In this document: positions 1 through 64,000 of the stretch, one piece after another | How the letters are laid out: the number at the start of each line of letters is the position of its first letter | Position numbering within the stretch: the first letter of the stretch is position 1 | From: Candidatus Kuenenia stuttgartensis | Lineage (GTDB): Bacteria; Planctomycetota; JAKEIC01; DYIT01 | Direction of reading: 5' to 3' | Length of the DNA stretch: 64,000 bases | Assembly (NCBI GenBank): GCA_020723505.1 | Contig: DYIT01000004.1 | Span: 14,560-78,559, forward strand | Notes under the pieces: generated by a model | The model's input: the letters and a program-made list of their open reading frames with translations, nothing else | The model's database searches: none | Told to the model about the DNA's origin: nothing | Position numbers and translations under genes: made by a program

Positions 1-7
1 GCACTAT

Positions 8-724
8 TTGAAATTTGAAATAAATGGGCCTAAAAGCAGCGCGAATAAAAGTTATTCTGCAGGAGCCGGATATGAAGGATGGAAAAGAGTTGGGAAATTA
101 ATAACATTAAATCCATCAGAAAGATCAATAGGTGAATTCGACATTACAAAGGATAGCATTACAGTGACTCCGGGAAATTACTCAATCGTTGCAGTATATC
201 GCTTAGAATATAACGACAAAACATACTTTATTAAGTCTAAACCCATATCTTTCAAACTAGTTGAGCAAAACGAAGAAGATAGAGAAGTTGCTTCATTTCT
301 AGGATTGAGTAATTTTCGTAGGGTCTTAGGTATGCACAGACAAAATGACTCTCTTTTAAAGCTTCTAGGGTACGAGTCAAAGTATCTTTCTGTTCTGTCA
401 GGACATCCGAACTCTACTTTTACAAAGTATGTAGCTTTTAACCTTGCTAAATACTACTCGATGAAAGCCCGAAGCAAAGAGGCCATTCCAATACTGGAGA
501 ATCTCATAAAAACGCAACCGGTGTTTGCTCTCACGGACGATGCTATGTTACTGCTTGCAAAGAGCTATATAGAAGAGCCTGGTGAATGCGCCAAAGCCAA
601 GGAAGTCCTGGAACAAATCCTGACAAAGTTCCCAAAAGGAAATTGCGCGCGCGATGCCAAGGAGAAGCTTGACAAGATGAAGGAAGAAGATAAGAAGAAA
701 GAAGAAGATAAGAAGAAAGAATGA
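8..724 (+). CDS. Hypothetical protein, probably 5'-partial; beta-sandwich-like 'VTPGNYSIV' segment, then TPR/BamD-YbgF-like helical region and an EEDKKK x2 tail
   Basis: ORF track 8..724 begins on TTG with no in-frame stop upstream to the window edge. Strongly AT-rich (~35-40% GC by hand count), unlike the core. An 18-bp tandem duplication (683-700 / 701-718) encodes EEDKKK twice. Confidence 0.5.
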   Translation: MKFEINGPKSSANKSYSAGAGYEGWKRVGKLITLNPSERSIGEFDITKDSITVTPGNYSIVAVYRLEYNDKTYFIKSKPISFKLVEQNEEDREVASFLGLSNFRRVLGMHRQNDSLLKLLGYESKYLSVLSGHPNSTFTKYVAFNLAKYYSMKARSKEAIPILENLIKTQPVFALTDDAMLLLAKSYIEEPGECAKAKEVLEQILTKFPKGNCARDAKEKLDKMKEEDKKKEEDKKKE

Positions 725-739
725 TTTCAGACGTTCGGA

Positions 740-1381
740 ATGCAATCGCACGACCTCGTCAAGAAAATCAGAATCGTCGGCATTGACCCGGTCGTGTCCG
801 CGAGCAGGATAGGGGTCATTCCGGCGGGATTTCAGGTTACGTTCAATGCCAAGACGAAACCGGACGACATCCAGTATTACAATCGCATTTCCTGGAGGGT
901 GAACGGCGCGCTGGTCGGCCTTGGAAATGAAATAAAAATCGCGTTCCATGATCCCGGATGGAAAGCAGGGCAGGCGTTCGTCGGGCTTTCGGGAAGCGTC
1001 ATTGACGAGCAGGGCACTCTTTTCGAAGTGATCGGCGAAACCAAAGGCGAGACTACTAAGCCGGAGGCATTGAATCTTGCGGAAAAATACGTCAAGGAGA
1101 AATCGACCGCGTTGAAGGCAGCGGTCGATAATTGCACGGGCTTCGTGGATAAGCACGGCGAGAAATGGGAGGAATATCTTCCGCTCAACGTGACCATGAA
1201 TTCAAGACGGGCTATCCACATGGGGCTGATTTGCAGGGGGAATTTCAGGCTGTCGAACGAGTCCTATTACGAACCGATTCCGTCGAATATCAAGGGCTGG
1301 GTTTTCTCGCCATTGAGTCTCCTGGCGGACGATTTGCGGGTCTGCGCGGGCAGCAAGCTGTATTCGGGACCGTCTCCTTAA
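740..1381 (+). CDS. Hypothetical protein (213 aa), no recognisable family
   Basis: ATG-initiated ORF 15 nt after the previous stop. Normal amino-acid composition, in contrast to the Arg/Pro-rich overlapping antisense ORFs. Confidence 0.45.
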   Translation: MQSHDLVKKIRIVGIDPVVSASRIGVIPAGFQVTFNAKTKPDDIQYYNRISWRVNGALVGLGNEIKIAFHDPGWKAGQAFVGLSGSVIDEQGTLFEVIGETKGETTKPEALNLAEKYVKEKSTALKAAVDNCTGFVDKHGEKWEEYLPLNVTMNSRRAIHMGLICRGNFRLSNESYYEPIPSNIKGWVFSPLSLLADDLRVCAGSKLYSGPSP

Positions 1382-1384
1382 ATC

Positions 1385-1654
1385 TTGAAATTAATCCTGT
1401 TCCCAAACCATTACCACCTGCTGGTGTCCACCCCGCACGGGGGATTGGCGCGATGGATGCGGCACGTTAACGGGGATTATGTCCGCTATTTCAACCATAG
1501 GCACCGAAGGATGGGGCATCTTTGGCAAGGCAGGTACAAGGCGATTCTGGTTCAGGACGGGGAGTATCTCAATGAATGTTCGCGATACATCCACCTGAAC
1601 CCCAACCGCGCGAAGATCACGCGTCCCGCGGAGCGATACAAGTGGAGTCGTTAG
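1385..1654 (+). pseudogene. Truncated REP-associated tyrosine transposase (RAYT / IS200-like Y1 transposase) fragment
   Basis: The translation carries the HUH block (FPNHYHLLV), GHLWQGRYK, and the catalytic-Tyr block (CSRYIHLNPNRA...ERYKWS). About 60 N-terminal residues of the family are missing: the frame opens on TTG right after the stop of the previous ORF. The frame ends just after the YxWS block. Confidence 0.7.
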
Positions 1655-1741
1655 CCGCACGCCACCTGGAAGCGGAGTCGGCCCGGAACGCGGAATTCAG
1701 CGGAAAGTTGCAGGTGTTGGCCGGCCGCCTGGAACATAATA

Positions 1742-1870
1742 TCAAGAATTACACCCGATCACGATTCGCGCCCGCTCGCGGGGTTCGAGGACGACCCAGA
1801 CCGGGTCGAACAGAGAAAGCGCCGCCCGGGCGTCTTCGGGGTCGACGATGCTGTTCCTGATTTCCGTCAT
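1742..1870 (-). pseudogene. Possible fragment of a large serine recombinase (C-terminal block only)
   Basis: 43-codon ORF below the ORF-track cutoff: MTEIRNSIVDPEDARAALSLFDPVWVVLEPRERARIVIGCNS. The FDPVW..L.P.E.ARIV string resembles the conserved FDPLW..L.P.EQ.RI..LL.ERV block of large serine recombinases. By-eye match only. Confidence 0.35.
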
Positions 1871-1889
1871 CCATGCGACCAAGCCTCGA

Positions 1890-2648
1890 TCATCCCAGGT
1901 GGTACAAGGTCCGCAAGGCTGAAATCACCGACACGCGAGTCGTACCACGGATGCCGAGGGCGCGCAGATCTACCGTCTCGGTTTCCATGCGAGACAGAAA
2001 CTCGCGCAGATCTGCCCGGATCTTCTCCGGGGCAGAGATATCCCGGTCCGGCCGGACGACCTGGAAGAGCCGAAACACGTCGTTCTTGTGCTTCTTTATC
2101 GAGGCTCCCTGGACATCTTCCATATCCGTCCGGCGGCGGGTCAGGTCGAGCCAAGCCCTCGCCTTCAGCGGGATGAGGTGCTCCGCCCCGACGAAGGGCA
2201 ATCCATCCAGCTCCCTCCTCCCCGACAGCATGAACGCATAGTAGTCAGAGTCGAGAAGGATTGCAGACAGGCTGGAAACGTACTCATCCATGGGGAGCGG
2301 GGTCAGGTGACTGCCCTCGGCGACCTCGAGGAAATCCGGTACGCGCGAAAACAGCTCGATCATCGCCGGATAATCCGCGTCCTCGGGCTTGAGGAAGCGG
2401 TGGCACTGCCGCCTGCCTGTCGACTTCCGGTACGCGCGATACCCTCCGAGGCGGACGAACGACCAGATTGCATTCACGAACGGGCGATCCAAGGTTTCGG
2501 CGCACAGCACAACGTCCAAATCCTTGGTCGCGCGGAAGTCGATGGCGGCTTCGCCGAGGACGATCTCGCAGGCGGTCCCGCCGATTAGCAGGAATCGGTC
2601 GGAGAATCCGCGGAAGTGTTTCCGGAACACATCCAGGCCCTTCACCAC
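1890..2648 (-). CDS. Nucleotidyltransferase AbiEii/AbiGii-family toxin (type IV toxin-antitoxin)
   Basis: 252 aa. LLIGGTACEIVLG...RATKDLDVVL matches the GG.A...R.T.DlD nucleotidyltransferase signature of the family. The GTG start overlaps the stop of the upstream ORF (GTGGTGA at 2642-2648). Confidence 0.75.
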   Translation of the reverse strand: MVKGLDVFRKHFRGFSDRFLLIGGTACEIVLGEAAIDFRATKDLDVVLCAETLDRPFVNAIWSFVRLGGYRAYRKSTGRRQCHRFLKPEDADYPAMIELFSRVPDFLEVAEGSHLTPLPMDEYVSSLSAILLDSDYYAFMLSGRRELDGLPFVGAEHLIPLKARAWLDLTRRRTDMEDVQGASIKKHKNDVFRLFQVVRPDRDISAPEKIRADLREFLSRMETETVDLRALGIRGTTRVSVISALRTLYHLG

Positions 2649-3622
2649 GGCAGCCCCCGCATCATCTCTTCCAGCGCCACTTCGACCCGCTCGTCCGGGC
2701 TTCCACGAAGCGACAGGTATAGGGAAAGGCGGTCGACCACGCCCTTCTCAGCGAAGAGGGACGGCGGGTAGATCCATACCTCGACATCGTCGGCCTCCGG
2801 ATTGCGATCAGGCATCTCCTCTGTGTCCAGTAATCCTGATGCCTTCCAGTCCTCCCGTCCGAAGGCGAAGGTCTCGTAGGAGGGCGGGGACAGGATGGAG
2901 TAGCGGGACAGGGCCGAGAGCCCGGCCTGGATTCCATTCGAGACCCGATTTCGCCGGTGGACGAACCGGCGCTTCAGAACCGGACTTCGAAGAAGGGATT
3001 GCGCTCTCTTCCAGACCTCGCCCCTGCTCCCGTCGAAGCGGAGGCATCGCTCCTTCCCGCACGCGGAGGCCTCGGCCAGGCGGGCGGCACCAAGCTCGTC
3101 GAAAGCTCTGCTCATCGTCATGGGGGAGTAGCCAAGTTCCCCCGCCATCCGTACCGGGACCAGCGGCTCCTCCGATCCGCGGAGCAGCCAGAAGAGGACG
3201 ACGGTCTGGGTGGAGGGGCTGAAGACCTCGGGCTCCTCGCGGAGCCTGGAGAAGTGCTCGCGCAGGTCCATGCCCAGCATGGGAAGGTACATCTGGTTAC
3301 CTGGGACCACGAAGGGGACCTTCTGCTCAATCAGCCGTTTCCGGTGGAACGCGGTGACGCGGGAGCGGACATAGACGACCTCGCCGTTCCAATTATCCCG
3401 CACCGCGTCCATGTGCTTCCGGATGACGGCCGGCGGCTGTTCCGCGCGGCCGGAATCGACCATCAGGAGGATCTGCAGGCCGAGGAGGCGCGCACTGCGA
3501 AACCCATACGCGGCCTTCAGGAAGTGCGGCAGGTTCGACTCCTCGGTCCAGGAAGAGGAATCTATCTCCACGCCAAGCACCGCGCGAATATAGGCTTCAA
3601 GATTCTTTATTTCCCGCTCCAT
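2642..3622 (-). CDS. AbiEi-like antitoxin / HTH regulator partner of the AbiEii-like toxin
   Basis: Lies immediately upstream of the NTase toxin and overlaps it. Central HTH-like segment MAGELGYSPMTMSRAFDELG. Start chosen at MEREIKNLEAY (ATG 3622, preceded by GGAAAGG); the ORF track extends to 3700. Confidence 0.5.
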   Translation of the reverse strand: MEREIKNLEAYIRAVLGVEIDSSSWTEESNLPHFLKAAYGFRSARLLGLQILLMVDSGRAEQPPAVIRKHMDAVRDNWNGEVVYVRSRVTAFHRKRLIEQKVPFVVPGNQMYLPMLGMDLREHFSRLREEPEVFSPSTQTVVLFWLLRGSEEPLVPVRMAGELGYSPMTMSRAFDELGAARLAEASACGKERCLRFDGSRGEVWKRAQSLLRSPVLKRRFVHRRNRVSNGIQAGLSALSRYSILSPPSYETFAFGREDWKASGLLDTEEMPDRNPEADDVEVWIYPPSLFAEKGVVDRLSLYLSLRGSPDERVEVALEEMMRGLPW

Positions 3623-3703
3623 CGCCTTTCCGTACCATACAAATCGCACGCTATCATAAATGATGTTAGCGTGCGATACAAGAGATATTCTTGCTGGCAA
3701 TTA

Positions 3704-3901
3704 TATCACTGGGAGGGGCGCAACAGGTCAACCAAGGGAAGGCGGCCCGTCGAACTCGTCTACTTCGAGGAGTTACCGACGGCGGCGCAGGAGCGCGAAA
3801 GGGAGCGGTCGTTCAAAAACGGCAGGACGCGCATGAAAGTGATCGAGCATCTCATCGCGACATTCCCAAAATGCAAACTCGCTCCCTTTCGCGCGGTGTA
3901 G
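3704..3901 (+). pseudogene. C-terminal fragment of a GIY-YIG (UPF0213-type) nuclease
   Basis: Only the last ~65 codons of the long shadow ORF 2957..3901 look real: HWEGRNRSTKGRRPVELVYFEELPTAAQERERERSFKNGRTRMKVIEHLI. This matches the H.eG...T..rRPveLVy.E.f....A..rE...K.wsR.kK..LI tail of GIY-YIG proteins. The N-terminal GIY/YIG half is absent and that space is occupied by the AbiEi-like gene on the other strand. Confidence 0.6.
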
Positions 3902-3935
3902 TGTCAAGGGCCAGCCCACTTTTCAGGACGTCTTC

Positions 3936-4175
3936 CCTGCCTGCGCCGCGCAAGTTCGTGGCAAGGGCGCGGCAGGCAGGCAGATGATGGATCTCGAGGA
4001 TTTCCAGCAGGAGTACCTGCCTGCGCCGCGTAGGAGAGAAAATACGGCGCGGCAGGCAGACGAGCTCGGGCATAATGATGAGAGTCAGACGTTCTTCTCG
4101 TATGACCTGATCTTCGCTTGTTGTCAGCCTGCCTGCCGCGACGCCTGGCGATGTGAAGGTCGCGGCGCAGGCAGG
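3936..4175. repeat. Cluster of three REP-like imperfect palindromes; the third is inverted relative to the first two
   Basis: Hairpin 1 (3936-3980): CCTGCCTGCGCCGCG-N16-GCGCGGCAGGCAGG. Hairpin 2 (4016-4059): the same left arm, N15, then GGCGCGGCAGGCAG. Hairpin 3 (4128-4175): CCTGCCTGCCGCG-N20-CGCGGCGCAGGCAGG, the reverse complement of the same asymmetric stem. All lie in non-coding DNA. Confidence 0.7.
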
Positions 4176-4315
4176 GACGAGATGGAGACGAGCAGGACCA
4201 TACGGTCCCGAGCATGGTTCTATCGTAAGTCTAGAATAGTTCTCATCCGGAAAATTAAAACCGAATGTTAAAAAGGATTTATATCGGCAAGGGGACAATT
4301 GTCAATGCCGGTTTG

Positions 4316-4381
4316 GAACGAACCCACTTACCGGCGATTTTGAACCCACCTGCCGGTCAATTTGAACCCACCGCTGCCGGG
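4316..4381 (+). repeat. Three tandem 22-bp direct repeats (TTTGAACCCACC-N-CCGG), iteron-like
   Basis: Unit 1 (4316-4337): gaacgaacccacttaccggcga. Unit 2 (4338-4359): ttttgaacccacctgccggtca. Unit 3 (4360-4381): atttgaacccaccgctgccggg. The GAACCCAC core recurs at 4320, 4342 and 4364, an exact 22-nt period. Confidence 0.6.
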
Positions 4382-4645
4382 CACGCCGGCCCCTCGGATC
4401 TCAAAGCCGTGCGAACTCGTCTCGGTGCATGGCGCGCAAATCGTGCGGGCCGTGCCTGCGTTCCAGAATCCCTCTGGGAAATCGCCGTGCCCCCGGAAGC
4501 TTTCCAGGAATCGAACCAAGCGCGAAAAAATCCTGGCGAAAAAGCTTCCGGCTGGAGAAAATGTTTTCCTGAAACGGCACCGCCGGCGCAGGAATGATCC
4601 GGCCGCCGTCCGGAGGTGCATGTGCCCGGCAAGATCGACAGGTCA

Positions 4646-5506
4646 ATGACATGCACGGAATGCGGAATCAGGATTGACGTATCCATGCGCAATCCGGGGG
4701 AGCGGATAAGCTGCGCGTGCGGGAAGCCGCTTTACGTCCCCGAGCCGGCCAAAGCCGCGACGTCGCTGTCTTGCCCCGGGTGCGGATCCCCATGCGACAG
4801 GGACCTCCACCGCTGCCCGTACTGCGGCGCAGGACTTCAGACCGTATCCTGCCCCAAGTGCTTCGGAATGAATTTCAAGGGGGTGAAGCACTGCTGCCAC
4901 TGCGGGGAGAAGATTGAAAGAGCCGCGGTCGACCTCGACGAGGAGTCGGGTCTCCCCTGTCCCAGGTGCGGAGCGGGGCTCGCGAGGCGGCATGACGCGG
5001 GCTGCCTTCTCAACGCCTGCAGCACCTGCGGGGGCGTGTGGGTCGACTCGGAAACCCTTGACAGGCTTGTTTCCGGGAAGGATGGCGCGGCCGCGGTGAG
5101 GAAGGCGGCGCTCCCGTTCGAGGAAAGCGCGCGCGGCGGCGTTTCGGAGGACAAGGTCGCCTACATCCCCTGCCCTTCCTGCGGAACCATGATGCACAGG
5201 AGGAATTTCGGAAAGGCATCCGGCGTGATTGTGGACGTGTGCAAGGAACACGGCACGTGGTTCGACAGGGGGGAAATCCGGCACTGCGTGGAGTTCGTCC
5301 TGTCCGGCGGCCTGGAAAAAGCCGCCAGAATCCAGAAGGAGGAGCTCAAAAACGAGGTCGAGCACCTCAAATCCATGGCACGCGGCATCGGCACGGGCGC
5401 ATCATACACGGTGAGGGGCGCAAGGAAGGATTCGGTTTTCGAACTCGCAGGAGAAGCAGGGTTCGTCCTCGGTTTAATCCGAATCGTATTCAGGCTCCTT
5501 GGGTGA
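4646..5506 (+). CDS. Multi-zinc-ribbon protein with two TFIIB-type zinc-finger (PF13453-like) modules and a C-terminal hydrophobic helix
   Basis: CPRCGAGL...CSTCGGVWVDSETLDRL and CPSCGTMMHRR...VDVCKEHGTWFDRGEI match the CP.Cg...C..CgG.W.D.gEl pattern. There are additional CxxC pairs N-terminally. Start taken at MTCTECG; the ORF track starts at 4616. Confidence 0.7.
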   Translation: MTCTECGIRIDVSMRNPGERISCACGKPLYVPEPAKAATSLSCPGCGSPCDRDLHRCPYCGAGLQTVSCPKCFGMNFKGVKHCCHCGEKIERAAVDLDEESGLPCPRCGAGLARRHDAGCLLNACSTCGGVWVDSETLDRLVSGKDGAAAVRKAALPFEESARGGVSEDKVAYIPCPSCGTMMHRRNFGKASGVIVDVCKEHGTWFDRGEIRHCVEFVLSGGLEKAARIQKEELKNEVEHLKSMARGIGTGASYTVRGARKDSVFELAGEAGFVLGLIRIVFRLLG

Positions 5507-5654
5507 TTCCTCGCCCTTGACAGCGCTGCCCGACTCTGTTGTAATATAGCCGCGTTCGGAGTCCGGTTGCCGGACCTGGACGATATTCCGTCGGCCCATG
5601 GAAGTCCGACGGCCCTTTTCGACGGCCTTTCGCTTTCGCGGAAGGGGGGGATTG

Positions 5655-6782
5655 ATGCGTTTTCCGAACCTTGCAGCCCCTGCTGTCCTGATGGCGATGC
5701 TTTGCGTCGTGCCCGGCTGCGTTTCGGAAACCGAGAAGAAGATCGAGAGCCTCCGCGCCGACCCCGGACCCGAGAACTGCCTCAAGCACCTGTCCGATCC
5801 CGACCCGGTCGTTAGACTTGCGGCCGCCATCGCGGTGGAGAAGCATTGCGGCAAGGACGGGAAAGGGCTCCAGGGCCTGCTAGATGCCACGGCGGACAAG
5901 CACCCTGCCGTGCGCGTATCCGCAATCTCCTCAATCAAGAGGCTCGACGCCGCGGCCAGGAACGCCCTGCCCTATCTGCTCGACAGGCTCGCGGACGAGT
6001 CGGATCTCGTGCGAATAGCGGCCATCGACGCCCTTGGCAGGCTCGGCAACGGTGACAAACAGGTCACCTCAATGCTGGGGAGAATCCTCCTCGACGCCGA
6101 GGAATACTACCCTGCCCGCGTGGAAGCGGCCCTTGCGCTAGGAAGGGGGACGAAGAAGGACGGCTTCCATGCTGCCGAGACCGCGGAAAAGCTCGAAGTG
6201 CAGTCCGGGAAGACGGATCCTGTCATGTCGCTTTGCGCGACCTTCCTATCGCTTCAATCCGGGGGCGAGTTCGACAGGCTGGTCAAGCACGTCTCCAAAA
6301 GGATGAATGAGGGAAACGCAACCGAGAGGAATACGGCCGCAAGGATGCTCGGCATCCTGGGCCAGGCCGCCAAGAACTCGGTGCCGGATCTCCTGAGGGC
6401 GCTCGAAGACAAGGACGAGGGAGTGAAGGCTTCGGCTGCCGAATCCATAGGACTCCTCAATTCCGCCCCGGCCCAGGCGATTCCCGCCCTGCTGAAGACC
6501 GTGGTCTCGGAAACCACGCTCAGCCTGGAGACCTCCCTGGCGGCGGCCGGCGCCGTGGCGGAGTTCGGGTCCCAGTCCGTCCCATATCTCCTCAAGAATA
6601 TCGAGTCGCTCGACTCGAAGGACCGCTTCTGGGCCGTCTTCATCCTCGGCGAAATCGGCCCCAAGGCCCGTCCTTCCCTTCCGGCAATCCGCAGGCTTCT
6701 CCAGAGCCAGTTCGAGGATTCCGACGTCATCATGGCTGCCGATATAGCCGTGCGCAGAATCTCGAACTCGAACGGGCGCTGA
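5655..6782 (+). CDS. HEAT-repeat protein with N-terminal signal peptide, possibly a lipoprotein
   Basis: Repeated D.D..VR..A...L units (DPDPVVRLAAAIAVEK, HPAVRVSAISSIKRL, ESDLVRIAAIDALGRLG, DKDEGVKASAAESIGLL). N-terminus MRFPNLAAPAVLMAMLCVVPGC. ATG 5655 is preceded by GAAGGGGGGG. Confidence 0.75.
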   Translation: MRFPNLAAPAVLMAMLCVVPGCVSETEKKIESLRADPGPENCLKHLSDPDPVVRLAAAIAVEKHCGKDGKGLQGLLDATADKHPAVRVSAISSIKRLDAAARNALPYLLDRLADESDLVRIAAIDALGRLGNGDKQVTSMLGRILLDAEEYYPARVEAALALGRGTKKDGFHAAETAEKLEVQSGKTDPVMSLCATFLSLQSGGEFDRLVKHVSKRMNEGNATERNTAARMLGILGQAAKNSVPDLLRALEDKDEGVKASAAESIGLLNSAPAQAIPALLKTVVSETTLSLETSLAAAGAVAEFGSQSVPYLLKNIESLDSKDRFWAVFILGEIGPKARPSLPAIRRLLQSQFEDSDVIMAADIAVRRISNSNGR

Positions 6783-6821
6783 ATTCCACACGAAGCATCG
6801 GCCAGGCGCTTCGCGTGGAAT
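6783..6821 (+). terminator. Long stem-loop overlapping the HEAT gene stop; terminator-like but without a T-tract
   Basis: ATTCCACACGAAGC-N11-GCTTCGCGTGGAAT forms a 14-bp stem with one A.C mismatch. The stem sequence CCACACGAAGC recurs in the hairpin at 29396-29431. Confidence 0.4.
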
Positions 6822-6931
6822 CCATTAATACTCCTTCGTGAATTATCCGGGGCAAATCACGGCGGAAACCCCCGAAACTTATGCGGGAACGGAGTGTTAC
6901 TATATTTGACGCCTTTTCTGGGGATTAGGGA

Positions 6932-7924
6932 ATGCCGAAATCAATGAGCCTCGCAATTGTTTCGTGCTTCGCCGCCTGCATTGCCGGCCTTCAGACGGCA
7001 TCTGCCCAGGATCCCGTCCGGAGTCCTGCGGGGAGCGACATGGCAGGGAAGCTGGAAGCCCTCACCAACGAAGTGCTGATTCACGCTCTCCTGAGGAAGA
7101 TGGACGCGACGCAGGACCAGCTCAAGCGCTTCCTAGAGTGCGCATGGGGGGCCAGAACGGCGTCCGAGGCGTACAAGAAGGAAATGGAGCGCCTCAATCC
7201 CCTGTTCGAGGAGGCATGCAGGGGGCTTCACAAGGAGGACGAGGGGAACAAAGGCCTGTCGGAAGAGGTCATGCACAGGGCCGCAAGGCTCGAGCACGAC
7301 GTCAAGACGGCCTTCAAGGCTTTCAGCGACAAGGTGAACCGATGGGAGGACAGGGCTCTCGAATCGCTGACCGCGGCACAGAAGGCGATGGTCGAGGACT
7401 TGAGGTCCGAAGGCGGGGTGAGGAAGCTGCTCAGGCTGCTCGATCCCGCGAAACCGGGGGAGACCCCGAAGTCCGAGAAGCCGTCCTTGAAGGCCGTGCG
7501 CGTCACTCTGGAGGCGGCCAGGAATCTGACCGCCGAGCAGTGGAAGGAGCAGTCGGCCGGATTCGTGGAGAACCTGGTCAAGGGCTGGGAGACGTCCAGG
7601 GCTCCGCTTCCGGCGGAGGACAGGGAGCGGTTCCGCGAACACCTGTCGGATCTGCTCGACGAGGTGAGGGCCATGGACCGGAAGACGTTCGATGAATCCC
7701 TCCCCGGCATCGCGAGGAGCATGAGGCCGCCCGACAGGATTGAGGAGCTCAGGGCGGAGCTCAAGGAGATAACAAAGGCGAAATACGGGGCCATAGGCGA
7801 TGTCGGGAGGTTCCTCCTGAACGACCGGCTGATTCCGGTGCTGGAGGGGAAGCTCGGCATGAAACCGGGCGCCTCGGCCCCGGCGGATCCGGGCAGGGCC
7901 GGGGACGGGAGCGGGAAGAAGTAG
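6932..7924 (+). CDS. Secreted alpha-helical protein with LTxxQ-like motifs (CpxP/Spy-like motif only; much larger than Spy)
   Basis: Signal peptide MPKSMSLAIVSCFAACIAGLQTASA. LTAAQKAMVEDL and LTAEQWKEQ motifs. Paralogue of the next gene, sharing the C-terminal L(L/N)D.R(L/I)IPVLE..L block. Confidence 0.7.
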   Translation: MPKSMSLAIVSCFAACIAGLQTASAQDPVRSPAGSDMAGKLEALTNEVLIHALLRKMDATQDQLKRFLECAWGARTASEAYKKEMERLNPLFEEACRGLHKEDEGNKGLSEEVMHRAARLEHDVKTAFKAFSDKVNRWEDRALESLTAAQKAMVEDLRSEGGVRKLLRLLDPAKPGETPKSEKPSLKAVRVTLEAARNLTAEQWKEQSAGFVENLVKGWETSRAPLPAEDRERFREHLSDLLDEVRAMDRKTFDESLPGIARSMRPPDRIEELRAELKEITKAKYGAIGDVGRFLLNDRLIPVLEGKLGMKPGASAPADPGRAGDGSGKK

Positions 7925-7963
7925 CACGGCGCCGCGGCCGGTTTCCGTTCCGGCCCGCGGGGC

Positions 7964-7971
7964 TGTATAAT
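7964..7971 (+). promoter_or_regulatory. Extended -10 element TGTATAAT upstream of the 8030 gene
   Basis: Exact TGTATAAT 59 nt upstream of ATG 8030, in the 105-nt gap after the previous stop. The same octamer occurs at 12865 (+) and 60053 (-) in equivalent positions. Confidence 0.4.
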
Positions 7972-8029
7972 GAGGGACTGCGGATCGGTTTCAACGCCGT
8001 CCGCACGGTTTTCCGGAAGGAGGATTGAC

Positions 8030-9082
8030 ATGAAGGAACTGCTGCTGGCCGCGTCATTCGCGGCATTGTCGGCGTTCTGCGCGTCCGCGTTAGCCGCCGA
8101 ATCCGATTGCCCGGCCCCGGGGCCCGCGCCCCAGGCGAAGGGCGATCCGGCGGAAATCCACAGGCTGAAGGTCGAGATAAACGCCCTGAACCTCATAAAC
8201 GGCCTGCACCTGTCCGCGGCCCAGGTCCAGGCGCTGCTCGACGGCGCAAGGGAGGTCAAGGCGCTCAAGGAAAGGCATTTCCCGGAGAAGGAAAACGACC
8301 GGGAGGCGCCTTCGAACGCCGCGGAGCTGTGCATGCTTCTGGAAAAGGTCAAGGCCTGCTATGAAAAGGGCGAGGAGCCGCCGGCGGAGCTCCTGGCCGA
8401 GCTCAGGGAGAAATCGGGCAGGGGGAGGAAGCCGGCGGGAGACAGGCCGGATCCCGCGGAGTACGGCCGCAGAATCAGGGAAATCGAGGCGAAAGTCTGC
8501 GCCCTGCTCTCCGAATCGCAGAAGGAGGTCATCGCGGATTTCAAGCCGTGCCTCGTGCCTCCGAAGAACTTGAGGGACCCCGTGAGGGTCGGCCAGGCGA
8601 AATCCAGCGAAATCCAGGAAACGTTCCTGGAACACACGAGGAGAATTCCGGCGGACCGCTGGGCGAAACTGGGCAGGTTGATTGTGGAAAAAGCGCTCTC
8701 GAAATGGGAGGAGAAGAACGGGGCCATACCGGAGAAGAAGCGCGCGGAGGAGATGGAAAAGGCCATGGCGGTCATAGAGAAGGCCCGGGCCCTTTCGGAC
8801 GTGGATTTCCAGATTGAGAAGACCCCCCTTGCCGAGAAGATAACATTCATCGACAGGAAAGAGGTCGTCATGAAGGAGCTCGAGGGGCTCATTACGAGAC
8901 GAATCGCCCCTGCGGGCAAGGTGGCCAACGTGCTCCTCGACCCGAGAATCATCCCGGTGCTCGAACGCAGGCTCGAGCTCGCTAAGAAGGCCGAGAAGGA
9001 CCCCGCGGTGGACCTCGATGGAATCGAGGGCGCGGATTCGTGCAAGGGCGGGAAATGCGGAACGCCGGTGAAGAAGGACTAG
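8030..9082 (+). CDS. Secreted alpha-helical protein, paralogue of 6932..7924 (LSxxQ/LTxxQ-like motifs)
   Basis: Start at MKELLLAASFAALSAFCASALA, preceded by GGAAGGAGG. LSAAQVQALL and LSESQKEVIADF motifs. The C-terminal LLDPRIIPVLERRLEL parallels LLNDRLIPVLEGKLGM in the upstream protein. Confidence 0.7.
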   Translation: MKELLLAASFAALSAFCASALAAESDCPAPGPAPQAKGDPAEIHRLKVEINALNLINGLHLSAAQVQALLDGAREVKALKERHFPEKENDREAPSNAAELCMLLEKVKACYEKGEEPPAELLAELREKSGRGRKPAGDRPDPAEYGRRIREIEAKVCALLSESQKEVIADFKPCLVPPKNLRDPVRVGQAKSSEIQETFLEHTRRIPADRWAKLGRLIVEKALSKWEEKNGAIPEKKRAEEMEKAMAVIEKARALSDVDFQIEKTPLAEKITFIDRKEVVMKELEGLITRRIAPAGKVANVLLDPRIIPVLERRLELAKKAEKDPAVDLDGIEGADSCKGGKCGTPVKKD

Positions 9083-10299
9083 GCAGCGAGGCGGGCGCAT
9101 GCGGCGGCTGCGGGGCGGCATGGAAGCCGCTTGGCAGGCGCGGGTTCCTGAAAAGGCTCGCCGCGCTCGCGGCAGGGGCCGCAGCTTCGCCGGCCATATC
9201 CGCGCTCATGGGTTTCGCAAGGAGCGCGTCCGCCTCCCCGGCCGGCTGGCTGGAGGTGGAGTTCTACGAGAAGCTCAAGAACAACGAAATCCTCTGCCAC
9301 GTCTGCCCCTTCGACTGCCACCTCTTCGACCAGGAGATGTGCCGCTGCCGCACGCGCACGAACCTGGGCGGAAAACTCCTCACCCCCGCCTGGAACAACC
9401 CGTGCATCATACGCAGGGATCCGATTGAGAAAATGCCGCTGAACCACTTCCTCCCGGGCGAAGAGCAGGTCTCGCTCGCGGTCGGGGGCTGCATGCTCAG
9501 GTGCCTTTACTGCCAGAACTGGCAGCAGTCCCAGAGCATGCCCCAGAACTTGAAGAACTTCGCATGCACGCCGGAGGACGCGGTTTCGGGCGTGCTCAAG
9601 CAGACCCCGGAAGACGGCGCCAAGAAGTGCAGGACCATCGGTTTCACGTACACCGAACCCATAGCATGGCTCGAATACGCCAAGGCCGTGGGCCTTCACG
9701 CGAAATCCAGGAACGTGAGGGTCGCCATGGCGACCTCCATGTTCTTCAAGGAAAAGGCGCTCAGGGACGCCTGCAAGTACGTGACCGCCTTCGCGGCCGC
9801 CCTCAAGGGGTGGGGGGAGCTCTTCTACAACAAGGTCATCGGCACGCGCGACCCCAAGGAGGAGCGCGGCGATTTCAAGGCTGTCCTCAAGGCTCTCGAG
9901 GTTGTGAAGGAAGAGGGAGTGTGGATGGAAATCACGAACCTCGTGGTGCCCACGTACAACGACGACATGGCCGGGGTGAAGGAGATGTGCGGATGGATTG
10001 CGAAGAACCTCGGGACGTCCGTGCCCCTGCACTTCGGCAGGTTCGTGCCTGAATTCAAGCTAAAGAACCTGCCCAGGACGCCCGTGGAAACGCTGGACGA
10101 AGCGAGGAAAATCGCCCTGGATGCGGGAATAAAGTACGTCTATACCTCGAACATCGCCCCCCACACCGGCAACAACACCTACTGCCCCAAATGCGGCGAG
10201 AAGATTATCTCGAGGCTGGGTTTCAAAATACTCTCTAACGGTCTCCGGGACGGCGCATGCCCGAAATGCGGGGAAAAGGTGCCGGGCGTGTGGTCGTGA
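9040..10299 (+). CDS. Radical SAM enzyme of the AmmeMemoRadiSam / PflA-like type carrying an N-terminal twin-arginine (Tat) signal
   Basis: CxxxCxxC cluster GGCMLRCLYCQNW. The N-terminal Cys-rich block LCHVCPFDCHLF..CRCRTR and the C-terminal CPKCG...CPKCG are typical of the family. Tat motif GRRGFLKRLAALAAGAAASPAISALMGFARSASA. The start is GTG 9040 or ATG 9055, both overlapping the end of the upstream gene. Confidence 0.8.
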   Translation: MQGREMRNAGEEGLGSEAGACGGCGAAWKPLGRRGFLKRLAALAAGAAASPAISALMGFARSASASPAGWLEVEFYEKLKNNEILCHVCPFDCHLFDQEMCRCRTRTNLGGKLLTPAWNNPCIIRRDPIEKMPLNHFLPGEEQVSLAVGGCMLRCLYCQNWQQSQSMPQNLKNFACTPEDAVSGVLKQTPEDGAKKCRTIGFTYTEPIAWLEYAKAVGLHAKSRNVRVAMATSMFFKEKALRDACKYVTAFAAALKGWGELFYNKVIGTRDPKEERGDFKAVLKALEVVKEEGVWMEITNLVVPTYNDDMAGVKEMCGWIAKNLGTSVPLHFGRFVPEFKLKNLPRTPVETLDEARKIALDAGIKYVYTSNIAPHTGNNTYCPKCGEKIISRLGFKILSNGLRDGACPKCGEKVPGVWS

Positions 10300-12743
10300 G
10301 CGGGGAACACGGAGCCCGCCCCGGCCCGTGCGGACCTGCGGCCGGGCCGGTCCTGGCCCTTGCCGCGGGTGCGGCCGGTTTCGAAGCCCAGGTCCTCCAG
10401 CTCGTTCTCATGCGCGAGCTCCTCACCTTCTTCTCCGGGCTTGAGATCGTAATCGGCGCGACGCTCAGCGTCTGGATGGCGTTCACAGCCGCCGGCGCGT
10501 TTGCCGCGGGCAGGATTCCCGCCCGGAACCCGGCCGCCAGGCTCGTGATTGCCCTTTCGGCGGCCGGCGTCTGGACCGCCGTGGCGCTCGCGGCAATCCG
10601 CGTAAGCCGCGGCCTCCTCGGCATCGAGTCAGGCGAGGAGCCGTCGCTGCCCGCGTCGGTCCTGCTCTCCATGATTGCTGCAGGCCCGTCCGCGGCGTTT
10701 CTCGGCGCGGCTTTTCCCGCGGCAGCCGCGCTCCTGTCCGGATTGGGCAGATTCGCCCCGGGCAGGGCTTTCCTGTACGAGGCCGCCGGAGGGGCGTTTG
10801 CAGGAGCGGTTTTCACGTTCGTCATGGCCCATCTCCTGAATCCGTTCCAGTCGGCCTTCCTGGCCTCGGGCCTTGCGCTGACGGCAGCCGCAGCCGCCGC
10901 GGGCCGCTCGTTCAGGCTCGGAGGCGCGGCCGCCGCGCTGTTCGGCTTCCTTCTGGCAGTCGCCGGCCCCCTGGACCGTGCCACGGAAAAGGCGCGCTGG
11001 CGCGACTGGAACGAGGGGTACTCCATGGAGGAGACCGCGGACTCGAAGTACGGCAGGATTTCAGTGCTCCGGTATCGGGACCAGACAAGCTTCTTCGAAT
11101 CGGGCCATCTCGCGTTCTCCATCCCGGACATGGAGTCCGGAGCGGAACTGGCGGGCATGGTGATGGTCCAGCACAGGAAGCCCGGATGCGTGCTCGCAAT
11201 CGGGGGGGGAATCTCGGGTCTCGCGCGTGAAATCCTCAGGTTCCCGGTCGAGTCCCTGGACGTAGTCGAGCTGGACCCGAAGCTCGTGGAACTCGCGATG
11301 CGGCGCCTCCCGGCCGAAGAACGGGGAATCTTCTACAAGCCGGGCGTGCGCATGCACTACGCGGACGGCAGGCTGTTCGTGAAGCGGAGCGACCCTGAAT
11401 CCTTCGACCTCGTGCTGATCTGCCTGCCTGATCCGTCCACCGCGTCGCTGAACAGGTTCTACACCAGGGAGTTCTTCGAGGAGGTCGGACTGGCCCTCCG
11501 GCCCGGCGGCGTGTGCGCGTTCACGCTCTCATCGGCGGAGAACTACCTCGGGTCCGAGCTTCTCCTGCGGAACGGGACCGAATACCACACGTTCCTGTCG
11601 GTTTTCCCGCACGTGCGGGTGGTGCCGGGCGACCCGGCGATATTCCTGGGATCGCGGGATCCGTCGTACCTGAGCCTGGACCCGGACGTGCTCGCAGACA
11701 GGCTCCTCGAGAGGAGGCCGGAGCTGGCCGGAGAAGGCGGGGAAGGCAGGCACGGCTGGTTCAGCCCGCACCATTACCACATGAGGCTCGGCTCCGGCGA
11801 CCCCGCCGAAGTCAACAGGCAGCTCCGGACCTGGCCTGCGCCGGGGTCCGCAGGCGAACCGGAAGGAGGCGGCCCGAGACCACTGCCGTCCTTCCTTTCG
11901 GGCGGCCGGGACGGGAAGGACCCATGGGACGAGGACGTCCCGGAGGCGGAGAGGACGCTCAATTCCGACCAGAGGCCGGGCGCCTCGCTTGCGACCCTGC
12001 TCGTATGGGCCCGGAAGATGGGGCATCCGCTGCTCGCGGACGCGCTCCGCGGGCTGTCGTCCCTGCCGGTGGCGTTCCTCGCCCTCCCGGGACTGCTCCT
12101 CCTGGTTCCCGCCCTGGCGCTCCGCGCCGCCGGAAGGCCGGGGGGCGCGGCCGGATGGTCGGCTGCCTCGGCCGTGTTCGCCGTGGGGCTCGCGGAGATG
12201 GTCTTCGAGCTCTCGGTGCTGTACTCGTTCCAGGGATACTACGGGTACGTCTACGGCGAGATGGGGTTCCTGTTCGCGGTCTTCATGGCCGGTCTGGCGT
12301 CGGGATCATGGGTTTCCGGCAGGTGGTTCGCAGAGAGGGGGAGGCCGGCGTTCGTTCCGGCGCTGCTCCTCTGCTGCATCGCCGGATCCGTCTGCCTGCC
12401 CTGGGCCCTGGCAGCCGCCGGATCGGCCGGGAGCCCCGCGATAGTGCTCTCGATTTTTTCCCTGCTCACGTTCCTCTCGGGCCTGCCGGTCGGGCTCCTG
12501 TTCCCCCATGCCTCGGCCTCGGGTGAAGGGGGCCTCGGCAGGGCCTCCTCGCTGTACGCGGCGGATCTCGCTGGCGGCATCGCCGGGGCGCTGGCCGCCG
12601 CGCCGCTTCTGATTCCCTGCGCAGGGCTCTCCGCCACGCTGCGGGTTTTCGTCCCGGCGATCCTGGCGGCGGCGCTGATTGCGCACCTGGCATCGGCATG
12701 CCGGACGCCTGGACGAGAGATTCAACCACCCCCGCCCCTGTAG
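10257..12743 (+). CDS. Polytopic membrane protein fused to a spermidine synthase-like (aminopropyltransferase-fold) domain
   Basis: Central VLAIGGGISGLAREILRFP.ESLDVVELDPKLVELA...ADGRLFV...FDLVLICLPDPSTASLNRFYTREFF matches the SpeE fold. Hydrophobic multi-helix regions lie on both sides. The alternative GTG start at 10296 gives a GTGA overlap with the radical SAM stop. Confidence 0.75.
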   Translation: MPEMRGKGAGRVVVSGEHGARPGPCGPAAGPVLALAAGAAGFEAQVLQLVLMRELLTFFSGLEIVIGATLSVWMAFTAAGAFAAGRIPARNPAARLVIALSAAGVWTAVALAAIRVSRGLLGIESGEEPSLPASVLLSMIAAGPSAAFLGAAFPAAAALLSGLGRFAPGRAFLYEAAGGAFAGAVFTFVMAHLLNPFQSAFLASGLALTAAAAAAGRSFRLGGAAAALFGFLLAVAGPLDRATEKARWRDWNEGYSMEETADSKYGRISVLRYRDQTSFFESGHLAFSIPDMESGAELAGMVMVQHRKPGCVLAIGGGISGLAREILRFPVESLDVVELDPKLVELAMRRLPAEERGIFYKPGVRMHYADGRLFVKRSDPESFDLVLICLPDPSTASLNRFYTREFFEEVGLALRPGGVCAFTLSSAENYLGSELLLRNGTEYHTFLSVFPHVRVVPGDPAIFLGSRDPSYLSLDPDVLADRLLERRPELAGEGGEGRHGWFSPHHYHMRLGSGDPAEVNRQLRTWPAPGSAGEPEGGGPRPLPSFLSGGRDGKDPWDEDVPEAERTLNSDQRPGASLATLLVWARKMGHPLLADALRGLSSLPVAFLALPGLLLLVPALALRAAGRPGGAAGWSAASAVFAVGLAEMVFELSVLYSFQGYYGYVYGEMGFLFAVFMAGLASGSWVSGRWFAERGRPAFVPALLLCCIAGSVCLPWALAAAGSAGSPAIVLSIFSLLTFLSGLPVGLLFPHASASGEGGLGRASSLYAADLAGGIAGALAAAPLLIPCAGLSATLRVFVPAILAAALIAHLASACRTPGREIQPPPPL

Positions 12744-12864
12744 CCACGGCGCTCCGCTGTAGCCACGGCACTCCGCTGCCGTGGTCGCCCCGGCCCGCCT
12801 TCGCTTCGTATTCAAATGGAGTTCTATCCTGCGAACGCCCGGATGGAAGGAGCTGCCGCGTCGC

Positions 12865-12872
12865 TGTATAAT
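12865..12872 (+). promoter_or_regulatory. Extended -10 element TGTATAAT upstream of corA
   Basis: Exact TGTATAAT 57 nt upstream of ATG 12929. A GGAGG Shine-Dalgarno lies at 12917-12921. There is no good -35. Confidence 0.45.
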
Positions 12873-12928
12873 CCCCTGGCTTGAATCCCTGCCTGGTTCC
12901 GGCTCGTCCGGGTTATGGAGGCTTTCCC

Positions 12929-14008
12929 ATGGATTGGGAGGAGATATTCTCGAGGCGGCCGCCGCCGGGCACGCCGCCCGGCACAATCAGGTTCAACCCT
13001 GCGGCGCCGGAATCGTCGGTCAGCGTCGTGTCCTACGGCCCCTCGGAAATCGAGGAGAGGAGGATTGCAGCGGAGGACGAGGTCCGTCCCTTCCTCGGGA
13101 GAAGACCCGTCACATGGGTCAACGTCGAGGGGCTGGGAAGCAGGCAGATTATAACCGGCCTGATGGAAGCATTCAGGATACACGGCCTCGCGATGGAGGA
13201 CGTGCTCGACTTGAGCCAGCGCACGAAGGTAGAGCACTACAAGGAATACGTCTTTTTCATAGCGGATTTCGTTTCGGCCGGGGGCGGGATTGCGATTGAG
13301 CAGTTCAGCATGTTTCTCGGAAAGGATTTCGTTCTCACGTTCCTCGAGAAGCCGGGGAAATGGCTCGAACCGGTACTGGAGCGCGTGAGGCAGGGCAAGG
13401 GATCCCTTCGTTCCGCCGGGCCCGACCACCTCGCCTACGCCCTGCTCGACGCCCTCGTGGACAACTACTACCCGGTGCTCGAATCATGCAGCGAGAAGCT
13501 GGACGAAATCGAGGAGGAGCTCCTGGGCGGCTGCGGGAAGGGAACGCTCGGAAGGATGCACAGGATAAAACAGGACCTGAGGACGCTCCGGAGGACGGCG
13601 TGGCCCATGAGGGAAGCCCTGAACACGCTCCTTCGCGACTCGTCGCCGCTCATTTCCGAGGATACCCGCCTTTACCTCAGGGACTGCGCCGATCACGCGG
13701 TGCAGATTATTGATCTGGTCGAGCTCTACAGGGAACTCACGGCCGACCTCGTTGACCTGCACTACTCAAACATATCGAACCGGACGAACGACGTGATGAA
13801 GGTGCTCACGATAATCGCGACCATCTTCATCCCATTGAGCTTCGTCGCGGGAGTCTACGGGATGAATTTCAACACCGAGGCTTCCTGCCTCAACATGCCC
13901 GAGCTCAACTGGGCTTTCGGCTATCCCTTCGCGCTCGGCATAATGGCCTCGATCGCGCTCACGCTGCTGGCATTCTTCTGGCGAAGGGGCTGGATTGGCA
14001 AATCCTGA
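12929..14008 (+). CDS. corA: CorA-family magnesium/cobalt transporter
   Basis: Signature YGMNF before two C-terminal TM helices (VYGMNFNTE...GYPFALGIMASIALTLLAFFW). Start at MDWEEIF is chosen because the upstream ATG 12881 sits only ~10 nt from the -10 element. Confidence 0.85.
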   Translation: MDWEEIFSRRPPPGTPPGTIRFNPAAPESSVSVVSYGPSEIEERRIAAEDEVRPFLGRRPVTWVNVEGLGSRQIITGLMEAFRIHGLAMEDVLDLSQRTKVEHYKEYVFFIADFVSAGGGIAIEQFSMFLGKDFVLTFLEKPGKWLEPVLERVRQGKGSLRSAGPDHLAYALLDALVDNYYPVLESCSEKLDEIEEELLGGCGKGTLGRMHRIKQDLRTLRRTAWPMREALNTLLRDSSPLISEDTRLYLRDCADHAVQIIDLVELYRELTADLVDLHYSNISNRTNDVMKVLTIIATIFIPLSFVAGVYGMNFNTEASCLNMPELNWAFGYPFALGIMASIALTLLAFFWRRGWIGKS

Positions 14009-14054
14009 ATTTTCGCGGCAGTTCAATAAATGCTTGCGAAGATTCAGGACGATG

Positions 14055-14081
14055 TTTTTCACCCGCCTTGCGGGTGAAAAA
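14055..14081. terminator. Bidirectional intrinsic terminator between the convergent corA and rimK-like genes
   Basis: TTTTT-CACCCGC-CTT-GCGGGTG-AAAAA. A 7-bp GC stem flanked by a T5 run and an A5 run. It overlaps the last codons of the rimK-like ORF. Confidence 0.6.
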
Positions 14082-14916
14082 TGGAGAGCCCGAGCTCGGC
14101 GATTTGCTCGGCCAGGCGGACGCCCGTCGCCGCCTCGATTCCCTTGAGCCCGGGGGAGGCGTTCACTTCGAGGAGATACAGGGTTCCGCGGTGTTCCAGG
14201 AAATCCACTCCCGCGACGGAGAGGTCGAGCATGCGGGCGACGGCCTCGGCCGGGGCAGCCCATGGCCCGCCGGCAGGAAGAGCCTCGGCTCCCGCTCCTC
14301 GGTGTATGTTTGCCCGGAAATCGCCTTTCGCGGGCTTCCTGGACATGGCGGCGGCCGACTTGCCGCCGATTACGAAGACCCTGACGTCCTTGCCGCCCTC
14401 GAGGTACGGCTGCACGAGCGCGTCCTCTCCGAACGCCGAAAGAGCGGAAACGTAGGCTGCGGCGGATGCCCGGTCATGCACCACCGCTGCGCCTATACCC
14501 TGGGTACCGACGTCGGGCTTGATTACGACGGGGAAACCGAAACGCTCCGCCTCGCGAGCGGTCGATTTCCCGCCAGAGGCGAGCGCCGATGGAACGGGGA
14601 CCACGCCCGCGGGCAGCGGGCCCAGCAGCACGGATGACTTCCTCCTGCACTTCCTGACGCCTTTCGGGTCCTGCATGCTCGCGCATCCCCGCGCGACGAG
14701 CGCCTCGAGGAAGGCGAAGGATCTGGCAAAGAACCTGCTCCCCAGACGGGGGACCAGGAGGTCGAAAGGCGGAGGCCCCGCTTCGATGCCCTGCAGGAGC
14801 GGTTCCCTCGCGGGGTCGATGACCGTCACCGCCGAGCCGAGGGCCTCGAAGGCCGCCTTGAGCCTAGACGTCGAATGAAAGGATTCATCGCTGGAAAGTA
14901 TTGCTGTTCCGGGCAT
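14059..14916 (-). CDS. RimK-family ATP-grasp ligase (alpha-L-glutamate ligase-like)
   Basis: ATP-grasp blocks FPVVIKPDVGTQGIG, VQPYLEGGKDVRVFVIGG, GDFRANIHRGA and DFLE..GTLYLLEVNASPGLKGIE. Start taken at MPGTAILSS (family-typical N-terminus). The ORF extends to ATG 14961, 4 nt from the upstream stop. Confidence 0.75.
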   Translation of the reverse strand: MPGTAILSSDESFHSTSRLKAAFEALGSAVTVIDPAREPLLQGIEAGPPPFDLLVPRLGSRFFARSFAFLEALVARGCASMQDPKGVRKCRRKSSVLLGPLPAGVVPVPSALASGGKSTAREAERFGFPVVIKPDVGTQGIGAAVVHDRASAAAYVSALSAFGEDALVQPYLEGGKDVRVFVIGGKSAAAMSRKPAKGDFRANIHRGAGAEALPAGGPWAAPAEAVARMLDLSVAGVDFLEHRGTLYLLEVNASPGLKGIEAATGVRLAEQIAELGLSIFHPQGG

Positions 14917-14965
14917 GGCAGAATCGCGTCTCCTCCACGTTTCCTTCCGAACCCCGGACATGACA

Positions 14966-17482
14966 TCAGGATTTCAGTCCTTGCTTGTCCAGTAGTAGTT
15001 CCTCGAATACAGCGTACAAGCTTTCGTAGACGGGCCGGCTTTCTTCAGTAGGTTCCGAGTAGCAGTGCCCCATCACTTCGCGAGAGAGCCGGCAGGAATC
15101 AATCAAGACCACGACCCGGCCCAATCCTTCGTCCTTCCAGACGCAACGAAAATTCTTGTCCGGGAGGTCGAACGACTTCCCGCCTTCGATACCGCCCATC
15201 GCGACCGGTTTGATTTCGATTTCATAAGGCTCCAGAATAACGGTGCCTGCTGAGATACTCGCAAGACCGGTGCAATCAACCAGAAGCAGTTTCCCGCCTT
15301 CGCGCACGAAATTCCAAATAATCTCATACTCCTCGGATTCAAAGGCGCGCACTGGATTAATCAGGAGCAGGATGTCAGCTTCCTTCACGGCCCTTTTTAT
15401 TGAATGTTTAATCGAGGGAATGCAACCGAGGCGTTGTAGAGTTACGAAGGGTGTGTCAAAAGCTCTCTTTAGGGGGATTCCGGGTGATCCGACTGCCCCG
15501 GGGAATCCGGCCTCGCATTTGCCACTTAGAAACACCACTCTCGGCCTCTTTACGAACGGCTCCGGAAGGCGATAGTTACGCCGGTTCACCTCCGAAACAA
15601 TGAAAAGCCCGGCTAGACAGCCCACGAAAGCCGCAGGAAGCCCCGCAGCATAAAGCGTGGAGGGTCCCCTCTTCCAGTGAGAAAGAAGCACAGTAGCGAG
15701 ACCTATCGCCCCGGTCAGTAAAAAAACAACGTTCAAGGCATACCCAAAGACGTTCCTCTGATTAAGGTAGTTCATGAACCCCAGAAGAAGGCGGTAGTGA
15801 TCATGCCTGAATAGTGCAAAGGTTGAAAAAACAGTCTCATCCCCCCACACGACGACCCGGCCTTTCCCGACCTTTGTCGCAGCACCGACCATCAAAGTGC
15901 CAAACCGGGAATTCAAATCAGGCCGGAATTCTCCAAAGTTGCTGGGATTCGCCACGTCTTTCCAGTCAGAATAGCAGTTATTCGTGAGGGCTACCGTCTC
16001 ACTCAGGATAGGAGCCTCGACTGAGCAGGACGTCATGAGCTCGAAGGGCTTCTCGACTCGACAAGCTGCAGGATGAAACCCTAGAGGTCCTTCATCGAAA
16101 AGCGTATAGCCCCCGGTGGTGAGCCCGCTCAGCGCGTCGGGCCTGAACCTGAGTCCGAACCGATCCACGAGACGGTTAGAGTTCGTAGTCATCCCCATGA
16201 GGTCGTTGTGGTCGGAAAGTACCAGGAGCCCTCCTCCGCGGCGGACGAAATCCTCCACGGCATTAATTTCCCCATCTTTCAGAGGAATCGTTGGTGTCTT
16301 GACGATCAGGACATCGTGGTCTTCCAGCAGCTCCGGCGTGAAATCCCCTTTCTCGTGAATGTTCACGACATAATATGAGGTGAGCAAGGAAACAGCGTTC
16401 GAGTAGCTGTAAGCCGCGAGGTCGCCATACCAATTCTTGTCGAACTTCTTTGAGACCTGTTCCCAGTAGTCGCTATGGCTGCCGTCCACGAGAATTCGCC
16501 CCTGTTTTTGCTTTCCAGGGTCGTGAAACGTAAGACCTGCCAGAATCAGGAATACCGAGCCTAAGATTGCCGCGGGGAGGCGAAGCGGAACCTGCCTGTA
16601 GATCTGCAAGGATTCGCGGCTTGTTGAGAACGCCCCTCGGAGGTCCAGGGGCAAGAACTTGCCGAGTATCAGGGCAAGCGGCAGGAACGTGGCGATGAGG
16701 AACCATGGATCCCAGAAAACCTCCATCGGAGGCGGAATCGAGTGGTCCTTATCCACATTGGGGAAGTCGGCATATATCGCGAGGACGATAATGAAGCGGA
16801 AGAACGAAAAAGCGAGCAATACCGTCATGAAGAACAGGAACCGCCGCATCCGACTTCCAAAAGCTCCTGCCAGGAACAGAACTAGACCAGCGAAGGCGAA
16901 GCAGGTCATCGGTAAAAAAGCGATCTTGCCCGTGCTGACCACAACGGGAAGGAGGGTTGAAGAACCCTCAAGGTAGGCAGTACCGCCGGAGACGGCGCAG
17001 TCATAACCGAGAATTCTCATCGTCCAGCAGACTGGCCATGAGAGGGCCGTGAAAAATTGTGTCCTTGGTTCAAGGTGCCGGAAGAGAGCACGGAGGACGA
17101 GTTGACCCGGGAAAATCGACAGGAAGACTAACACCGCTGAGAAGGAGATCATCAAAGCTGCTTTCATGCCTGATGCAATCCTGCTGATGCGAGTAAGCGA
17201 AGGCGAAGGTGTCCTATCCACGTGTTGTTCCTGGCGGGTCATCCAGGCAACGAGCAAAAATCCGGAAACGATGAAAGCGATACCCCACCCCCACCCGTGG
17301 TTGCCGTAGTTTCCCAACAGAAATGGCCATGAAAAGGACGCAGTTAGGACCCCGACCCAGATACCGTACCCACGTATCGAGGTCGTCCGAGTAGTCGGGC
17401 TGTCCTCTCCATCTGCAAGGACTCGGCGTGCGCTCTCTATTCCCGATGGCTCGTTTCCGACGCTAATCTGATTATCCCCCAT
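14966..17482 (-). CDS. Polytopic membrane protein (838 aa) with two alpha/beta 'GG.LL.L.DH' modules (GldG/DUF4350/GATase1-like by eye); paralogue of the next gene
   Basis: About 9 N-terminal hydrophobic helices, then module 1 (DVLIVKTP...EINAVEDFVRRGGGLLVLSDHNDL ... GKGRVVVWGDETVF). More helices follow, then module 2 (ADILLLINP...EIIWNFVREGGKLLLVDCTG ... GLGRVVVLIDSCRL). GC is in the mid-50s %, lower than the core. Confidence 0.7.
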   Translation of the reverse strand: MGDNQISVGNEPSGIESARRVLADGEDSPTTRTTSIRGYGIWVGVLTASFSWPFLLGNYGNHGWGWGIAFIVSGFLLVAWMTRQEQHVDRTPSPSLTRISRIASGMKAALMISFSAVLVFLSIFPGQLVLRALFRHLEPRTQFFTALSWPVCWTMRILGYDCAVSGGTAYLEGSSTLLPVVVSTGKIAFLPMTCFAFAGLVLFLAGAFGSRMRRFLFFMTVLLAFSFFRFIIVLAIYADFPNVDKDHSIPPPMEVFWDPWFLIATFLPLALILGKFLPLDLRGAFSTSRESLQIYRQVPLRLPAAILGSVFLILAGLTFHDPGKQKQGRILVDGSHSDYWEQVSKKFDKNWYGDLAAYSYSNAVSLLTSYYVVNIHEKGDFTPELLEDHDVLIVKTPTIPLKDGEINAVEDFVRRGGGLLVLSDHNDLMGMTTNSNRLVDRFGLRFRPDALSGLTTGGYTLFDEGPLGFHPAACRVEKPFELMTSCSVEAPILSETVALTNNCYSDWKDVANPSNFGEFRPDLNSRFGTLMVGAATKVGKGRVVVWGDETVFSTFALFRHDHYRLLLGFMNYLNQRNVFGYALNVVFLLTGAIGLATVLLSHWKRGPSTLYAAGLPAAFVGCLAGLFIVSEVNRRNYRLPEPFVKRPRVVFLSGKCEAGFPGAVGSPGIPLKRAFDTPFVTLQRLGCIPSIKHSIKRAVKEADILLLINPVRAFESEEYEIIWNFVREGGKLLLVDCTGLASISAGTVILEPYEIEIKPVAMGGIEGGKSFDLPDKNFRCVWKDEGLGRVVVLIDSCRLSREVMGHCYSEPTEESRPVYESLYAVFEELLLDKQGLKS

Positions 17483-17487
17483 TCGCC

Positions 17488-19980
17488 TTATCCTTTCCCT
17501 CTCAACTGCTTCATGCGCGTAAGCATGTTACGGATGAAAGTGATGTTCCCGAGGTGCCACGCCACCATGCTCTCAACATTCCTGTTTGTAAAAAAGCGGC
17601 TATCCGACACAAACAGCATGCCTCCCTTCCCGTACTCCCGGTAAGTTGCGAGCAAATCCCCTTTGGAAACGAAGAATCTGTGAACGGCGCCGGGCGCGAG
17701 ATCTCCTTTGCTAGAGGGAGCCGGCTCGCGCACAATGATGGGCCATGCATCCATGAACTCGGGGTCCATGGGTTTCTTGTCCTTGTAGTACGTGTTCGGT
17801 GCCCGTCCGAGTGACCGGCCTTCAATGTCCAACCCAATGGCCTCAAGGAGCCGCTGTGATCCCTCCCTTTCCTCGTACCCGACGCTTAGAATGACCTGGC
17901 CTCCCTTAGCCATATAGTCCGTGATTAGATCGACCTCGTGGCATTGAATCGTTTTGAGGGGAGAAAGGATGACCAGGAGTTCAGCCTCGGATATGCTCTT
18001 CCGGTCGAAACAATTCAGAGAAACCGGAATGAACGCATTCCGTTCCAGATTAAGGTACAGGGCGCCTATTCCCCTTCCCTCGTCTCCGCCCCGGGAGGCC
18101 CAGGGGATGTGGTAGTAGTCAATTGCGGCCAGAGGGCCGGCGATAGCAGGGCCGCTCATCCGCTCCTTCGAGATTACGTCGGAAACCGGTCCGGAAAGCG
18201 CGAGGAAGAATGGGAAGATCAACGCAAGCAGCCTGGAGCCGCCGGACGCGCCCAAGGTGGTCGTCAGCAGAATCACCCAGACCAGGAATGCCAGCGGCTT
18301 AAGCCAGTACCAGCGCCCGTACACCGTTTCGCAGGAAAGCCATGTAAAGACGTTGTGCAGGAAGGGGGTGTATATGGAAGTTACAGACCCGTTCTGAAAT
18401 GATGTCGTATCTCCGAAAACCAGCACTTTCCCCCTCCCGTAGAAGGCCGCCGCGAGCAGGCACATGTCCCCCAGCTTTTCCCCATGCTCGTAGGAGTAAT
18501 TCCCGAGAAGGGATCCGCCAACGTTGTAAGGATTGCCTCCGTCCGAGAAGGAGAGCGGCCCCCATATTATGGAAATCGCAGGCGGGCCGATGGTTAGAGA
18601 TGCGCCGACGTCTATCCCTGTCTCATCCCGCGATCGCGCGCCTGCCAAAACCGGATGCCGTGCGAAAGACTGGCAGTAACTCCAGCCTCCGCGGCACGGG
18701 AACGCGGAGTCGAATTCGAACCGAACGTTGATTCTGTCGAGAAGTTCGTTGTAGGTGTCCTGGAGCCCGAAGACGTTCGTGTGGTCGCCCAGGATGAGCA
18801 AAGCCCCGCCCCTTTCCACGAACCCCCAGATTGCCCGGATCTCCCCCTCCTCCCACCGACGCCCCAGGTTGATTATGGCGAAGATGTCAGTCTCTTCAAG
18901 TTGTTCGGGCTTGAGGCGTTCGGCGTCGAGTTTCGAGACCCGGAACCCGTCCAGTTCCAGGAAGGCGGGAAGATGTCCAAACATGCCTCCCGAGTACGAG
19001 CCGTACTTTCCTAAGACTGCGGTGTCCCAGTCTAGATAGCCCTTATTCCAGAACATAATCCGATTTCTTCGAGGGGACAGGATTTCCCATGATTGCATCT
19101 GAAAGAGCGTAATCGGGACAAACGCGGCAAGCGCAACTAAGCCGACTACCCTACTGCGACTCGAGAATAGTGCAGAAGGGATCCTCTCCTTCGCGGGAAA
19201 AAGCATGGAGAGCCCGGCCAATGGCATGAGCAGTACCGGAAAAAGCCATCGGACCGAATTGGCAAGCACACCCGCCTCTTGTGGAAAGACGGTCGACGAG
19301 CTCTGGATGACCAGGAAGGCCGTCCAAGCCCCGAAGACCACTATCAGAGCTGCCGATAAAACCCGCCATGCAAAAATTCGGAAGGCAGCGGTCCCAATCA
19401 AGTAGACAATCGCAAACAGAAGCACCCAGAGACCGGAAACGGATGGACCGATTGTAATCTCGGCATTGATTAATATGCGTCCAAGCAGACCTGTGTACTC
19501 GTTGCTGAAAACTTCGAAGAAATTGTAGACAATCGGAACGGTTTCCAGGGCGAACCCCAGCGCCCACGCGAAGTACGAAAGAAGGCGCAAAGGACCGGCG
19601 CATAACGCCGGGCGTCCCCAAATAGCCGATGCCCTTCCGAACCCCCAGAGAAAGACGATAAGTAAGCCAAGGACATAGAGCCGGTCGGTCGAGAGGAAGA
19701 GAAGAAAGCCAGGGAATGCCATTGAGAGATAGGGAAGAAGCGCGTTTCGACGGAAGATAGCTTCACGTTTCGAAGGAGCCTGGAAGAGAAGAAGTCCTGC
19801 AAGGAGAAGGGCGATAAACAAGCGGCCGTTTAAAGGGCTCAGGATGCCGAAAGTGCCCCATGCTATGAGAAGTATCAGGAGAAACGTGGAATGGATGACA
19901 AGGTTCCTTGCGACTTCGGAAACCCGCAGGTTGGTGATTTTCCCCCTCAATCTCCCGAGAATGGATTCACCTGCGCTCAT
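17488..19980 (-). CDS. Polytopic membrane protein (~830 aa), paralogue of 14966..17482 with the same two-module layout
   Basis: Module 1: DIFAIINLGRRWEEGEIRAIWGFVERGGALLILGDHTNV ... GRGKVLVFGDTTSF. Module 2: AELLVILSPLK...DLITDYMAKGGQVILSVGYEE ... GKGGMLFVSDSRFF. Start at MSAGES (ATG 19980, preceded by GGAGAAG) is preferred; the ORF track extends to 20055. Confidence 0.7.
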   Translation of the reverse strand: MSAGESILGRLRGKITNLRVSEVARNLVIHSTFLLILLIAWGTFGILSPLNGRLFIALLLAGLLLFQAPSKREAIFRRNALLPYLSMAFPGFLLFLSTDRLYVLGLLIVFLWGFGRASAIWGRPALCAGPLRLLSYFAWALGFALETVPIVYNFFEVFSNEYTGLLGRILINAEITIGPSVSGLWVLLFAIVYLIGTAAFRIFAWRVLSAALIVVFGAWTAFLVIQSSSTVFPQEAGVLANSVRWLFPVLLMPLAGLSMLFPAKERIPSALFSSRSRVVGLVALAAFVPITLFQMQSWEILSPRRNRIMFWNKGYLDWDTAVLGKYGSYSGGMFGHLPAFLELDGFRVSKLDAERLKPEQLEETDIFAIINLGRRWEEGEIRAIWGFVERGGALLILGDHTNVFGLQDTYNELLDRINVRFEFDSAFPCRGGWSYCQSFARHPVLAGARSRDETGIDVGASLTIGPPAISIIWGPLSFSDGGNPYNVGGSLLGNYSYEHGEKLGDMCLLAAAFYGRGKVLVFGDTTSFQNGSVTSIYTPFLHNVFTWLSCETVYGRWYWLKPLAFLVWVILLTTTLGASGGSRLLALIFPFFLALSGPVSDVISKERMSGPAIAGPLAAIDYYHIPWASRGGDEGRGIGALYLNLERNAFIPVSLNCFDRKSISEAELLVILSPLKTIQCHEVDLITDYMAKGGQVILSVGYEEREGSQRLLEAIGLDIEGRSLGRAPNTYYKDKKPMDPEFMDAWPIIVREPAPSSKGDLAPGAVHRFFVSKGDLLATYREYGKGGMLFVSDSRFFTNRNVESMVAWHLGNITFIRNMLTRMKQLRGKG

Positions 19981-22585
19981 CTTTCTCTTCTCCAGGCGCT
20001 GGCCCATGTTCCGGAGCAAGCAAGACTCGCAACGCTGCCGCGTTTCCCCGGACAAGGTTCAAGGGCCCCGCCTCTCCCGGGCTGAAACCCCTTGCCTCCG
20101 CGCGAAAAGTATACGTCCCCTGCTTAAGAAGTAATGAGACCTTGCCGTCTTCGCCGGCGATGGGATTGATGAGCCTCCTCTCCTTTCCTCCAGCCGTGAA
20201 GGCATGCAGTGAAGCTCCAGGAATCGGTTTGCCCTTGTCATCCAGGATCTCGGCCTCAACCTTCACGCCCATACCTAGGGAGAAGATTGCACTGAAGCCG
20301 TAATTGTTGTGCGAAACCTCTATCTCGTCGTTCACTTCCGGGGCGAGTTCATTACCCTGACCCACGAGCATGTACTTGCCCGGGTCGAGGTACTTGAAGG
20401 CGCCGAACGCCTTTGCCTCGAAGTCCTTGAATCTAGCCGTGCTGTGGATCGCCCAGGCGGGACTTCCCGGCGGTATATGATAGAGGACGACTTCCACGCT
20501 TCTGCCTGCGAGACTGCATCCCTCGCTCCTTACCTCGATGTTGATTTCCCCTCTCGGCAGGCTGATGTCTGCAACCAAGTGCCCGACCTTATCCTTGACT
20601 TCGATGTATTTGCGGTAAGTATCGCCTCGGCGTCTTACTTCGAGAGTGTACTTCCCGGGGCGGACTGTCTTGTATATGTAGCGCCCTTCCTTCATCTCAG
20701 CTTTCTGAGCAAATCGGGCGGTACGGTCCCATGGGTAGAGGAGGAAAATCTCGGCATCCTGAACCGGGAGCCCGCCGTAAATCAAGTTGCCTTCCAGAGA
20801 AGGGCTTAACCCGTACATCTTGTCGTTGAACTCAAGCTGTGAGCTCATTTCGTTATCAAGAATAAACCCGGTAACGGGATGCCTTTCCATTCCCTTGAGG
20901 GCACACAGGGAAGTGAGGTAGGAGAAGCCTGGATTTACACCCGTGAGATTGAAATTGCCATTACCGTCGGGGAAGGTGATACGGAAGAAGCCCTCCTCGT
21001 CATAGACGACTAAAGGCTCGAACTTGCAAAGAGCTTTCCCTGAAATACGCCCCCCTTTGGAGAGTTGGATGACGAGAGGTTCCGATGGTTTCTCTCCTTC
21101 CTTCCCTTTCTCCGTGCTCGGTCCAATCGAGACGAACCTCGTGGTTGCGTAGTCCGGGTGAACTACGAGAAAAAAGGATGGGTATGCCGGGACGCGGTCG
21201 AAGCAGAATCGGCCTCCAGCATCCGTCGCGGTCCAGCGCCGAATTACGGCGCCCCCTATATTCTGGACTATCGAACCAAGAAGCTTCCCGGCACGGTTGG
21301 AAGGTTCCCAACAGACCATGGCGTCAGACAGCGGCTCTCCAGTATCCTGCGCATGAACATGGCCTTTGACCTTGCGGCCGGCATTGAACCTAAGATCCTC
21401 TGGGTTGACTCTGCCGTCGGAGATCAGACGAAACGGATAGTATAGGTCCGCAAAGGCCGGATTTTCGGACCGGATTAGGTAGTTGCCTGCCGGAAGCGCA
21501 GGCAGCTCTATCCTGCCATCGTCATCTGATTTCACGGGTAGTGAAAATGCATCTTCCGGAATGTTCGGGATTGCGATGCGGAAGGCGGATTTCCCGATGG
21601 GATTTTTCCCTTCGGTGTCGGAAGCCCTGATAGTCCCTGCATCGGCCTTTGGCATGTCAATCTTCACCCCCTGGGATCCGGAGATCACGTTTTCGACTAG
21701 GGAAATGAATTTTCCTTTATTAAAGAGAAGCAGTGTGTATGGTCCGCCGGGGAGGTGCTCGAATCGGAAGGAGCCGTCATTCGCGGGGTGAATGATGAAT
21801 CGGAAGGGCACGGCAGGGGTCAGTGCGACCAACTCAATGTCCTCTGGGGCCATGTCCGTACTCGTCCTGACTGATCCCTCTAACCAAGCTCCTTCTTCGA
21901 GGCGAATCTTAAGCTCCTTCAACAAGACGCCGGGTCTGATGACTGCGCCCTTGCATGCAGGGGCAAAACCCTGTGACCAGGCATAGACCTTGAACGCGCA
22001 AGGCGGAAGTTCCGTTTTGAAGGCACCGTCTTTTTCTGAGACTAATGAAGCGACAGATGGGGAGGGCGAGCTCCTCGACTCTGCTCGGGGCAGGCTTCCT
22101 GACGAGCTGTTCCCGCCATGCGGCCACCCGAAACCCGGAAGTCCTGAAACACCTGAGGCAATGTCTTGCATGGCGAGGACACCGTCTTTGACCAGTAAAA
22201 CCGGCTCCGGATTCCACACTCCGTTGAATGGAACGAAAAATATCCGACATCCTGAAATTGATTTGGCTGAAGGGTTGAGTACCAATCCTTCAATCAAGCC
22301 CCGGTTCCCAGGGACTTTTTCCAGGGTTTTCGACGCATCACGCTCTTTATCTCCAGCCTTGTCCGAATCGTGTTCTCCTTTCTTTTTATCATCCACGGAA
22401 TGCTGTGGGTCGTTCGGAAACCAAATTCGATCATCACGGCGCCCTGCTGATCCCCAGAGCAAGAACGCGGAGACAATCGGAACGGAGGCGATAAGACCCC
22501 AAGAGGCGATCGTTACTGAAACTCTCAGGGGCGGCCAAGAAGCCGCCCCTGAGAGGAAATCCCGCATTTTACCGAAGGCATTCAT
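19967..22585 (-). CDS. N-terminally membrane-anchored protein (872 aa) built of repeated CarboxypepD_reg-like beta-sandwich modules
   Basis: Single N-terminal TM (VTIASWGLIASVPIVSAFLLW). Recurrent 'PG.Y' strand motif: LPGGPYTLLLF, LPAGNYLIRSE, VRPGKYTLEVR, LDPGKYMLVGQ, LKQGTYTFRAE. ATGA overlap with the upstream gene at 22582-22585. Confidence 0.75.
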   Translation of the reverse strand: MNAFGKMRDFLSGAASWPPLRVSVTIASWGLIASVPIVSAFLLWGSAGRRDDRIWFPNDPQHSVDDKKKGEHDSDKAGDKERDASKTLEKVPGNRGLIEGLVLNPSAKSISGCRIFFVPFNGVWNPEPVLLVKDGVLAMQDIASGVSGLPGFGWPHGGNSSSGSLPRAESRSSPSPSVASLVSEKDGAFKTELPPCAFKVYAWSQGFAPACKGAVIRPGVLLKELKIRLEEGAWLEGSVRTSTDMAPEDIELVALTPAVPFRFIIHPANDGSFRFEHLPGGPYTLLLFNKGKFISLVENVISGSQGVKIDMPKADAGTIRASDTEGKNPIGKSAFRIAIPNIPEDAFSLPVKSDDDGRIELPALPAGNYLIRSENPAFADLYYPFRLISDGRVNPEDLRFNAGRKVKGHVHAQDTGEPLSDAMVCWEPSNRAGKLLGSIVQNIGGAVIRRWTATDAGGRFCFDRVPAYPSFFLVVHPDYATTRFVSIGPSTEKGKEGEKPSEPLVIQLSKGGRISGKALCKFEPLVVYDEEGFFRITFPDGNGNFNLTGVNPGFSYLTSLCALKGMERHPVTGFILDNEMSSQLEFNDKMYGLSPSLEGNLIYGGLPVQDAEIFLLYPWDRTARFAQKAEMKEGRYIYKTVRPGKYTLEVRRRGDTYRKYIEVKDKVGHLVADISLPRGEINIEVRSEGCSLAGRSVEVVLYHIPPGSPAWAIHSTARFKDFEAKAFGAFKYLDPGKYMLVGQGNELAPEVNDEIEVSHNNYGFSAIFSLGMGVKVEAEILDDKGKPIPGASLHAFTAGGKERRLINPIAGEDGKVSLLLKQGTYTFRAEARGFSPGEAGPLNLVRGNAAALRVLLAPEHGPAPGEEKDERR

Positions 22586-22725
22586 TTCCTTTTATCGCTC
22601 TTGTCGTTATTTGCAGGCGGAGGAGGCGGATCAGCGAAGAACTCCACGCCGGCGGAAATCGGGGAGAGGTTCCCCGCCGCATCCCGCGCCTGCGCATGGA
22701 TCGTGTGCCAGCCGGGCGACAGCGG
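22569..22725. repeat. Direct repeat copy A (~157 bp): 3' end of the Ig-repeat gene plus the first 6 codons of the 872-aa gene
   Basis: Aligns by hand with 26840-26988. The first ~120 nt differ at about 7 positions. The last ~30 nt are more diverged, with a 9-nt indel (ccagccggg present only in copy A). Confidence 0.85.
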
Positions 22726-24981
22726 TTTGACGACCTGGAAAGAGAACAACCCGCCCCCATCCGCAGGCGTCTCCCCTTCCGGATTTGCATCAATAAGGAT
22801 TGACACGATGCTCAGAGGCTCTGAGGTTCCCCTGATTATTGGGGTCTTTGTCGTCATCTCGCCGTTCACCGGCGATCTGATGAGGGGTGCCGCCGGAGGC
22901 ACAGTGTCTACTTTGAATACGATGGTCTCGGAGGTTGCAGTGTTTCCTGCGCCATCTGAGGCTACGGCGTAGACTGTGTGGAGACCCTCAGCCAAGGGGG
23001 CGGTCAGAGTGAATGAGAACACTCCGCCCGGTCCGGTAGTTGTGGTTCCGGCCAGGTTCTCGTCAACCACGATTGCGATTTCTGCGTCAGAGTCCGTGCC
23101 TGCGCCGGAAATTGTCGGCGTGCTGTCGTTTGTCAGTTCAATTGGGTTGAGAATCGGTGTCCCGATGAGCGTATCCACAGTGAATGAAACTGTTTTGGAT
23201 GCGGCCGTGTTTCCCGCAGCGTCAGTCGCCACGGCGTAGCCCGTGTGCAGACCGTCGCCAAGCGCAGTGGGTACCGTCATATTGAACCCGCCGCCTTCGT
23301 TTGCCGTGACCAAACCAACCAGATCGCCATCAACGTATACATGCACTAAAGCGCCCACATCTGTTCCTGAACCCACAACATCAGGTGTGTTGTCCGAGAT
23401 TACGCTCCCGTTGGCCGGACTCGTGATAATCGGCGTTCCAATCACGGTGTCAATAATAATATGCACATAGTTTGACGGTTCTGTGAATACTCCTTCCGGA
23501 CTCACGCCAATTGCAAAAATAACATGCTCACCATCCTGTAAAATAATTTCCGTTTCATATTCGAATTGTCCGCTTGGACATGATATTTCTTCAATCTCAA
23601 TGCTATCAATATAGAATTTGCAATTAAATCCAACTTCCACTGTTCCAATTATTTCTGGTTTACTATCATTTGATATCAGATAATCAGGAGGGGAAACAAT
23701 ATGTGGCGGAGAATATCCATGCTCTCTACCACATGTTCCACTCTCATCTGGGACTTTTTTTGTTTTCCTTACACTGCATCTAATAGCCTCACCACTTTGG
23801 TTATTGCCAATACTGCAGACTCCTTTTTTCTCTTCATTCAATAATGTGCAAATCCCTTTCCCAACATCCTCAACAGAACAAAATGCATTGTTCTTTTTTC
23901 CGACCTGATTCTCAGAAGGAGTAAATACTGAACATTGTCCAGTATTTGCTTCCTGCATAATGCTGCAGTTCGAAAAGTGCCCGGATCCGCCACCGTCCAT
24001 AACTGAGCAAAATGCATCAAATGCACCTTTTTCAATTGAACATCTTGCTTCTCCCGTTTGAGTGCTTTGCACACTGCATTTAGCTACCCCCATTCCTCCG
24101 CCATCAGAGTCAATAGCACTGCATTCTGGACTTCTTTCACCATCGAGTGGAGAATCATGAAAGACACTGCAACTAGAATTGTTACCGCTGTCATTGCTAA
24201 AAACTGAACAAAAAACCTCCTCCGTTTCTTTTTGTACAACCGAGCATTTCTGTTGTTCTCCGCGATCCATGAAAACGCTGCACATGTCGCTCGATCCAAT
24301 TCTAGTTCTCGATTTACCTACGCTGCAATTTGCTTTCCCACCTTCCCCTGCATTATCAACAGAACACCATTGATCTGATTCTTTTGACCAGCTTACGACC
24401 GAACAACCTGCTTGCCCTGCCGATTTAGTACTTTCTAGAACACTACAACTATTTCGATGAGGAGGTCCCTCTGTCGATCCCTCTTGTACGCTACAACTTG
24501 CCCTACCCGAATCAACCCATGCCGAGCAAAACGTATTCTCTTTGCTTGTATCGAATACCGAGCATGAACTTTTATTTGAGTTTCCATAAACTGAGCATCG
24601 TGCCTCTCCAATATCATTTTCACCAACAACAGAGCATTGCTTCCTATCTTCCGCTACAGAACAGTGCTGACTCTCCCCCGATGTTGAGCATCTTCCTCCA
24701 GCATATATATCGCAATCAACTGAACAATTTTTATCTGGCCGCGGGAGATGCTCTGTACTACATACAATATTTTGAATAGAAATAACACCGGATTCTGCAA
24801 TACCAAAAGGATTCTGGATTTTAATTTCATTTGATAAAATCCTAGAACCGATATTTTCACAATCCAGTTGGCCTAGATAATTATAGTTCAATTCAGCAAA
24901 ACAAACATCAACCTGAAAAGAAAGTAACGAAATTACAAGAACCAAACCGTATCTGATATTTCTATAGCTTGTGCTACTCAT
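22582..24981 (-). CDS. Secreted chimeric surface protein (799 aa): signal peptide, ~27 'C-S-V' repeat units, one AT-rich Ig-like module, then three GC-rich bacterial Ig-like repeats and a Pro/Lys tail
   Basis: Signal peptide MSSTSYRNIRYGLVLVISLLSFQVDVCFA. C-S-[VIA] units span residues 74-417. Three ~90-aa repeats end in ...GLHTGYAVATDAAGNTA / ...GLHTVYAVASDGAGNTA / ...GWHTIHAQARDAAGNLS. GC jumps from the mid-30s % to roughly 55-65% near 23450 inside the ORF. Confidence 0.8.
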   Translation of the reverse strand: MSSTSYRNIRYGLVLVISLLSFQVDVCFAELNYNYLGQLDCENIGSRILSNEIKIQNPFGIAESGVISIQNIVCSTEHLPRPDKNCSVDCDIYAGGRCSTSGESQHCSVAEDRKQCSVVGENDIGEARCSVYGNSNKSSCSVFDTSKENTFCSAWVDSGRASCSVQEGSTEGPPHRNSCSVLESTKSAGQAGCSVVSWSKESDQWCSVDNAGEGGKANCSVGKSRTRIGSSDMCSVFMDRGEQQKCSVVQKETEEVFCSVFSNDSGNNSSCSVFHDSPLDGERSPECSAIDSDGGGMGVAKCSVQSTQTGEARCSIEKGAFDAFCSVMDGGGSGHFSNCSIMQEANTGQCSVFTPSENQVGKKNNAFCSVEDVGKGICTLLNEEKKGVCSIGNNQSGEAIRCSVRKTKKVPDESGTCGREHGYSPPHIVSPPDYLISNDSKPEIIGTVEVGFNCKFYIDSIEIEEISCPSGQFEYETEIILQDGEHVIFAIGVSPEGVFTEPSNYVHIIIDTVIGTPIITSPANGSVISDNTPDVVGSGTDVGALVHVYVDGDLVGLVTANEGGGFNMTVPTALGDGLHTGYAVATDAAGNTAASKTVSFTVDTLIGTPILNPIELTNDSTPTISGAGTDSDAEIAIVVDENLAGTTTTGPGGVFSFTLTAPLAEGLHTVYAVASDGAGNTATSETIVFKVDTVPPAAPLIRSPVNGEMTTKTPIIRGTSEPLSIVSILIDANPEGETPADGGGLFSFQVVKPLSPGWHTIHAQARDAAGNLSPISAGVEFFADPPPPPANNDKSDKRK

Positions 24982-26411
24982 TTAGGACCCCCTTTTCCGA
25001 AAAAGTCCTCGAGAAACCCTTCAGCTGCTTCTTCAGGAGACAACCGCTTGATATATACTTTAGCTTCTATGTCTGGGCCATCTATAACTAACGTGTTATC
25101 AGCGCCAGGAAATACACTGATTAGCTTGTAATAGTCTGATTGAATTTTAAGCACATGTGTGCCGATTGGGACATTTGATACAATAGTATATCCGGCTGTA
25201 TTTGAGTTAAATTTAATCGGCGCAAACCTGTGCGACTTTTCAATCAACAGGAATTTAATTACATCAGAAAAGGGGGCACGGTTATCATCATTAATAAAAT
25301 GAATATTCAATTTATAAGCCTTTTCCAGAAGGAAATCAATTCTGTTAATATTCTGTTTATCATTTATTATAAAAGTAGTGGACATTTTCGCAAATCCTTC
25401 GCAACCAATAACCAAATCGTACTCTCCGAAAGGGACATTACGCAAAGAAAATGTACTCTCGGAGAAAACGCCGGATTTCCTTAAACTGTATATTTCATTG
25501 CAATTTGGCGAGATTGAGATAAGCTCATATGAGAATTCACATTTATCATGGTTGAAACAAGGGTTATTTATCTGAATCTGTAGCTCTGCAACCGATAAGA
25601 AAATATCGAACTTAACGGGCAGGTTATTAAAAACGACATTTCTTGAAAGTGTGACTGAATTTTCGTTAGGTAGAAATATATAAATATAATAATCCTCAAG
25701 AAGCATTCCAGGAAAGATATAAAAACCATCCGACATAGTAAGATAAGATTGGAAAAGTCTATGATTCTGATGCAATTCTATCCGTGCATTTTCAACTGGG
25801 ACGTAATGCTTATCATAGATAGTGCCATAAAGAGAATCATCGCCAATTAAGAAAAAGTCAGGGAGAACTAGATTCAGTCTCTTAACGTCATTTGGAAATA
25901 GAGAAATCTTTACTGATTTGTAAATCATACTATTTTCAGGAAGAAAAGCGATAATCGAAACAAAATGAGGTCTTGCAACCAAAGTCTGAATAGAATAGAA
26001 TGTGCCGTCTTCAGATGCAAAGAGAATCTTCTGCCTGGAACTGGGATTATTTACAATGATTTTTGCGTTTGAACATGGGGATCCATCTGCTTTTAGGACT
26101 TTGCCGAGCACCATGGCTTCATTAAATCTCAGATTCGATATATTTGTTTGGAAATCTGTCAATCTATTTTGACAAATCTGATTGTAAGATTGCTCTGATG
26201 AAACAGAATCAAAAAAGGTTTGATTTAATCCAACTGAATTCGCAGCATTTTGTGATAAGGAATAGCCAGCTAGGGTTATGGAATCACCTGCTTTTAAAAA
26301 ATGAATAAATAGAAAAATAGCAAATAAACAAATAAAAACTATTATAAAGAAGGAAAGATAAATAGATTTACAATTCCAATGGGAGTTCTTTATATTATCA
26401 TATTTAATCAT
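24978..26411 (-). CDS. N-terminally membrane-anchored protein (477 aa) with ~4 CarboxypepD_reg-like beta-sandwich modules; very AT-rich
   Basis: TM IYLSFFIIVFICLFAIFLFIHFL. Module starts such as GKVLKADGSPCSNAKIIVNN and GTIYDKHYVPVENARIELHQ. 'P.G.Y/H' strands NVPFGEYDLVIG and NVPIGTHVLKIQ. ATGA overlaps at both ends. About 32-35% GC. Confidence 0.7.
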   Translation of the reverse strand: MIKYDNIKNSHWNCKSIYLSFFIIVFICLFAIFLFIHFLKAGDSITLAGYSLSQNAANSVGLNQTFFDSVSSEQSYNQICQNRLTDFQTNISNLRFNEAMVLGKVLKADGSPCSNAKIIVNNPSSRQKILFASEDGTFYSIQTLVARPHFVSIIAFLPENSMIYKSVKISLFPNDVKRLNLVLPDFFLIGDDSLYGTIYDKHYVPVENARIELHQNHRLFQSYLTMSDGFYIFPGMLLEDYYIYIFLPNENSVTLSRNVVFNNLPVKFDIFLSVAELQIQINNPCFNHDKCEFSYELISISPNCNEIYSLRKSGVFSESTFSLRNVPFGEYDLVIGCEGFAKMSTTFIINDKQNINRIDFLLEKAYKLNIHFINDDNRAPFSDVIKFLLIEKSHRFAPIKFNSNTAGYTIVSNVPIGTHVLKIQSDYYKLISVFPGADNTLVIDGPDIEAKVYIKRLSPEEAAEGFLEDFFGKGGPK

Positions 26412-26629
26412 GATGCCAACCCCATTGAGGTTTTGTAATAAAACTTACAGATGTCGACAAATAGGTAGTTAATAATAGCTGTACGTGCTGAAGAAAATCT
26501 TTGAAATCCATTGAACATGTCCTTCATCCTAAGCCAAATTTCCCATCGCATCGATTTAACCAAATGAGGGTGGATGTAAAATAATGAGCAAATAACATCC
26601 ATAATCCCTCCATGTTTATAGAATCCCAA
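26408..26629 (-). CDS. Possible small ORF (73 aa) heading the AT-rich part of the operon
   Basis: Its stop overlaps the start of the 477-aa gene in an ATGA arrangement. A 73-codon open frame is fairly unusual in ~33% GC DNA. No recognisable motif. Confidence 0.25.
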   Translation of the reverse strand: MGFYKHGGIMDVICSLFYIHPHLVKSMRWEIWLRMKDMFNGFQRFSSARTAIINYLFVDICKFYYKTSMGLAS

Positions 26630-26839
26630 TCCCCATCCTTAAAGTCAAGAAAAATCAGAAAAACAAAAAACGTGTGAAATGTTATTGGGGAGTTCGGAAA
26701 CCGAGTACAGTCAAGTGTGGTTACAGTTCTCTTGGATATCCTTCGGTTGATTCAAAACGACGCAACAACCAGTAGGCCAATGTGTTACAACGCAGCTACG
26801 AAAACGGAAGCCTCATAATTTCATAGAAAAACCCGTTTC

Positions 26840-26988
26840 TTACCGAAGGCAATCATTTCTTTTTATCGCTCTTGTCGTTATTTGCAGACGGAGGAGGCGG
26901 ATCTGCGAAGAACTCCACGCCGGCGGAAATCGGGGAGAGGTTCACAGCCGCATCTCGCGCCGCGCAATGGACCGTGTGTGACAGCGGG
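26840..26988. repeat. Direct repeat copy B (~149 bp), same orientation as copy A, at the right edge of the AT-rich block
   Basis: Encodes ...HTVHCAARDAAVNLSPISAGVEFFADPPPPSANNDKSDKKK*, versus ...HTIHAQARDAAGNLSPISAGVEFFADPPPPPANNDKSDKRK* in copy A. It then retains ATGATTGCCTTCGGTAAG (MIAFGK; copy A has MNAFGK) before AT-rich DNA starts at 26839. Confidence 0.85.
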
Positions 26989-27257
26989 GCGCGCTCGAAA
27001 AGGACCCTGTTCGTGATTTCAGCGCCCACGTACTTGAGGGCACGTGAGAGCATACCCACTGCGTAATTCGCGGCAGCCGGATCCGAGTCGACGGGCGGAA
27101 GAACCAGCACGACCTTCTTGCCCTTGAACGGGAACTTGCGGATTGCGTCGAACCAGCGGTACACGAAAGCCTTGAACTGGGCGGTGGGCCCCCACCAGTA
27201 CTCGGGCGTCCCCAGAACCGTTCCCACACCCCGCTCTCCTCCACATTGCGGCTTCAT
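26853..27257 (-). pseudogene. Chimeric remnant: internal fragment of a flavodoxin-like/NADPH-dependent FMN reductase-type protein fused to a duplicated tail of the Ig-repeat gene
   Basis: LGTPEYWWGPTAQFKAFVYRWFDAIRKFPFKGKKVVLVLPP...YAVGMLSRALKYVGAEI resembles the middle of flavodoxin-family proteins (GtPvYw...t.q.KafiDR). The N-terminal FMN-binding part is missing, with an in-frame TGA 3 codons upstream of the ATG. The C-terminal 40 aa are repeat copy B. Confidence 0.55.
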
Positions 27258-27372
27258 TTTCTCTCACCGTAAGTAGGCAGCTGCAATCTGACATGGGTCA
27301 GGAGAGGATTCCGAGGGAACCTGCTCTCTGATGAGAAAAGAAAAATCAGGAGCGCGTTCGGGATGAACCCCC

Positions 27373-28473
27373 CTACAGCCCTGCTTCGCGGAGCTTCTGG
27401 ACGGCTTTCTTCTGATCAGCCGTGAGCGTCTCGGGGATTTCAATCCTCACTGTCACGTGGTGATCGCCCTTTGTACCGTCGTCCTTCTGGACGCCCATGC
27501 CCTTGAGCCTGAGCACGGATCCGTCCCGGATGCCTGCAGGAATCTTGAGGCTCGCGGTGCCCCAGTAAGTCGCCACGTCGATTTTCGTGCCGAGCAGGGC
27601 GTCGGAGATTCTGATGGAGACTTCGGATACCACGTCGGTCCCCTTGCGGGTGAAGGTCTCGTGGGCTCCGATTGCGACCTTGAGAATCAGGTCGCCGTCC
27701 GGGGCGCCGCCAGCCCCGACGTCGCCCAAGCCTGCAAGTCTTATCTTCGCCCCTTCGTTGATTCCGCGCGGGATTTTCACCGAAACCGTCTTCGTAGTCT
27801 CGACGCGGCTGCGCCCTCCGCACGCCCCGCACGGCGCGCTCGTCTTCTGCCCCGTGCCGCTGCAGTAGGGGCACTGCCTGTTGAACGCGAAGGCTCCCTG
27901 GGAGAACTGCATCACTCCCGCCCCGCCGCATGCGGGGCAGGGTTCCCGGGAGGCGCCGGGCGCAGAACCCGTGCCTCCGCACTCCCCGCACTCCTCTATC
28001 CTCGGCACCTTGACCGTGCTCTTGCCGCCCTTCATGGCCACGTCGAACGGGACGGTGAGAGTGAACTCCCTGTCTTCTCCACGCCTCGGCTGTGCGCCCC
28101 CGGAATCCCTCGCGAATCCTTCGCCCGGGTCGAAGAACGAGCCGAAGAGGTCGCGGAAACTCCCCAAATCGTCGAACTTGAACGAGGTGCGACGCCCGCC
28201 CCCCCCGCGCGCCCCCCTGCCGAAGAGGTCCTCGAATCCCGAAAAGCCCGAGGCCCTCGCCGCCGAGAGCTCGTCGTATTTCCTCCGCTTGTCCGGGTCG
28301 GAAACCACGTCGTAGGCCTCGTTGATTTCCTTGAACTTCTCCTCCGAGGCCTTGTTTCCCGGATTGCGGTCGGGGTGGTACTTCTTCGCAAGCGTCCTGA
28401 ACGCCTTCTTTATCTCGTCGATGCCGGCGTCCTTCTTGACGCCGAGTATGTCGTAGTAGTTCTTTCCGGCCAT
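27373..28473 (-). CDS. dnaJ: Molecular chaperone DnaJ (type I, with zinc-finger domain)
   Basis: J domain NYYDILGV...YHPDRNP. G/F-rich linker. Four CxxCxGxG motifs ([32 protein letters not shown]). Start at [12 protein letters not shown]; the ORF track extends to 28536. Confidence 0.9.
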
Positions 28474-28489
28474 TGGATTCCCCGGCGCC

Positions 28490-29149
28490 TCAATGCTTGG
28501 CCATGAGGTCGACGTTCTTGTCCCGCCCGATGACAATCAGGACGTCGTCCTGCTCTATAACGTCCTCGGCATACGGGACGTTTATTATGTCCTTGGAACC
28601 CTTCCTTCCGCGCTTGATGGCCACCAGGTTGACGTTGTACTTCTTGCGGATGTCGAGATCGATGATGGACTTCCCGACGAAATGGGCGGGGGCCTTGATT
28701 TGGACGATGACGTGGTGCTCGGCGAGCTCGATGAAATCCATGAGGTTCGGACGGGACAGCCTCTTCGCGAGCCTGTGGGCCGCGTCCTCCTCGGGATTGA
28801 TAATCTCCCCTATGCCGAGGTGCTGGAGTATTTTTGCCTGGGTCTTGGTCATCGCCCTCGCGATGATTGTCTTGACGCCGATTTCCTTGAGCAGGAGGGA
28901 GGTCAGGATGTTGCTCTCGAAATCTTCGCCTATGCTTACTATGCCCACGTCAACGTCCTTCACCCCCTGCTCGATTAGCGCGGCCTTGTTCGTAGAGTCG
29001 AAGGCGACGGCGACCGAGACCAGGTCCTTTATCTCGTTGATGATTGCCGGTTTCCGGTCGATGGCGATGATCTCGGCGCCCTCGGCTGCAAGCTCCCTCA
29101 CGAGGTCCATCCCGAACCTGCCAAGCCCGATTACCGCGAAGCGCTTCAT
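28490..29149 (-). CDS. trkA: TrkA/KtrA-type potassium uptake regulatory subunit (RCK, NAD-binding)
   Basis: [32 protein letters not shown] Rossmann start. TrkA_C-like end ...[26 protein letters not shown] 29149 is preceded by GGAGG. Confidence 0.85.
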
Positions 29150-29395
29150 CTGACCTCCGAGAATCCGGAAGAGCCGGAACCGAACAGGTTGATTTTTCCG
29201 GCTCTCCCGGATTATCAACGAGGGATATTAGAAATCAGAAGACCGCCCGCCGTCAAGGGCGCTCGGCAGGGATCAGCGGTGAAGAGTCGTGCGCGGGGTC
29301 GGTCGGGCCGGCAACCGGCAAGGGAGTCGTGGGGTTCGGGAAGGACTTGCGAGATGGAACTGCCGCGCTTCCCGGTTGCGGTTGTCATGTCGTAT

Positions 29396-29431
29396 CCCAC
29401 ACGAAGCTTGTTGCTTCCCGCTTCGTGTGGG
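29396..29431 (-). terminator. Perfect 12-bp stem-loop 7 nt after the trkH stop, in the trkH-trkA spacer
   Basis: CCCACACGAAGC-N12-GCTTCGTGTGGG. It shares the 11-mer CCACACGAAGC with the hairpin at 6783-6821. No U-tract. Confidence 0.45.
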
Positions 29432-29437
29432 CGGAAA

Positions 29438-31273
29438 TCATCCGATCATCACGGATTCCTCGGGGTAGGAATAGCGGACGGGCCTGGCTCCCGCGGCCAG
29501 GGCGAGCACGATTGTGATTGGGCCCAGCCTGCCTGCGAACATGACCAGGGAGATGATGATCTTTCCGGCGTACGAGAGGTCCGGGGTGATTCCCGTGGAA
29601 AGCCCGACTGTTCCGAACGCGGAGACCACCTCGAACAGGATGGCTCTGAGGGGCCGGCCGGGCTCGGTGCAGGCGAGGAACAGGGACGCGAAGAAGACCA
29701 GGAGCAAGGCGCAGAAGACGATGGCCAGCGCCTTGTTGACCGTCTCCTTCGGAATCCTGCGCTTGAAGACCTCGACGTGTTCGCGGCTCCTGAAGACCGA
29801 CCAGACCGCAAGGCACAGGACGGCGAAGGTGGATGTCTTGATGCCACCGCCCGTTGATCCCGGCGAGGCGCCGACGAACATGAGGAACATCAGGACGAGC
29901 AGCCCGGCCGAACCCACGGCGCCGATGTCGACCGTGTTGAAGCCTGCCGTCCTCGCCGAGACCGAATGGAAGACCGAAGCCGCGACCTTGCCGCCCGCGC
30001 CAAGGCCGGAAAGTGAGCTCCCCCACTCGGTGGCGAGGAAGCCCGCCGCGCCGGTCGCGGTGAGGACGAGCGAGGAGAAAAGGACGATTCTGGAGTGCGA
30101 GGTCAGCCTTCCGGCCACGGCAGCCTTTCTGCGCCCGCGCCTGCCGAGAAGGAGCAGGCCGAGGGGCAGAATCCTTTCCTTGAAGACATCGGCAAGCACG
30201 CCGAATCCCAAGCCGCCCGTAATCACGAGCCCCAGGATGACGGCATTGAACCCGGGCATGTCCCTGTACTGCGTCAGGCTGTCGCCGTTGAGCCCGAACC
30301 CGGCGTTGCAGAACGCCGCGACGGAATGGAATACCGAGAACCACAGGTTCCCAGCGGGGTGGGATTCCCCGGCCCCGCCCGCGTAGATCAGGAGCGCCCC
30401 GGCGGCCTCGATCGCGAAAGTGGCGACGAAGATGGAGACCAGGAACCTCCTGATTTTTCCCACGGCCTCGACGTTCATCGCGTCCCTGATGACGAAGCCC
30501 TCGCCCATTGTCATCTTCTCGCCGATGGCCATGGCGAAGAACGCGGCGAAGGTCATGATGCCGAGGCCGCCGAGCTGCATCAGGATGAGCAGGATGACCT
30601 GTCCGAAGGGAGAGAAGAAGGTGCCCGTGTCCACCACGGTCAGGCCGGTCACGCACGCGGCGCTCGTCGAGGTGAAAAGCGCGTCTATGAAATTCATGCC
30701 GTTTCCGGCCGAGGTCGCGTTCGGCAGCAGGGCCAGCGCAGAGGTCCCGAGGATGATTATGGCGACGAAGCTCAGCACGAGCACCTGGATGGGCCGGATG
30801 CGAATCGAGAGGAGGAACCGCTCGAAGGAAACTATCTTGAGCAGCACGTTGAGGGCCAGGTAGAGCTCGACGGCGATTAGCGCGGCATGGCCCGGCCCGG
30901 CGAAGGATTCGCCGGCGGCCGGGAAGAGCGCGAGCGCGCCCAGGAACAGCGCGAGTATGCCGAACTCGCCCTTGTGCTCGGCCAGGAACCCCGCGCGCCC
31001 CGGCGAGGAGAGCCAGCGCAGGAGCAAATCAAAGGAGAACAGGGCTGCCAGGATCGTTTCGGCCCAGTTCACCGCCTCCATGAATCCCGGGTCCAGGTCG
31101 AAGCCGTACTTCACGGGAATTACGAACGCCGCGGATATGGTGCAGAGCCCCGCCATGATTCCGCGTGCAATCCCGGGGAAGTTGTCGAGCCCCTTGCGTC
31201 CAAGCGGAAGCCGTGCGGAGTCGTCCAGGCTGCGCCCATCGAACTTTTCGTCCCTGACGTCTTCGACTGACAA
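29438..31273 (-). CDS. trkH: TrkH/KtrB-family potassium transporter with an N-terminal extension of extra helices
   Basis: Repeated pore-loop segments of the family: TSTSAACVTGLTV, FHSVAAFCNAGFGL, SVSARTAGFNTV, SAFGTVGLSTG. 611 aa. Confidence 0.85.
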   Translation of the reverse strand: MSVEDVRDEKFDGRSLDDSARLPLGRKGLDNFPGIARGIMAGLCTISAAFVIPVKYGFDLDPGFMEAVNWAETILAALFSFDLLLRWLSSPGRAGFLAEHKGEFGILALFLGALALFPAAGESFAGPGHAALIAVELYLALNVLLKIVSFERFLLSIRIRPIQVLVLSFVAIIILGTSALALLPNATSAGNGMNFIDALFTSTSAACVTGLTVVDTGTFFSPFGQVILLILMQLGGLGIMTFAAFFAMAIGEKMTMGEGFVIRDAMNVEAVGKIRRFLVSIFVATFAIEAAGALLIYAGGAGESHPAGNLWFSVFHSVAAFCNAGFGLNGDSLTQYRDMPGFNAVILGLVITGGLGFGVLADVFKERILPLGLLLLGRRGRRKAAVAGRLTSHSRIVLFSSLVLTATGAAGFLATEWGSSLSGLGAGGKVAASVFHSVSARTAGFNTVDIGAVGSAGLLVLMFLMFVGASPGSTGGGIKTSTFAVLCLAVWSVFRSREHVEVFKRRIPKETVNKALAIVFCALLLVFFASLFLACTEPGRPLRAILFEVVSAFGTVGLSTGITPDLSYAGKIIISLVMFAGRLGPITIVLALAAGARPVRYSYPEESVMIG

Positions 31274-31446
31274 AACTGTGCCTGTTCAAGGATTCCGGGA
31301 GACCCGCGCCTGCCGGATGCCGGCGGCGTCCGGGATGCATAGATGATATCGGGGAAGCGCCGGTTGGCAACACGGCGCAAACGCCCGGCGCGGGATTCTC
31401 CAACCTCTTTATTCGAAGGGCCGCCGGGCGGTTCGCGGAAAGCCGG

Positions 31447-32712
31447 CTATTCCTCCGGCGGTTCCTCGGGAGGGATGACGACCGGTTCCGGCTCGATTTG
31501 GGTTCGCTTGGAGATGACGACCACTCCGCCCGGAGAGACGTAGTACTTCTCCCTGTCTTTTTCGAGGTCGAAGCCGATTTCGATTCTCTCGGGAATGACG
31601 ACCTCCTTGTCGATGATGGCCTTCTTGATTCGCGCATGCCTCGAGACGTGGACGTGGTCCATCAGGATGGATTTCTCGACCACCGCGAACGAGTTGACCC
31701 TCACGCCGGGCGAAAGGATGGACCTGCGGACCTCGCCGCCCGAGATGATGCACCCGGACGAGACGATGGAGTCGAAGGCAACGCCCCTTCTCCCGCCGGG
31801 CCAGTCCTGGGCGAACACGAACTTGGGCGGGGGCATCTGCGGCATGTGCGTCCTCAGGGGCCACTCGGGACTGTAGATGTCCAGTATGGGGGACACGCTC
31901 ACGAGGTCCATGCTCGCCTCGAAGAACGCGTCGACGGTGCCGACATCCCGCCAGTAATGGGGCTTGCCCGTCCCGGGGTCCGTGAAGTTGTACGCGTAGA
32001 CCGGCGCCTTGTCAATCATGCCCGGGATGATGTTCTTGCCGAAGTCATGTGCGGAGGAGTTGTCCCTCGCGTCCTCCAGGAGCACCTGCTCGAGGACGTC
32101 CCTGTTGAACACGTAGACGCCCATGGATGCCAGGCAGGCGCCCGGTTTTCCGGGGATTTCCGCGGGCTTCTTGGGCTTCTCCTGGAACCCGATGATTCGC
32201 CACTCCGGATCGACCTGCATGATTCCGAAGCTGCTTCCCTGCTGAACCGGGACCTCGATGGCGGCCACGGTGAGCACCGCCTTCTTCCGGAGGTGGAAAT
32301 CCAGGAGGAGGGTGTAGTCCATCTTGTAGATGTGGTCGCCCGAGAGAATGAACACGAATTCCGGCCCCTCCTCGATGATGTATCTCAGGTTCTGGTAGAT
32401 TGCGTCCGCCGTGCCGAGGTACCACGAATCCCTTACCCACTGGTGCGGGGAGAGGGGCATGACGAATTCGTCGAGGCTGTGGGGAAGGAATCCCCAGCCC
32501 TGGCGGAGATGCTTTATCAGGGAGACGGACTTGTACTGGGTGAGGACGAAAATCCTCCTGAGGCCCGAGTTGATGCAGTTGCTCAGGGTGAAGTCGATGA
32601 GCCTGTAGACTCCTCCGAACGGCACCGCGGGCTTCGCGCGCTGCTCTGTGAGCGGGCCCAGGCGTTCGCCGCGCCCGCCCGCGAGGAGCATCACCAGCGC
32701 CTTGTTCATCAT
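31447..32712 (-). CDS. glgC: Glucose-1-phosphate adenylyltransferase
   Basis: LAGGRGERLGPLTEQRAKPAVPFGG..RLIDFTLSNCINSG signature, and the left-handed beta-helix C-terminus. Start at MMNKALVMLLAGG, a 4-nt overlap with the pgi stop. The ORF track extends to 32883. Confidence 0.9.
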   Translation of the reverse strand: MMNKALVMLLAGGRGERLGPLTEQRAKPAVPFGGVYRLIDFTLSNCINSGLRRIFVLTQYKSVSLIKHLRQGWGFLPHSLDEFVMPLSPHQWVRDSWYLGTADAIYQNLRYIIEEGPEFVFILSGDHIYKMDYTLLLDFHLRKKAVLTVAAIEVPVQQGSSFGIMQVDPEWRIIGFQEKPKKPAEIPGKPGACLASMGVYVFNRDVLEQVLLEDARDNSSAHDFGKNIIPGMIDKAPVYAYNFTDPGTGKPHYWRDVGTVDAFFEASMDLVSVSPILDIYSPEWPLRTHMPQMPPPKFVFAQDWPGGRRGVAFDSIVSSGCIISGGEVRRSILSPGVRVNSFAVVEKSILMDHVHVSRHARIKKAIIDKEVVIPERIEIGFDLEKDREKYYVSPGGVVVISKRTQIEPEPVVIPPEEPPEE

Positions 32713-34091
32713 CGGACGGCCTCGATTTCCTTTCTTACCTTCTCCAGCCCTTCCTTGCCCAGCAGGGCGGCGGCCACGACTTTCCCGCGCTCCACTCCGG
32801 GCTGGTCGAACGGGTTGACGTTGTACAGCCTGCCTGCGAAGACCGTGGAAGCCATCAGCATCTGGAAAGCGTAGCCCGCGCAACGCTCGTCCACCCTGGC
32901 CAGGGTGAGCCTGGCGGTCGGCCTTTGGGCCTCCCTCAGCGCGACCTCGGTGCCTATGAACTCCGCTTCGAACAGCTCCGATATATTGTGCCCGCCAAGG
33001 TACGAAAGGCTCTTCATTTCGGGATACAGCTTTGGAATCTGCACGTCCGCCCCCGGGCTTCCCACCCTCAGGAACACGATGAACTTGTCGTTCGGCCCCT
33101 CGGCGTAGAGCTGAATCTGCGAATGCTGGTCGGTGGTGCCGAGCGCGCGTATGGGAGTCGAGCCGGCGAACACTTCCGACCCGTCCAGGGCGATGCGCTT
33201 GCCCAGGCTCTCGGCCCAGAGCTGCCTGAACCAGTCGGCGAGGTCGTAGAGCTTCTGCGAATACGAGAACAGCACGACGACCGGCTTGCTCCTGAGCGAA
33301 TGCATGGCATGGCAGGACGCGGCGAAGGAGTAGGCGGGGTTTTCCAGGGGCTTCAATTCAATCCAATCCCTGTCGAATTCCCTCGCGCCGCCCATCAGGG
33401 CATGGACGTCGATTCCGGCGGCGGCGGCGGGAAGGAGGCCGACCGCCGTGAAGAGCGAATACCTGCCTCCCACGTCCGGCGGGACCGGGAGGGTCCGGAA
33501 CCCCTCCTTCTTCGATATCGCGCGCAGGTCCCCCTTTTCCGGATCGGTCGTCACGAAGATGCGGCCGGCAAGCTTCCCGGGCGCGGCTTTCTTGATCATC
33601 CCGCAGGCGATGAGGAACTGCGCCATGGTTTCTGGAGTCGACCCGGACTTGGTGACGACGTTGAAGGCGGTGTTTCGGAGATCCAGCGACCCGAAGGTCT
33701 CCGATACGTAATCAGGGTCCACGTTGTCCACGATGTGGATGCGGAGCTTCCGGCCGGATTTCGCGCCCTTGCCCGCGGCCGGTGCGAGGGCGCTCAGCAG
33801 CGCCCTCGCGCCGAGGGCGGACCCGCCGATGCCAAGGACCACCAGGTCGCTGAACTCCTTCGCGATGTCCTCGGCCGCGCGGACCGAGGCTTCCTCGGCG
33901 GCGCCGTCATGGACGGCGTTGGCGAACCCGAATTTTCCGGCCTTTCGTTCGGCAATCAGGGCGGCGTGCTCCTTCTCGATTCTCTTCTCCATGGCTTTCG
34001 CCTCCGCCCCGGACAGGCCGTGCCTGCCCACCGCCTCGGAGAGGGCGTTCTTCGGATCAAAGGCCAGCGGTTTCTCGGATATTCCCGGCAT
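32709..34091 (-). CDS. pgi: Glucose-6-phosphate isomerase
   Basis: SIS-domain blocks VVLGIGGSALGARAL, FNVVTKSGSTPET, GGRYSLFTAVGLLPAAAAG and GTTDQHSQIQLY..GP. Start at MPGISEKPLAFDP; the ORF track extends to 34196. Confidence 0.85.
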   Translation of the reverse strand: MPGISEKPLAFDPKNALSEAVGRHGLSGAEAKAMEKRIEKEHAALIAERKAGKFGFANAVHDGAAEEASVRAAEDIAKEFSDLVVLGIGGSALGARALLSALAPAAGKGAKSGRKLRIHIVDNVDPDYVSETFGSLDLRNTAFNVVTKSGSTPETMAQFLIACGMIKKAAPGKLAGRIFVTTDPEKGDLRAISKKEGFRTLPVPPDVGGRYSLFTAVGLLPAAAAGIDVHALMGGAREFDRDWIELKPLENPAYSFAASCHAMHSLRSKPVVVLFSYSQKLYDLADWFRQLWAESLGKRIALDGSEVFAGSTPIRALGTTDQHSQIQLYAEGPNDKFIVFLRVGSPGADVQIPKLYPEMKSLSYLGGHNISELFEAEFIGTEVALREAQRPTARLTLARVDERCAGYAFQMLMASTVFAGRLYNVNPFDQPGVERGKVVAAALLGKEGLEKVRKEIEAVR

Positions 34092-34362
34092 GACATGACC
34101 CTTCAAAGCGCAAAAAGTCCAGAACCCGAGTATATTAACGATTAAGCTTTTTATCAACATAACCAGGACGAGCCCGGAAAGCGAAGGAGGGTTCATATCC
34201 GTATTCGGATTTAAATAGCCGCAAAGAGGCGCAAGAGGCGCAAATGGTGATTTCCGCTTGCCGACGGGGGCACGGAAGTGCGCGGTGAATTATCCGTTGC
34301 GGCGTGATAGTGGAATCCCATTCGCGTGAATTGGCGTTTATCAGCGGTTCCCCGGTTGCCGC

Positions 34363-34992
34363 TCAGGCACGTCGGGTGTTCTTTGAGTTGGCTATCATGC
34401 CGCCGCGGGTTTCCCTGGCGAGCCCGGAGTCGATGAGCAGCCGCCCGGCGGTTTCCGGCAGGAATTTCCCTCCGATGACCGCCGAATAGACCTGGGCAGC
34501 CTCGTCGAGGGTGAAGCGTCCGGGGAGGAATCGAACCGCGAAGCCGCGGAACAGCACGGCGGCAGAGAGCCTTTCCATCGCTTTTCCAAGTATGCCGGGG
34601 TGGTCGAAGGCGAGCCTGGGAGGCCTGCGGGCCGGGAACCAACCGGCCTTTGCGGCGTCGTCCCCGGCCCGGGCGGACGATTTGCTCCTAGCCACCGCGC
34701 CGAAGAATCCCACCGCTATCACCCGGCCTCTCGGATCGCGGCCGGGGTCGCCGAATACGTGGAACTGCTCCATCGCGACTCCCGAAAGCCCGGTCTCCTC
34801 GCGGAGTTCGCGCGCGGCGGCTTTCTCGAGCGGTTCTTCCATTTCGACGAAACCGCCCGGGAACGCCCATGCGCCCTTGAACGGAGGCCTGCCCCTCTTC
34901 ACGAGAAGGACCTCGAGGATTCCATCCCGGACGCGGAAGACCGCGCAGTCCACAGTGACCATGGGCCTCGGGTATTCGTACGTGTACGGCAT
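34363..34992 (-). CDS. Nudix hydrolase with a C-terminal NrtR-type winged-helix domain (Nudix-related regulator family)
   Basis: Nudix box GAWAFPGGFVEMEEPLEKAAARELREETG. C-terminal LAFDHPGILGKAMERL...FLPGRFTLDEAAQVYSAVIG matches the LAFDH..Il..A..RL....lLp..FTL.eLq.vYe.ilG block of NrtR. Confidence 0.7.
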   Translation of the reverse strand: MPYTYEYPRPMVTVDCAVFRVRDGILEVLLVKRGRPPFKGAWAFPGGFVEMEEPLEKAAARELREETGLSGVAMEQFHVFGDPGRDPRGRVIAVGFFGAVARSKSSARAGDDAAKAGWFPARRPPRLAFDHPGILGKAMERLSAAVLFRGFAVRFLPGRFTLDEAAQVYSAVIGGKFLPETAGRLLIDSGLARETRGGMIANSKNTRRA

Positions 34993-35006
34993 GCGTCAAT
35001 TCCAAA

Positions 35007-35816
35007 TCAGGAACCGCGGCGCTTGGATTCCATCATGGGCCTGACCGAGGAGACGCCGGATTTCACGGCCAGGATCTCGGCGAATATCGAGACTGCAATC
35101 TCCGCGGGCGTCTCGGCACCGATGTCGATTCCGACGGGCGCGCGCACGGCGCCGAGCTTCTCCGCGGGCGTACCTTCCTTCTGAAGCGCTGCGGTTATGG
35201 CCGCGACCTTTCTCGCGGATCCTATCATGCCCACGTAGAAGGCGCCGGTCCCAATCAGGTTCGCAAGAGCGGCTGCGTCTCCCGTGTGGGCCTCGGTGGC
35301 GATGACGATCGCCGTCCGGCCGTCCGCCAGCTCCCTCAGGGCCGGATCCCCGTACCCGGCGGTGCGCAGCGCAATCGCCTGCGGGAAGCGCTCTCTCGAC
35401 GAGAAAGCGGGCCTGTCGTCGGCGATCGCAACCTCCCACCCGAGCTGTTGCGCGAGCTTGTAGAGCTCGAGCCCGATGTGGCCCCCGCCCAGGATGAGCA
35501 GCCTCGGTCCGGCCCCGAAAGCCTCGATGAAGACGGTGACCTCGCCGCCGCATTCCGCGCCTATTCCGCCCTGCTTTTCCGGCCTGAGCGGGTATGTCCT
35601 GAGCGAAGTGCCGCCCGTGGCGAGGAGCGCCGCCGCGTCCTCGACGACCTTCTTCTCGAGGATGCCGCCGCCCACCGTTCCCTCGGAACGGCCGTCCTGA
35701 AACACGACCATCCTGGCGCCGGGCGCCCTGGGGGCCGAGCCGCTCGATGCGACCACGGTTGCGACCGCTGCCCGGGGCCGCTTCCTCAAGGATTCGGCTA
35801 TTTCGTCGTATTTCAT
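35007..35816 (-). CDS. xdhC: XdhC-family molybdoenzyme maturation protein
   Basis: N-terminal AVATVVASSGSAPRAPGARMVVFQDGRSEGTVGGGILE and Rossmann-like LLILGGGHIGLELYKLAQQLGWEVAIADDRP. Start at MKYDEIAESL; the ORF track extends to 36110. Confidence 0.75.
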   Translation of the reverse strand: MKYDEIAESLRKRPRAAVATVVASSGSAPRAPGARMVVFQDGRSEGTVGGGILEKKVVEDAAALLATGGTSLRTYPLRPEKQGGIGAECGGEVTVFIEAFGAGPRLLILGGGHIGLELYKLAQQLGWEVAIADDRPAFSSRERFPQAIALRTAGYGDPALRELADGRTAIVIATEAHTGDAAALANLIGTGAFYVGMIGSARKVAAITAALQKEGTPAEKLGAVRAPVGIDIGAETPAEIAVSIFAEILAVKSGVSSVRPMMESKRRGS

Positions 35817-36101
35817 GACCGTTGTTCCTACGGGAAACAAATGGCCGGTCCGCGCCCTCGGGCGCGGCTGCGGCGCGAAAATCGTCCCAGAAACTGCAAT
35901 GATGCGCAATACCGCAGACACTTCAATCAGTGAAGAGTCGCGCAGCGCGGGGGATGGACGGGAGACGGTTTGGAAAGCCGGGCGGTTTGGGGATGGGCGA
36001 GAAGGTTCGGATTTTCGAATGGCCGCAGGAGGCATAAAAAGCGCACGGGGGGTTGTGAAGCGATTCACAGCCGAAGACGCCGAAGGAAGGGAGGATGCAA
36101 T

Positions 36102-36286
36102 CCCCCTCACCCTTGCCCTCTCCCGCGGCGGGGAGAGGGTCGCTGCTCACGAAAGATCACCTCCGCGTCGTTGCGCTTGCGTGATCGTCTTGCTTATGAA
36201 GTCCAGTGCCGGATGTGGATGGATAGAAGACTCCGCCAATGTTCCCTCTCCCCCGGGGCTTCGAGGGAGAGGGAGGGGTGAGGGGG
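36102..36286. mobile_element. MITE-like element: two inverted copies of a CCCCCTCACCC/CCCTCTCCC hairpin module flanking ~100 bp
   Basis: Left (36102-36139): CCCCCTCACCC-TTG-CCCTCTCCC-GCGGC-GGGGAGAGGG. Right (36244-36286): CCCTCTCCC-CCGGGGCTTCGA-GGGAGAGGG-A-GGGGTGAGGGGG, the reverse complement of the same module. It lies in the 500-nt gap between xdhC and the yqeC-mocA fusion. Confidence 0.45.
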
Positions 36287-36313
36287 CGTAGACGGCAGGT
36301 GACGCCTGAAATA

Positions 36314-37669
36314 TCACTTCGACCCGCCCAGCCTCTCCAAATCGTCCCTGACGTCAACGTCCTGCTGCGTTGAGGGGTCCACGTCCACCGCAAGTACGCG
36401 ATCGCAGTTCGCTTCCATTATTCCCCTCGCCCCCCTGTCGCCCGGAATGACCTTGAGATCCGCGAAGAAACGCTTCCTGAAGACGGCGGGATGTCCGGGC
36501 GTTCCGGAGCAGACCGCGGCGCAGATGGATGCCGCGCTCCGGCGATAGGCATGCAGCACGGGCCCGATTGTCTCCGGGCCGGCAAGAGGCTTGTCGCCCA
36601 GCATGATGGCAGCGGAGTCAAAGCCTCGGCTTTCGACGGCCTCGATGCCCGCACGGACCGAGGAGCCCATCCCGCTGCGGAAGGCCGGATTGCGGACGAT
36701 TTCCACTCCATTCAAGGCCGCCTCGCCCAGAGAGAGGAGAAGCATATCCGCCTGGTGCCCGACGACGAGGAAAATCGAGTCGAAACCGGATGAACGCGCG
36801 TTCCGCAATACGGCGCCCAGGAGGGTTCCCCGTCCGAATCCGGCTGCGAGCTTGGGTGATCCGAACCTCTTGGATTCGCCCGCCGCCAGGATGACGCACG
36901 CCATGCGGTCCTTCGAGTTGTCGATGATGCGGACGAAGGCGCCGGGTTCCCGCAGGGAGGAAACCGCCACGCCGCCGAGAAGCGGGGAGTAGGCAGCCCT
37001 GGCATAAGCCTCGGCGGCGTCGGCCCCGCAGGCGTCGGCCTTGTTGACGAGAAGGAAGAGGGGCATGCGGCCGCCGAGCATGTAATACCCTCCCCTGCGC
37101 GCGACGATGCCGAAGGCCTCCGGACCGAGGATATCTCCCCGGGCGATGATTCCTGATTTGCAGGCTGCTTCCAGGTTGAAGAAATTGCCGTCGGAAACCG
37201 CGGCACCGAAGGAGTCGGCGCCGAAGACGACGAGCGTCTTGTTTGCGAATTCCGGCACGTCCGGCTCGTGGGCTGCGGGGATCTTCACGGGCTTTCCCCT
37301 GGACCCGTCCGACTCGAGTAACGAAACGTCGGCTGCCGAGACCAGCTTTCTGAGAATCGAGGCAGGAGGGCTCCCGACCTTTCCGGGCGCGGTTTCCACG
37401 CCCGTCACAAGGCAGGCCTCTTTGCATGCCCATGCGGAAAGGCATGCCCCTTCGATGCCGGAGAGGTCGGCTCCGGGGCCGATTCTGACCGTGCTCGGCA
37501 GGGTTTCGCGGGAGGAGAGGTGCGTGGTCGTGGAGCAGAGGACCCGGAACCTTCGTCCGAGTTCGGCGGCCATCCTGAACATGGCGGAGGTCTTGCCTCC
37601 CGCGCCGACGAAGGCTATCGAGTCGCCGCGCGAGACCCCCAGGAAATCAGCCAGTCCCTGTCCCTGCAT
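36314..37669 (-). CDS. Fusion of a YqeC-like selenium-dependent hydroxylase accessory protein (N-terminal) with a MocA/MobA-like molybdenum-cofactor nucleotidyltransferase (C-terminal)
   Basis: N-terminal P-loop-like IAFVGAGGKTSAMFRMAAEL and DGSRGKPVK as in YqeC. C-terminal ACVILAAGESKRFGSPKLAAGF.RGTLLGAVL...FLVVGHQAD as in MocA/MobA. Start at MQGQGLADF; the ORF track extends to 37711. 23-nt overlap with the cdd end. Confidence 0.7.
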   Translation of the reverse strand: MQGQGLADFLGVSRGDSIAFVGAGGKTSAMFRMAAELGRRFRVLCSTTTHLSSRETLPSTVRIGPGADLSGIEGACLSAWACKEACLVTGVETAPGKVGSPPASILRKLVSAADVSLLESDGSRGKPVKIPAAHEPDVPEFANKTLVVFGADSFGAAVSDGNFFNLEAACKSGIIARGDILGPEAFGIVARRGGYYMLGGRMPLFLLVNKADACGADAAEAYARAAYSPLLGGVAVSSLREPGAFVRIIDNSKDRMACVILAAGESKRFGSPKLAAGFGRGTLLGAVLRNARSSGFDSIFLVVGHQADMLLLSLGEAALNGVEIVRNPAFRSGMGSSVRAGIEAVESRGFDSAAIMLGDKPLAGPETIGPVLHAYRRSAASICAAVCSGTPGHPAVFRKRFFADLKVIPGDRGARGIMEANCDRVLAVDVDPSTQQDVDVRDDLERLGGSK

Positions 37670-38129
37670 TCCCTTTCCTCCTCCGGCGCCCCTTCGGGCC
37701 AGGTTCCGCACGCCCGCTTGCGCCGGGTTTCGCCATGCCCGTTCCAGCGCAGAATGGATCCCTGAGGAGGCTTCCGAGCCTCAATCTCCTGAGAATCCCG
37801 GACGTCGTGGCCATCAATACCTCGATGTCCGGCGCGAACTCGGCAATCGCCTGCAGGCAGGCCCCGCACGGGGCCATGGGAGCGGCCGCATCCACCACGA
37901 GGAGGAGCGCGTCGAAATCCCGCGCTCCGGCGGATACGGCCGCGCACAGCGCGCTGCGTTCCGCGCAGATTGTAAGGCCGAACGAGGCGTTCTCGACGTT
38001 GGCGCCGGAGAAAACCTCGCCCCGGGCCGAAAGGAGGGCGGCGCCGACCTTGAAGCCGGAATATGGGGCATGGGCGTTCTGTCGGGCGGCGGTCGCGGCC
38101 ATGAAGAGCTTTTTCGAGGCTCCGACCAT
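37647..38129 (-). CDS. cdd: Cytidine deaminase
   Basis: APYSGFKVGAALL, zinc ligand motifs CAERSA and PCGACLQ, and the family-typical ...LLRDPF end, followed by a ~30-aa Gly/Arg-rich tail. Confidence 0.85.
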   Translation of the reverse strand: MVGASKKLFMAATAARQNAHAPYSGFKVGAALLSARGEVFSGANVENASFGLTICAERSALCAAVSAGARDFDALLLVVDAAAPMAPCGACLQAIAEFAPDIEVLMATTSGILRRLRLGSLLRDPFCAGTGMAKPGASGRAEPGPKGRRRRKGNAGTGTG

Positions 38130-38186
38130 AAGTCACTCAAGCAAAAAGACACATGCAGGAACAAAAGGGATATTCGGCAAGGCGGT

Positions 38187-39008
38187 TCATCTTCCCCATC
38201 CGAGCTCCTCGAGAATCGCCTCGATGACCACGCCGGCGTTTTGCGAGGCTTTCCCGGCGGTCTCGAGGACTTCCGCGTGGGTCATCCGACAGCCGTCGCG
38301 GGAGGCGGCATGGTTTGTTATCACGGAAAGCCCTATTACGCGCATTCCGGCGTGGAAGCCTGCAATCGCCTCATGCACGGTGGACATTCCCACGGCGTCG
38401 GCCCCGAGCCTTCGCAGCATTTCGATTTCAGCCGGGCTTTCGTACGCGGGGCCGCGAACTCCGGCGTAGACCCCGCGGGATATTTCGACTCCCGCGGCAT
38501 AGGCGAACTTCGAAGCCTGTTCGATGAGCACCGGGTCCCACAGTGCCGCGAGGTCCGGGAATCTCTGGCCGAGGGAGTCGATGTTCGGGCCTTCGAGCGG
38601 GTTTTGGCCGGTGAAGTTGATATGGTCGCTTATGAGCATGAGGCTTCCCGGATCGAGGCCGGCGCGTATGCCGCCCGCCGCGTTGGTGAGAATAATGGCA
38701 GGGACGCCGAGCGCCGACATGACCCGGACGGGGAAGACCACTTCGTGAGGCGCCCATCCTTCGTACAGGTGGACCCTTCCCCTGAGCACGACTGCCGCTC
38801 CTCCCCCGAAGCCATGGACTTCGAGCGTTCCCTGGTGCCCTTCCACCGAGGGGGGCGGGAAACCGGGTATGTAGGCGAACGGGATGCTCGTAATGGGGCG
38901 GCGGGAGGCGGCGAATCCCGACAGGCCGGACCCAAGGACAACGGCGGCGGTCGGGCGGGCATCGAACGACTTCTTCACGGTTTCCGCAGCGCGGGCTATC
39001 AGACTCAT
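38187..39008 (-). CDS. punA: Purine nucleoside phosphorylase (trimeric PNP/PunA type)
   Basis: VVLGSGLSGFA, SVEGHQGTLE, GRVHLYEGW and ILTNAAGGI signature blocks. Start at MSLIARAAETV; the ORF track extends to 39146. Confidence 0.85.
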   Translation of the reverse strand: MSLIARAAETVKKSFDARPTAAVVLGSGLSGFAASRRPITSIPFAYIPGFPPPSVEGHQGTLEVHGFGGGAAVVLRGRVHLYEGWAPHEVVFPVRVMSALGVPAIILTNAAGGIRAGLDPGSLMLISDHINFTGQNPLEGPNIDSLGQRFPDLAALWDPVLIEQASKFAYAAGVEISRGVYAGVRGPAYESPAEIEMLRRLGADAVGMSTVHEAIAGFHAGMRVIGLSVITNHAASRDGCRMTHAEVLETAGKASQNAGVVIEAILEELGWGR

Positions 39009-39198
39009 GTATTCATCAGGGTCCGGGAATGAATCCACGTTATTCTCCGAAACACGACGGAGCCGCCGGGAAGACCGAATGCGCCGGAATCCCGTTATAA
39101 CATGCCGGTGACGCCGGTCAAGAATCTCGTTTCCCCTGGCCGGCACTCACGGAAGAGCGCTGCTTTCGTGTAGAATCTACCCGGGGCGGAGGTGCGAC

Positions 39199-39756
39199 AT
39201 GCGGTCCATGAGACTTGCGGTTGCCGTGCTGGCGGCGTTTTCATTTCCGGCGCCGCATGCGGCTTTGGGCGGAGACGAAGTCCGGGCGGCGGCGCTCAGG
39301 TATATCGATTCCGGCGGAACCGACGCGAGGGCGCTTCAAATAATTGAACGTGCGGGTGACGCGGCGCTCCCGGTCGTGCGCGCGATTGCCGCCGAAGGAA
39401 GGAAATACGCTCCCGCGCCCAAAGGGATAATCGAGGGCTTCGCGAAACTGACTCTCGATCCCGGGTTCGAGGTGAAATACTCGCTCTACGTGCCGGACGC
39501 ATACGACCCTGCCGTTCCGTGTCCGCTGCTTCTGTACGTGCACGGGACCCACTCGTCGGGAGGGGAGGCGCTCAAGTCGGTCCTGCCCGGTTTCCGAGAC
39601 GATGTTCGATATCGCGAAGCCGATAGAGACGGTGGTGAACGGAAGGAGCGCATTCAAGGCAGTCGTGAAGCCATCTGCGCCGTACATGCTCAAATACATG
39701 GCCGCAACTTGCGACTGGTCGGCTGTCTACGTAAACGAAATAAAAGTAAAGGCTGA
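39199..39756 (+). pseudogene. Probable remnant of a secreted alpha/beta-hydrolase (esterase/PHB-depolymerase-like); only the N-terminal ~130 aa look genuine
   Basis: Signal peptide MRSMRLAVAVLAAFSFPAPHA and the block YSLYVPDAYDPAVPCPLLLYVHGTHSSGG are family-like. After ~39590 the frame decays into Arg/Lys-rich sequence with no nucleophile-elbow GxSxG. The DNA composition there drops, and a different frame (39602-39760) reads as an unrelated 52-aa peptide. Confidence 0.4.
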
Positions 39757-39775
39757 GTGACTGATCGGCGGTTTT

Positions 39776-40828
39776 ATGCACGGAAAGAAATCGGACGACC
39801 TTGAACTGATCCGCGGAATGCCCAAGGCCGAGCTGCACATACACATCGAGGGGGCGTACAGGTGGGGCACAATCAGGGAGCTTCACCCTCGCGGATCGTC
39901 GTTTCCCTCTTCGCCGCCGTGGCTTGCGAGCCACAATCCGTTTCCCGATTTCAACGACTTCAGGGCGGTCTTCATGGATTTCGTGAAGCCGTCCACCGGG
40001 ACGCGCGCGGCGATAATCCGCCACACGTTCGAGGTCATCGAGGATCTCGACCGCCAGCGCGTGAGATACGCGGAGCTCAACACGGGGCCGGTCTTCCACA
40101 CGGCGCTGGGGCTTCAAGTTCCGGAGGTTCTCGATGCGCTCGGCGAGGCAAAGAGGGCTGCGGATGCCGCTTTCCGAATCCGGACGGTCTTCGTTATGGG
40201 GCTGAACCGGCACGACCCCGTGGAAAAAGCGGGGGCGGCGTTCCGGGAAGCTGTTTCCGCCGCCGGCCCGGCGGGGTCCGGGCTGCTCTCGGGTTTCGAC
40301 ATCCAGGGCGACGAAAGACTGCCGCTTCCGGCGGAGTTCAATGCCATGGTGGAGGAGGCGCGGTCGCTCGGGATGAGAGTCAAGGGTCACGCGGGCGAAC
40401 TCGCCGGTCCGGAAAGCGTAAGGAGCATGGTTTTCGATTTGGGCGTGAGGCACGTGTCCCACGGCGTGCGCGCGGCCGAGGACCCTGCGCTCATGCGCAG
40501 CCTCGCCGAGTCGGGCGTGTTCCTGCATGTCTGCCCCACGTCGAACGTCATGCTCCATGCTGCGCCTTCCTACGAAGCTCACCAGCTGCGCGTTCTGTAC
40601 GAGGCCGGCGTGAAGGTCACGATTAACTCGGATGATCCGCTGCTGTTCGGGTCTTCAATCACGGACGAATACATCCATGCGCGCACGCGCATGGGATTTT
40701 CCATGGCCGATCTGAGAAGGATGGCCGCATGGGCGTTCGAGGCTTCGCTGCTTCCCGAGGACGAGAAGGCGGGCTTCATTGGGGAATTAAGGGGGGCTGG
40801 AACCGGAAGTCCCGGGTCCGGCGTCTGA
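39776..40828 (+). CDS. add: Adenosine deaminase
   Basis: Metal and catalytic motifs ELHIHIEGA, GHAGE and INSDDP in the canonical order and spacing. 350 aa. Confidence 0.9.
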   Translation: MHGKKSDDLELIRGMPKAELHIHIEGAYRWGTIRELHPRGSSFPSSPPWLASHNPFPDFNDFRAVFMDFVKPSTGTRAAIIRHTFEVIEDLDRQRVRYAELNTGPVFHTALGLQVPEVLDALGEAKRAADAAFRIRTVFVMGLNRHDPVEKAGAAFREAVSAAGPAGSGLLSGFDIQGDERLPLPAEFNAMVEEARSLGMRVKGHAGELAGPESVRSMVFDLGVRHVSHGVRAAEDPALMRSLAESGVFLHVCPTSNVMLHAAPSYEAHQLRVLYEAGVKVTINSDDPLLFGSSITDEYIHARTRMGFSMADLRRMAAWAFEASLLPEDEKAGFIGELRGAGTGSPGSGV

Positions 40829-41040
40829 AGTCCAAGGCGAAGGACAAAGGCAATAGATTATCGGTAATCGGTATTTACTAATAAGTGCGAAATAGTTTTT
40901 GCCAGACCATGGCTTTCGACACCGACGACACTGAAAAAGAGCTGACCACGCTGAAGGGCGTGGGCGGTAGTTCGTCGAGCCGTCAGCCCGGACTCCGCCG
41001 AAAACCATCTCCGGCGGTCTTCATGCCGGGTCCGTTCGGT

Positions 41041-41919
41041 TCAGGGCTCGCGTAGGACGATTTTCTTCGCGTTGTGGAACAGGGCCACGCGCATTCCTGC
41101 GGGCATGGCCTTGGCTGCATTGCGGACCTTTTCCTCGATTTCCGCCGACTTGTAGCGCGTAGACACGTGTATCAGCATGACTGCGCCGACGCGGGCGTCG
41201 GCCGCGGTCCCAAGCGCTTCGTCGAGGGACGCGTGGACGTTGAACTCCCTGTCCTCCCCTGCGAGGAAGGTGGAATCGTGAATCAGGAACTCGGCTTCCA
41301 TGATGTCGGCGGGATCGAGGGCGAGCGAATCGCCGCTGTATGCCATCAGCACGTGTTCGTACTGCTCGGATACGGCCTCCCTCCCCTTCTCCTTCGCGAT
41401 GGCCGCGATTTCCCTCTCGCTCAAGCCGTTGAGCCCGCTCTTGAGCCTCGTCCGCTTTTCAACCAGCTTGTATCCGAGGGTTGTCTGGTTCCTGACATGC
41501 CTGGTCCTGAACGCTTGTATCGTCCACGACCCGGATCCCGCGGCGAGCGGGACGCCTTCGCCGTGGGATAGGCCCTTCCACGAGAGCTCGTAGCCCAGCC
41601 CGCGGGCGAGATGCAGTATGTACTCCCTCTGGAGCTGCACGTACGGGTCGCCGGCGGGGTGGAACACTTCGAGCGGCAGGGTTTTCTCGCCCATGGCGGA
41701 GTTCCTCGCCAGGACGATACCGGGAAGCCCTCCGATGTGGTCGTGATGGCCGTGGGTGAGAAAGACGGCGCGGACGCCGAATACCGTATTCGCGAGCCTT
41801 GACGCCGCGCCCTCGCCCGCGTCGAGCATGATGCCCGCCGGGGGGTAGTAGAACCAGGTGGAATACATGGCTTTCGAGAAGCCGCGGAGGTTCTCGAAGA
41901 TGTCCTGGGGAAGGCTCAC
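41041..41919 (-). CDS. MBL-fold metallo-hydrolase (RNase Z/BN-like)
   Basis: HxHxDH motif THGHHDHIGG, later His/Asp ligands, 292 aa. 4-nt overlap with the upstream AIM24-family gene. Confidence 0.75.
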   Translation of the reverse strand: MSLPQDIFENLRGFSKAMYSTWFYYPPAGIMLDAGEGAASRLANTVFGVRAVFLTHGHHDHIGGLPGIVLARNSAMGEKTLPLEVFHPAGDPYVQLQREYILHLARGLGYELSWKGLSHGEGVPLAAGSGSWTIQAFRTRHVRNQTTLGYKLVEKRTRLKSGLNGLSEREIAAIAKEKGREAVSEQYEHVLMAYSGDSLALDPADIMEAEFLIHDSTFLAGEDREFNVHASLDEALGTAADARVGAVMLIHVSTRYKSAEIEEKVRNAAKAMPAGMRVALFHNAKKIVLREP

Positions 41920-42581
41920 GATTCTCCCCTGGCGGCCTTGGCCTGGAGGACGCGCTTCAGGGACTGGACGAACACCTTTCCAGGGCCGGTGAGTTTCGTC
42001 ATGAACACGCCTTCGCCGCCGAAGATCATCTTTAGGCAGCCGCCGACGCTCGTGACGCTGTAGTCCACGGTCGCCTGGAAGGCCGCGAGGTTGCCGGTCG
42101 AGACAAGGATGCTCTCCCCGGGTTTGAGGTCGTACTCAACGAGATCGCCTGCGACCGAGAGGAAAGCCAGGCCGTTGCCCTTGAGGTGCTGGAGCAGGAG
42201 TCCGCCTCCGCCGAAGAACATCGCGCCCGCGCGCCTCGCCATGGTGACGGATATGTCGATTTCGCCCACGGCGGCCAAAAAACCGCCGCGGAGCGCAACG
42301 AGGTCCCCTGCCTGGCCGAGGTTCCAGACGACCACCTTGCCCGGCGACCTCGACGCGAAGTTGATGCGGCCGGCGCTTTTCGCCGTGCAGTGCGTGAGCG
42401 TCAGCGACTCGCCCGAGAGCATGCGCGAGACCGTCTTGCCCATGCCGCCGGGGATTTTCAGCGTCCAGTCGATTGTGTCGTCGTAGGAGACAATCGACCC
42501 CTTCGACGCCCAGCAGCTCTCGCCCTGATCGAGTTCGAAGGAGAGGGTCTGGTTAATCACGCCTTCAATCTGGTATTTCAT
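41916..42581 (-). CDS. AIM24/TIGR00266-family protein (DUF124)
   Basis: MKYQIEG...LSFELDQGES...SGESL...FFGGGGLLLQHLKGNGLAFL...GESILVSTGNLAAF...DYSV...IFGGEGVFMTKLTGPGKVFVQSL follows the family pattern end to end. Confidence 0.75.
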   Translation of the reverse strand: MKYQIEGVINQTLSFELDQGESCWASKGSIVSYDDTIDWTLKIPGGMGKTVSRMLSGESLTLTHCTAKSAGRINFASRSPGKVVVWNLGQAGDLVALRGGFLAAVGEIDISVTMARRAGAMFFGGGGLLLQHLKGNGLAFLSVAGDLVEYDLKPGESILVSTGNLAAFQATVDYSVTSVGGCLKMIFGGEGVFMTKLTGPGKVFVQSLKRVLQAKAARGES

Positions 42582-42583
42582 GT

Positions 42584-43264
42584 TCAGCTCGGAATCATTT
42601 CCAGCAGTTTGAAAATGCCCTTCACGGTCTTGGGCTCACGCTTTATATTCTGCACCAGCACCTTGCCTGGACCTTCCATGCGGGTCATGAAAATCCCTTC
42701 GCCGCCGAATATCATCTTGAAGCACCCTCCGACGCCCTTGATGCTGTAGTCGACGGTCGTGGCGAACGCGGCGAGGTTGCCGGTCGAGACCAGGATCGAC
42801 TGGCCGGCGGCGAGGTCGTAGTCGATTAGGTCGCCCTGGACCGAAATGAATGCGCGGCCAGTGCCGGAAATGGTCTGCAGCAGAAGGCCGGCGCCGCCGA
42901 ATAGGGCCGCCAGGGGATTGCGCGCGATGTTCACGTCTATCGAGACGTCGCCGACGGCGGCGAGGAAGTTGTGCTTCAGGGTGGTGACCGGCCCCTTGGT
43001 CAAATCCCAGTCGTAGATGAGCGACGGCCTGTGGCAGGCCAGCTGCAGCCTCCCCCTGGCTTCGGCGACGACTTTCAGCAGGAATACGGATTCGCCGGAG
43101 AGGCGCCTCGAGACAATCTTGAGGGGGCCGCCCGGGATGCGCGGGGACCAGTCAACGCCTTCGGTGAAGCTCATCAGGGCGTTCTTGGCCGCCCAGAGCC
43201 GCTCGCCGGGCTCGAGGTCGAAGGACACCACCTGATTGAGGATTCCTGCTATTCCGTATTGCAT
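42584..43264 (-). CDS. AIM24/TIGR00266-family protein, tandem paralogue
   Basis: MQYGIAG...VSFDLEPGER...SGESVFLL...LFGGAGLLLQTISGTGRAFI...GQSILVSTGNLAAF...DYSI...IFGGEGIFMTRMEGPGKVLVQNI. 2-nt gap to the downstream paralogue. Confidence 0.75.
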   Translation of the reverse strand: MQYGIAGILNQVVSFDLEPGERLWAAKNALMSFTEGVDWSPRIPGGPLKIVSRRLSGESVFLLKVVAEARGRLQLACHRPSLIYDWDLTKGPVTTLKHNFLAAVGDVSIDVNIARNPLAALFGGAGLLLQTISGTGRAFISVQGDLIDYDLAAGQSILVSTGNLAAFATTVDYSIKGVGGCFKMIFGGEGIFMTRMEGPGKVLVQNIKREPKTVKGIFKLLEMIPS

Positions 43265-43273
43265 GGGCGCCGG

Positions 43274-43786
43274 TCAAAACCTCTGCCAGGCGTTCGTGTT
43301 CATGGATCCGGGGCTCAGGAGGCTGAATATGAACAGCCCGACCCCGAGGATGATGCCGATTATACTGCAGATGATTCCCGCGATTGCGAGGCCCTTGCCC
43401 TTGTACATCTGCGGGTTCGAGGAAATCTGGGACAGGGCCACGGCCCCGAAAATGATGCCGGCGAGGCCGGGAATCACGCTGAATATGCTGCACAGGCAGC
43501 ACGGCAGGGTGAGGATTCCGGAAATGAGGGAAACAATGGCGAACGCGTTTGTCCTCTCCTCCTGCACGACATGCGCTCCGCCTTGAGGGTCGTAATAGCC
43601 GCCCTGCTGCGGCTGGGGCGGGGGCGGAGACCAGCTCTGCTGCCTCTGCGGGATGGGCGGCGGGCCTGCCTGAGGCCTTTGCGGAGGCGGGGGGCCGGGT
43701 CTGTTGGTCGACTCGATGGATCTGCCGCAGCTGCCGCAGAACCTCGAATCCTGGGGCAAATCCGCCCCGCAATTCGGGCAGTTCAT
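43274..43786 (-). CDS. Zinc-ribbon + Pro/Gln-rich linker + DUF4190-type two-helix membrane domain protein
   Basis: MNCPNCGADLPQDSRFCGSCG. A PPPPQRPQ-rich linker. C-terminal AIVSLISGILTL...GLAGIIFGAVALSQI...GKGLAIAGIICSIIGIILGVGLFIF is typical of DUF4190. Start at MNCPNCG; the ORF track extends to 43846. Confidence 0.65.
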   Translation of the reverse strand: MNCPNCGADLPQDSRFCGSCGRSIESTNRPGPPPPQRPQAGPPPIPQRQQSWSPPPPQPQQGGYYDPQGGAHVVQEERTNAFAIVSLISGILTLPCCLCSIFSVIPGLAGIIFGAVALSQISSNPQMYKGKGLAIAGIICSIIGIILGVGLFIFSLLSPGSMNTNAWQRF

Positions 43787-44075
43787 TCCATTTCCTCTCA
43801 AGCTGAAGAATTCGGCGGCATTATAGACCGGAAGGAGGCCGGACAACAGAAAAAATCAGTCGAAGAAGCTCCGAGCTTCCGAACATATGCGTCATGCGGG
43901 CAGGAGGATCGGTTTTCGGCATCCGCCACTGCACGGCGGAAAAAGCTTTTATTCGACCTGTCCGGCGGTTCTAATGGCGATTTCCTCTACGAAGCGGAGA
44001 GACGCAATGGCGCTCGGCAATGGCATCACGGATTGCGGCAAGGCCGGTGACGGAGCGGATTCCGGGTCCGCGAAG

Positions 44076-45398
44076 ATGGGTCTCCCTGCCTTCAAGCACG
44101 TCTCGCTCAAGGGCGGCGTGGACCTTCACGTCCTCGAGACGCGCAGGTTCAAGACCGTCCTCATCGAGGCCGTGATTTCGGAAGACCTCTCCGGGAACGC
44201 GTCCATGACCGCCCTCCTGCCTGCCGTGCTGCGCAGGGGAACCGCCGCCTTCGCGGACATGCAGGAGATGGCGAGGCATCTGGACAACCTCTACGGCGCC
44301 TCGTTCGGCGCGGACGTGCTGAAAATCGGCGAGAGGCTGATGCCGTACTTCAGGATGGAGTTCCCGTCTCCCGCGCTCGTGGATCCGTCGGCGAATCTGC
44401 TTGCCGAGGCGGTCGATTTCATGGCCGAGGTGATGCTCAAGCCCCGGATCGAGAACGGGGGATTCGTGTCCGAGTTCGTGGAAGGCGAGAAGGCGAATCT
44501 CATCAGCCAAATCAGGAGCCTGGTGACGGATTACGACCATTATGCCGCGCAGAAGTGCATAGAACACATGTGCCTCGGCGAACGTTTCGCCTTCTACGAG
44601 TACGGCACCGTGGAGGACGCGGAGAGAATCACTCCGGGCGCCCTCTACGACTACTACCGCGGCCTGGTCAGGACGAAGCCGATGGACGTGTATGCGGTCG
44701 GCGACCTGGACGCCGGCGCTCTGGCCGCGGAGATCGGCAAGGCGTTCAGGAGGAAGGGCTATTCGCCGGTTTCGCTCATGGACACGGAATTCATCCGGAC
44801 GGCCTCATCGGAGAAGACGTTCTTCGAGGAGATGCCCATAGAGCAGGCGAGGCTGGCGGTCGGATTCCGTACCGGCGTCAGGTACGCGGACCCGAACCTG
44901 ACGGCCCTGGTGTTCTACAACGGCATCTTCGGCGGATTCGCGTTCTCGAAGCTGTTCAAGATAGTGCGGGAACGGGAGGGGCTGGCGTATTTCGCCGGAT
45001 CGCAGCTCGAGAGGACGAAGGGAATAATGCTCGCGACGACCGGGATAGACGCTGCGAACTTCGACCGCGTGATGGAGCTGGTGCGCGGGATTGTAGGATC
45101 CATGGCGGACGGGGACATCTCGGAGGAGGAGATGGAAAGCGCGCGCGCGAGGCTGATGTCGAGGTTCAACTCCACGGCCGATTCGCAGACGGCGCTCATA
45201 AACATGCACCTCGAGGGGATGGTCAACCGGCACCACGTGGACGTGGCGGACGTGCTCGAGGCAATCGGGAATGTGACGGTCGGCGACGTCGTATCGGTCG
45301 CCAGGGGAGTGAAGATGGACACCGCGTTCCTCCTGAGGCCGAAAACGGGCGCGGACGGCCCGTCCAGGCGTCAGCCCGGCGGATGCGGAGGGCCTTGA
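44076..45398 (+). CDS. M16-family (pitrilysin/insulinase-like) peptidase subunit lacking the HxxEH zinc motif (probably the non-catalytic partner)
   Basis: Two-domain M16 layout by length and conserved hydrophobic pattern, with no HxxEH. Start at MGLPAFKHVSL is uncertain (alternatives at 44007 or 43887). Confidence 0.7.
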   Translation: MGLPAFKHVSLKGGVDLHVLETRRFKTVLIEAVISEDLSGNASMTALLPAVLRRGTAAFADMQEMARHLDNLYGASFGADVLKIGERLMPYFRMEFPSPALVDPSANLLAEAVDFMAEVMLKPRIENGGFVSEFVEGEKANLISQIRSLVTDYDHYAAQKCIEHMCLGERFAFYEYGTVEDAERITPGALYDYYRGLVRTKPMDVYAVGDLDAGALAAEIGKAFRRKGYSPVSLMDTEFIRTASSEKTFFEEMPIEQARLAVGFRTGVRYADPNLTALVFYNGIFGGFAFSKLFKIVREREGLAYFAGSQLERTKGIMLATTGIDAANFDRVMELVRGIVGSMADGDISEEEMESARARLMSRFNSTADSQTALINMHLEGMVNRHHVDVADVLEAIGNVTVGDVVSVARGVKMDTAFLLRPKTGADGPSRRQPGGCGGP

Positions 45399-45446
45399 GG
45401 TCGCGTCCGAGAACCCCGCGCGCGGTCCGCTCGCATGCGGGGCTGA

Positions 45447-46757
45447 TTGAGAGGCCGAATGGAAGCAACCGTCGAGAGATCGGAGAGGCTTTCGGAGGAG
45501 TACTCGTTCGCGAGGCTCCCGTCCGGGCTCGGCGTCTGGTACATTCCCAGGAAGGGATTCGCGAAGAAGGTCGCGATTCTGTCGGTGCGGTTCGGGTCTA
45601 TCCACGAGGCGTTCTCGGGCGACGGGTCGGGCGGAATCACCCGGGTGCCGGCGGGAACCGCGCACTTCCTCGAGCACAGGATTTTCGAGACGGGGCACGG
45701 GGACGCCTTCGACCTGTTCGAGAGGCTCGGCGCGAGCTCGAACGCGGCGACCGGGCACACCACCACCACCTACTTCTTCTCCTGCACCGAGAACTTCTAC
45801 AAGTCGCTCGAGATTCTCCTCGGGTTTCTCGACAGAATCGTAGTGGACGAAGGGATGGTGGAGCGGGAGAAGAAGATCATCATCCAGGAGATCCTCGGAT
45901 ACCAGGATTCGCCGGACTGGCAGGGATTCATGGGCATATTGCAGGGCCTGTACTGGACGCATCCCGTGAGGCTGGATATATCGGGCACGGTCGAGTCGGT
46001 GGCCGGGATTGACGCGGACGCGCTCAGGCTGTGCTATTCGGCCTTCTACCATCCCTCGAACGTGGACCTTTTCGTGAGCGGGGACCTCGACATGGACGAG
46101 CTGCTCGAGTTCGTGGGAAGGACGCATTCCTCCCCGAGGCCGAAGACGGAGGCGAGGCCGGTCGGCCACGACGAGTCAACGGGCGCATGCATCCGGTACG
46201 GCCGCAAGTTCATGCCGGTGCCGAAGCCGAGGCTCCATATCGGGTTCAAGGAGCTTCAGAACGGGCTTCTGGGCGAGGATCTGTTCAGGAGGAACCTGGC
46301 GACCAACATGCTCCTGTACGCCATGTTCGGAGCGTCGTCGGACTTCTACATGACGCACTACAGGTCCGGACTGATTGACACGAGCTTTTCCGCGTCTTTC
46401 CGCGGGGAAGCGGAGTTCGCCTACACGGTGGTCTCGGCCGAGACCGACTCGCCCGGGAGGCTGAAGGACGCGGTTCTCGACAGGATAGCGGAGGCGAGGA
46501 GGGAAGGCGTTCCGGCCGCGGACATCGCTCGGGCGGCCAGGAGGTTCAAGGGGAGGTTCCTCAAGAACTTCAACTCGCCGGAGTCCGCCGCGTTCTCGCT
46601 CATGTTCTACGCGCAGAAGGGGGCTTCGCCCTTCTCCTTCGAGCATGTGCTGGACGTAATCGACGCCGGCGATATCAAGTCGCGGGCCATAGAGCACTTC
46701 GATTTCGCGAACCAGTCGGTGTTCGTAGTGTCGGGAAATCCGGACGAGCACGAGTAG
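45447..46757 (+). CDS. M16-family zinc peptidase with an intact HxxEH motif
   Basis: GTAHFLEHRIFE inverted zinc-binding motif, with a downstream Glu region (EKKIIIQEI). 436 aa. Follows the inactive-type paralogue by 48 nt. Confidence 0.8.
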   Translation: MRGRMEATVERSERLSEEYSFARLPSGLGVWYIPRKGFAKKVAILSVRFGSIHEAFSGDGSGGITRVPAGTAHFLEHRIFETGHGDAFDLFERLGASSNAATGHTTTTYFFSCTENFYKSLEILLGFLDRIVVDEGMVEREKKIIIQEILGYQDSPDWQGFMGILQGLYWTHPVRLDISGTVESVAGIDADALRLCYSAFYHPSNVDLFVSGDLDMDELLEFVGRTHSSPRPKTEARPVGHDESTGACIRYGRKFMPVPKPRLHIGFKELQNGLLGEDLFRRNLATNMLLYAMFGASSDFYMTHYRSGLIDTSFSASFRGEAEFAYTVVSAETDSPGRLKDAVLDRIAEARREGVPAADIARAARRFKGRFLKNFNSPESAAFSLMFYAQKGASPFSFEHVLDVIDAGDIKSRAIEHFDFANQSVFVVSGNPDEHE

Positions 46758-46778
46758 GGGAGGTTCGCGAACCGCCCC
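46757..46778. terminator. Palindrome between the convergent M16 peptidase and dinB genes
   Basis: GGGGAGGTTCGCGAACCGCCCC, containing the perfect palindrome GGTTCGCGAACC. It abuts both stop codons. No T-tracts. Confidence 0.45.
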
Positions 46779-47989
46779 TACTTCGTCAGGCATGGCGTGC
46801 GAAGGACGAAGCCGTGGCAGTCGCGGGTGAGTAGCGCAAGGAGGCCGAGGGACCTGCCTGCAACGACCGCGGAGTGGCCGTGGCGGCCGCGGATTTCGTC
46901 GAGGGCACGATAGAGCGCCGCTCTGCGCTGCTCCCCGCCATGCGAGAAGAAATCGAGCTGGCACCCTCCGGAGTCGCGCGAAAAGCCTGAGATAGCCACG
47001 CCGACGAGCCTCAGGTTCGCCCTCCTCCCCAGCAGGCGCCTGAGCAGCGAGAGGGCTGCGCCGAAAATGACGTCGTCGCGCTGCGTCGGGGCGTCAAGGA
47101 CTTCGCGCTTTTCGTCCCCGCGCAGATCGGAGAAGCGGACCTTCACCGAAACCGCGGACGCGGCGAGTCTCAGCCTGCGCGCCTCCCTCCCCGCCCTCTC
47201 GCAGAGGTAGAACAGCATTCCCTCGATTTCGGCGGAATCGGAGGTCTCCACGTGGAAGGTCGTCTCGCGCGAGATGCTCCCGGGGATTTCCCGCTCTTCG
47301 CAAGCGGACTTCTCGATTCCCCTGCAAAGGTCGTACAGCTTCCTCCCTCGCACGCCGAAGACCGCGCACAGCGCCTCCGCCCCCATCATTCTAAGCTCCC
47401 CGACCGTGCGGACGTTGAACTTCTCGAGAGCGCGACGGGTCGCGAATCCCACGCCGGGAATCGCTCCCACCGGCATCGGGGTCATCATCTCGAAGAGCTC
47501 CTCCCTGGACACCGCCCGCACTCCGCCGGGCTTCACTGTCTTTCCGGCGATTTTCGCCGCCATCCGGCCCGGGCCAATCCCCACCGTGACCGACAGGCCG
47601 GACCTCCTCATCACTTCCGCGCGGACGCGCCTGCCGAACTCCAGGAGCTTTTCCGGGGGAACCCCCGAGCCTTCCATATTGCAGTACGCCTCGTCGAGAT
47701 GGGTTTCCACATGCGGGAAGAACGACTCGAGCGCGGAAAACACCTTGGCCGCATGGGAAGCATAGACGTGCCGGTCGCCCGGAATCACCACAGCCCCAGG
47801 ACACAGGCGCGTAGCGTCGCGAATCGGCATTCCCGCATGAAGCCCATGACTCCTCGCCTCGTACGAGCATGAGGCGATCACCCCCGCTCCCACTATCACG
47901 GGCTTTCCGCGCAGCGGGGGATTGAGCAGCTGCTCGACCGACGCGAAAAACGCGTCGATGTCGCTGTGGAGCACATTGCCGGCGCTCAT
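46778..47989 (-). CDS. dinB: DNA polymerase IV (Y-family)
   Basis: VLHSDIDAFFASVEQ..NP.LRGKPVIVG, SYEAR..G...GMP, DEAY and the little-finger region. Start at MSAGNVLHSDIDAFF; the ORF track extends to 48028. Confidence 0.9.
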   Translation of the reverse strand: MSAGNVLHSDIDAFFASVEQLLNPPLRGKPVIVGAGVIASCSYEARSHGLHAGMPIRDATRLCPGAVVIPGDRHVYASHAAKVFSALESFFPHVETHLDEAYCNMEGSGVPPEKLLEFGRRVRAEVMRRSGLSVTVGIGPGRMAAKIAGKTVKPGGVRAVSREELFEMMTPMPVGAIPGVGFATRRALEKFNVRTVGELRMMGAEALCAVFGVRGRKLYDLCRGIEKSACEEREIPGSISRETTFHVETSDSAEIEGMLFYLCERAGREARRLRLAASAVSVKVRFSDLRGDEKREVLDAPTQRDDVIFGAALSLLRRLLGRRANLRLVGVAISGFSRDSGGCQLDFFSHGGEQRRAALYRALDEIRGRHGHSAVVAGRSLGLLALLTRDCHGFVLRTPCLTK

Positions 47990-48267
47990 CCCATCCAAAC
48001 CCCAAATCCTAACGCAGCAGAGCCGCAACCCCTGCTTCGCTTAAGAGCCTTGATGAAGCTACGCAGGGCTTCGCGAAGGCTAATCGCGTTAAATCCCAAC
48101 CACCAATAGCCAAATCCCAATGAAATCCCAACCTCCAATTTCCAATGAAGTTACGGGCTCAACGCTATGAATGTTCTACACCCTGTGGGAGGCGAATGTC
48201 CCGAGCAGCGTCGAGGGACTTCGCCGATTGCTTGCGCTCTCAATTTACATGGGATGCGCAATCCCGG

Positions 48268-48522
48268 TCATTGGAACGCCACGCAGGTGAGCCGCCAGCA
48301 GGCCTCGCCCGGCCTGAAAGCCACCTGGAACACGTCTCCGGAGTCGACCGTCAGCGAGAAGCAGAAAATCCTGTACAGTCCTTCGCGGTCCTCCCACCTG
48401 CCGTTGACTTGCATCACCCTGAAGGTCTTGGCCCCGCGCTTGAGGATGATTGGGTTGATGGTGCCGCCTTCGTTGAAATCGGCCCGCACCTTGATGGCTT
48501 CGTCGGTTTTCTCGATTTGCAT
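48268..48522 (-). CDS. Small hypothetical protein (84 aa) upstream of and co-oriented with dinB
   Basis: Balanced amino-acid composition. Directly downstream of a consensus sigma70-type promoter with a GAGGCAGGGG RBS. No family recognised. Confidence 0.5.
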   Translation of the reverse strand: MQIEKTDEAIKVRADFNEGGTINPIILKRGAKTFRVMQVNGRWEDREGLYRIFCFSLTVDSGDVFQVAFRPGEACWRLTCVAFQ

Positions 48523-48550
48523 GCCCCTGCCTCAATCTCATCACAACAGC

Positions 48551-48579
48551 ATTATATCCTACAAAGATACTAAAGTCAA
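48551..48579 (-). promoter_or_regulatory. Near-consensus sigma70-type promoter (TTGACT-17 nt-TATAAT) driving the 84-aa gene and probably dinB
   Basis: Minus strand reads TTGACT (48579-48574), a 17-nt spacer ttagtatctttgtagga, then TATAAT (48556-48551), about 28 nt upstream of the ATG at 48522. Confidence 0.6.
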
Positions 48580-48813
48580 GTAATAAACCTAAAAATATAC
48601 TAAGTATAGGGGGAGCATCAGAGCAAAGCATCGATGAGCCGGGCGAGCCGGAATCCAATGGTAATCCGCTTCGGGTCCGGGAACGGAATGCCGAGATTTT
48701 TTTTCTATTTTTTCGCCGTTTTGTTCGTATGGAAAAAAAGAGGACTTTATACTAATATATTAGTGACAAGGTATCCCCGCTTTGGGTCCGGTAAGTTGTT
48801 GGGGGATTGGAAG

Positions 48814-49155
48814 ATGATTCGCAGGACTATGGTGCTGCTCGTGATTGCTTTCGCGGTCGGGGCCTTTCTTCTCTACGGGGTAGCCCAGGGCTGGGGCTGG
48901 GGCGGCGGTGGAGGCGGTGGAGGGGGTGGCGGCGGCTGGGGCGGCGGCGGAGGACCTCCGCGTCCTCCGAGCGGCGGGGGCAGGGGCAATAATCCCCCTG
49001 CACCGGATCCGGGCAAGAACCCGGGCGATCCGGGCAAGAATCCCGGCGACGTCCTGAAGGGAGAGCAGTACAACAAGGAGTTCGAGTTCTCCTTCGAGGA
49101 GAAGGACGAGAACGCCCTCCACAGGGACGGGGTGTATTTTGCCCTGAACAAATGA
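48814..49155 (+). CDS. Small single-pass membrane protein with a Gly/Trp run and a Pro-rich repeat
   Basis: MIRRTMVLLVIAFAVGAFLLYGV (TM), then GWGWGGGGGGGGGGGGWGGGGGPPRPP and DPGKNPG x2. ATG 48814 is preceded by GGGGGATTGGAAG. The ORF track starts earlier, at 48634. Confidence 0.6.
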   Translation: MIRRTMVLLVIAFAVGAFLLYGVAQGWGWGGGGGGGGGGGGWGGGGGPPRPPSGGGRGNNPPAPDPGKNPGDPGKNPGDVLKGEQYNKEFEFSFEEKDENALHRDGVYFALNK

Positions 49156-49237
49156 GGCGTCTTGCGTCCCGGAAGACAGGGGAGCCCGGACTGTCGCGGG
49201 CGGTCTTCATTTCCAAGGCATCTTTCGCGGTGATTCC

Positions 49238-50455
49238 ATGAAGCGGCTTTGCATGGCGATGGTTCTGATCTGCGCTGCAGCGCAAGCCGCAGGCGCCGAT
49301 GTCGTCGTGACCAAGGACGGCAAGGAAATCAGGGGTAAGATTCTCGGGGAGGAAGGCGGGAAGATTACGGTCAAGACCCAGTCCGGCGAGGTCGCCGTCC
49401 CGGCGGAGAGCGTCGCGAGAATCGAGGACGAGGCGTCCCTTCTGAAGGCCTTCGACCAGAGGACGAAGACCGTGTCGGACACGGACGCGGATGGTTTCTT
49501 CAAGCTCGGCGAATGGTGCGGGGAGAAGGGGCTGTTCGAGAAGCAGGAGGAGGTTTTCGAATGGGTGCTCGCGATTGACTTTGATCACGAGGGCGCGCGC
49601 AAGGCGCTGGGCTACGTGCGGGACCGGTCCGGGGCATGGATGAGGATAGCGCGCGAACAGGGAGGCGGATCGAGCGCGGAATTCAAGAAGGCGCTCCGGC
49701 ATTTCAAGGACAACGAGGACGAGAAGGCGGACGAGCTTCTGGACAAGATTATCGAGCAGCAGCCCGGATTCCTGGAAGCGCGCTACCTGAAGGCCGAGAT
49801 TCTGATAAGCGCGGGCAAGTACGGCCAGGCGATAGAGGTCTTCGGGGAGATGCTCAAGGTGGACAAGAACTCGGCGCTGGCTCATTACGGGACCGCCTAC
49901 GTCAGGTACCTCGAGAGGAAGTATCCCGACGCCCTTGGTTCGCTCAAGACGGCGGCCGACTGCGCGAACCGTATTGCGTCGCAGGCCGAGAAGAAGACGG
50001 TCCTCTCGGAGATTCTGTATCTCTCCGGCGTCACGCACGTGGGCATGGGCGAGAAGCACATCGACGAGGCGGAATCGGACTTCGTGAAGTGCCTTGCACA
50101 GAATCCCAAGCATTACAGGGCATGGACGGACGTGGGGATAATCTACGGGCAGAAGGGCGTCGTCAAGAAGGCGGCGGACGCGTTCGCCAAGGCGCTGGCC
50201 TCGAACTCCAAGCACATAAAGGCGAGGTACAACTGGGGCGTGCTCCTGTACAGGCAGGGGGACATGCCGCAGTGCATGTCGAAGATTCAGTCCCTGACCA
50301 CCGGTTCCAACCCCCACCTGCCGTCGGTCCTCATAATGGGACGGTGCTATCAACGGGGGGGGAAGAATACAACGGCAAAGAAATACTTCCAGCAATACTT
50401 GAAGCTCGGCGGCACTGATCCGAGGGCGCAGGAGTGGCTCAGGGAGGTGGAGTAG
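49238..50455 (+). CDS. Secreted TPR-repeat protein with an N-terminal small beta module
   Basis: Signal peptide MKRLCMAMVLICAAAQAAGA. VVVTKDGKEIRGKILGEEGGKITVKTQSGEVAVP module. Multiple TPR units (AHYGTAYVRYLERKY.DA, YLSGVTHVGMGE, AWTDVGIIYGQKG, ARYNWGVLLYRQGD). Confidence 0.75.
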   Translation: MKRLCMAMVLICAAAQAAGADVVVTKDGKEIRGKILGEEGGKITVKTQSGEVAVPAESVARIEDEASLLKAFDQRTKTVSDTDADGFFKLGEWCGEKGLFEKQEEVFEWVLAIDFDHEGARKALGYVRDRSGAWMRIAREQGGGSSAEFKKALRHFKDNEDEKADELLDKIIEQQPGFLEARYLKAEILISAGKYGQAIEVFGEMLKVDKNSALAHYGTAYVRYLERKYPDALGSLKTAADCANRIASQAEKKTVLSEILYLSGVTHVGMGEKHIDEAESDFVKCLAQNPKHYRAWTDVGIIYGQKGVVKKAADAFAKALASNSKHIKARYNWGVLLYRQGDMPQCMSKIQSLTTGSNPHLPSVLIMGRCYQRGGKNTTAKKYFQQYLKLGGTDPRAQEWLREVE

Positions 50456-50532
50456 CCCCTTGACCTTGCAGGCTTCCGGACATGCGGCTTGCATGCCGGC
50501 CGGCGTCCGACTCCTCTTTTTATTCTATCGCG

Positions 50533-53500
50533 ATGGCGAAAAGCCCTGAAAAGACAAAGCCCGACAAGGACGACCTTTCGTACGGCAGGACGGCGGTGGC
50601 TATGGGGCTTATCACCGCCGATCAGTTGAAGAAATGCCTCAACGACGTCCAGAAATCCGCCGCCAGCGGAGCCCCGCAGAAGAAAATCGACGAGGCGCTC
50701 GTCGAGGCCGGCCTGCTCAACCAGGCCCAGGTCGAGATGGTGAGGCAGGAGGCCGTCCGCAGGTCCGAGGCGGCGCGGAGGATCGCGGGATACGAGCTCG
50801 TTTCCGAAATCGGCCGCGGCGCGATGGGTGTCGTGCACAAGGCGCGGCAGATAAGCCTCGACAGGTTCGTGGCCCTCAAGCTCATCCCGAAAACCAGCAT
50901 CTCCGAGAAGGACAAGGTCCACCTCATCACCGAAGCCCAGGCGGCGGCCAAGCTGAATCACGAGAACATAGTGCAGGCGATTGACGCCGGCGAGACCGAA
51001 TCCCACGTCTACTTCGCGATGGAGCTTTTCGAAGGCAGGAACCTGCTTGAAATCCTGCGCGAGAAGGGGAAGCTTGCCGAGCCGCTGGTTTGCGAAATCG
51101 GTGTCGCGGTGGCAAAAGCCCTCGAGCATGCGCACGCCAACCGCATGATCCACCGGGACATCAAGCCGGAAAACGTGCTGATGGACCGCGAGGGGAGAAT
51201 CAAGCTTACGGACATGGGACTTGCCAGGTCCGCGGAGCGCGGAGCCGCGGACGATCCGCTCAAGGGATCAGTGGTCGGCACGCCGTACTACATAAGCCCC
51301 GAGCAGATCAAGGCCATGCCCGACATCGACATCAGGACCGACATATATTCGCTCGGCGCCACGCTCTACTACCTTGCGACGGGGAGCAGGCCTTTCGAGG
51401 CCGAATCCCCGGTCCTCGTGCTCAAGAAGCACCTTTCGGAGCCCCTTGATCCCCCCGTCTCGCGCAATCCCGGCCTTTCCGCGGAGTTCGACCGCATCGT
51501 GCGCAAGGCCATGGAGAAGAACCGCGAGAAGCGCTACGGCACGCCTTCGGAGCTCAAGGAGGACCTGTCGAACCATCTCCGGAAGGGGCCGGCAGCGATG
51601 CGGGCGCAGGCCCCCTCGTCCAGGGGGCGTGCGGCTGCGCAGGCGGGCGGGGGAGCGAACAAGGCCGTAATCGGCGGCGTTCTTGCGGCCGCATGCGCCG
51701 GGGCGGTAATCGCAGGAATCGTCATATTCGGCGGCGGTAAGGATAAGCCGCAGCAGGGCGGAAAGACGGCCGTTCCTGCCCCGTCGCAGGGCGGTCAGAA
51801 GACGGATGATCCCGGAAGCGAAACGGCTGGGAACCCGAAGGACGAGCCCGGCATCGAGGAATTCAACGCGCTCAAGGCCTGGGGAGCCGAGAAACCGCTC
51901 GAGAGCGACGAGGTCATCAGAAGGCTCGAGGACCTGAGGAAGAAATATCCCAGGACGAGAGTCGTCACGCTCTGCAGGGACGAAATCAGCGCGCTGCAGG
52001 AGAGGAAGAGGAAGGCTACGTCCGAGGCGTTCGAGAAGGCTCGGCAGAAGGCCGCCGGGCTCGCATCCGAGAAGAAGTTCGGCGAGGCCGTGGAAAGCCT
52101 GCGGAAGTTCCCGGAGCAGCTGCTCAACGACCAAATCAAGGCAGGGCTGGACGCGGCGTGCGACCGGATCCTCAAGGAGGCGGCGGTCGAGGCCGAGGCC
52201 CAGGCGGCCCGTGCGGACGCGGCGGCGGATGCGGGGGATTTCGCTGCCGCCGCCGAGGCGGTCAAGGCAATTCAGGCTTTCGGAGTCCCTTCCCTCTGGG
52301 ACAAGTACAAGGGCAGGCTGGAGGAGTATTCGGAGTCGGCGTTCGCATCGGCCCACCTCGAATTGCACCGGAAGCTGCTCGAGGAGATTGCTTCCAAGGG
52401 GCCCGGCGCGGGGGCCGCCTTCGTGGCCGCGAAGCTGTCCGAGGACGTGGATCCGAACGTGAAGGACCTCCTCAGGGAGGACAGCCTGAACGTCGACTGG
52501 GCCAGGGGCGCTCTCCAGAGGCTCTGCGCCCTCACGGCGGGCATGAAGGGCTCGAACGCGTTCTTCCTGCTGAGGACGGGCGAGGCGGTTTCCGGCCAGG
52601 TGACGGGCGTGGAGGGCGAAAAGATCTCCTTCAAGGCGCAGTCCGGCGCGAAGTCGGCGGGCGTCCGCGACTTGAGGGCCTCCGACGCCTCGGGAATCAT
52701 GTCGGCCTCGGACCCGGCGGGGCGATTCCAGATGGCGTGCTACTCCTGGTACATCCAGAACGACGGATCGGCTGCATGGGCGTTCCTCTCGGGACTCGAC
52801 CATTCGCGGCGGGAAGTTCGCAGGCTGGCCTCGTCGATTGAGAGATTCGAGTGCGCGCGAATCTCGGAGATACTGGCGCGCGCGGGCGCCGAGGTCGAGA
52901 AGGGCAACCTGGAGGCCGCGTCGGCCGCACTCAGGGAGGTCTTCGCCCTATACCGCGGAAGGCCCTCGTATTTCAAATCTGAAAGGGCCGTGCTGGACCT
53001 CCTGGCGCGCGCCAACGCAAGGACCGGGAGGCCCCCTCTCGCCGAGGCCGTGGTGTCCTGCCCCATGGAATGGCCCGGGAGGACGAAGCTCAGGCTAATC
53101 TACGACTTCCGCAATCCTGCGCACGCCTCGGACCTGTGGTTCAGGGGAGGGAGATGGTCCGCTTCCGAGGGATTCCTCGTCCAGGGGGAATCGCAGGGCG
53201 GGCAGATGGAGGCGGGTCTTCCGGGCTCCTTCAGGGACGTGACGGTGCTCATGGAAGTAATGCCGCTTTCCGGCAAATTCCACGGCATCGGGGTCAATTT
53301 CCTCGGGCAGGCGGACGGCCGCAGATGCGCGTTCGACATGCGGGGGAACGGGGCCGAGGTCAGCGCCTCGTTCTTCTTCCGCGGCAAGGCGGACATGCCG
53401 TATATGAAGGCGATGTCGGCCTGGAAGCAGGTCGGCGGGGAAGCGGCCGGGGAAGGATTCCGCAAGGTCCTGCTGGTGGCCGGGTCGAGGGAGTTCAGCG

Positions 53501-54237
53501 CGATGGTCGGCGGTCTCGGCGCGGACGCAATCAGGGTCGGGGCCGGGGAATGGGATGGGCTCAAGGCGGACGGATTCCAGCGGTTCGTCTCGGGAACGGC
53601 CGGAATCCGCGCTTCCAGCCCGGCCGCGGTGCGGAAGCTGGAGGCTGTGGGCGATCCGGAAGACGGGTGGGTCCGCACGGTGGAGAGGCTCTGTCCTGCG
53701 GCGGCCGCCCTGTCGGCATGCGGGGAGTTCTCGCTCATGAAGGGCGGCCTGCACGAATGCTGGACCGTATCCGCCGGGTCGGTCCAGCTCGACGCGGAAG
53801 CCGTGTCGATGGAGGGGCTTCCCGCGATAATCTCGCTGCAGCAGGCAGCGGCGCTTGCGGCGGGGAGGAGATGCGAGGTATCCCTGGACCTGGAGTGCGG
53901 CCAGGGAATCTTCTTCATCCGCCTTCCCGCGGGATACGACTCGGCGCTTCTCGTGCTTCGGGGGCCGAACGCGGCCCTTGTCCCGGGAGTGAGCGCGGAG
54001 ACGCATCCGCTGTCCGTGGACCTGAACGCCCAGCAGGGGCAGGCGGTGAAGCTAAGGTTCGTGCTCGGGCGGGAGGGCGCAAGGATGTTCGCGGGCGACA
54101 CGGAGATTCTGAATTCGCCCGGCTCCGAGCTCGCGAGGGCCGCCGGATCAGAGCCGGGCGGTCCCGCGTTCACGATGGGATGCTTCGGAGAGGCATGGAA
54201 AGTCAGGGATTTGAGGATAAAATCAAATCCGCAGTAG
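50533..54237 (+). CDS. Giant Ser/Thr protein kinase: MshEN/T2SSE_N-like N-terminus, kinase domain, TM helix, long helical region, small beta module, C-terminal DUF1080/LamG-like jelly-roll
   Basis: Kinase motifs GRGAMGVVHKA, HRDIKPENVL, DMGLAR and GTPYYISPE. TM VIGGVLAAACAGAVIAGIVIFGG. The end ...FGEAWKVRDLRIKSN resembles the DUF1080 terminus. Start at MAKSPEK. Confidence 0.85.
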   Translation: MAKSPEKTKPDKDDLSYGRTAVAMGLITADQLKKCLNDVQKSAASGAPQKKIDEALVEAGLLNQAQVEMVRQEAVRRSEAARRIAGYELVSEIGRGAMGVVHKARQISLDRFVALKLIPKTSISEKDKVHLITEAQAAAKLNHENIVQAIDAGETESHVYFAMELFEGRNLLEILREKGKLAEPLVCEIGVAVAKALEHAHANRMIHRDIKPENVLMDREGRIKLTDMGLARSAERGAADDPLKGSVVGTPYYISPEQIKAMPDIDIRTDIYSLGATLYYLATGSRPFEAESPVLVLKKHLSEPLDPPVSRNPGLSAEFDRIVRKAMEKNREKRYGTPSELKEDLSNHLRKGPAAMRAQAPSSRGRAAAQAGGGANKAVIGGVLAAACAGAVIAGIVIFGGGKDKPQQGGKTAVPAPSQGGQKTDDPGSETAGNPKDEPGIEEFNALKAWGAEKPLESDEVIRRLEDLRKKYPRTRVVTLCRDEISALQERKRKATSEAFEKARQKAAGLASEKKFGEAVESLRKFPEQLLNDQIKAGLDAACDRILKEAAVEAEAQAARADAAADAGDFAAAAEAVKAIQAFGVPSLWDKYKGRLEEYSESAFASAHLELHRKLLEEIASKGPGAGAAFVAAKLSEDVDPNVKDLLREDSLNVDWARGALQRLCALTAGMKGSNAFFLLRTGEAVSGQVTGVEGEKISFKAQSGAKSAGVRDLRASDASGIMSASDPAGRFQMACYSWYIQNDGSAAWAFLSGLDHSRREVRRLASSIERFECARISEILARAGAEVEKGNLEAASAALREVFALYRGRPSYFKSERAVLDLLARANARTGRPPLAEAVVSCPMEWPGRTKLRLIYDFRNPAHASDLWFRGGRWSASEGFLVQGESQGGQMEAGLPGSFRDVTVLMEVMPLSGKFHGIGVNFLGQADGRRCAFDMRGNGAEVSASFFFRGKADMPYMKAMSAWKQVGGEAAGEGFRKVLLVAGSREFSAMVGGLGADAIRVGAGEWDGLKADGFQRFVSGTAGIRASSPAAVRKLEAVGDPEDGWVRTVERLCPAAAALSACGEFSLMKGGLHECWTVSAGSVQLDAEAVSMEGLPAIISLQQAAALAAGRRCEVSLDLECGQGIFFIRLPAGYDSALLVLRGPNAALVPGVSAETHPLSVDLNAQQGQAVKLRFVLGREGARMFAGDTEILNSPGSELARAAGSEPGGPAFTMGCFGEAWKVRDLRIKSNPQ

Positions 54238-54334
54238 TCCGCGCGGGCGGAATGGGGCCCGTGCCGTTCCCGGTTTTCACCCCCCCCTTGCCGGTCCCGG
54301 CGGCTTTCCCGGCGGATGAAGGCGCGCAGCAAAC

Positions 54335-57300
54335 ATGGCCAAGATAGACGAGTTGAGGCTGATAGGCGAGATTGCCGTCAAGCTCGGGCTGATAACACGC
54401 TCCCAGCTAGAGGAATGCCTGGCCCTCCAGCGGATGCGCAAGGAGGAGGACCAGTTCGACAGGCTGGGGAGCATTTTCCTCGAAAAGGGCTACCTGGACA
54501 TCGACAAGCTCGACATAGTCCTTTCGCACCAGCAGAGGGTGAGCGAAGCGAAGGACCGCATAGGCCGGTACGAGATCATAGCAGAGATTGGCAGGGGAGC
54601 GATGGGCGTGGTCTACAGGGCGAAGCAAATCGACCTGGACCGCGAGGTGGCCCTCAAGGTGATTCGGAAGGGGATTAGCCAGGACAGGGACTACCGGAAG
54701 CGTTTCATGCGCGAAGCGAGAATCGCCGCGAGCTTGAACCACCCGAACATAATCAGGGCGATAGACGCGGGCGAGACCCAGCAGCACTTCTATTTCGCGA
54801 TGGAGCTTTTCGACTCCCCCAACCTGCTTAAAATCCTGAAACGCGGGAAGGAGCCGCTGGGGGAGAATCTCGTTCTAAAGGTCGCGATACAGATGTCGCG
54901 CGCACTGACGCACGCCGAGGAGGTGAAACTCGTCCATCGCGACATCAAGCCCGAGAACATCCTGTTCGACGAGAACTCCGGAATGGCCAAGCTCACGGAC
55001 ATGGGGCTCGCGAAATCCACGGAGAACGAGAAGGCCAACCTCACGCAGGCGGGATCAACCCTCGGCACGCCGTACTATATAAGCCCGGAGTCCATCGAGG
55101 CCGAGAAAATGGTGGACATCAGGAGCGACATCTACTCGCTGGGGGCGACGATGTATCACCTCCTGACCGGCGTAGTGCCGTTCGAGGCCGAGACCGTCTT
55201 CAAAATCCTCAAGAAGCACGTCGGCGAGCAGCCCGTGCCTCTCAGGTCCAGGAATCCGGTAATCTCGCAGGAGATGAACCGGATTGTGCTCAAGACCATG
55301 GAGAAGGACCCGGACCGGAGGCACCAGTCGCCGATGGACCTCGAGGAGGACCTCGTGCGGCTCGAGAAGCTGGGGCCCGAGAAGGCTTTCGCGGCCGCGA
55401 AGGCCGAGGAGGCGTCGCCGAGGCCGCCGAAGCGGAGGCGCAGAAGGGGGAAGGCGGCGCATCCGCTGCTGCTGATAGGCGTGCCGGTAACAGTCGCGGT
55501 CGTGGCGGGCGTGATTCTTATAGCAATCGCCGCCGGCGGGGGCGGAGGAGGCGACAAGCCCGGCCCTTCGAAGCCGGGCGAAGAGAAGAAGGCGGCGCAT
55601 GAACCTTCCTTGCCCGGATCCGGGTCCAGAAAGCCGGATGACCCTCCGAAGAAGGCCGTGGACGCGGAGAAGGAGGAGCTTGCGAAGATCAGACGGTTCG
55701 CGGTCGAGAAGCCCGACGATTTCGACGGAATCATATCGAGGTACAAGGACCTCGCCGCGTCCGCATCGAACGACGAGGTGGCTGCGAAATGCATCGAGGA
55801 GGCGTCGGAGTGGGAGAAGAGAAGGCACGAGGCGCGCCTGAGGAGCCTCGACTCGGAGTTCAAGCTGGCGGAAGGGCTTGCGCTCAAGAAGGAATACGGG
55901 CCTGCGATTAACGTCCTGAACGCCCTGCAGGCGAAGCTTCCCGAGGGCGCGGACCTGAAGAAGGCCAAGGAACTCGAGTCCCGGTTCTGGGACGAGGCGA
56001 GGGCGCAGTCGAAATCGCAGGTTCTCAAGGCCAAGGGACTCGCGAGGAAGGGCGACTACGCCGGAGCGGCGCAGGCGGTACGCTCGGTGGAGGCGATGGG
56101 TCTTCCGACGGTATGGAAGGAAGTCGAGCATTTGGTCGCCAGGTACGAGCGCATGTTCAGGGAATCGCAGGCGGTCGCGTTCCACCGTTCCGTGGTCGAG
56201 AAGGCGTATGCGGAGGGCGCGAAGGCTGCTGCGGATTTCGTGGCAAAGGCCGCGGCGGAGGGGAAAGCCAGGGACGCGGACTTCGAGAAGTCGAACCTGG
56301 AGAAGGCCGGGAACAGGCTCGAAGGCCTCCTTTCGCACATCGAGTCGCTCAAGGGCCGCGAGGTGACCCTGGGGCTCTTGCAGGGCGGCGAGGTCCGAGG
56401 CACGCTCAGGGAGATTTCGAACGGGAAGGCGGCAATCGTGGGCGAACGCGGAGTGACGGACTGGGTGGAGTTGAGGTCAATCGATCCGGCGGTGGCGCGG
56501 AGCGGGAGCGCCCTCGCGGAATACGCGGAGGCCTGCTATCTCTGGTATCTCGCCGGTCCCGAGGCGAGGCTCAAGGCCTACATGCTGGCGTCGGGGATAG
56601 CGCCGGGGGCTGTGGCCGAGGCGCCGCTTCTGGCATCCAGGATGGGCGGGGTCATGGATCTCGACCTGTCCGAGGAGGTGGACGAGCTTGCACAGGCGCC
56701 CGCCGAGAACGCGTTCAGGAAGTCGCTGGAGATCATAAGGTCGTTCAGGTCCACGCCGTTCTACGCGAAGATTGAGGCGGCTGTAGAGAAGGCGTTCTCG
56801 ACCGCCGCGTCCGCGCTCGGCGAGGACCCGGATCTGCTGCTCGCGTTCTCGTCGAGGCTCGAGAAGTCTTCAGGCGACCGGCTGTCGGCGGTTTACGATT
56901 TCGTCTACCCGGGCCAGGACGAAGACTTCGAGTTCGAGGGAAGGGGGCGCTGGAACGCATCGGCCGGGGCGCTGCGCCAGACCGAATCGGCCACCAGGGC
57001 GTCGGCGATGCTCTCCTCGTCCTGGTCGTCCCTTAGGCTGGAGGCAGTCATGGCGGGATCGTCGCGGGATTCCGGCCTCGTCTGCATGGACAGGCAAACG
57101 GGCGTGAAGTACGTGCTCAGGGTCGCCGAGGAGGAAGGGGCGCCGAAGCTCCTGTTCGAGACGCAAAAGCCGGGCAAGTCCCCGGAGGAGGCCGCCAAGC
57201 CGCTTCAGCTCCCCGTGCAGTTCCTTTCGGCCAAGGACTCGCGGCTCGCGGTTTTCATCGAGTCCGATGGGGCCTCGCTCTGCGCGGGCTACAGGGCTGG

Positions 57301-58003
57301 GGGTTCGGAGAAGAAGACGTCGGCCGTGAAGAGGCATGCTGCCGGCGCCGGGATGAATCCCGGCGTGTTCGCGGATTCGTGCGCGGTCTTCCACCGGATA
57401 TCCGTGGCTGGGGCGATAGACGCGAAATGGCTCGCGAACCTGAAGGCTGCGTCGAAACTGAAGCAGAAATTCGGATCGGGCGGGTGGGCCGAACTGACCC
57501 TGGGCGCGGGTTCCCTGGAAGGATTGAAGACCTTCGGCGCGGTGAAGGCCGAGGCCGGCGCGATCGGGATTTCCGGCGAGCACTCGGGAATCGAGCTGCC
57601 CAGGGCCAGGCGAATCATTGGCGACGGCATGAGCATGCAGTTCGCGTTCAAGGCGCGCAGGGTCTCGGACCTCGGCTGGTGCGCGATATCGTTCTTCCTG
57701 GGCGATAAGAACCTATCATGGGTACTCAGGACGGAGGTGGACGAGACCGCTCCGGCGGGAATCCCCGAGGACCATGCCGTCGCCTCGCAGGGGCCTTTCC
57801 AGGACGGTGCATGGCACGATGTGACCCTGGACGTGGGCACCGAGAACGGCAGGATCTACATCGACGGGGCCCTGAGGGAGGATTTCAGCCTGGGGATGCT
57901 TGCGGATCTGCAGGGATCGATCAAATCTTCAGGATTCGGGCTTTCGGTCTTCGGCGGCTCATGGGAGTTCAAGGAGCTCAGGATCAGAAAGCTGCCGAGG
58001 TGA
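54335..58003 (+). CDS. Giant Ser/Thr protein kinase, tandem paralogue of 50533..54237 with the same architecture
   Basis: GRGAMGVVYRA, HRDIKPENIL, DMGLAKS, GTPYYISPE. TM LLLIGVPVTVAVVAGVILIAIAAGG. End ...FGGSWEFKELRIRKLPR. Confidence 0.85.
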   Translation: MAKIDELRLIGEIAVKLGLITRSQLEECLALQRMRKEEDQFDRLGSIFLEKGYLDIDKLDIVLSHQQRVSEAKDRIGRYEIIAEIGRGAMGVVYRAKQIDLDREVALKVIRKGISQDRDYRKRFMREARIAASLNHPNIIRAIDAGETQQHFYFAMELFDSPNLLKILKRGKEPLGENLVLKVAIQMSRALTHAEEVKLVHRDIKPENILFDENSGMAKLTDMGLAKSTENEKANLTQAGSTLGTPYYISPESIEAEKMVDIRSDIYSLGATMYHLLTGVVPFEAETVFKILKKHVGEQPVPLRSRNPVISQEMNRIVLKTMEKDPDRRHQSPMDLEEDLVRLEKLGPEKAFAAAKAEEASPRPPKRRRRRGKAAHPLLLIGVPVTVAVVAGVILIAIAAGGGGGGDKPGPSKPGEEKKAAHEPSLPGSGSRKPDDPPKKAVDAEKEELAKIRRFAVEKPDDFDGIISRYKDLAASASNDEVAAKCIEEASEWEKRRHEARLRSLDSEFKLAEGLALKKEYGPAINVLNALQAKLPEGADLKKAKELESRFWDEARAQSKSQVLKAKGLARKGDYAGAAQAVRSVEAMGLPTVWKEVEHLVARYERMFRESQAVAFHRSVVEKAYAEGAKAAADFVAKAAAEGKARDADFEKSNLEKAGNRLEGLLSHIESLKGREVTLGLLQGGEVRGTLREISNGKAAIVGERGVTDWVELRSIDPAVARSGSALAEYAEACYLWYLAGPEARLKAYMLASGIAPGAVAEAPLLASRMGGVMDLDLSEEVDELAQAPAENAFRKSLEIIRSFRSTPFYAKIEAAVEKAFSTAASALGEDPDLLLAFSSRLEKSSGDRLSAVYDFVYPGQDEDFEFEGRGRWNASAGALRQTESATRASAMLSSSWSSLRLEAVMAGSSRDSGLVCMDRQTGVKYVLRVAEEEGAPKLLFETQKPGKSPEEAAKPLQLPVQFLSAKDSRLAVFIESDGASLCAGYRAGGSEKKTSAVKRHAAGAGMNPGVFADSCAVFHRISVAGAIDAKWLANLKAASKLKQKFGSGGWAELTLGAGSLEGLKTFGAVKAEAGAIGISGEHSGIELPRARRIIGDGMSMQFAFKARRVSDLGWCAISFFLGDKNLSWVLRTEVDETAPAGIPEDHAVASQGPFQDGAWHDVTLDVGTENGRIYIDGALREDFSLGMLADLQGSIKSSGFGLSVFGGSWEFKELRIRKLPR

Positions 58004-58041
58004 ATCCCGCAAGATGCTCGGCGCCGCCGCAACTGGTGGAA

Positions 58042-59982
58042 TCATTGCACCGAGAAAGTCCTCTCCTGCGAGTTCGACATCCGCATGGTCTTGCTCATGA
58101 ACGCGATGTTCGAGAGACCATCCTGCGGGAACTGGTCGATTGTGAAATCGTCGATATTGAATCCCGAAAGAGTCATGGCTGCGATTGTCCACTCGTAGGT
58201 CTCGCCGCTCAGGAGTTCGAGGGCCGACACAGCAGAGGGAAGCGCCGGGAGAGCGAATGACGTCGCCTGGTGCTGAAGCCTCACTATCCAGACTTTCTCT
58301 CCCGTCGAGGAATCGGTGATGTCGAACTGTATGAGCCCCTCGGAAGTGACGTTCGTGGCCGCCCATGAGAAGGCGACCTGCGGTAGCGGCTGCGTGGACG
58401 CGTCAAGCGGCGAGGAGGGGACCGGAACGTCGAGCAGCGGTATCTGCATCGGGGTCGCGAGGTCCGCGGCAGGGTCGGTTATGCCGCCCTTGATGTAAAT
58501 CGTTTCCGCGTCCGTGACGGAATCAGTGTCAGTCGCCATGAGAACGTATGTGTGCCCCTGTCTCCGGCCGTAACCGAAAGTCGTGAAAGCGATGTTGGAT
58601 GCCCCGGCGGTACCGGACAGCATGTACGTCGGGACCGCGACGGTCCTGTCCGGGTACGCGGTTAATATCGCCGCGCTGGGGTCGTGCGAGGAGATCCCCG
58701 ACGGCAGGTTGGCCGAGGTCAGGGCGAGCTGGGAGGCGGGGAAGCCGTTGAAGTCGAAATTCCTTACCGAATCGGCGGAGTACGGCCCGTAGGTGGTTTC
58801 GATGAACCAGTCGAGGACGATGGCGGGATAGGTGCCGGTGAAGGCGCCGACCGCGGCCTGGGCGGTGAGGTTCTTCGGGACGCGGAGCGTATAGCCCGAG
58901 GCCGGGAAGTTGGGGACGAGTGTCTGGCACCTGCCGTATTTCAGGACTACGGCTGCTCCGGTCGAACCGCCGTAGTTCAGGAACGATCCGGAAATCTGGG
59001 CCATGTCGAGTTGCAGGTCGGCCTGGACGGGTGAGGCGTTGTCCGGCGAGCCCGAGGAGGCGGCGAACTCCTGGGCTTCCTGGGGGAAGCCCATGCCGAG
59101 TATGGAGGTATATGACTGGACAACGAGGCTCATCGAAGCCGAAGGCGGGACCTGGAGCAGGTAGGTCCTGGTAGTGCCTGATCCGGTGACGCTGTAGGCG
59201 TCATAGGAATCGTCGCCAATCCAGGCCCTGACGTCCACGCCGAAGATGAGTCCGGAGGAGAGGCCGGTGATTGTCCCGGCCATGTTGCAAAGGCCGGTAG
59301 TGGCGTCGAAGGTGACGTTCACGCCGGTCTGATCGGAAGTGAACGGCCCGATGGGGAGGAGCTTCCGGTTCACGATTTTGCCGTTCCCGTCGGTCTCGGT
59401 GAACACCAGGCTGTCCGTCGCTCCCGCGTCGAAGAGGACCTCGTATGCCGGGGGGAATCCGGTCGGCGACTGGACGACCGATCCGTATTTCGGCTCCGAT
59501 CCGCCCATTAGGTCCTTGTTCTGCGCCAGGAAATCGACCGAACACGTCGTCCCGGAAGGGGCGCTGGCGTTGATGATTCCCTGGACGCTGAGCCTTCTGC
59601 GCCGTTCCATGGGCATGGCTATGTACCTTGAACTGATTCCAATCAGCGACAGATTCGCGTATCCGGACGCGGCGATCGTTATGTCGAGCATGCCGGTGGT
59701 CAGCCCGGAAAACGAAGCCCGGCCCGAGGAGTCGGTCTGGCCCTGCACCACGGCGCCATGGTCCACGAGCACCCAGGCGGAAACGATGGGCTGTTTCGTG
59801 ATATCGTCGAAAACGGCGACCGTTATTTCGCCGGTTTGGGGGCCTCCTCCGATGCCTCCGTCGTGGTTTATGAGGTTGGTCAACGGGTCGACGGGAGGGT
59901 TGTCGTCATTGTCCTTTTTCGAACAGGAGGAAATCAGCACGGCAAACGACAGCATCACCGAAATAACGACGGCTTTCTTCAT
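58042..59982 (-). CDS. Lipoprotein (646 aa) with an N-terminal CarboxypepD_reg-like module; otherwise unrecognised
   Basis: Lipobox MKKAVVISVMLSFAVLISSC. GEITVAVFDDITKQPIVSAWVLVDHG...TDSSGRASFSGL...LDITIAASGY beta-sandwich pattern. Confidence 0.75.
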   Translation of the reverse strand: MKKAVVISVMLSFAVLISSCSKKDNDDNPPVDPLTNLINHDGGIGGGPQTGEITVAVFDDITKQPIVSAWVLVDHGAVVQGQTDSSGRASFSGLTTGMLDITIAASGYANLSLIGISSRYIAMPMERRRRLSVQGIINASAPSGTTCSVDFLAQNKDLMGGSEPKYGSVVQSPTGFPPAYEVLFDAGATDSLVFTETDGNGKIVNRKLLPIGPFTSDQTGVNVTFDATTGLCNMAGTITGLSSGLIFGVDVRAWIGDDSYDAYSVTGSGTTRTYLLQVPPSASMSLVVQSYTSILGMGFPQEAQEFAASSGSPDNASPVQADLQLDMAQISGSFLNYGGSTGAAVVLKYGRCQTLVPNFPASGYTLRVPKNLTAQAAVGAFTGTYPAIVLDWFIETTYGPYSADSVRNFDFNGFPASQLALTSANLPSGISSHDPSAAILTAYPDRTVAVPTYMLSGTAGASNIAFTTFGYGRRQGHTYVLMATDTDSVTDAETIYIKGGITDPAADLATPMQIPLLDVPVPSSPLDASTQPLPQVAFSWAATNVTSEGLIQFDITDSSTGEKVWIVRLQHQATSFALPALPSAVSALELLSGETYEWTIAAMTLSGFNIDDFTIDQFPQDGLSNIAFMSKTMRMSNSQERTFSVQ

Positions 59983-60052
59983 GCGGGTGCCCTCGAATCG
60001 CGAAAATGAGCCCGGTTGCAGGCCTCAACTGCCCATCCCGGGTCGAAAGGAT

Positions 60053-60060
60053 ATTATACA
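60053..60060 (-). promoter_or_regulatory. Extended -10 element TGTATAAT (minus strand) upstream of the lipoprotein gene
   Basis: The plus strand reads attataca at 60053-60060. About 70 nt upstream of ATG 59982. Confidence 0.4.
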
Positions 60061-60171
60061 AGACCGGGCCGACAATATCCCGGATTCTGCTTCACGTCGC
60101 CGCCGCCGCCCGGCCGCTTTGCATTGCACGGCCGCCAACGCGCCGGCGCACGGTCCTGCGCCCTGTACTCG

Positions 60172-60200
60172 CTGGACAGCCGGTCTTGTCCGCATATAAT
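60172..60200 (+). promoter_or_regulatory. Near-consensus sigma70-type promoter (TGGACA-17 nt-TATAAT) upstream of the DUF4388 gene
   Basis: TGGACA (60172-60177), a 17-nt spacer, then TATAAT (60195-60200). 128 nt upstream of ATG 60329. Confidence 0.5.
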
Positions 60201-60328
60201 AATGTGTCGCGGCAGGCCCCCGGAAGGGAGGCCCGGCCCGTCGGACGGGATTCGGCGCGGAGGGCGCGATCCAGGAAGCGGTCGCGGATTCCCCGCACTC
60301 CCCCGGGAAGACCCGTGTTGGTGAGCAG

Positions 60329-63300
60329 ATGGCGGCAGGCCCGGTTCCTTCGGACAAATCGGTGTCGGGATCGTTCAATCCCAAGGCCTTCAAGAAGGTC
60401 CTCGGGATGCTCGAACGCAGCGGTTTCGTCGGCTGCCTCCAGGTGACGAAGGGCGACGCGACCAAATACGTCTACTTCACCGTGGGAGGAGTGCGCCTCC
60501 ACGTCGTCGGGGCCAAGCAGAAGGTCCCCATAGGCAAGCTGCTCGTGAGGTACGGGAAGGTGAAGCCCTCGCAGCTCGACGACGCGATCGCGATACAGAA
60601 CCGCACGGGCAGGCGCATGGGCGAGGTGCTGACGAAGTTCATGAAGGTGGTCACTGCCGAGACCATGCAGGATATGGTCCGCATCCAGGTTGAGAGCGAG
60701 ATTTACGACCTGGTGGCCTGGGACGGCGGGGCGTACCAGTTCCACGAGAAGATGCAGAACACCCTCTTCGACGAGAAGCTCAAGGCGACCACAATCTCGG
60801 TGGACATCGAGGAGCTGGCCGGCCGAATCCTGTCCAAGGTCGACAAGTGGGCAGAGATTCAGGAGAAGGTTCCGGACATGCGGGGGGCGTACAAGCTGAC
60901 CAAGGCGGGGAAGGACGAGCTCGCGAAGGGCAATTTCGGCGGATTCTACGCCGAGTTCGCCAACCTCCTCGACGGACAGAGGGCCCTCTCGGACGTGGCG
61001 GAACTCGGAAACTTCGGACTCTACGAGACCTGCGAAATCGCGGCGGAGCTCATCGGAAAGCAATGGATTGTCCGGGTGGGGGGGGGCGGGGGCAAGGACG
61101 AGTTCGACGAGGTCCAGGACGTCTTCCAGGAAATCGCAGTGCTCGAGAAGGCGCTCGAGTCCGCGCCGGACGACGAGCTTCTGAGGTTCAAGCTCGCGCA
61201 CGCCTATCAGGAATCCGGCCAGAAGGAGAAGGCCGCGGTAAACTACACGATTATCGGCGAGCAGAAGATAGACAACTACCGAATAGACGAGGCCGTCGAG
61301 CTCTACGAAAAGGCCGTGCTCCTGAACCCGAACGATTTCGACTCCCAGGAGAGGCTGTTCGAGCTGTACAGGAGCCTCCGAAGGGAGAGGGCGGCGGCCC
61401 ACGGGATAAAACTCGCGGAAATCTACAAGTCCAACAGGCTTCCCAACCGCACCAAGAACATCCTCCTGCAGACCGTGGACCTCGATCCGAAGAACCACCG
61501 CGCGAGGCGGCTCCTGGCCGAGGTCTACACGATGCTGGAGGAGACCAAGCCTGCGGTGGCCCAGTACGAGCAGCTCGCCCAGCTCCTCAGGGAGGAGAAG
61601 AAGGACGAGGCGAGGCTCAGGGAAATCTACGAGAAAATCCTGATTCTGGACGAGGAGCACAAGGTCGCCCGCAAGGAGCTGAAGAGGCTCTATTACCGGA
61701 CGGGCCAGGAACTGGGAAGGTTCCTGATGGCCGCCGCCGTGGCTGTCGCACTAATCGCGGGTGCTGGTTCGCTGGTCTACGAGCTCTTGGGGAGGCTCGA
61801 ATACAAAACCCTTGCCGCCGAAGTGAAAAGCCTTGCCGCCGAGAAGGAATATTCCAAGGCCCGGGACAGGGCGGAGGAATTCAGGGGCAAGTTCTTCCTC
61901 ACTTCCACGGCCCCCCGGGTGGACGCGGTCGTCGAGGCGCTGGATTCGCTCATCGCCGCGGAGAGGAACGCGGAGACATGGCGCAGGCTGGCCGCGTTCG
62001 AGGACGCCATCGCCGCAGGAGACGTGCGCGAGCTGCGCGACGCCCAGGAGGAAATCGAGAAAATCCTCGTGTCGCCCGACGTGTCCCCGGCGCTCCGGAC
62101 CCTGGCACAGTCCATTGGCCGGAGGGTGGGGAGTTTCCTGCAGACTGCCGGGCGCGTCCAGGAGCTGGCCGAGAACGGTTCGAACGAGCAGGCGCATGCC
62201 GCCCTCGTGTCCATACTCAGGGAGAGCAGGGGACTGATTCCGGAGCGCGAGGTCGCCATCGAGTTCCCGCTCAGCGTGGAGCCCGAGGGCGCCTCGGTGT
62301 TCGTCAACGGCGCGGCCTGGGACAAGGACTACGTGAAGCTCGGACTGGCAGCGAAGACCAAGATGAGGTTCGAGCTCCCTGGCTACGAGACGCTGACAAT
62401 CGAGACAGACGCCGCGGTCGCACCCTGGCCCCTCAAGGTCCAGATGTGCAAGCAGATGTTCTGGAAGACCTACGTCGGCGGCCCGGTCGCGTCGCGGCCC
62501 GCGCAAATCGGCGAGGACCTAATCGTCTCCACAGACAACAACAGGATCGCCTCCGTCGTCCGGGAATCTGGCCACGTCAGGACATCATGGCCTTTCCAGG
62601 GCGCCTGCGGACTGGCCGCGCCGCCGCTCGTCGACTTGAGGACCGTCATGTGCCCTCTCGCGGACGGCGACGTCGCGGTCCTCGACGCGCAGACCCTCGT
62701 CCCATCGGCAAGGATTGCCACCGGCGGTCCGCTCGTCGCGACCCCGGCGAGGACAGAAACACCCGCCAGGGGCCTGGTGGCGATGCGCCGCGACGGGAAA
62801 ATCATGTTCATGGCCTCGGACGCGGCCGCCTTCGAGGAAATCGCCTCGCTCGGCGAGAACATCGAGACCTGCGCGGCCCTGAGCGGCGACGTCCTGGTCG
62901 CGGCTTCCGCGTCGGGAAGGCTGTACGCCTACGACCTCAAGGTCGGCAGGGTAAGCTGGACGGCGAACCTCGAATCCGCCCCGGCGGCGGCGCCAGTGGT
63001 CTCGAAGGGGGTAATCCACGCCTCCACCAGGGCCGGGGACCTCTGGGCCATAAGCCTCATAACAGGCAAGCCCCTCCTCGGCTGGCCCTTCCGCAGCGGG
63101 TCCGTGTTCGCGCGCGGGCCCGAGGTCTCGGAAAGCCTCGTGTTCATCGGCTCCCCGGACAAGCACGTGTACGCGGTGAACGTCGCGACCGGAAGGCTGG
63201 AGTGGAAAATCTACGTGAATTCGCCCGTCACTTCCGAATGCGCCGTTTCCGGGACGTCCCTGTACTTCGGGACCGAGGACGGGAGGCTCTGCTCCATAGA

Positions 63301-63427
63301 CATCGTGAACCGGAGAATCAGATGGTGCTTCCAGACGGGCGGGCCGGTGGCGACTAAACCCCTGCCGGCTGGGAAGAGCGTCATTTTCGGGTCCGCCGAC
63401 GGCCGCCTCTATTCGGTTTGGGAGTGA
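60329..63427 (+). CDS. Multidomain protein: DUF4388 (PATAN-like) N-terminus, TPR repeats, TM helix, PEGA-like module, C-terminal PQQ/BamB-like beta-propeller
   Basis: GFVGCLQVTKGDATKYVYFTVGGVRL...IGKLLVRYGKV...QLDDAIAIQ fits DUF4388. TPR units (LAHAYQESGQKEKA..., AVELYEKAVLLNPND). TM FLMAAAVAVALIAGAGSLVY. PEGA-like LSVEPEGASVFVNGAAW. Repeated G.LYA.D...G...W propeller blades. Confidence 0.8.
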   Translation: MAAGPVPSDKSVSGSFNPKAFKKVLGMLERSGFVGCLQVTKGDATKYVYFTVGGVRLHVVGAKQKVPIGKLLVRYGKVKPSQLDDAIAIQNRTGRRMGEVLTKFMKVVTAETMQDMVRIQVESEIYDLVAWDGGAYQFHEKMQNTLFDEKLKATTISVDIEELAGRILSKVDKWAEIQEKVPDMRGAYKLTKAGKDELAKGNFGGFYAEFANLLDGQRALSDVAELGNFGLYETCEIAAELIGKQWIVRVGGGGGKDEFDEVQDVFQEIAVLEKALESAPDDELLRFKLAHAYQESGQKEKAAVNYTIIGEQKIDNYRIDEAVELYEKAVLLNPNDFDSQERLFELYRSLRRERAAAHGIKLAEIYKSNRLPNRTKNILLQTVDLDPKNHRARRLLAEVYTMLEETKPAVAQYEQLAQLLREEKKDEARLREIYEKILILDEEHKVARKELKRLYYRTGQELGRFLMAAAVAVALIAGAGSLVYELLGRLEYKTLAAEVKSLAAEKEYSKARDRAEEFRGKFFLTSTAPRVDAVVEALDSLIAAERNAETWRRLAAFEDAIAAGDVRELRDAQEEIEKILVSPDVSPALRTLAQSIGRRVGSFLQTAGRVQELAENGSNEQAHAALVSILRESRGLIPEREVAIEFPLSVEPEGASVFVNGAAWDKDYVKLGLAAKTKMRFELPGYETLTIETDAAVAPWPLKVQMCKQMFWKTYVGGPVASRPAQIGEDLIVSTDNNRIASVVRESGHVRTSWPFQGACGLAAPPLVDLRTVMCPLADGDVAVLDAQTLVPSARIATGGPLVATPARTETPARGLVAMRRDGKIMFMASDAAAFEEIASLGENIETCAALSGDVLVAASASGRLYAYDLKVGRVSWTANLESAPAAAPVVSKGVIHASTRAGDLWAISLITGKPLLGWPFRSGSVFARGPEVSESLVFIGSPDKHVYAVNVATGRLEWKIYVNSPVTSECAVSGTSLYFGTEDGRLCSIDIVNRRIRWCFQTGGPVATKPLPAGKSVIFGSADGRLYSVWE

Positions 63428-63431
63428 TTCC

Positions 63432-64000
63432 ATGCCCTACGACCAGAGAGGATCGCAGATGCTGGCCTGCGCCGCGTGCGGCGCCGAGGTCCCCATCTCG
63501 AAGGACCCGAAGTTCTGCCCCGTATGCGGCGCGCCTTTCGTCGCCGCGCCCGCAAAGCCCGCCCAGGCCGAGAAACCCGCCTCCACGGCCGAGGACGTGC
63601 TCAAGTCCGTGGATGACCTGCTCCTGGGGCTTTCATCCCCGGGTTCGCTTGACCCCTCCGCCCGGCCGCCGGCCCCGCCGAAAGCCGCGCCCTCCTCCTC
63701 CTCCGCGTCCGATGCCCCGCTGCTAGCGCCTCCGGACTCCGTCGCAGCCCAGTTCCCGTCCGCGAAGTCCAGGCCGGCCGGCGCGACCGGACTCAAGAAG
63801 TCCCTCGAATCGTACATCGAGGAGGCCGAAAAGGAGGAGGCCGAACACAGGATTAAGCGCCTGACCGTCGTTGAGAGGAAGACGAAGCAGTACGATACTT
63901 TCCATTCCAAGGAAAGGCTCGTCTGCCAGAATTGCAAGCAGATCTACTCCGGACAGAACATCCACGTGCAGAAATGCATGACCTGCGGGTCGTCCTACCT
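63432..64000 (+). CDS. Zinc-ribbon protein, 3'-partial (runs off the window)
   Basis: Not in the ORF track because it is unterminated. My own translation from ATG 63432: MPYDQRGSQMLACAACGAEVPISKDPKFCPVCGAPF..., a Pro/Ala/Ser-rich linker, then ...LVCQNCKQIYSGQNIHVQKCMTCGSSY. No stop through 64000. It starts 4 nt after the upstream stop. Confidence 0.6.
   Translation, partial: MPYDQRGSQMLACAACGAEVPISKDPKFCPVCGAPFVAAPAKPAQAEKPASTAEDVLKSVDDLLLGLSSPGSLDPSARPPAPPKAAPSSSSASDAPLLAPPDSVAAQFPSAKSRPAGATGLKKSLESYIEEAEKEEAEHRIKRLTVVERKTKQYDTFHSKERLVCQNCKQIYSGQNIHVQKCMTCGSSY

Follow-up and report, generated by a model that had tools for sequence, protein, structure and literature searches.

A foreign-looking operon of envelope proteins between a rimK-like gene and dnaJ, with a paralogous pair of double-GIFT membrane proteins

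Described GIFT-domain and cysteine-rich envelope proteins

GldG (TIGR03521), the auxiliary protein of GldAFG, an ABC transporter that serves gliding and type IX secretion in Bacteroidota, is an extracytoplasmic, membrane-anchored protein with a GIFT-type alpha/beta domain, assigned to Pfam ABC_transp_aux (PF09822). Its architecture consists of two transmembrane (TM) helices around one large domain. In eukaryotes, GIFT domains occur singly, for example at the N-terminus of IFT52, in OST48 (Pfam OST48_N) and in site-1 protease (S1P), and are non-catalytic protein-protein scaffolds. The S1P GIFT subdomain contacts the cysteine-rich ectodomain of SPRING (PMC11231238). In archaea and bacteria, Makarova et al. 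(2015) predicted secretion or membrane-remodelling complexes of DUF4350, vWA and MoxR proteins (arCOG01314), whose gene neighbourhoods include Ig-like and S-layer-like secreted proteins; the DUF4350 proteins of this type have a signal peptide, then one large domain on the outside, and a lone TM helix at the C-terminus (PMC5898192). A further group, the cysteine-rich YTV cell-wall proteins, is secreted, repeat-containing and restricted to Planctomycetales (PMC8567305).

Here we describe a locus that shares features with each of these. In a stretch of 64,000 nucleotides (the window), five tightly coupled genes, all on the minus strand, occupy positions 14966-26411 between a rimK-like gene and dnaJ (Table 1). 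We did not find a description of this combination, a GIFT-domain pair together with a Cys-repeat protein, in the literature.

Table 1. Features of the island and its dnaJ-side boundary (positions in the window)
Feature	Position	Strand	Description
G838	14966..17482	-	Second-position (G838-type) subunit; ~320-aa polytopic N-terminal domain, GIFT1, two TM helices, GIFT2
G830	17488..19980	-	First-position (G830-type) subunit; architecture as in G838
C872	19967..22585	-	Membrane-anchored protein of CarboxypepD_reg-type beta-sandwich repeats
Direct repeat copy 1	22554..22707	-	Last ~110 nt of B799, its stop codon and first ~25 nt of C872
B799	22582..24981	-	Secreted mosaic protein; signal-like N-terminus, CS[VIA] repeats, then three Big_13 Ig-like domains
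Compositional breakpoint	23400..23500 (~23450)	-	In frame within B799; located by a 200-nt GC scan and the GC3 of 50-codon segments
C477	24978..26411	-	Low-GC membrane-anchored CarboxypepD_reg repeat protein (Pfam CarboxypepD_reg 3.4e-11)
Possible 64-aa ORF (64-73 aa)	26408..26602	-	ATGA overlap with C477; Logan contig L087 has a gene call here; uncertain
Leader	26603..26824	-	Low-GC, non-coding; presumed operon promoter region, between repeat copy 2 and possible 64-aa ORF
Direct repeat copy 2	26825..26978	-	88% identical to copy 1; abuts low-GC block
Relic ORF	26853..27257	-	dnaJ-side island boundary; internal fragment of an FMN_red/flavodoxin-like gene fused to a duplicated B799 C-terminal tail

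Composition and boundaries of the island

Three junctions are ATGA overlaps (4 nt in the case of C872 and B799), C872 overlaps G830 by 14 nt, a gap of 5 nt separates G830, which starts with ATG, from G838, and another 4 nt lie between the G838 stop and the rimK-like open reading frame (ORF). The rimK-like gene itself is core DNA and lies outside the gene set. GC3 divides the region into tiers of ~0.79 (core), 0.61-0.67 (middle) and ~0.3 (low): the 31 other ORFs of the window have a GC3 of 0.786 +/- 0.097, G838, G830 and C872 fall at 0.61-0.67 and C477 at 0.31, while B799 has 0.18-0.36 in codons 1-500 and 0.60-0.66 in codons above 550. Measured against the rest of the window, the middle tier has a tetranucleotide L1 distance of 0.300, versus 0.115 +/- 0.026 (maximum 0.161) for background chunks of the same size, and the low tier one of 0.867, versus 0.179 +/- 0.035 (maximum 0.287). 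Both tiers thus lie beyond the background maxima, as would be expected of a genomic island by composition. The flanks are housekeeping genes, and rimK is absent beside the closest relative of the pair (locus L001, 67% identical). Together with the repeat and gene-fragment scars described below, these observations support a foreign origin. No tRNA was found within the 64-kb window, and neither integrase nor transposase among the island proteins and flanking ORFs scanned.

These results bear out the first-pass annotation, which had described the ORFs with their coupling-type junctions on the minus strand and a two-tier low-GC island, and they support the horizontal acquisition that it had inferred. 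Its reading of the contents also agrees with Pfam and NCBIfam: CarboxypepD_reg-like C477 and C872, B799 with Cys and Ig-like repeats, and two alpha/beta modules in each of G838 and G830. As it had stated, no ATPase, glycosyltransferase, protease or secretion-system family appeared in the profile scan of the island proteins.

The lower edge of the low-GC tier falls inside B799, in frame, where the second Ig-like repeat begins and GC3 rises from ~0.26 to ~0.62. A direct repeat of 154 nt brackets only part of the island, namely the low-GC block and the mid-GC 3' portion of B799, and its two copies align with an exact core of 39 nt (22634-22672 in copy 1, 26905-26943 in copy 2). Copy 2 is a relic of the junction between the Big_13 tail and the start of C872. 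The relic ORF at the island boundary is likewise a scar; it covers only positions 73-112 of the FMN_red profile (E 4e-4), and its translation ends ...NLSPISAGVEFFADPPPPSANNDKSDKKK. The leader matched no Rfam family and gave no convincing promoter call, and the possible 64-aa ORF has no Pfam match; if that ORF is not real, the leader extends ~410 nt to the C477 start.

Such a structure might also result from mis-assembly, if the low-GC block (~26825-23450) had been joined to the island through the repeat core and were really a circle of 4,271 nt or the sequence of another strain, next to a chromosome with a single hybrid repeat. An independent Logan contig (L087, k=31) is 100% identical over 26934-22643 and reproduces the breakpoint, but both its ends lie in the repeat cores, exactly 30 nt in, and connectivity is therefore not resolved by that graph. 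The GC fall of ~25 points, and the lack of close homologues of C477 and B799 elsewhere, would also fit a mis-join. The other-side GC switch, however, lies inside an uninterrupted 799-codon ORF and recurs in this contig at 100% identity, and to either side of the core the repeat copies differ at ~12% of positions, enough for ordinary read lengths and a larger k to phase them. Genes for replication or recombination are absent from the block, and its gene order and content fit the natural unit of locus L088 and of planctomycete loci. We consider a chimeric assembly across the exact core unlikely.

If the low-GC block is instead a natural part of the operon, the mosaic would reflect at least two transfers. 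Judging from the sequence, a first transfer may have brought the mid-GC set (Big_13 tail, C872, G830 and G838) into an FMN-reductase gene beside dnaJ. Recombination would later have brought in the upstream half (leader, C477 and the 5' two-thirds of B799) as a low-GC allele, with one crossover among the Big_13 repeats and the 154-nt duplicated scar at the other junction.

The G830/G838 pair and its relation to known systems

The paralogues G830 and G838 are an ancient pair and are built alike: in both, a polytopic domain with 6-8 N-terminal TM helices is followed by GIFT1, two TM helices and GIFT2. G838 matches Pfam ABC_transp_aux (PF09822, 1.2e-13, 51.4 bits, gathering score (GA) 34.7), DUF4350 (PF14258, 2.8e-13, 51.0 bits, GA 30.4) and IFT52_GIFT (PF23355, 4e-10, 39.6 bits, GA 27.2); G830 matches DUF4350 (PF14258, 8.7e-10, 39.6 bits), and the ABC_transp_aux matches score 51 and 29 bits. 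The AF2 model of G838 (pLDDT 81, pTM 0.83) found the IFT52 N-terminal domain with Foldseek at E 4e-7 and TM 0.69, and its Foldseek matches were to GIFT-type domains only: IFT52, a subunit of the human OST complex (6s7t chain G), S1P, ThuA, and GH42 beta-galactosidases and related glycosidases. Profile matches above the gathering score and the GIFT alpha/beta fold thus place these domains in the GIFT superfamily. The polytopic domain (~300 aa) has no relative in Pfam or the PDB. Because the two GIFT domains of each protein are split by a two-helix hairpin, all four are placed outside the cytoplasmic membrane, with which the loop charges agree.

Relatives of the pair number 404 in GTDB species genomes, and at E<=1e-30 the family comprises 1,678 clusters at 50% identity. 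We define this double-GIFT paralogue-pair family operationally as two adjacent paralogues of ~800-860 aa in fixed order and with common architecture, together with invariant GIFT1 residues and a neighbouring secreted Cys-repeat protein that bears an N-terminal motif. The G830 type came first and the G838 type second in all 65 of 65 intact loci, drawn from many bacterial and archaeal phyla, and G830 is followed by G838 in the window as well. In 65 of 65 pairs G838 is closer to the second gene type, and G830 aligns with the upstream paralogues elsewhere. At least five loci (L040, L053, L063, L070, L076) seem to have the G838 type alone.

The invariant residues of GIFT1 in the family are GG..(D/E)-H-T, N, D, H-P and G-D-[ST]-[TS], in both subunits; a Cys, an Arg and a Tyr of the GIFT1 pocket mark the G838 type only. 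G830 retains every invariant and is without these three. G838 of the window retains H425, N436, D449, H470 and D548, but has Asn for T426 and Glu for S549, where Thr and Ser are found in 65 of 65 other members; its 67% identical relative P0002 shows the same substitutions. The pocket of this G838 may therefore work differently or be degenerate.

The first-pass annotation had been unable to map the operon onto any named system. Indeed no named system fits, but the modules of G838 and G830 are recognisable as GIFT domains of the GldG/IFT52 type (DUF4350). The GldFG-type components that it had named as a possible home for the set are matched at domain level and no further: G838 scores 17.2 bits (E 1.5e-3) against the GldG equivalog TIGR03521, below the NCBIfam cut-off of 389.85, and G830 gives no match. 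It is very unlikely, in our view, that the pair serves an ABC-2 transporter as GldG-type auxiliary (substrate-binding) components, with ATPase and permease encoded elsewhere. The ABC_transp_aux scores and the weak TIGR03521 match would suit that role; however, no ABC_tran or ABC-2 permease, and no GldA or GldF partner, is encoded in the island or on its flanks, and ABC_tran occurs in 2 of 124 downstream neighbours of the pair and is not among the recurrent upstream families. Unlike GldG, the pair has its own polytopic domain, two GIFT domains per protein, an obligate paralogue in fixed order and Cys-repeat neighbours.

With the arCOG01314/DUF4350 complexes the pair has in common an outside DUF4350 domain, secreted neighbours (Ig-like and S-layer-like in those complexes; PMC5898192) and a function that is a prediction only. 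The arCOG01314-type architecture, with a signal peptide and one C-terminal TM helix, was rejected for G838 and G830, which are polytopic and double-GIFT. That the set is a variant of these Bat-like membrane-remodelling or secretion complexes is hardly credible to us: vWA, DUF58 and MoxR AAA+ (COG0714) families are absent from the island and do not recur among 237 neighbours of the pair, whose partners are Cys-repeat proteins. The eukaryotic GIFT proteins, which include the best structural and profile matches of the pair, differ from it in having a single GIFT domain and no polytopic domain, and lack the D-H-T, G-D-S-T, H, N and D residues that are invariant in the prokaryotic family.

Cysteine-repeat neighbours and a proposed function

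No Pfam family is shared by more than 2 of 113 upstream or 3 of 124 downstream neighbours of the pair. Strict Cys-repeat secreted ORFs, in contrast, are enriched ~20-fold near it (0.102 per kb within <=2.5 kb versus 0.005 per kb farther away; 32 of 83 loci), and the motif [ST]P[LIMAF][FY] directly follows the signal peptide in 27 of 40 Cys-repeat genes near the pair versus 18 of 825 other genes. The Cys-repeat proteins examined have no Pfam match of any kind. With no other recurrent neighbour family, the pair has no conserved energy source. A strict Cys-repeat neighbour is seen in only ~40% of loci, and many contigs of these loci end early. In four alphaproteobacterial loci, TlpA-like redoxins are encoded directly downstream of the pair.

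In the island this neighbour is B799, encoded in the same operon as the pair and separated from it by the C872 gene. B799 has 33 Cys, 24 of them as CS[VIA] with a median spacing of 12 aa, and matches Big_13 (1.7e-37) and Ca_tandemer (90.6 bits) through three Ig-like repeats; its sole relative is P0172, at 41% identity. Its N-terminal motif is of the CS subtype (FGIAESGVISI, compare G.A..SLVSF), not the canonical SP[LIM]F, and aligns with planctomycete CS-repeat proteins adjoining pairs; this subtype is found mainly in planctomycete loci. B799 is a candidate client of the pair. The Cys-repeat proteins resemble the YTV proteins in being secreted, Cys-rich, repeat-containing envelope proteins, but the latter are confined to Planctomycetales, whereas the association of pair and Cys-repeat protein extends to archaea and over many phyla of bacteria; YTV proteins are not reported to be linked to GIFT proteins.

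C872 matches CarboxypepD_reg at 1.9e-27, with several weaker transthyretin-like matches, and is anchored by one N-terminal hydrophobic segment (residues 20-38); C477 has a TM segment at residues 21-39 and no homologue but itself among 5.8 billion proteins. A CarboxypepD_reg cluster (c8) adjoins the pair in 7 planctomycete loci. Locus L088 repeats the order of a C477-like gene, a CSV-repeat/Big_13 gene and the next gene, Planctomycetota carry CarboxypepD_reg and CS-repeat genes on the flanks of the pair, and CarboxypepD_reg is fused C-terminally to three pair proteins (P0137, P0143, P0151). These arrangements indicate that the five genes belong together, as had been supposed from their coupling, and the co-occurrence elsewhere that the first-pass annotation had proposed to look for is conserved, in the fixed gene order (65 of 65) as in the Cys-repeat neighbours.

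We propose tentatively, with a confidence that falls a little short of even, that the region is a horizontally acquired mosaic operon for an energy-independent cell-envelope module, whose heterodimeric platform would act on a Cys-repeat client. G830 and G838 would form the platform, and the conserved GIFT1 pocket (D-H-T ... N ... D ... H ... G-D-S/T-T) would bind or process a cysteine-repeat protein exported by Sec. In this operon that protein would be B799, and a short motif directly behind its signal peptide would serve for recognition. At the surface of the membrane the platform may hold this client or assemble it into a thiol-rich layer or fibre of the envelope, with C872 and C477 as membrane-anchored beta-sandwich stalks that accompany it in this lineage. 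A role of the gene set as surface structure or in assembly, as the first-pass annotation had suggested, is likewise an inference.

Alternatively, the pair might be an extracytoplasmic enzyme or carrier for a non-protein substrate (polysaccharide, lipid-linked glycan or metal), with the Cys-repeat neighbours as co-regulated envelope proteins rather than clients. We regard this as doubtful, while noting that GIFT domains are known in sugar-related contexts (OST48_N, GH42-type beta-galactosidases, ThuA), that many of the invariant polar GIFT1 residues resemble an active or ligand site, and that one gene string with the pair (L011) holds OpgC and a PMT_2 GT-C glycosyltransferase. A Geobacter DUF4350 gene, which may or may not belong to the pair family, responds to cobalt (PMC7726332). 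Against a non-protein substrate, the Cys-repeat proteins are the only recurrent neighbours of the pair, and no glycosyltransferase, polysaccharide-export or metal-transport family recurs beside it. We know of no GIFT domain that is catalytic, and the contact of the S1P GIFT subdomain with SPRING is one with a cysteine-rich protein.

A client-handling platform of this kind could be general, which we think possible, if distinctly less than probable: a widespread bacterial and archaeal system in which a heterodimer with four extracytoplasmic GIFT domains would read SP[LIM]F...L, or G.A..SLVSF in the CS subtype, at the start of mature cysteine-repeat proteins, which are hypervariable and specific to their lineages, and, without ATP, would anchor, polymerise or chemically process them into thiol-based envelope material. 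If true, this would represent a new route by which cells build or decorate their surfaces, and its membrane domain would have a fold not yet seen in the PDB.

Layout and composition of the island

The five island genes and their surroundings are listed in the table below; the ORF coordinates and junctions of the first-pass annotation came out the same in our ORF map of the window. The operon comprises two membrane-anchored CarboxypepD_reg repeat proteins (C477 and C872), a secreted CS[VIA]-repeat and Big_13 protein (B799), and two polytopic paralogues of about 830 residues (G830 and G838, referred to here as the pair). Its genes are joined by three ATGA overlaps, one 14-nt overlap and one 5-nt gap. 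A consensus scan of the region found 11 terminator-like sites (17.2 ± 4.1 in shuffled sequence), none of which stood out. Promoter and terminator scans of the low-GC leader gave no informative signal, and Rfam matched no riboswitch or non-coding RNA there at E ≤ 0.1.

Features of the island and its borders
Feature	Coordinates	Strand	Remarks
dnaJ	28536-27373	-	ORF map
Relic ORF, 134 aa	26853-27257	-	ORF map; FMN_red fragment and copy of B799 tail
Low-GC leader, about 410 nt	between relic ORF and C477	-	possible ORF of 64-73 aa
C477	26411-24978	-	ORF map
B799	24981-22582	-	ORF map
C872	22585-19967	-	ORF map
G830	19980-17488	-	ORF map
G838	17482-14966	-	ORF map
RimK-family ATP-grasp ORF	14961-14059	-	4 nt after G838

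The two-tier, low-GC character of the island was borne out when its deviation was computed. GC3 is 0.61-0.67 for G838, G830 and C872 and 0.31 for C477, against 0.786 ± 0.097 in the other long ORFs of the window (n=31). Within B799, GC3 switches in frame at ~23450, from 0.18-0.36 in codons 1-500 to 0.60-0.66 in codons above 550. Measured against the remainder of the window, the middle tier (14966-23450) has a tetranucleotide distance of 0.300 (background 0.115 ± 0.026, maximum 0.161) and the low tier (23451-26824) one of 0.867 (background 0.179 ± 0.035, maximum 0.287), so that both tiers lie outside the background maxima. Housekeeping genes flank the island on both sides (a spermidine-synthase-like gene, corA and the rimK-like gene on one; dnaJ, trkA, trkH, glgC and pgi on the other). 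No tRNA was found within the 64-kb window, and no integrase among the proteins scanned.

The rimK-like ATP-grasp gene, which the first-pass annotation had named as the island's neighbour, was rejected as a member of the system, having core composition (GC3 0.77). It gave zero tblastn matches against 86 loci carrying the pair, and the locus of a 67% relative (L001) has an unrelated gene at its place downstream of the pair; the gene is therefore a neighbour by accident of insertion and has no part in the set. Just upstream of corA and the rimK-like gene (window 9040-12743, plus strand), the gene for a radical SAM enzyme of the AmmeMemoRadiSam system (TIGR04337, 272 bits) runs into the beginning of the gene for an 828-aa protein. 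That protein matches spermidine synthase/aminopropyltransferase over residues ~67-455 only (114 bits against a cut-off of 472), and its C-terminal half has no assignment. This flank may have a polyamine or poly-glutamate theme.

Other parts of the window also deviate in composition. A second low-GC patch at its edge (1-1400), cut by the window start, may be a further foreign insert; it holds an ORF at 8-724 (GC 0.39, GC3 0.37) for a TPR_6/YfiO-like protein with a KKEEDKKKE tail, followed by an ORF at 740-1381 (GC 0.54) that Pfam did not match. Two long ORFs, 48827-50494 (minus strand) and 37107-39032 (plus strand), likewise gave no Pfam match and have GC3 of 0.59 and 0.69 against ~0.8 in their neighbours; these could be more foreign genes, or frames wrongly chosen.

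A GIFT/DUF4350 pair with complementary conservation

The domains of the ~830-aa paralogues are recognisable by Pfam profile search: models of the ABC_transp_aux, DUF4350 and IFT52_GIFT type match twice in each protein, and at the domain level the pair belongs to the GIFT/DUF4350 superfamily. In the AF2 model of G838 (pLDDT 81, pTM 0.83), the N-terminal membrane domain is helical and carries a small beta-sheet insert; two alpha/beta domains follow, separated by a two-helix hairpin. When this model was compared with the PDB by Foldseek, only GIFT-type or GATase1-like domains were matched. The best-supported match was IFT52-N (E 4e-7, TM 0.69); the others were STM3548, ThuA, GH42 beta-galactosidases and related glycosidases, the site-1 protease chain in S1P-SPRING complexes (8uw8_A, 9csd_A) and a subunit of human oligosaccharyltransferase (OST-B; 6s7t chain G). 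Both GIFT domains are likely to lie outside the cytoplasmic membrane, as judged from basic loops, a short one within the hairpin and one before the last N-terminal helix.

The polytopic N-terminal domains (n=11) gave zero Pfam matches even at E ≤ 10, and the domain modelled alone (AF2, pLDDT 74) had no PDB neighbour (best E 0.6). By eye, its pattern 'LLG.DA..G.T....LG.TWE.L ... R' has what we take to be a resemblance to exosortases. To our knowledge the PDB holds no exosortase structure, and the PDB result therefore does not speak against an exosortase/archaeosortase- or GT-C-like polytopic domain.

The family is widespread. A word-indexed search found 21 relatives; when 1.84 billion cluster representatives were searched by profile, full-length relatives at E ≤ 1e-30 numbered 1,678, giving a family of about 1,700 clusters at 50% identity. 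The scan of GTDB species genomes returned 404 relatives, from Planctomycetota, Thermodesulfobacteriota, Chloroflexota, Bacteroidota, Bacillota, Acidobacteriota, Nitrospirota and several candidate phyla, and further from Alphaproteobacteria (including the cultured Sagittula salina), Polyangium, Methanothrix and Thermoplasmatota. Where the sources annotate these proteins at all, they are 'hypothetical' or 'DUF4350 domain-containing'.

The order of the two genes is fixed: in 65/65 loci where both of the adjacent genes are intact, the leading gene is nearer to G830 and the following gene to G838. Both types share GG..(D/E)-H-T, N436, D449, H470-P and G-D-[ST]-[TS], and the second type alone conserves R229 in the membrane domain, E341, Y358, C486 (57/65), S553 and F555. 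Because conservation is complementary, the order fixed and the genes translationally coupled, we infer that G830 and G838 form an obligate heterodimer in which one subunit is 'complete'. The G838 type is apparently alone in at least 5 loci with enough upstream sequence. In the G838 of the window and its 67% relative P0002 (L001), N and E stand at positions 426 and 549, against T426 and S549 in 65/65 others, and G830 retains the consensus at the D-H-T and G-D-S-T positions; the pocket of the 'complete' subunit may thus be altered or disabled in this clade.

Among known systems, GldG was ruled out as the identity of the pair (17 bits against 390, without GldA or GldF). A role as a GldG-type ABC accessory, whose defining features are absent, is accordingly very improbable; ABC_tran was found in 2 of the 124 downstream neighbours and falls outside the recurrent upstream families. 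A MoxR/vWA/Bat-type complex likewise lacks its defining features, with vWA/MoxR-type families absent among the recurrent neighbour families listed, and we regard this reading as barely conceivable. Makarova et al. 2015 (PMC5898192) predicted an arCOG01314-vWA-MoxR complex, from which the pair differs in both architecture and partners. Our search of the literature on DUF4350, GldG, GIFT, PF09822 and cysteine-rich proteins turned up no account of either the pair or its Cys-repeat partners.

Cysteine-repeat neighbours and a candidate mechanism

Searches by tblastn and phmmer for relatives of C872, C477 and B799 near other pairs (86 loci) returned almost nothing; the association described here was found by ORF clustering, Cys-periodicity criteria and Pfam. 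In the clustering, genes directly adjoining the pair very often encoded signal-peptide proteins with regularly spaced cysteines. Strictly defined Cys-repeat ORFs (Cys count ≥ 15, Cys content ≥ 5%, ≥ 80% of the gaps between cysteines measuring 3-20 aa, hydrophobic segment at the N-terminus) number 34 within 2.5 kb of the pair (0.102/kb, in 32/83 non-redundant loci) and 3 beyond that distance (0.005/kb). The repeat unit is lineage-specific: Planctomycetota have CS[VTA] at intervals of 12-16 aa, Thermodesulfobacteriota TFDP....C at 11 aa (in proteins of >1000 aa), Alphaproteobacteria SGC at 5 aa, and Methanothrix, Clostridia and others TC/CT at 4-6 aa. Immediately behind the signal peptide, 27/40 Cys-repeat genes encode [ST]P[LIMAF][FY] and an amphipathic stretch (for example KNSPIFEKALQRTLKAW and DSPLFAQSVLAAEASL), as do 18/825 other genes of the same loci. 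B799 (24 CS[VIA] units, median spacing 12) is of the CS subtype, whose N-terminal motif is G.A..SLVSF; its counterpart in B799 is FGIAESGVISI. In Pfam/NCBIfam searches of 10 Cys-repeat proteins, no family spanned the repeats; the only matches were to 'Cys-every-fifth RiPP peptide CefA', below threshold (18.6 bits, threshold 30), and, in the non-repeat part of one protein, to TolB/PD40, far below it.

Those of Thermodesulfobacteriota and anammox MAGs at L035, L038, L041 and L061 have 1011-1448 aa, 83-119 Cys and acidic 11-residue units (T-F-D-P-x-x-x-x-C), and look like metal- or calcium-binding arrays. In three Methanothrix/Methanotrichaceae MAGs (L049, L066 and L079), Cys-repeat proteins of 425-471 aa are transcribed divergently from the pair; behind an N/TPLFDYRY motif, every fourth residue in them is a Cys (..CANTCGQTCRGTCARTC..). 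A 296-aa protein of the window (4616-5506, plus strand) with 23 Cys, several zinc-ribbon modules (Zn_ribbon_TFIIB, DZR) and core composition is unrelated to B799.

The other island genes are also tied to the pair. CarboxypepD_reg repeat proteins adjoin the CS-repeat gene in 7 planctomycete loci. In three relatives of G838 type (P0137, P0143 and P0151), CarboxypepD_reg/SdrD_B/SpaA beta-sandwich domains are fused after the second GIFT domain, a Rosetta-stone link that connects C872 and C477 with the pair. The only relative of B799 (P0172, 41% identity) lies on L088, where a CarboxypepD_reg protein, a CSV-repeat protein, a CSV-repeat protein with Big_13 and, with a 4-nt overlap, the next gene follow in the order C477, B799, C872 of the window. 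Given these neighbours, the fusions and the L088 order, the five genes, proposed earlier to belong together, form a real functional set, the universal core of which is the pair and the Cys-repeat protein (the proposed substrate, or client).

Recurrent enzyme or energy-source neighbours were not found among the 113 upstream and 124 downstream genes scanned, where any single Pfam family occurs at most 2 and 3 times, respectively. In agreement with the first-pass annotation, Pfam/NCBIfam found no ATPase, glycosyltransferase, protease or secretion component in the island, and none is conserved beside the pair. TlpA-like redoxins (WCxPC) lie directly downstream of the pair in 4 alphaproteobacterial loci, suggesting that the thiol state of the client matters. 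A co-directional string in a Planctomyces sp. MAG (L011, 5-11887) encodes an OpgC-like acyltransferase, a PMT_2/GT-C glycosyltransferase, a CarboxypepD_reg protein, a CS-repeat protein, a 367-aa protein without assigned family and the pair; this one locus hints that the client may be glycosylated or acylated in some lineages. A compact version is found in the cultured Sagittula salina M10.9X (L043, NZ_JAGISH010000005.1, 971-8795), with two secreted proteins of 261 and 294 aa (unannotated family, cluster c11), a 255-aa client (TPLF, SGC-repeat and fn3-like), pair proteins of 813 and 770 aa and a TlpA-like redoxin (WCVPC). This locus is a good prospective experimental model.

We propose that G830 and G838 would act as a heterodimeric platform. 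A Sec-exported client would be captured by the conserved pocket of the first GIFT domain via its N-terminal motif, and held, polymerised or chemically processed on the outer face of the membrane. The outcome would be a thiol-rich envelope layer or fibre, with C872 and C477 as putative membrane-anchored stalks. S1P-SPRING provides a precedent for contact between a GIFT domain and a cysteine-rich protein (PMC11231238). This mechanism as a whole is plausible but tentative, at slightly less than even chances. That the pair acts instead on a glycan, lipid or metal, with the Cys-repeat proteins merely co-regulated, is the main rival, and we hold it to be rather unlikely. The chance that pair and client constitute a mechanism of their own is substantial, though less than even. 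The planctomycete YTV wall proteins, as cited in PMC8567305, are an analogue in being Cys-rich envelope proteins; relatedness was unsupported by the tests here.

Probable recombination history and significance

The borders of the low tier carry scars. A 154-nt direct repeat (88% identical, spacing 4271 nt) lies at 22554-22707 (copy 1) and 26825-26978 (copy 2). Copy 1 spans the B799-C872 junction, with ~110 nt from the end of B799, the stop codon of that gene and ~25 nt from the start of C872; copy 2 has the same junction, but continues directly into the low-GC block, which makes the relic junction one border of the low tier. The other border is a breakpoint within B799, where the second Ig-like repeat begins. 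On its upstream side, copy 2 is joined in frame to a piece from the interior of an FMN_red/flavodoxin-like gene (profile positions 73-112 only), and the resulting relic ORF, whose end nearly duplicates the final ~40 codons of B799, marks the insertion site on the dnaJ side.

The low-GC block is reproduced independently. C477 has an exact match on the Logan contig SRR13164373_21139 (4292 nt), which is 100% identical to window 26934-22643 and thus contains both the block and the in-frame GC switch. Each end of this contig lies exactly 30 nt inside a 39-nt exact core (26905-26943 and 22634-22672), and because a k=31 graph breaks in this way at repeats, the contig is no proof of connectivity across the repeat. 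Regarding an assembly chimera, raised in the first-pass annotation, the block and its switch therefore stand, and the connection across the repeat is probable. The contig's starting and stopping within the repeat cores would also fit a 4271-nt circle or a second strain, beside a chromosome with a single hybrid repeat. We rate this as quite unlikely, because the repeat copies differ to either side of the core, genes for replication or recombination are missing from the block, and the gene order of the block is that of natural relatives.

The scars point to a history of two or more events. A mid-GC gene set would have landed in an FMN-reductase gene adjoining dnaJ, and a low-GC allele would then have replaced its client-proximal end, with one crossover within the repetitive Big_13 region and the other junction leaving the duplicated scar. 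Either a homology-anchored illegitimate event or site-specific integration at the 3' end of the gene would give this picture equally. The earlier view of the island as foreign, self-contained and without fit to any named system is upheld.

In this reading, the client end (C477 and the Cys-repeat part of B799) was exchanged for the allele of a much-lower-GC donor while the platform was retained, the pattern expected of a surface-exposed, diversifying component. The window would be a case of a module moving and being re-tailored through recombination. Contexts in which the GIFT domain has been known until now are intraflagellar transport, oligosaccharyltransferase, site-1 protease and gliding. 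The link between the family and its neighbours makes a testable cell-envelope hypothesis out of a domain of unknown function, in carriers from groups that matter environmentally and are hard to study, among them planctomycetes, sulfate reducers and acetoclastic methanogens, and, if true, would give the GIFT domain a prokaryotic role.

Follow-up and report, generated by a model that had tools for sequence, protein, structure and literature searches.

Paralogous membrane proteins with duplicated GIFT modules form a conserved gene pair and are predicted to build an envelope platform

Two large genes lie side by side on the minus strand of the window (the whole 64,000-nucleotide stretch of DNA that was analyzed), and each encodes a polytopic membrane protein with two alpha/beta modules. 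The locus raises the question of what such a pair does, and whether it serves the surface proteins encoded beside it or acts as a unit of its own. The reading favored here, with moderate confidence, is that the pair is a self-contained and usually translationally coupled B-A module, whose products are predicted to form an ATP-independent A·B hetero-oligomeric platform in the cell envelope. The two genes are:

17488..20007, minus strand: gene B, the B-type paralogue (839 aa in public call P0027; ORF and translation)
14966..17482, minus strand: gene A, the A-type paralogue (838 aa)

The start of A lies 5 nt past the stop codon of B. The public gene call shortens A to 627 aa; the 838-aa ORF is favored because the orthologue P0007 (821 aa) is 67% identical across 95% of the length and because the N-terminal domain is conserved family-wide. 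B has three candidate starts: 19980, 20007 (the public gene call), and 20055 (the first TTG). The boundary at 19980 given by the first-pass annotation is thus one among three. The same annotation described tandem paralogous, large polytopic proteins with two modules each, a description borne out by the ORFs, BLASTP, and the double Pfam matches, and its six quoted motifs all occur in the A and B translations.

A and B are 26% identical over 399 aa (BLASTP, E = 6e-25) and are collinear across the first module, a transmembrane (TM) hairpin, and the second module. A recent local tandem duplication was considered and rejected, since the A and B sequences of every locus separate into two ancient orthologue groups. 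The common layout runs from a polytopic domain with 7-8 helices at the N-terminus to an alpha/beta module, a two-helix hairpin, and a second module. In the AlphaFold2 (AF2) model of A (pLDDT 82.4, pTM 0.85), the N-domain spans residues 36-318, module 1 spans 329-573, the hairpin helices span 582-601 and 607-636, and module 2 spans 648-830; the hydropathy profile of B reproduces this layout. There are therefore two TM helices between the modules (AlphaFold2 of A, hydropathy of B) rather than the approximately three first described, and the N-terminal region combines 7-8 membrane helices with a short helix and a three-stranded beta-meander, rather than having about nine helices. The parts of the two proteins are:

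19090..20007, minus strand: B N-terminal polytopic domain (hydropathy; possibly exosortase-like, with a G-P-S/T-x-S-G motif and without the Cys and Arg)
18295..19092, minus strand: B module 1, GIFT/DUF4350 fold (Pfam DUF4350 at residues 364-558)
18172..18294, minus strand: B two-helix TM hairpin (hydropathy TM segments 588-606 and 610-628)
17491..18171, minus strand: B module 2, a second GIFT-like module (Pfam IFT52_GIFT at 683-751; BLASTP alignment to A module 2)
16517..17482, minus strand: A N-terminal polytopic domain (AF2 models; possibly exosortase-like, without the Cys or His)
15740..16516, minus strand: A module 1, GIFT fold (Pfam; AF2; Foldseek match to IFT52)
15575..15739, minus strand: A two-helix TM hairpin (AF2 helices H582-601 and H607-636)
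14969..15574, minus strand: A module 2, a second GIFT-like module (second Pfam stretch; AF2; weak GldG match at 692-736)

A positive-inside pattern is present family-wide, with net charges of +0.9 to +2.3 on the loops at residues 89-100, 206-215, 277-300, and 600-610. The A hairpin loop has a net charge of +1.9 across the family and is therefore predicted to be cytoplasmic. By this charge pattern, the GIFT modules would be displayed on the extracytoplasmic side.

Among 80 bacterial and archaeal loci in named genomes, 69 have B directly upstream of A (8 of the 11 loci without this order are interrupted by contig ends), as do all 6 metagenome contexts. The paralogues recur mostly as pairs; lone A genes, despite available upstream sequence, occur at L083, L091, and L096, and probably also at L060 and L090. 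The two genes overlap by 4 nt in 33 of 74 pairs, and a possible A start lies from -20 to +30 nt of the B stop in 60 of 74. The A-A and B-B identities are correlated (r = 0.855, a value that none of 500 permutations reached), and B sequences form an orthologue group separate from A (about 450-1000 bits with the fullB HMM versus about 150 with fullA). Judged from these sequence comparisons, B-A is an ancient two-gene unit. The conserved B-then-A order, the translational coupling, and the correlated divergence make a heteromeric A/B pair plausible; this part of the heterodimeric membrane platform that had been proposed is supported to that extent, whereas its specificity for the co-encoded surface proteins is not, as the neighboring genes discussed below indicate. 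The retained gene order and translational coupling also suggest a basic, so far nameless envelope function. The pair, whose role is undescribed, is found in archaea and across many bacterial phyla; its carriers include Methanothrix, Thermoplasmatota, Planctomycetota, Thermodesulfobacteriota, Chloroflexota, Bacillota, and Alphaproteobacteria.

The fold of the modules is recognizable. A and B are each matched twice by the Pfam families DUF4350, ABC_transp_aux, and IFT52_GIFT. DUF4350 (PF14258) matches A at 51.0 bits and B at 39.4 bits, both above the cut-off of 30.4; ABC_transp_aux (PF09822) matches A at 51.4 bits (cut-off 34.7) and B at a sub-threshold 29.1; and IFT52_GIFT (PF23355) matches A at 39.6 bits (cut-off 27.2) and B slightly under it, at 26.9. 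Foldseek matches of the modules are to IFT52 (E = 5e-7), OST48 (1.5e-4), STM3548, the GH42 middle domain, and ThuA-like proteins. Together, Pfam and Foldseek support the earlier assignment to GATase1-like folds (GldG/ABC_transp_aux, DUF4350, ThuA-like), and no match places either whole protein in a characterized transporter or enzyme family. The GIFT domain of IFT52 (PDB 5fmr) and the luminal domain of OST48 (6s7t_G), both from eukaryotic scaffold subunits, share the module fold by Foldseek, and IFT52 also has a GG...N...D motif in common with A and B. Among prokaryotic proteins, arCOG01314 has a GldG-like DUF4350 ectodomain and occurs in archaea and bacteria. Makarova, Galperin & Koonin (2015, PMC5898192) predicted that it assembles into homo- or heteromeric complexes of the envelope and that, together with arCOG02884, it is a component of a secretion or membrane-remodeling complex. 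While arCOG01314 proteins carry a signal peptide and a single TM segment at the C-terminus, A and B have a duplicated domain, a fused polytopic anchor, and a paralogous partner.

The N-terminal domains are harder to place. They have no Pfam or NCBIfam match, including none to the exosortase family model PF09721, in searches of B N-domains to E 10 and of full proteins to E 1. They had been described as not aligning by eye to ABC-2/GldF permeases, O-antigen ligases, or exosortases. In hhalign comparisons this holds for ABC-2 permeases (PF12679, P = 0.47-0.85) and for Wzy_C/O-antigen ligases (PF04932, P = 0.09-0.14), but not for exosortases, to which there is a reproducible remote profile match (P = 4.4e-4 for A and 2e-4 to 7e-4 for B, as compared to 0.1-0.36 for reversed-profile controls). 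The similarity to the exosortase/archaeosortase family (PF09721, EpsH/XrtA/ArtA) extends over 98-215 columns. A and B align to exosortase independently and in the same register, with HH probabilities of 26-45%, and the real scores are 4-7 SD higher than those of block-shuffled decoys, none of which (0/150) reached them. Common features include a G...G periplasmic loop whose Gly-Gly motifs coincide and a motif before a TM helix. The A type, but not the B type, also shares an Arg in the helix that follows: its R229, conserved at 98%, aligns with the Arg that is invariant in exosortases. The B N-domain alignment has an invariant Gly. In the reference exosortase alignment, the catalytic Cys, Arg, and His are conserved at 94%, 100%, and 97%, respectively. 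The Cys and His are not retained in the N-domains: no column of the A alignment reaches 15% Cys, a single, unrelated column of the B alignment reaches 18%, and no conserved His is aligned. The N-domain therefore cannot be a cysteine transpeptidase. Further differences from exosortases are the fusion to GIFT modules and an operon that has no PEP-CTERM or PGF-CTERM clients. A six-frame search of the pair's own genome found no PF09721, and as nine of ten pair-carrying genomes have no canonical exosortase, there is no evident tie to an exosortase pathway.

Profile similarity of this kind tentatively suggests that the N-domain may be remotely related to exosortase/archaeosortase. An alternative is that the N-domain is a new membrane fold unrelated to exosortases and that its likeness to exosortase is convergent or a compositional artifact. 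The modest HH probabilities, the missing catalytic Cys and His, the absence of family matches, and the scarcity of exosortases in pair-carrying genomes are in keeping with a new fold; however, the independent alignment of A and B in one register, the wide distance from shuffled decoys, the scores well above the reversed, ABC-2, and Wzy controls, and the coincidence of the Gly-Gly motifs and the Arg speak against it, leaving it a possible but less likely explanation. An isolated A N-domain model had no significant match in the PDB (its best Foldseek E was 0.16), where exosortase-like folds are not represented. The B N-domain profile returned 481 matches from 1.84 billion representatives; among the 150 of these matches that were listed, all full-length ones are about 780-900 aa, and no bridging exosortase-like intermediate stood out.

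Module 1 of both proteins contains a distinctive set of conserved polar residues. In 84 A sequences, the conserved residues are D424-H425-N426, N436, D449, H470, S485-C486, and D548-E-T550; in 72 B sequences, D424-H425-T426, D449, D505, and D549-T550 are invariant. H425 is conserved at 100% in both families, while D424, T426, D449, H470/H467, S485/S486, and D548/549-x-T550 are conserved at 81-100% in archaea and bacteria. In the AF2 model these residues lie at the C-terminal ends of strands and where the nucleophile elbow would be. They are common to A and B and missing from IFT52, which has SEGG where A and B carry GDHT. By the class I glutamine amidotransferase test, the elbow has no Cys (C486 lies elsewhere and is a conserved residue of A alone) and instead reads G-D-H-T/N in the A and B families, in agreement with the reported lack of a Cys-His-Glu triad. 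The fold called non-catalytic by the first-pass annotation is indeed GATase1-like, yet the label "non-catalytic" is unproven because the Asp-His-Thr elbow and other polar residues are kept in module 1 of A and B.

These residues also raise the alternative that module 1 is a true His-centered hydrolase or transferase whose substrate would be a glycan of the envelope or a lipid-linked polymer, and that the pair is a membrane-bound enzyme complex. The fully conserved His, the accompanying polar residues and their positions in the model, and the SEGG of non-enzymatic IFT52 are points in its favor. On the other side, no characterized catalytic family is matched, the Foldseek neighbors are non-catalytic domains, and GIFT domains are usually seen as binding or scaffold modules (PMC5898192). 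An enzymatic role is thus rather unlikely.

In the platform reading, A and B would be paralogous cytoplasmic-membrane proteins that most likely assemble as an A·B hetero-oligomer, each anchored by its family-specific polytopic domain of 7-8 helices. Four GIFT modules, which have the GATase1-like flavodoxin fold of the GldG/IFT52/OST48 type, would project from the extracytoplasmic face, two per protein tied together by the TM hairpin, in an envelope platform that would operate independently of ATP. The membrane domains may hold a membrane-embedded partner (e.g., a lipid-linked polymer or a C-terminal protein anchor), which the four outer modules would bind or process. The Asp-His-Thr elbow and the conserved Asp, His, Ser, and Asp-x-Thr of module 1 would form the putative pocket. 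A more speculative and decidedly unlikely extension would put B-A at the center of an ATP-independent envelope machine, so far undescribed, that Archaea and Bacteria have in common. In it, catalytically dead exosortase-like domains would capture a membrane-embedded substrate (the C-terminal anchor of a protein, or else a polyprenol-linked polymer) and pass it to the four extracytoplasmic GIFT modules, whose invariant His-centered pocket would modify or assemble it.

The genes upstream of the pair encode the surface proteins for which the platform had been thought specific:

19967..22585, minus strand: P0003, an N-terminally anchored CarboxypepD_reg (transthyretin-like) repeat protein of 872 aa
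22582..26411, minus strand: P0004 (Cys-Ser-Val repeats and Ig-like domains) and P0005 (CarboxypepD_reg)

The end of P0003 overlaps the start of B, and A, B, and P0003 are alike in GC3 (0.61-0.67, compared to 0.77-0.84 in flanking genes); P0004 and P0005 belong to a lower-GC tier of the island. Of the 41 genomes that represent the phylum, 5 carry the pair, none of them a member of the same family or order. The best named match of DnaJ tentatively places the genome in Planctomycetota/PVC. GC3 and this patchy distribution suggest that the pair was acquired horizontally with the transthyretin-repeat surface protein on a low-GC island. A RimK-like ATP-grasp gene begins 5 nt past the A stop; it was rejected as part of the unit on account of its host-like GC3 (0.77) and the absence of ATP-grasp from the tallied downstream families. 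A search for RNA evidence found the stretch in its source DNA metagenome only.

A platform dedicated to exporting or anchoring the co-encoded 872-aa and 799-aa surface proteins would fit the tight operon and shared GC3, the P0003 homologue immediately upstream of L003 (the pair most closely related to this one), and the two CarboxypepD_reg proteins upstream at the P0036 locus. However, across 85 loci no neighbor family is conserved (genes clustered by BLAST, with Pfam families tallied for 38 upstream and 31 downstream neighbors). Homologues of P0004 and P0005 occur near none of the 85 pairs and those of P0003 only at L003 and L004, CarboxypepD_reg ORFs lie near nine of the pairs (directly adjacent in five), and P0004 and P0005 differ in GC tier. 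Such specificity is improbable and would hold at best for a small sub-lineage. P0003 may be a lineage-specific client of a pair that is not generally dependent on such neighbors.

In the GldAFG gliding-motility ABC transporter, GldG is the auxiliary subunit that serves GldA/GldF in gliding and secretion. It resembles A and B in matching ABC_transp_aux (PF09822) and in its two extracytoplasmic GIFT/GATase1-like modules, which flanking TM segments keep at the membrane; A and B differ in that they lack a GldA/GldF partner, carry a large polytopic domain at the N-terminus, have modules separated by a TM hairpin, and come with a paralogous partner. That the pair supplies GldG-like auxiliary subunits to an ABC-2 exporter encoded elsewhere, as this layout, the ABC_transp_aux score of A, and a weak match to the GldG equivalog TIGR03521 might suggest, is very improbable and was rejected as the main reading, given that TIGR03521 scores 17.2 bits for A against a cut-off of 389.85 and does not match B, that the window operon has no ABC genes, that ABC_tran occurs in 1 of 38 upstream neighbors and in none of the families listed for 31 downstream neighbors, and that each protein has its own membrane domain unrelated to ABC2_membrane_2.

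As a separate unit, the B-A module would place bacterial and archaeal GIFT domains outside gliding ABC transporters, and the exosortase superfamily may gain non-catalytic members through the A and B N-domains. The invariant His is an immediate target for mutation, and cultured carriers usable for genetics include Sagittula salina M10.9X and Polyangium sp. y55x31.

On sequence grounds, the adjacent minus-strand paralogues A and B form an uncharacterised two-gene module that is widely but patchily distributed. It is built from known GIFT modules (a GATase1-like fold of the GldG/IFT52/OST48 type) and an unannotated membrane anchor that is probably exosortase-like. In the window, both genes belong to a tightly packed operon of five genes running from 26411 to 14966 on the minus strand:

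P0005, minus strand, 477 aa: first gene, CarboxypepD_reg protein
P0004, 22582-24981, minus strand, 799 aa: second gene, putative surface protein
P0003, minus strand, 872 aa: third gene, CarboxypepD_reg (transthyretin-like) repeat protein
B, 17488-20007, minus strand: 839 aa in the public gene call, 855 aa from the first TTG
A, 14966-17482, minus strand, 838 aa: last gene

In public annotation, A has only 627 aa and a start at Met212, which cuts off most of the polytopic N-terminal domain; an 821-aa orthologue and the conservation of the N-terminal domain support the full 838-aa reading frame. A and B align collinearly (BLASTP, 26% identity over 399 aa, E = 6e-25), and the Pfam families DUF4350, ABC_transp_aux, and IFT52_GIFT match each of them twice. 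All six motifs quoted in the first-pass annotation are present in the translations. Its picture of two proteins with a paired layout stands, with corrected helix counts: two rather than three transmembrane (TM) helices in the linker, and seven to eight rather than nine in the N-terminal domain. An AlphaFold2 model of full-length A, built from 18 homologues (pLDDT 82.4, pTM 0.85), has the following parts, and hydropathy gives the same layout for B:

Residues 36-318: helical membrane domain, in which 145-180 hold a short helix plus a three-stranded beta-meander
Residues 329-573: module 1, alpha/beta
Residues 582-601 and 607-636: two TM helices between the modules
Residues 648-830: module 2, alpha/beta

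In the A family, net charge is +0.9 to +2.3 in loops 89-100, 206-215, and 277-300 and in the hairpin loop 600-610, and it is neutral to acidic in loops 57-63, 128-188, and 240-258. Under the positive-inside rule, this pattern predicts that both modules face outward. One A-type reading frame, in a Methanobacteriota MAG (L027, 4343-7843), is 1166 aa long, about 300 aa above the usual length, and may include an extra C-terminal domain.

When the whole A model is searched with Foldseek, only the modules find PDB matches. The IFT52 GIFT domain matches with E = 5e-7 and a TM-score of 0.69 (normalised to the target), and further matches include S1P, OST48, STM3548, the GH42 middle domain, and ThuA-like proteins. 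IFT52 is also reached by sequence with a family profile (E = 1e-10), so that both routes bear out the earlier GATase1-like guess, and the modules are assigned, from models and profiles, to the GATase1-like GIFT fold. For archaeal DUF4350 proteins, the same fold was tied to GldG by Makarova et al. (PMC5898192). The Cys-His-Glu catalytic triad is without trace in the modules, as first noted; the further label of “non-catalytic” is not safe, because polar residues are conserved in both paralogues. Several module 1 residues show 81-100% conservation in both, measured over 84 A and 72 B sequences of bacterial and archaeal origin:

G-D424-H425-T/N: strand-turn-helix elbow, with the His 100% conserved in A and B
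H470 in A, H467 in B: conserved His
S485 in A, S486 in B: conserved Ser
N436, D449, and D548/549-x-T550: other conserved polar residues in A and B

In contrast, IFT52 has only the structural N and D in common with these modules, and its elbow reads SEGG. The conserved polar residues sit at strand C-termini in the secondary structure of the A model. Strand C-termini are the usual ligand site in such folds.

The N-terminal domain of A and B has no Pfam or NCBIfam match. A profile of the B domain matches 481 representatives among 1.84 billion; among the 150 matches listed, nearly every full-length protein falls within about 780-900 aa, with a few above 1,000 aa. The domain therefore seems to be specific to this family and to occur only in fused form. 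For the isolated A domain, an AF2 model made from 77 sequences reaches pLDDT 82.8 and pTM 0.78. The Foldseek check suggested at first pass gave GIFT-fold matches for the modules of A and no PDB relative for this isolated domain (best E = 0.16, TM-score ≤0.26). Profile comparison (hhalign; 106 A and 84 B domains against 38 exosortase domains from same-phylum genomes) gives P = 4.4e-4 over 98 columns for A (215 columns with a relaxed alignment) and P = 7e-4 over 131 columns for B (2.2e-4 with a first, smaller alignment). Control values are 0.1-0.36 for reversed profiles, 0.47-0.85 for ABC2_membrane_2, and 0.09-0.14 for Wzy_C, and all 150 block-shuffled exosortase decoys score below the real comparison (A, 33.9 versus 19.1 ± 3.5; B, 30.9 versus 14.8 ± 2.4). 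The register is identical in all comparisons. The exosortase periplasmic loop “lG...eG” pairs with “lG.da..sG” in A, the “CSG” before a TM helix pairs with “G-P-S/T-x-S-G” in B and “t.EkLG” in A, and the invariant Arg pairs with R229 of A (98% conserved). The catalytic Cys and His are missing in both paralogues, and the Arg is missing in B. The N-terminal domain is not a member of the exosortase family; it is likely to be distantly related to the exosortase fold and catalytically dead. Canonical exosortase is absent from nine of ten pair-bearing genomes and from the window's own genome, so a link to the exosortase pathway is not implied.

Word-seeded searches retrieved just 21 relatives for A and 18 for B, which already fell into two orthologue groups; B is directly followed by A in all six metagenome contexts fetched. 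When one genome per GTDB species was scanned, at least 404 loci were confirmed to encode relatives, and the named carriers include:

Bacterial MAGs: Planctomycetota, Thermodesulfobacteriota, Blastocatellia, Chloroflexota, Bacillota, Bacteroidota, Alphaproteobacteria, Krumholzibacteriota, Latescibacterota
Archaea: Methanothrix, Thermoplasmatota, Methanobacteriota
Isolates: Sagittula salina, Polyangium sp.

In 69 of 80 kept loci, the gene directly upstream of A, in the same orientation, is B; eight of the 80 end at a contig edge, where pairing is not judgeable, and three to five are A-only. Stop and start overlap by 4 nt in 33 of 74 pairs, a possible A start falls -20 to +30 nt from the B stop in 60 of 74, and the spacer in the window is 5 nt. 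Pairwise A-A identities track those of the partner B proteins (r = 0.855, reached by 0/500 permutations), and one locus (L003) is the closest relative of both window genes. Together, the conserved order, overlap, correlated identities, and common closest locus indicate a co-inherited, co-translated unit, from which an A-B hetero-oligomer is the natural inference. Local duplication as the source of A and B is ruled out by the conserved pair in two orthologue groups. The most likely working model would be an A·B envelope platform that acts independently of ATP and has a putative pocket centred on a conserved His.

One Isosphaeraceae MAG contig (CAWAHD010000002.1) has three B-A copies (L029, L035, L036), of which L029 and L036 overlap; two pairs there lie about 12 kb apart, with CarboxypepD_reg reading frames close by. 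Two A-only loci, L090 (2094-8742, KSB1 MAG) and L091 (5008-11761, Bacteroidetes MAG), have a common downstream trio (about 503-544, 374, and 410-417 aa) that may be an alternative partner set in place of B.

The operon has a GC content of 0.34-0.56 (GC3 0.31-0.67), below the 0.60-0.69 (GC3 0.77-0.84) of the flanking rimK-like, corA, and dnaJ genes; therefore, judged by composition, the five-gene block is a foreign island. One composition tier comprises A, B, and P0003, and a second the more AT-rich P0004 and P0005. The pair occurs in five of 41 sampled genomes of the phylum, always as two adjacent matches, and in none from the window genome's family or order; this patchy occurrence, with the composition data, indicates horizontal acquisition here. 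The DNA comes from a subsurface metagenome, and the closest named match of its DnaJ is in a Planctomycetota MAG (55% identity), which makes the placement tentative. The A stop codon is followed 5 nt later by the start of a RimK-family ATP-grasp gene (14059-14961). This gene was rejected as part of the unit, given its host-like composition (GC3 0.77) and its absence beside other B-A pairs among the downstream families tallied; it is more likely to mark the boundary of the island's insertion than to be a functional partner.

The first-pass observation holds, and its interpretation is supported in part: the proposed specificity of the platform for the co-encoded surface proteins does not hold generally, because neighbours are not conserved. 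BLAST clustering found no common partner among flanking reading frames, and no shared family emerged when Pfam domains were tallied in 38 upstream and 31 downstream neighbours on the same strand. Near other pairs, neither P0004 nor P0005 has a homologue, and P0003 has one only in L003/L004. Of 85 pairs, 9 have CarboxypepD_reg reading frames nearby, most of them in Planctomycetota, and two more such frames lie upstream in a metagenome locus (P0036). A platform dedicated to the P0003-type protein could still hold in this sub-lineage. P0004 (22582-24981) carries three Big_13/Ca_tandemer Ig-like domains, preceded by about 25 short Cys-Ser-Val units. On one metagenome contig (L026), TadE/Tad pseudopilin-like genes lie on both sides of the pair (4351-6866 and 12355-13143).

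Follow-up and report, generated by a model that had tools for sequence, protein, structure and literature searches.

At this locus, three genes encoded on the minus strand of the 64-kb window (the whole stretch of DNA that was analysed) form part of an operon for surface proteins, and the junction between two of them recurs upstream, next to a piece of a flavoprotein gene. The features referred to in the text are the following:

19967..22585, minus strand: 872-aa gene, with an N-terminal membrane anchor and repeated CarboxypepD_reg domains
22554..22726, minus strand: copy A of the repeat, the functional junction of the 799-aa and 872-aa genes (repeat search, blastn and alignment)
22582..24981, minus strand: 799-aa CSV/Ig gene, with a signal peptide, CS[VIA] motifs, Ig-like domains and a tail
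24978..26411, minus strand: 477-aa gene, with an N-terminal membrane anchor and CarboxypepD_reg-like beta-sandwich domains (GC3 0.31)
26412..26824, minus strand: AT-rich upstream region of the module (38.5% GC), beginning at joint J3 (26824/26825)
26686..26702, minus strand: 17-nt match, a candidate vestige (repeat search and extension of similarity past copy B)
26825..26999, minus strand: copy B of the repeat, an orphan copy of the junction (repeat search, blastn and alignment)
26853..27257, minus strand: chimeric 134-aa ORF, flavoprotein fragment plus Ig tail B (homologue alignments)
27000..27236, minus strand: internal piece of a gene of the FMN_red/flavodoxin-like type, covering residues ~80-156 in homologues of ~185 aa

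The 799-aa protein holds 24 CS[VIA] motifs at residues 86-404, followed by four Ig-like domains of the Big_13 type and by a tail rich in Pro and Lys. Its gene shows a GC3 of 0.29 for codons 1-500 and of 0.62 beyond them, with the step at approximately position 23466. The 477-aa gene is a weak positional homologue of a 442-aa ORF found in two related loci (L001 and L082), and its ATG overlaps with the stop of a 64-aa ORF (26408-26602, minus strand) that is preceded by a GGAGG located 4 nt ahead of its own ATG. These two genes and the 64-aa ORF are the only contents of the 4.27-kb segment bracketed by the repeats, while the neighbours of this segment are housekeeping genes. At copy A, the stop of the 799-aa gene (22584-22582) overlaps with the ATG of the 872-aa gene (22585-22583). 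The latter appears with only 628 aa in the public record, an under-call that demands caution in its annotation, as the longer reading is supported by the alignment of an 820-aa orthologue from locus L084 with the 872-aa protein from residue 96. Secreted proteins with the CSV motif constitute a family that is absent from Pfam and repeatedly linked to CarboxypepD_reg proteins and to paired DUF4350 membrane proteins.

The first-pass annotation had described a pair of same-orientation repeats bracketing this segment, and their existence has been confirmed by a repeat search and by comparison of the window with itself. In the blastn comparison, positions 22554-22718 (up to 22726) and 26825-26991 (up to 26999) are same-orientation copies with 88.7% identity over 168 columns (E 6e-54), the top-ranking repeat of the window, and the repeat search paired 22554-22707 with 26825-26978 at 88% identity and a spacing of 4271 bp. 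Moreover, a 35-nt core of the repeat occurs exactly twice, versus zero occurrences expected. The coordinates initially assigned to the copies (22569-22725 and 26840-26988) identified the correct pair, but fell ~15 nt short at their low-coordinate ends. Both copies cover the final ~45 codons of the Ig-domain gene with their stop and run on, through the ATG that overlaps with it, to codon 11 of the gene behind (MNAFGKMRDFL in copy A versus MIAFGKKRVFL* in copy B), so that the start of a downstream gene is indeed shared, although it extends further than the 6 codons originally counted. The fact that the repeat covers a gene end, a 4-nt ATGA overlap and the following gene start indicates that it was copied from a junction that had already been assembled, and supports the two copies as a real segmental duplicate of that gene-gene junction.

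The divergence between the copies is uneven and includes a 9-nt indel, as had been noticed by hand alignment. They differ by 21 substitutions plus indels and are identical over no more than 39 nt in a row; the central 93 nt hold only 4 mismatches (96% identity), while the flanks are ~78% identical, a heterogeneity for which the test is post hoc and weakens to a p of ~0.02 with conservative edges. The indel lies near the high-coordinate end, and can alternatively be aligned as a 2-nt indel plus a +1/-1 pair. The bases found at the mismatches are G8 A5 C4 T4 in copy A and T8 A7 G4 C2 in copy B, and the changes in copy B are skewed to A/T (10 vs 4), as expected for an unconstrained copy. This substitution pattern effectively refutes programmed variation of the DGR type, in which the Ig gene would have its variable 3' end in one copy and the template for it in the other. 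An imperfect direct repeat of ~150 nt at the 3' end of a gene for an Ig-domain surface protein is superficially TR/VR-like, but the mismatches affect all four bases in both copies and are not adenine-specific, the repeat crosses a stop codon into the next gene, no reverse transcriptase (RVT) was detected by Pfam among the large ORFs located between 10.2 and 34.2 kb of the window, and there were no matches to defence or phage families. DGR-like variation is therefore regarded as exceedingly improbable.

Contrary to copy A, copy B is accompanied by the remainder of neither the Ig gene nor the next gene. Its stop (26855-26853) overlaps with an ATG (26856) that opens a mini-ORF of 11 codons ending at 26821, and the similarity between the copies stops sharply at 26825, coincident with a switch in composition, as GC falls at 26824 from ~57-60% to ~38%. 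The downstream gene of this copy is thus cut off where the AT-rich DNA begins, as originally reported, although after more codons and at a different position than was stated. The joint at this point, J3, lies 33 nt into the resident-type start of the 872-aa gene. At its other side copy B is bounded by a second novel joint, J2 (~27000), where its Ig tail continues in frame with the flavoprotein fragment. This tail has lost conserved features of the Ig domain, with a G-x-H segment deleted and a Gly replaced by Val in the invariant AGN motif.

No significant extension of homology was found past the core of the repeat on the upstream side, and on the downstream side there is a single isolated 17-mer. 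Located 125 nt beyond copy B, positions 26686-26702 (minus strand) share 15 of 17 bases with 22406-22422, with a shift of 9 nt in register (shuffle p ~0.001), which corresponds to codons ~55-60 of the 872-aa gene and might represent a vestige of further homology. If so, copy B could derive from an old paralogous module, whose upstream Ig gene and 872-like gene would have been eroded, and whose surviving centre would have been refreshed by gene conversion from copy A. Such a history would account for the 96% core between ~78% flanks, for the in-frame indels, and for a collinear 17-nt match deeper in the 872-like sequence. However, it seems improbable, given that the sequence between copy B and the match is no more similar than shuffled sequence, that what lies upstream of copy B is flavoprotein and not Ig sequence, and that the uneven divergence relies on a post hoc test.

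In the chimeric ORF (26853-27257), residues ~13-87 match the mid-part of FMN_red/flavodoxin-like proteins and residues 86-134 correspond to the C-terminal 49 residues of the 799-aa protein. The proposal that copy B is fused to an internal fragment of a flavodoxin-like gene without its N-terminus is thus borne out, and to the missing N-terminal ~80 residues (FMN-binding loop included) must be added the C-terminal ~30 residues. The Pfam match of this ORF only covers profile positions 73-112 of 152, with a score under the curated cut-off, and does not correspond to a complete domain of ~180 aa with an FMN phosphate-binding loop (GSPRxxGNT-type). The missing halves of the flavoprotein were found neither at the far end of the low-GC region nor elsewhere in the window. 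With a GC3 of 0.79, the fragment (220 nt) resembles the core genes in composition. The best flavoprotein homologue (P0008) is encoded on a 704-bp contig, and consequently has no gene context. The many "short forms" of ~115 aa retrieved in a search of representatives start at a conserved internal Met; they are most simply truncated calls, and do not count as evidence that the ORF is a natural short flavoprotein. In the public record the ORF is annotated as a 124-aa protein starting from a GTG at 27227. The 134-aa product is probably non-functional, and annotators should bear in mind that this 124/134-aa "protein" consists of two fused gene fragments.

The adjacency of two short pieces from the interior of genes, the rest of which has left no trace, has also been considered as the product of a templated patchwork. 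In this process, one break in the interval from dnaJ to the operon would have been repaired by template switching or filler capture, copying 220 nt from a flavoprotein gene at another location and 170 nt from the Ig/872 junction, 4.3 kb away. One event would then explain joints J1, J2 and J3, and the second fragment has a nearby template. Yet no source gene for the flavoprotein piece exists within the window, this piece shows the local core composition and sits where a neighbour gene would be, and the joints are too diverged to reveal microhomology, which leaves the patchwork with a low probability.

The Pfam scan of the large ORFs between 10.2 and 34.2 kb identified a spermidine-synthase-like protein, CorA, RimK, two DUF4350 proteins, two CarboxypepD_reg proteins and the Ig protein, as well as DnaJ, TrkA, TrkH, an NTP-transferase and PGI, with no integrase or transposase among them. 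Likewise, no integrase or recombinase gene was found in or beside the 4.27-kb segment, there is no tRNA or tmRNA in the window, and instead of short identical att repeats the segment is flanked by repeats that are 170 nt long, 89% identical, and coding. An Rfam scan was empty, and z-scores of -1.0, -0.3 and +0.7 led to the rejection of a structured RNA, leader or attenuator, both for the repeat and for 26596-26860. A phage or defence origin of the module has been discarded as well, with PHROGs returning an Ig-domain match only and both PADLOC and a viral-contig scan empty.

Three layers of composition can be distinguished at the locus, with GC3 values of ~0.8 in the core genes, ~0.62 in the three downstream genes and the 3' part of the Ig gene, and ~0.3 in the 477-aa gene and the CSV half. 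The sole relatives (L001, L082 and L083) belong to one other, independent species assembled in three samples; in them, too, a CSV-repeat/Ig gene comes after a CarboxypepD_reg gene, and the homologous codon is the site of the GC3 step. Given the conservation of both the gene pair and the step, the AT-rich block is not an independent insert, contrary to the initial view, and the low GC of the module is no proof of recent import. The low-GC CarboxypepD_reg gene, the CSV-rich 5' half and the GC-rich Ig repeats constitute one conserved module. A more distant relative (L084-L086) encodes 872/855/838-like genes with no 477-aa or CSV/Ig gene directly upstream; the module is therefore an optional addition, and this arrangement is compatible with its having been added. 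A metagenome scan only retrieved two further contigs, both from the one related species, with no terminal repeats at their ends and no DNA similarity to the Ig tail or its upstream region in the window. Searches for exact matches to the 872-aa, 134-aa, 628-aa and 799-aa products yielded no contig, a scan of genome contigs with the 872-aa protein found no relative, and a DnaJ scan only found matches with 37-45% identity in many phyla, none close enough for dnaJ synteny.

The related species also bears on whether the locus is an assembly artefact or a strain chimera. The window comes from a 95.6-kb contig of metagenome type without isolate relatives, but the 21 differences plus indels and the 39-nt longest exact run are unlike a collapsed or falsely joined repeat, the 799-aa ORF is unbroken across the GC step, and an independent species from three samples exhibits equal architecture and step. 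An artefact is thus considered very improbable.

According to these data, the repeat pair is very likely a passive scar of some duplicative rearrangement, a genuine but ordinary remnant of past recombination which is neither a mobile element nor a programmed variation system. A duplicative origin, by crossover or duplication, had been put forward from the start, and duplicative recombination (single crossover, anchor-plus-illegitimate join, or tandem duplication) remains the most economical origin, but the circular element invoked along with it shows no mobile-element hallmark, as neither an integrase nor a transposase occurs among the large ORFs between 10.2 and 34.2 kb and there is no tRNA in the window. 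The best explanation for copy B is that it marks where the 872/855/838 operon formerly ended on its upstream side, prior to the placement of the present 4.27-kb module, and that it is now an orphan, dead relic. It is possible, and tentatively preferred here, that recombination anchored in the shared tail brought the module in front of the 872-aa gene, for the first time or again. The resident chromosome would have held an Ig-domain gene end overlapping the start of the 872-aa gene, which was joined at J2, then or later, to a core flavoprotein remnant beside dnaJ. A related but diverged DNA molecule, presumably from a different genome, would have arrived with the whole module, its own Ig tail and an 872 start, and recombined via the shared sequence. 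This molecule could have been a circular copy that integrated, in Campbell fashion, by a single crossover inside the ~170 bp of homology; alternatively, a linear fragment could have had its homology anchor in the 872-aa gene and been joined illegitimately at J3, 33 nt past the start of the resident 872 gene. By either route, the resident tail would be orphaned upstream, and the incoming tail would end up in the working gene.

The addition of the module is favoured by a real repeat that is the strongest of the window, the abrupt end of similarity at the composition switch, the loss of conserved Ig features and the A/T-leaning changes in copy B, the doubly truncated core-like flavoprotein piece, the three compositional layers, the lack of the module in L084-L086 and its behaviour as a unit in L001, L082 and L083. 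Conversely, exchange would be inefficient with ~170 bp of homology, 89% identity and no exact run beyond 39 nt; the contrast between a 96% centre and ~78% flanks (in a post hoc test) is not predicted; the isolated collinear 17-nt match would not be expected beside a clean illegitimate joint at J3; recent import does not follow from the low GC of the module; no donor, empty-site allele, circular form or close relative that could reveal the direction or order of events turned up in the collections scanned; and the doubly truncated flavoprotein fragment demands extra deletions. The last point affects every model, as each requires at least one further deletion for this piece.

The most serious rival, and one not much less probable than the addition of the module, is an in-situ tandem duplication of the 4271-bp segment (26824 to ~22554) followed by deletion. 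Head-to-tail copying would have made J3, a later deletion of nearly the whole upstream copy and of the 3' part of the flavoprotein gene would have made J2, and copy B would have decayed afterwards. The geometry predicted by this model equals that observed, neither a foreign donor nor a recombinase is needed, the AT bias and lost Ig residues of copy B are consistent with neutral decay from copy A, and the low-GC state is long-lived in the family, which allows for an old module at this locus. However, only 170 nt of a second copy of the 4271-nt segment are present, one end of the deletion must lie only 50 codons short of where the upstream copy finishes, and a second deletion is needed for the 5' end of the flavoprotein gene. 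In addition, uniform neutral decay does not yield a 96% centre with 78% flanks, and a divergence of 11-22% implies the long survival of 170 useless nt where the 4 kb around them were deleted.

Recombination between the repeats would excise ~4.3 kb, as had been calculated previously (4271 bp exactly). Nevertheless, it is quite improbable that the tails are the working ends of a recombination cassette by which the module is lost, regained, swapped or amplified in the population. If they were, RecA-type exchange between the conserved Ig-tail/872-start segments would let a surface structure be switched on and off, or between alleles, with no need for a dedicated recombinase. The repeat pair alone has little significance beyond being a local record of how an accessory surface-protein operon was assembled in an almost unsampled lineage, and the family of secreted CSV-motif proteins, with its linkage to CarboxypepD_reg and DUF4350, represents a more interesting collateral lead.

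Compared with known systems, the locus resembles a Campbell-type integration in that same-orientation copies of a shared segment bracket an insert whose removal by recombination would be exact. It differs in the absence of an integrase, att site, tRNA target, and plasmid or phage genes, in the short (~170 bp) and imperfect (89% identity) shared segment, and in that the site before insertion had to be the fused flavoprotein-fragment/Ig-tail joint already. Remnants of tandem duplications in bacteria show a novel join point and the partial loss of one copy, and experimental duplications are mostly lost whole via homologous recombination. The window shares with them the direct copies and a joint, J3, that connects a point 33 nt into a gene to an upstream intergenic point, but only 4% of the upstream copy survives here, with 11% divergence. 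The likeness to the TR/VR pairs of DGRs is limited to size, imperfect identity and the location of one copy at the 3' end of a gene for an Ig-fold surface protein, and is offset by the base-unspecific substitutions, the crossing of the stop codon and the lack of a reverse transcriptase among the large ORFs scanned.

Orphan gene ends left by an anchor-plus-illegitimate insertion have been reported for the displacement of T6SS effectors and of rhs C-termini (PMC5361080), a precedent that counts in favour of the added module. The arrangement described here is mirrored with respect to the orphan immunity arrays of Vibrio T6SS clusters and to rhs/CDI C-terminal displacement, cases of displacement by homology-facilitated illegitimate recombination (PMC5361080 and references therein), with the downstream gene as the presumed anchor and the orphan on the upstream side. 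A single orphan exists instead of an array, the locus follows no toxin/immunity logic, and selection has no obvious reason to retain the orphan. As in those systems, direct copies of a shared segment flank the added DNA and one of them is an orphan fragment that retains a short homology to the working gene, which would result from an anchored incoming module pushing a resident gene end aside. The modest value of the locus lies in providing a natural orphan gene end upstream that mirrors the downstream orphans of rhs, CDI and T6SS effector genes.

An accessory operon for surface proteins carries at its upstream edge a direct repeat that is probably a passive scar of duplicative recombination. 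The repeat consists of copy A (22554-22726), which is the functional junction between the tail of an Ig-domain gene and the start of an 872-aa gene, and copy B (26825-26999), an upstream copy of that junction. The 4.27 kb between them, here called the module, holds a 64-aa ORF, a 477-aa gene and a 799-aa gene (genes are named by product length). Every gene at the locus is on the minus strand.

Features of the locus, 5' to 3' on the minus strand
28536-27373, minus strand: dnaJ, the first gene in this order
136 nt: spacer between dnaJ and the flavoprotein fragment
~27236: joint J1, from the spacer to flavoprotein codon ~80
27236/27218-27000, minus strand: flavoprotein fragment, 220-237 nt
~27000: joint J2, from flavoprotein codon ~156 to the Ig tail
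26999-26825, minus strand: copy B
26824/26825: joint J3, 33 nt into the 872-type start, joined to DNA upstream of the module genes
Between copy B and the 477-aa gene: low-GC DNA (413 nt, 38.5% GC), containing the 64-aa ORF
26602-26408, minus strand: 64-aa ORF; GGAGG lies 4 nt 5' of the ATG, and the stop overlaps the ATG of the 477-aa gene
Between the 64-aa ORF and the 799-aa gene, minus strand: 477-aa gene (membrane anchor and CarboxypepD_reg-like domains)
22582-24981, minus strand: 799-aa gene, whose 3' end is copy A
19967-22585, minus strand: 872-aa gene (membrane anchor and CarboxypepD_reg domains)
3' of the 872-aa gene, minus strand: 855-aa and 838-aa genes, paralogous DUF4350 membrane proteins (26% identical)
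After the DUF4350 pair, minus strand: RimK-type ATP-grasp gene

From the 64-aa ORF onward, the genes are tightly packed or overlap by 4 nt in an operon-like manner, and this ORF, for which no family match was found, is possibly the first gene of the operon. The other large ORFs lying at 10.2-34.2 kb have housekeeping functions (spermidine-synthase-like, CorA, TrkA, TrkH, sugar nucleotidyltransferase and PGI), with no integrase, transposase or reverse transcriptase among them, and no tRNA, tmRNA or Rfam family was detected across the whole window.

The first-pass annotation had proposed a same-orientation repeat here, and a blastn comparison of the whole window with itself bears this out, aligning 22554-22718 with 26825-26991 at 88.7% identity (168 columns; E 6e-54); no other repeat in the 64 kb is as strong. 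A repeat search of the window delimits direct copies at 22554-22707 and 26825-26978 (88% identical, spacing 4271 bp), and a 35-nt core occurs exactly twice, against an expectation of 0. The annotation had located both copies properly, while ending them ~15 nt short on the low-coordinate side; the high-coordinate edge is fuzzy (22718-22726 / 26991-26999), since a 9-nt gap and the combination of a 2-nt gap with a +1/-1 pair are alternative ways of aligning it. Two further pairs of adjacent paralogues are present in the window: ORFs 50482-54237 and 54335-58003 on the plus strand (~1250 and ~1220 aa; 635 nt at 67% identity), and ORFs 41916-42581 and 42584-43264 on the minus strand (~221 and ~226 aa; 218 nt at 75% identity).

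Base by base, the copies differ by 21 substitutions in 172 aligned columns, with a longest exact run of 39 nt. The centre has 4 mismatches in 93 nt and the two flanks combined 17 in 79 (Fisher p 8e-4 with a partition picked post hoc; p ~0.02 with conservative edges). Divergence thus appears lower in the centre, a pattern that a gene-conversion patch, or else an older origin, could explain. The anatomy described earlier is also correct, except that the next frame is shared over 11 codons and not 6: each copy carries the last ~45 codons of an Ig-domain frame, its TGA, an overlapping ATG (ATGA) and those 11 codons (MNAFGKMRDFL for copy A, MIAFGKKRVFL-stop for copy B). The ATGA overlap lies within copy B, so the Ig/872 junction from which this copy was made, or to which it is allelic, had already been assembled. 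In the public record the 872-aa gene is given as 628 aa (P0001); however, an 820-aa orthologue on L084, a contig of a distant relative, is collinear with the 872-aa protein (residue 90 versus 96 onward) and shares its N-terminal anchor, so the 872-aa (or 866-aa) call is better, and the repeat truly includes a gene start.

The 134-aa ORF at 26853-27257, which runs across joint J2, gave three kinds of match in an exhaustive HMMER search: its own public record (124 aa, with a GTG start at 27227); the 799-aa protein, whose residues 751-799 correspond to ORF residues 86-134; and many flavodoxin-like proteins of ~183-195 aa, whose residues ~80-156 correspond to ORF residues 13-87. According to the multiple alignment, the ORF lacks the N-terminal strand and the FMN phosphate-binding loop (GSPRxxGNT-type), the helix preceding the TPxYW motif and the last ~30 flavoprotein residues. 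A tblastn search of the window with nine homologues found no further flavoprotein piece besides 27218/27236-27000, and Pfam aligns no more than positions 73-112 of a 152-position profile, with a score under the curated threshold. The ORF is therefore a doubly truncated internal gene fragment, fused in frame to the last two Ig-domain strands, and cannot be a working flavoprotein. The GC3 of the fragment (0.79) is like that of dnaJ and trkA (0.81), marking it as a remnant of the local core DNA.

The GC content is ~62-64% in the window, ~54-56% at 15000-23000 and 38% at 23470-26824; window positions 1-1000, at the window edge, form another compositionally foreign stretch (43% GC versus ~62% elsewhere). 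Three layers of GC3 can be distinguished: the core (~0.8); the 872-, 855- and 838-aa genes together with the 3' 300 codons of the 799-aa gene (0.61-0.67); and the 477-aa gene with the first 500 codons of the 799-aa gene (~0.3). Within the 799-aa gene, GC3 steps up at codon ~505 (window ~23466), just before HIIIDT at residue 507. Among 5.8 billion proteins and JGI contigs, the 799-aa protein has relatives only on three ~4.2-kb contigs of one species (L001, L082 and L083; 41% identity). These contigs show the same order, a CarboxypepD_reg-like ORF, a CSV/Ig gene and an ORF overlapping the CSV/Ig stop, and in them GC3 climbs from ~0.35-0.45 to 0.6-0.9 at the corresponding position (L001 ~3300-3450; HIIIDT at residue 328 of a 526-aa product). 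The low-GC stretch and the GC-rich Ig stretch thus belong together as a single conserved module that contains the step, and are not a native gene interrupted by AT-rich DNA. The within-gene step is conserved in two proteins just 41% identical. It argues against chimeric assembly at that point, and an assembly artefact is unlikely for the repeat as well, given that the copies differ at 21 sites plus indels and that the architecture is seen again in an independent species.

The 799-aa product holds a signal peptide, CS[VIA] repeats (24 motifs at aa 86-404, every 9-21 residues), Big_13-type Ig-like domains and a Pro/Lys-rich tail. The repeat region has no match in Pfam or NCBIfam, and proteins with these motifs (window 22582-24981, minus strand; L082 1434-4004; L084 18419-21115, minus strand) form an uncharacterised family of secreted repeat proteins, whose genes lie in each case close to genes for CarboxypepD_reg proteins and paired DUF4350 membrane proteins. 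On L084, a signal-peptide protein of 898 aa that consists almost wholly of CSV-type motifs (about 55) is encoded 3.5 kb downstream of, and convergent with, the three 872/855/838-like genes. The family is thus predicted to be functionally linked to these genes, but does not keep a fixed position relative to them. This family and its conserved neighbourhood are the most interesting by-product of the analysis. In the species of contigs L001, L082 and L083, the CSV/Ig gene is intact (856 aa) in two samples; in another, a 62-nt difference in length within the repeats (L001 ~2240-2320 against L082 ~2220-2360) splits it into 284-aa and 526-aa ORFs, which is either population indel variation or an assembly error.

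Relatives of the 855-aa protein, at 37% identity, are encoded on contigs L084-L086 of the more distant relative. There, the gene for the 820-aa orthologue of the 872-aa product precedes two DUF4350 genes, and no 477-like or CSV/Ig gene lies upstream of the three-gene set. The 477/799 module is therefore an addition in the lineage of the window. In this relative the set has ~55% GC between flanks of 62-70% and adjoins a large serine recombinase and a tyrosine integrase (L084 2714-6395 and 7536-14860). The 872/855/838-like set is itself island-like, and these features suggest that in this relative the three genes travel on a mobile island. More distant relatives retain the DUF4350 pair alone. 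Searches of GTDB representatives and of the protein collection brought up no relative of the 872-aa protein, its own public record aside. When DnaJ (27373-28536, minus strand) was compared with 185,579 species representatives, identity reached no more than 43-45%, and the best matches were scattered among Nitrospirota, Clostridia and other groups; the window belongs to a deep lineage that is virtually unsampled.

Whichever model applies, copy B is probably without function, since it lacks the G-x-H segment, has Val in the AGN motif at the Gly that is invariant in every other Ig domain of the locus and of the relative, leans towards A/T in its differences from copy A (10 vs 4) and runs into a stop after 11 codons of its downstream frame. 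A DGR is ruled out, as all four bases are substituted in both copies and the large ORFs mentioned include no reverse transcriptase. A regulatory or structured RNA (folding z-scores -1.0, -0.3 and +0.7; 0 Rfam matches) and a phage or defence origin (the PHROG match is to the Ig domain only; PADLOC and viral contigs negative) are likewise ruled out.

J1, J2 and J3 are all novel joints. To explain the repeat, a process need only place a second Ig-tail/872-start upstream of the module. A circular copy could have integrated by a single crossover; a linear fragment could have used a homology anchor in the 872-aa gene and an illegitimate left end; or a tandem duplication could have lost almost all of its upstream copy by deletion. 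We lean tentatively towards an incoming module, because the module is demonstrably optional among relatives, its composition is unlike both neighbouring layers, and the 11% divergence then becomes an allelic difference instead of the long survival of a useless fragment; low GC is a weaker argument for recent import, the compositional step being conserved. Duplication in situ followed by deletion would account for the repeat nearly as well, and is considered somewhat unlikely. A short segment of 17 nt at 26686-26702 agrees with the 872-aa gene at codons ~55-60 in 15/17 bases, only 9 nt out of register (band-limited shuffle p ~0.001; 0/60 real-sequence controls matched), with an exact 11-mer found at those two window sites only, while the 120-130 nt between it and copy B show no more similarity than shuffled sequence. 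This match and the uneven divergence are unexplained hints of older, longer homology.

An event of this kind is already known. In T6SS, rhs and CDI loci, displacement of effectors leaves orphan gene ends that have been attributed to homology-facilitated illegitimate recombination (PMC5361080), and these provide a precedent for the incoming-module route. The locus described here is a new instance and a mirror image of those cases, its anchor being downstream and its orphan upstream.
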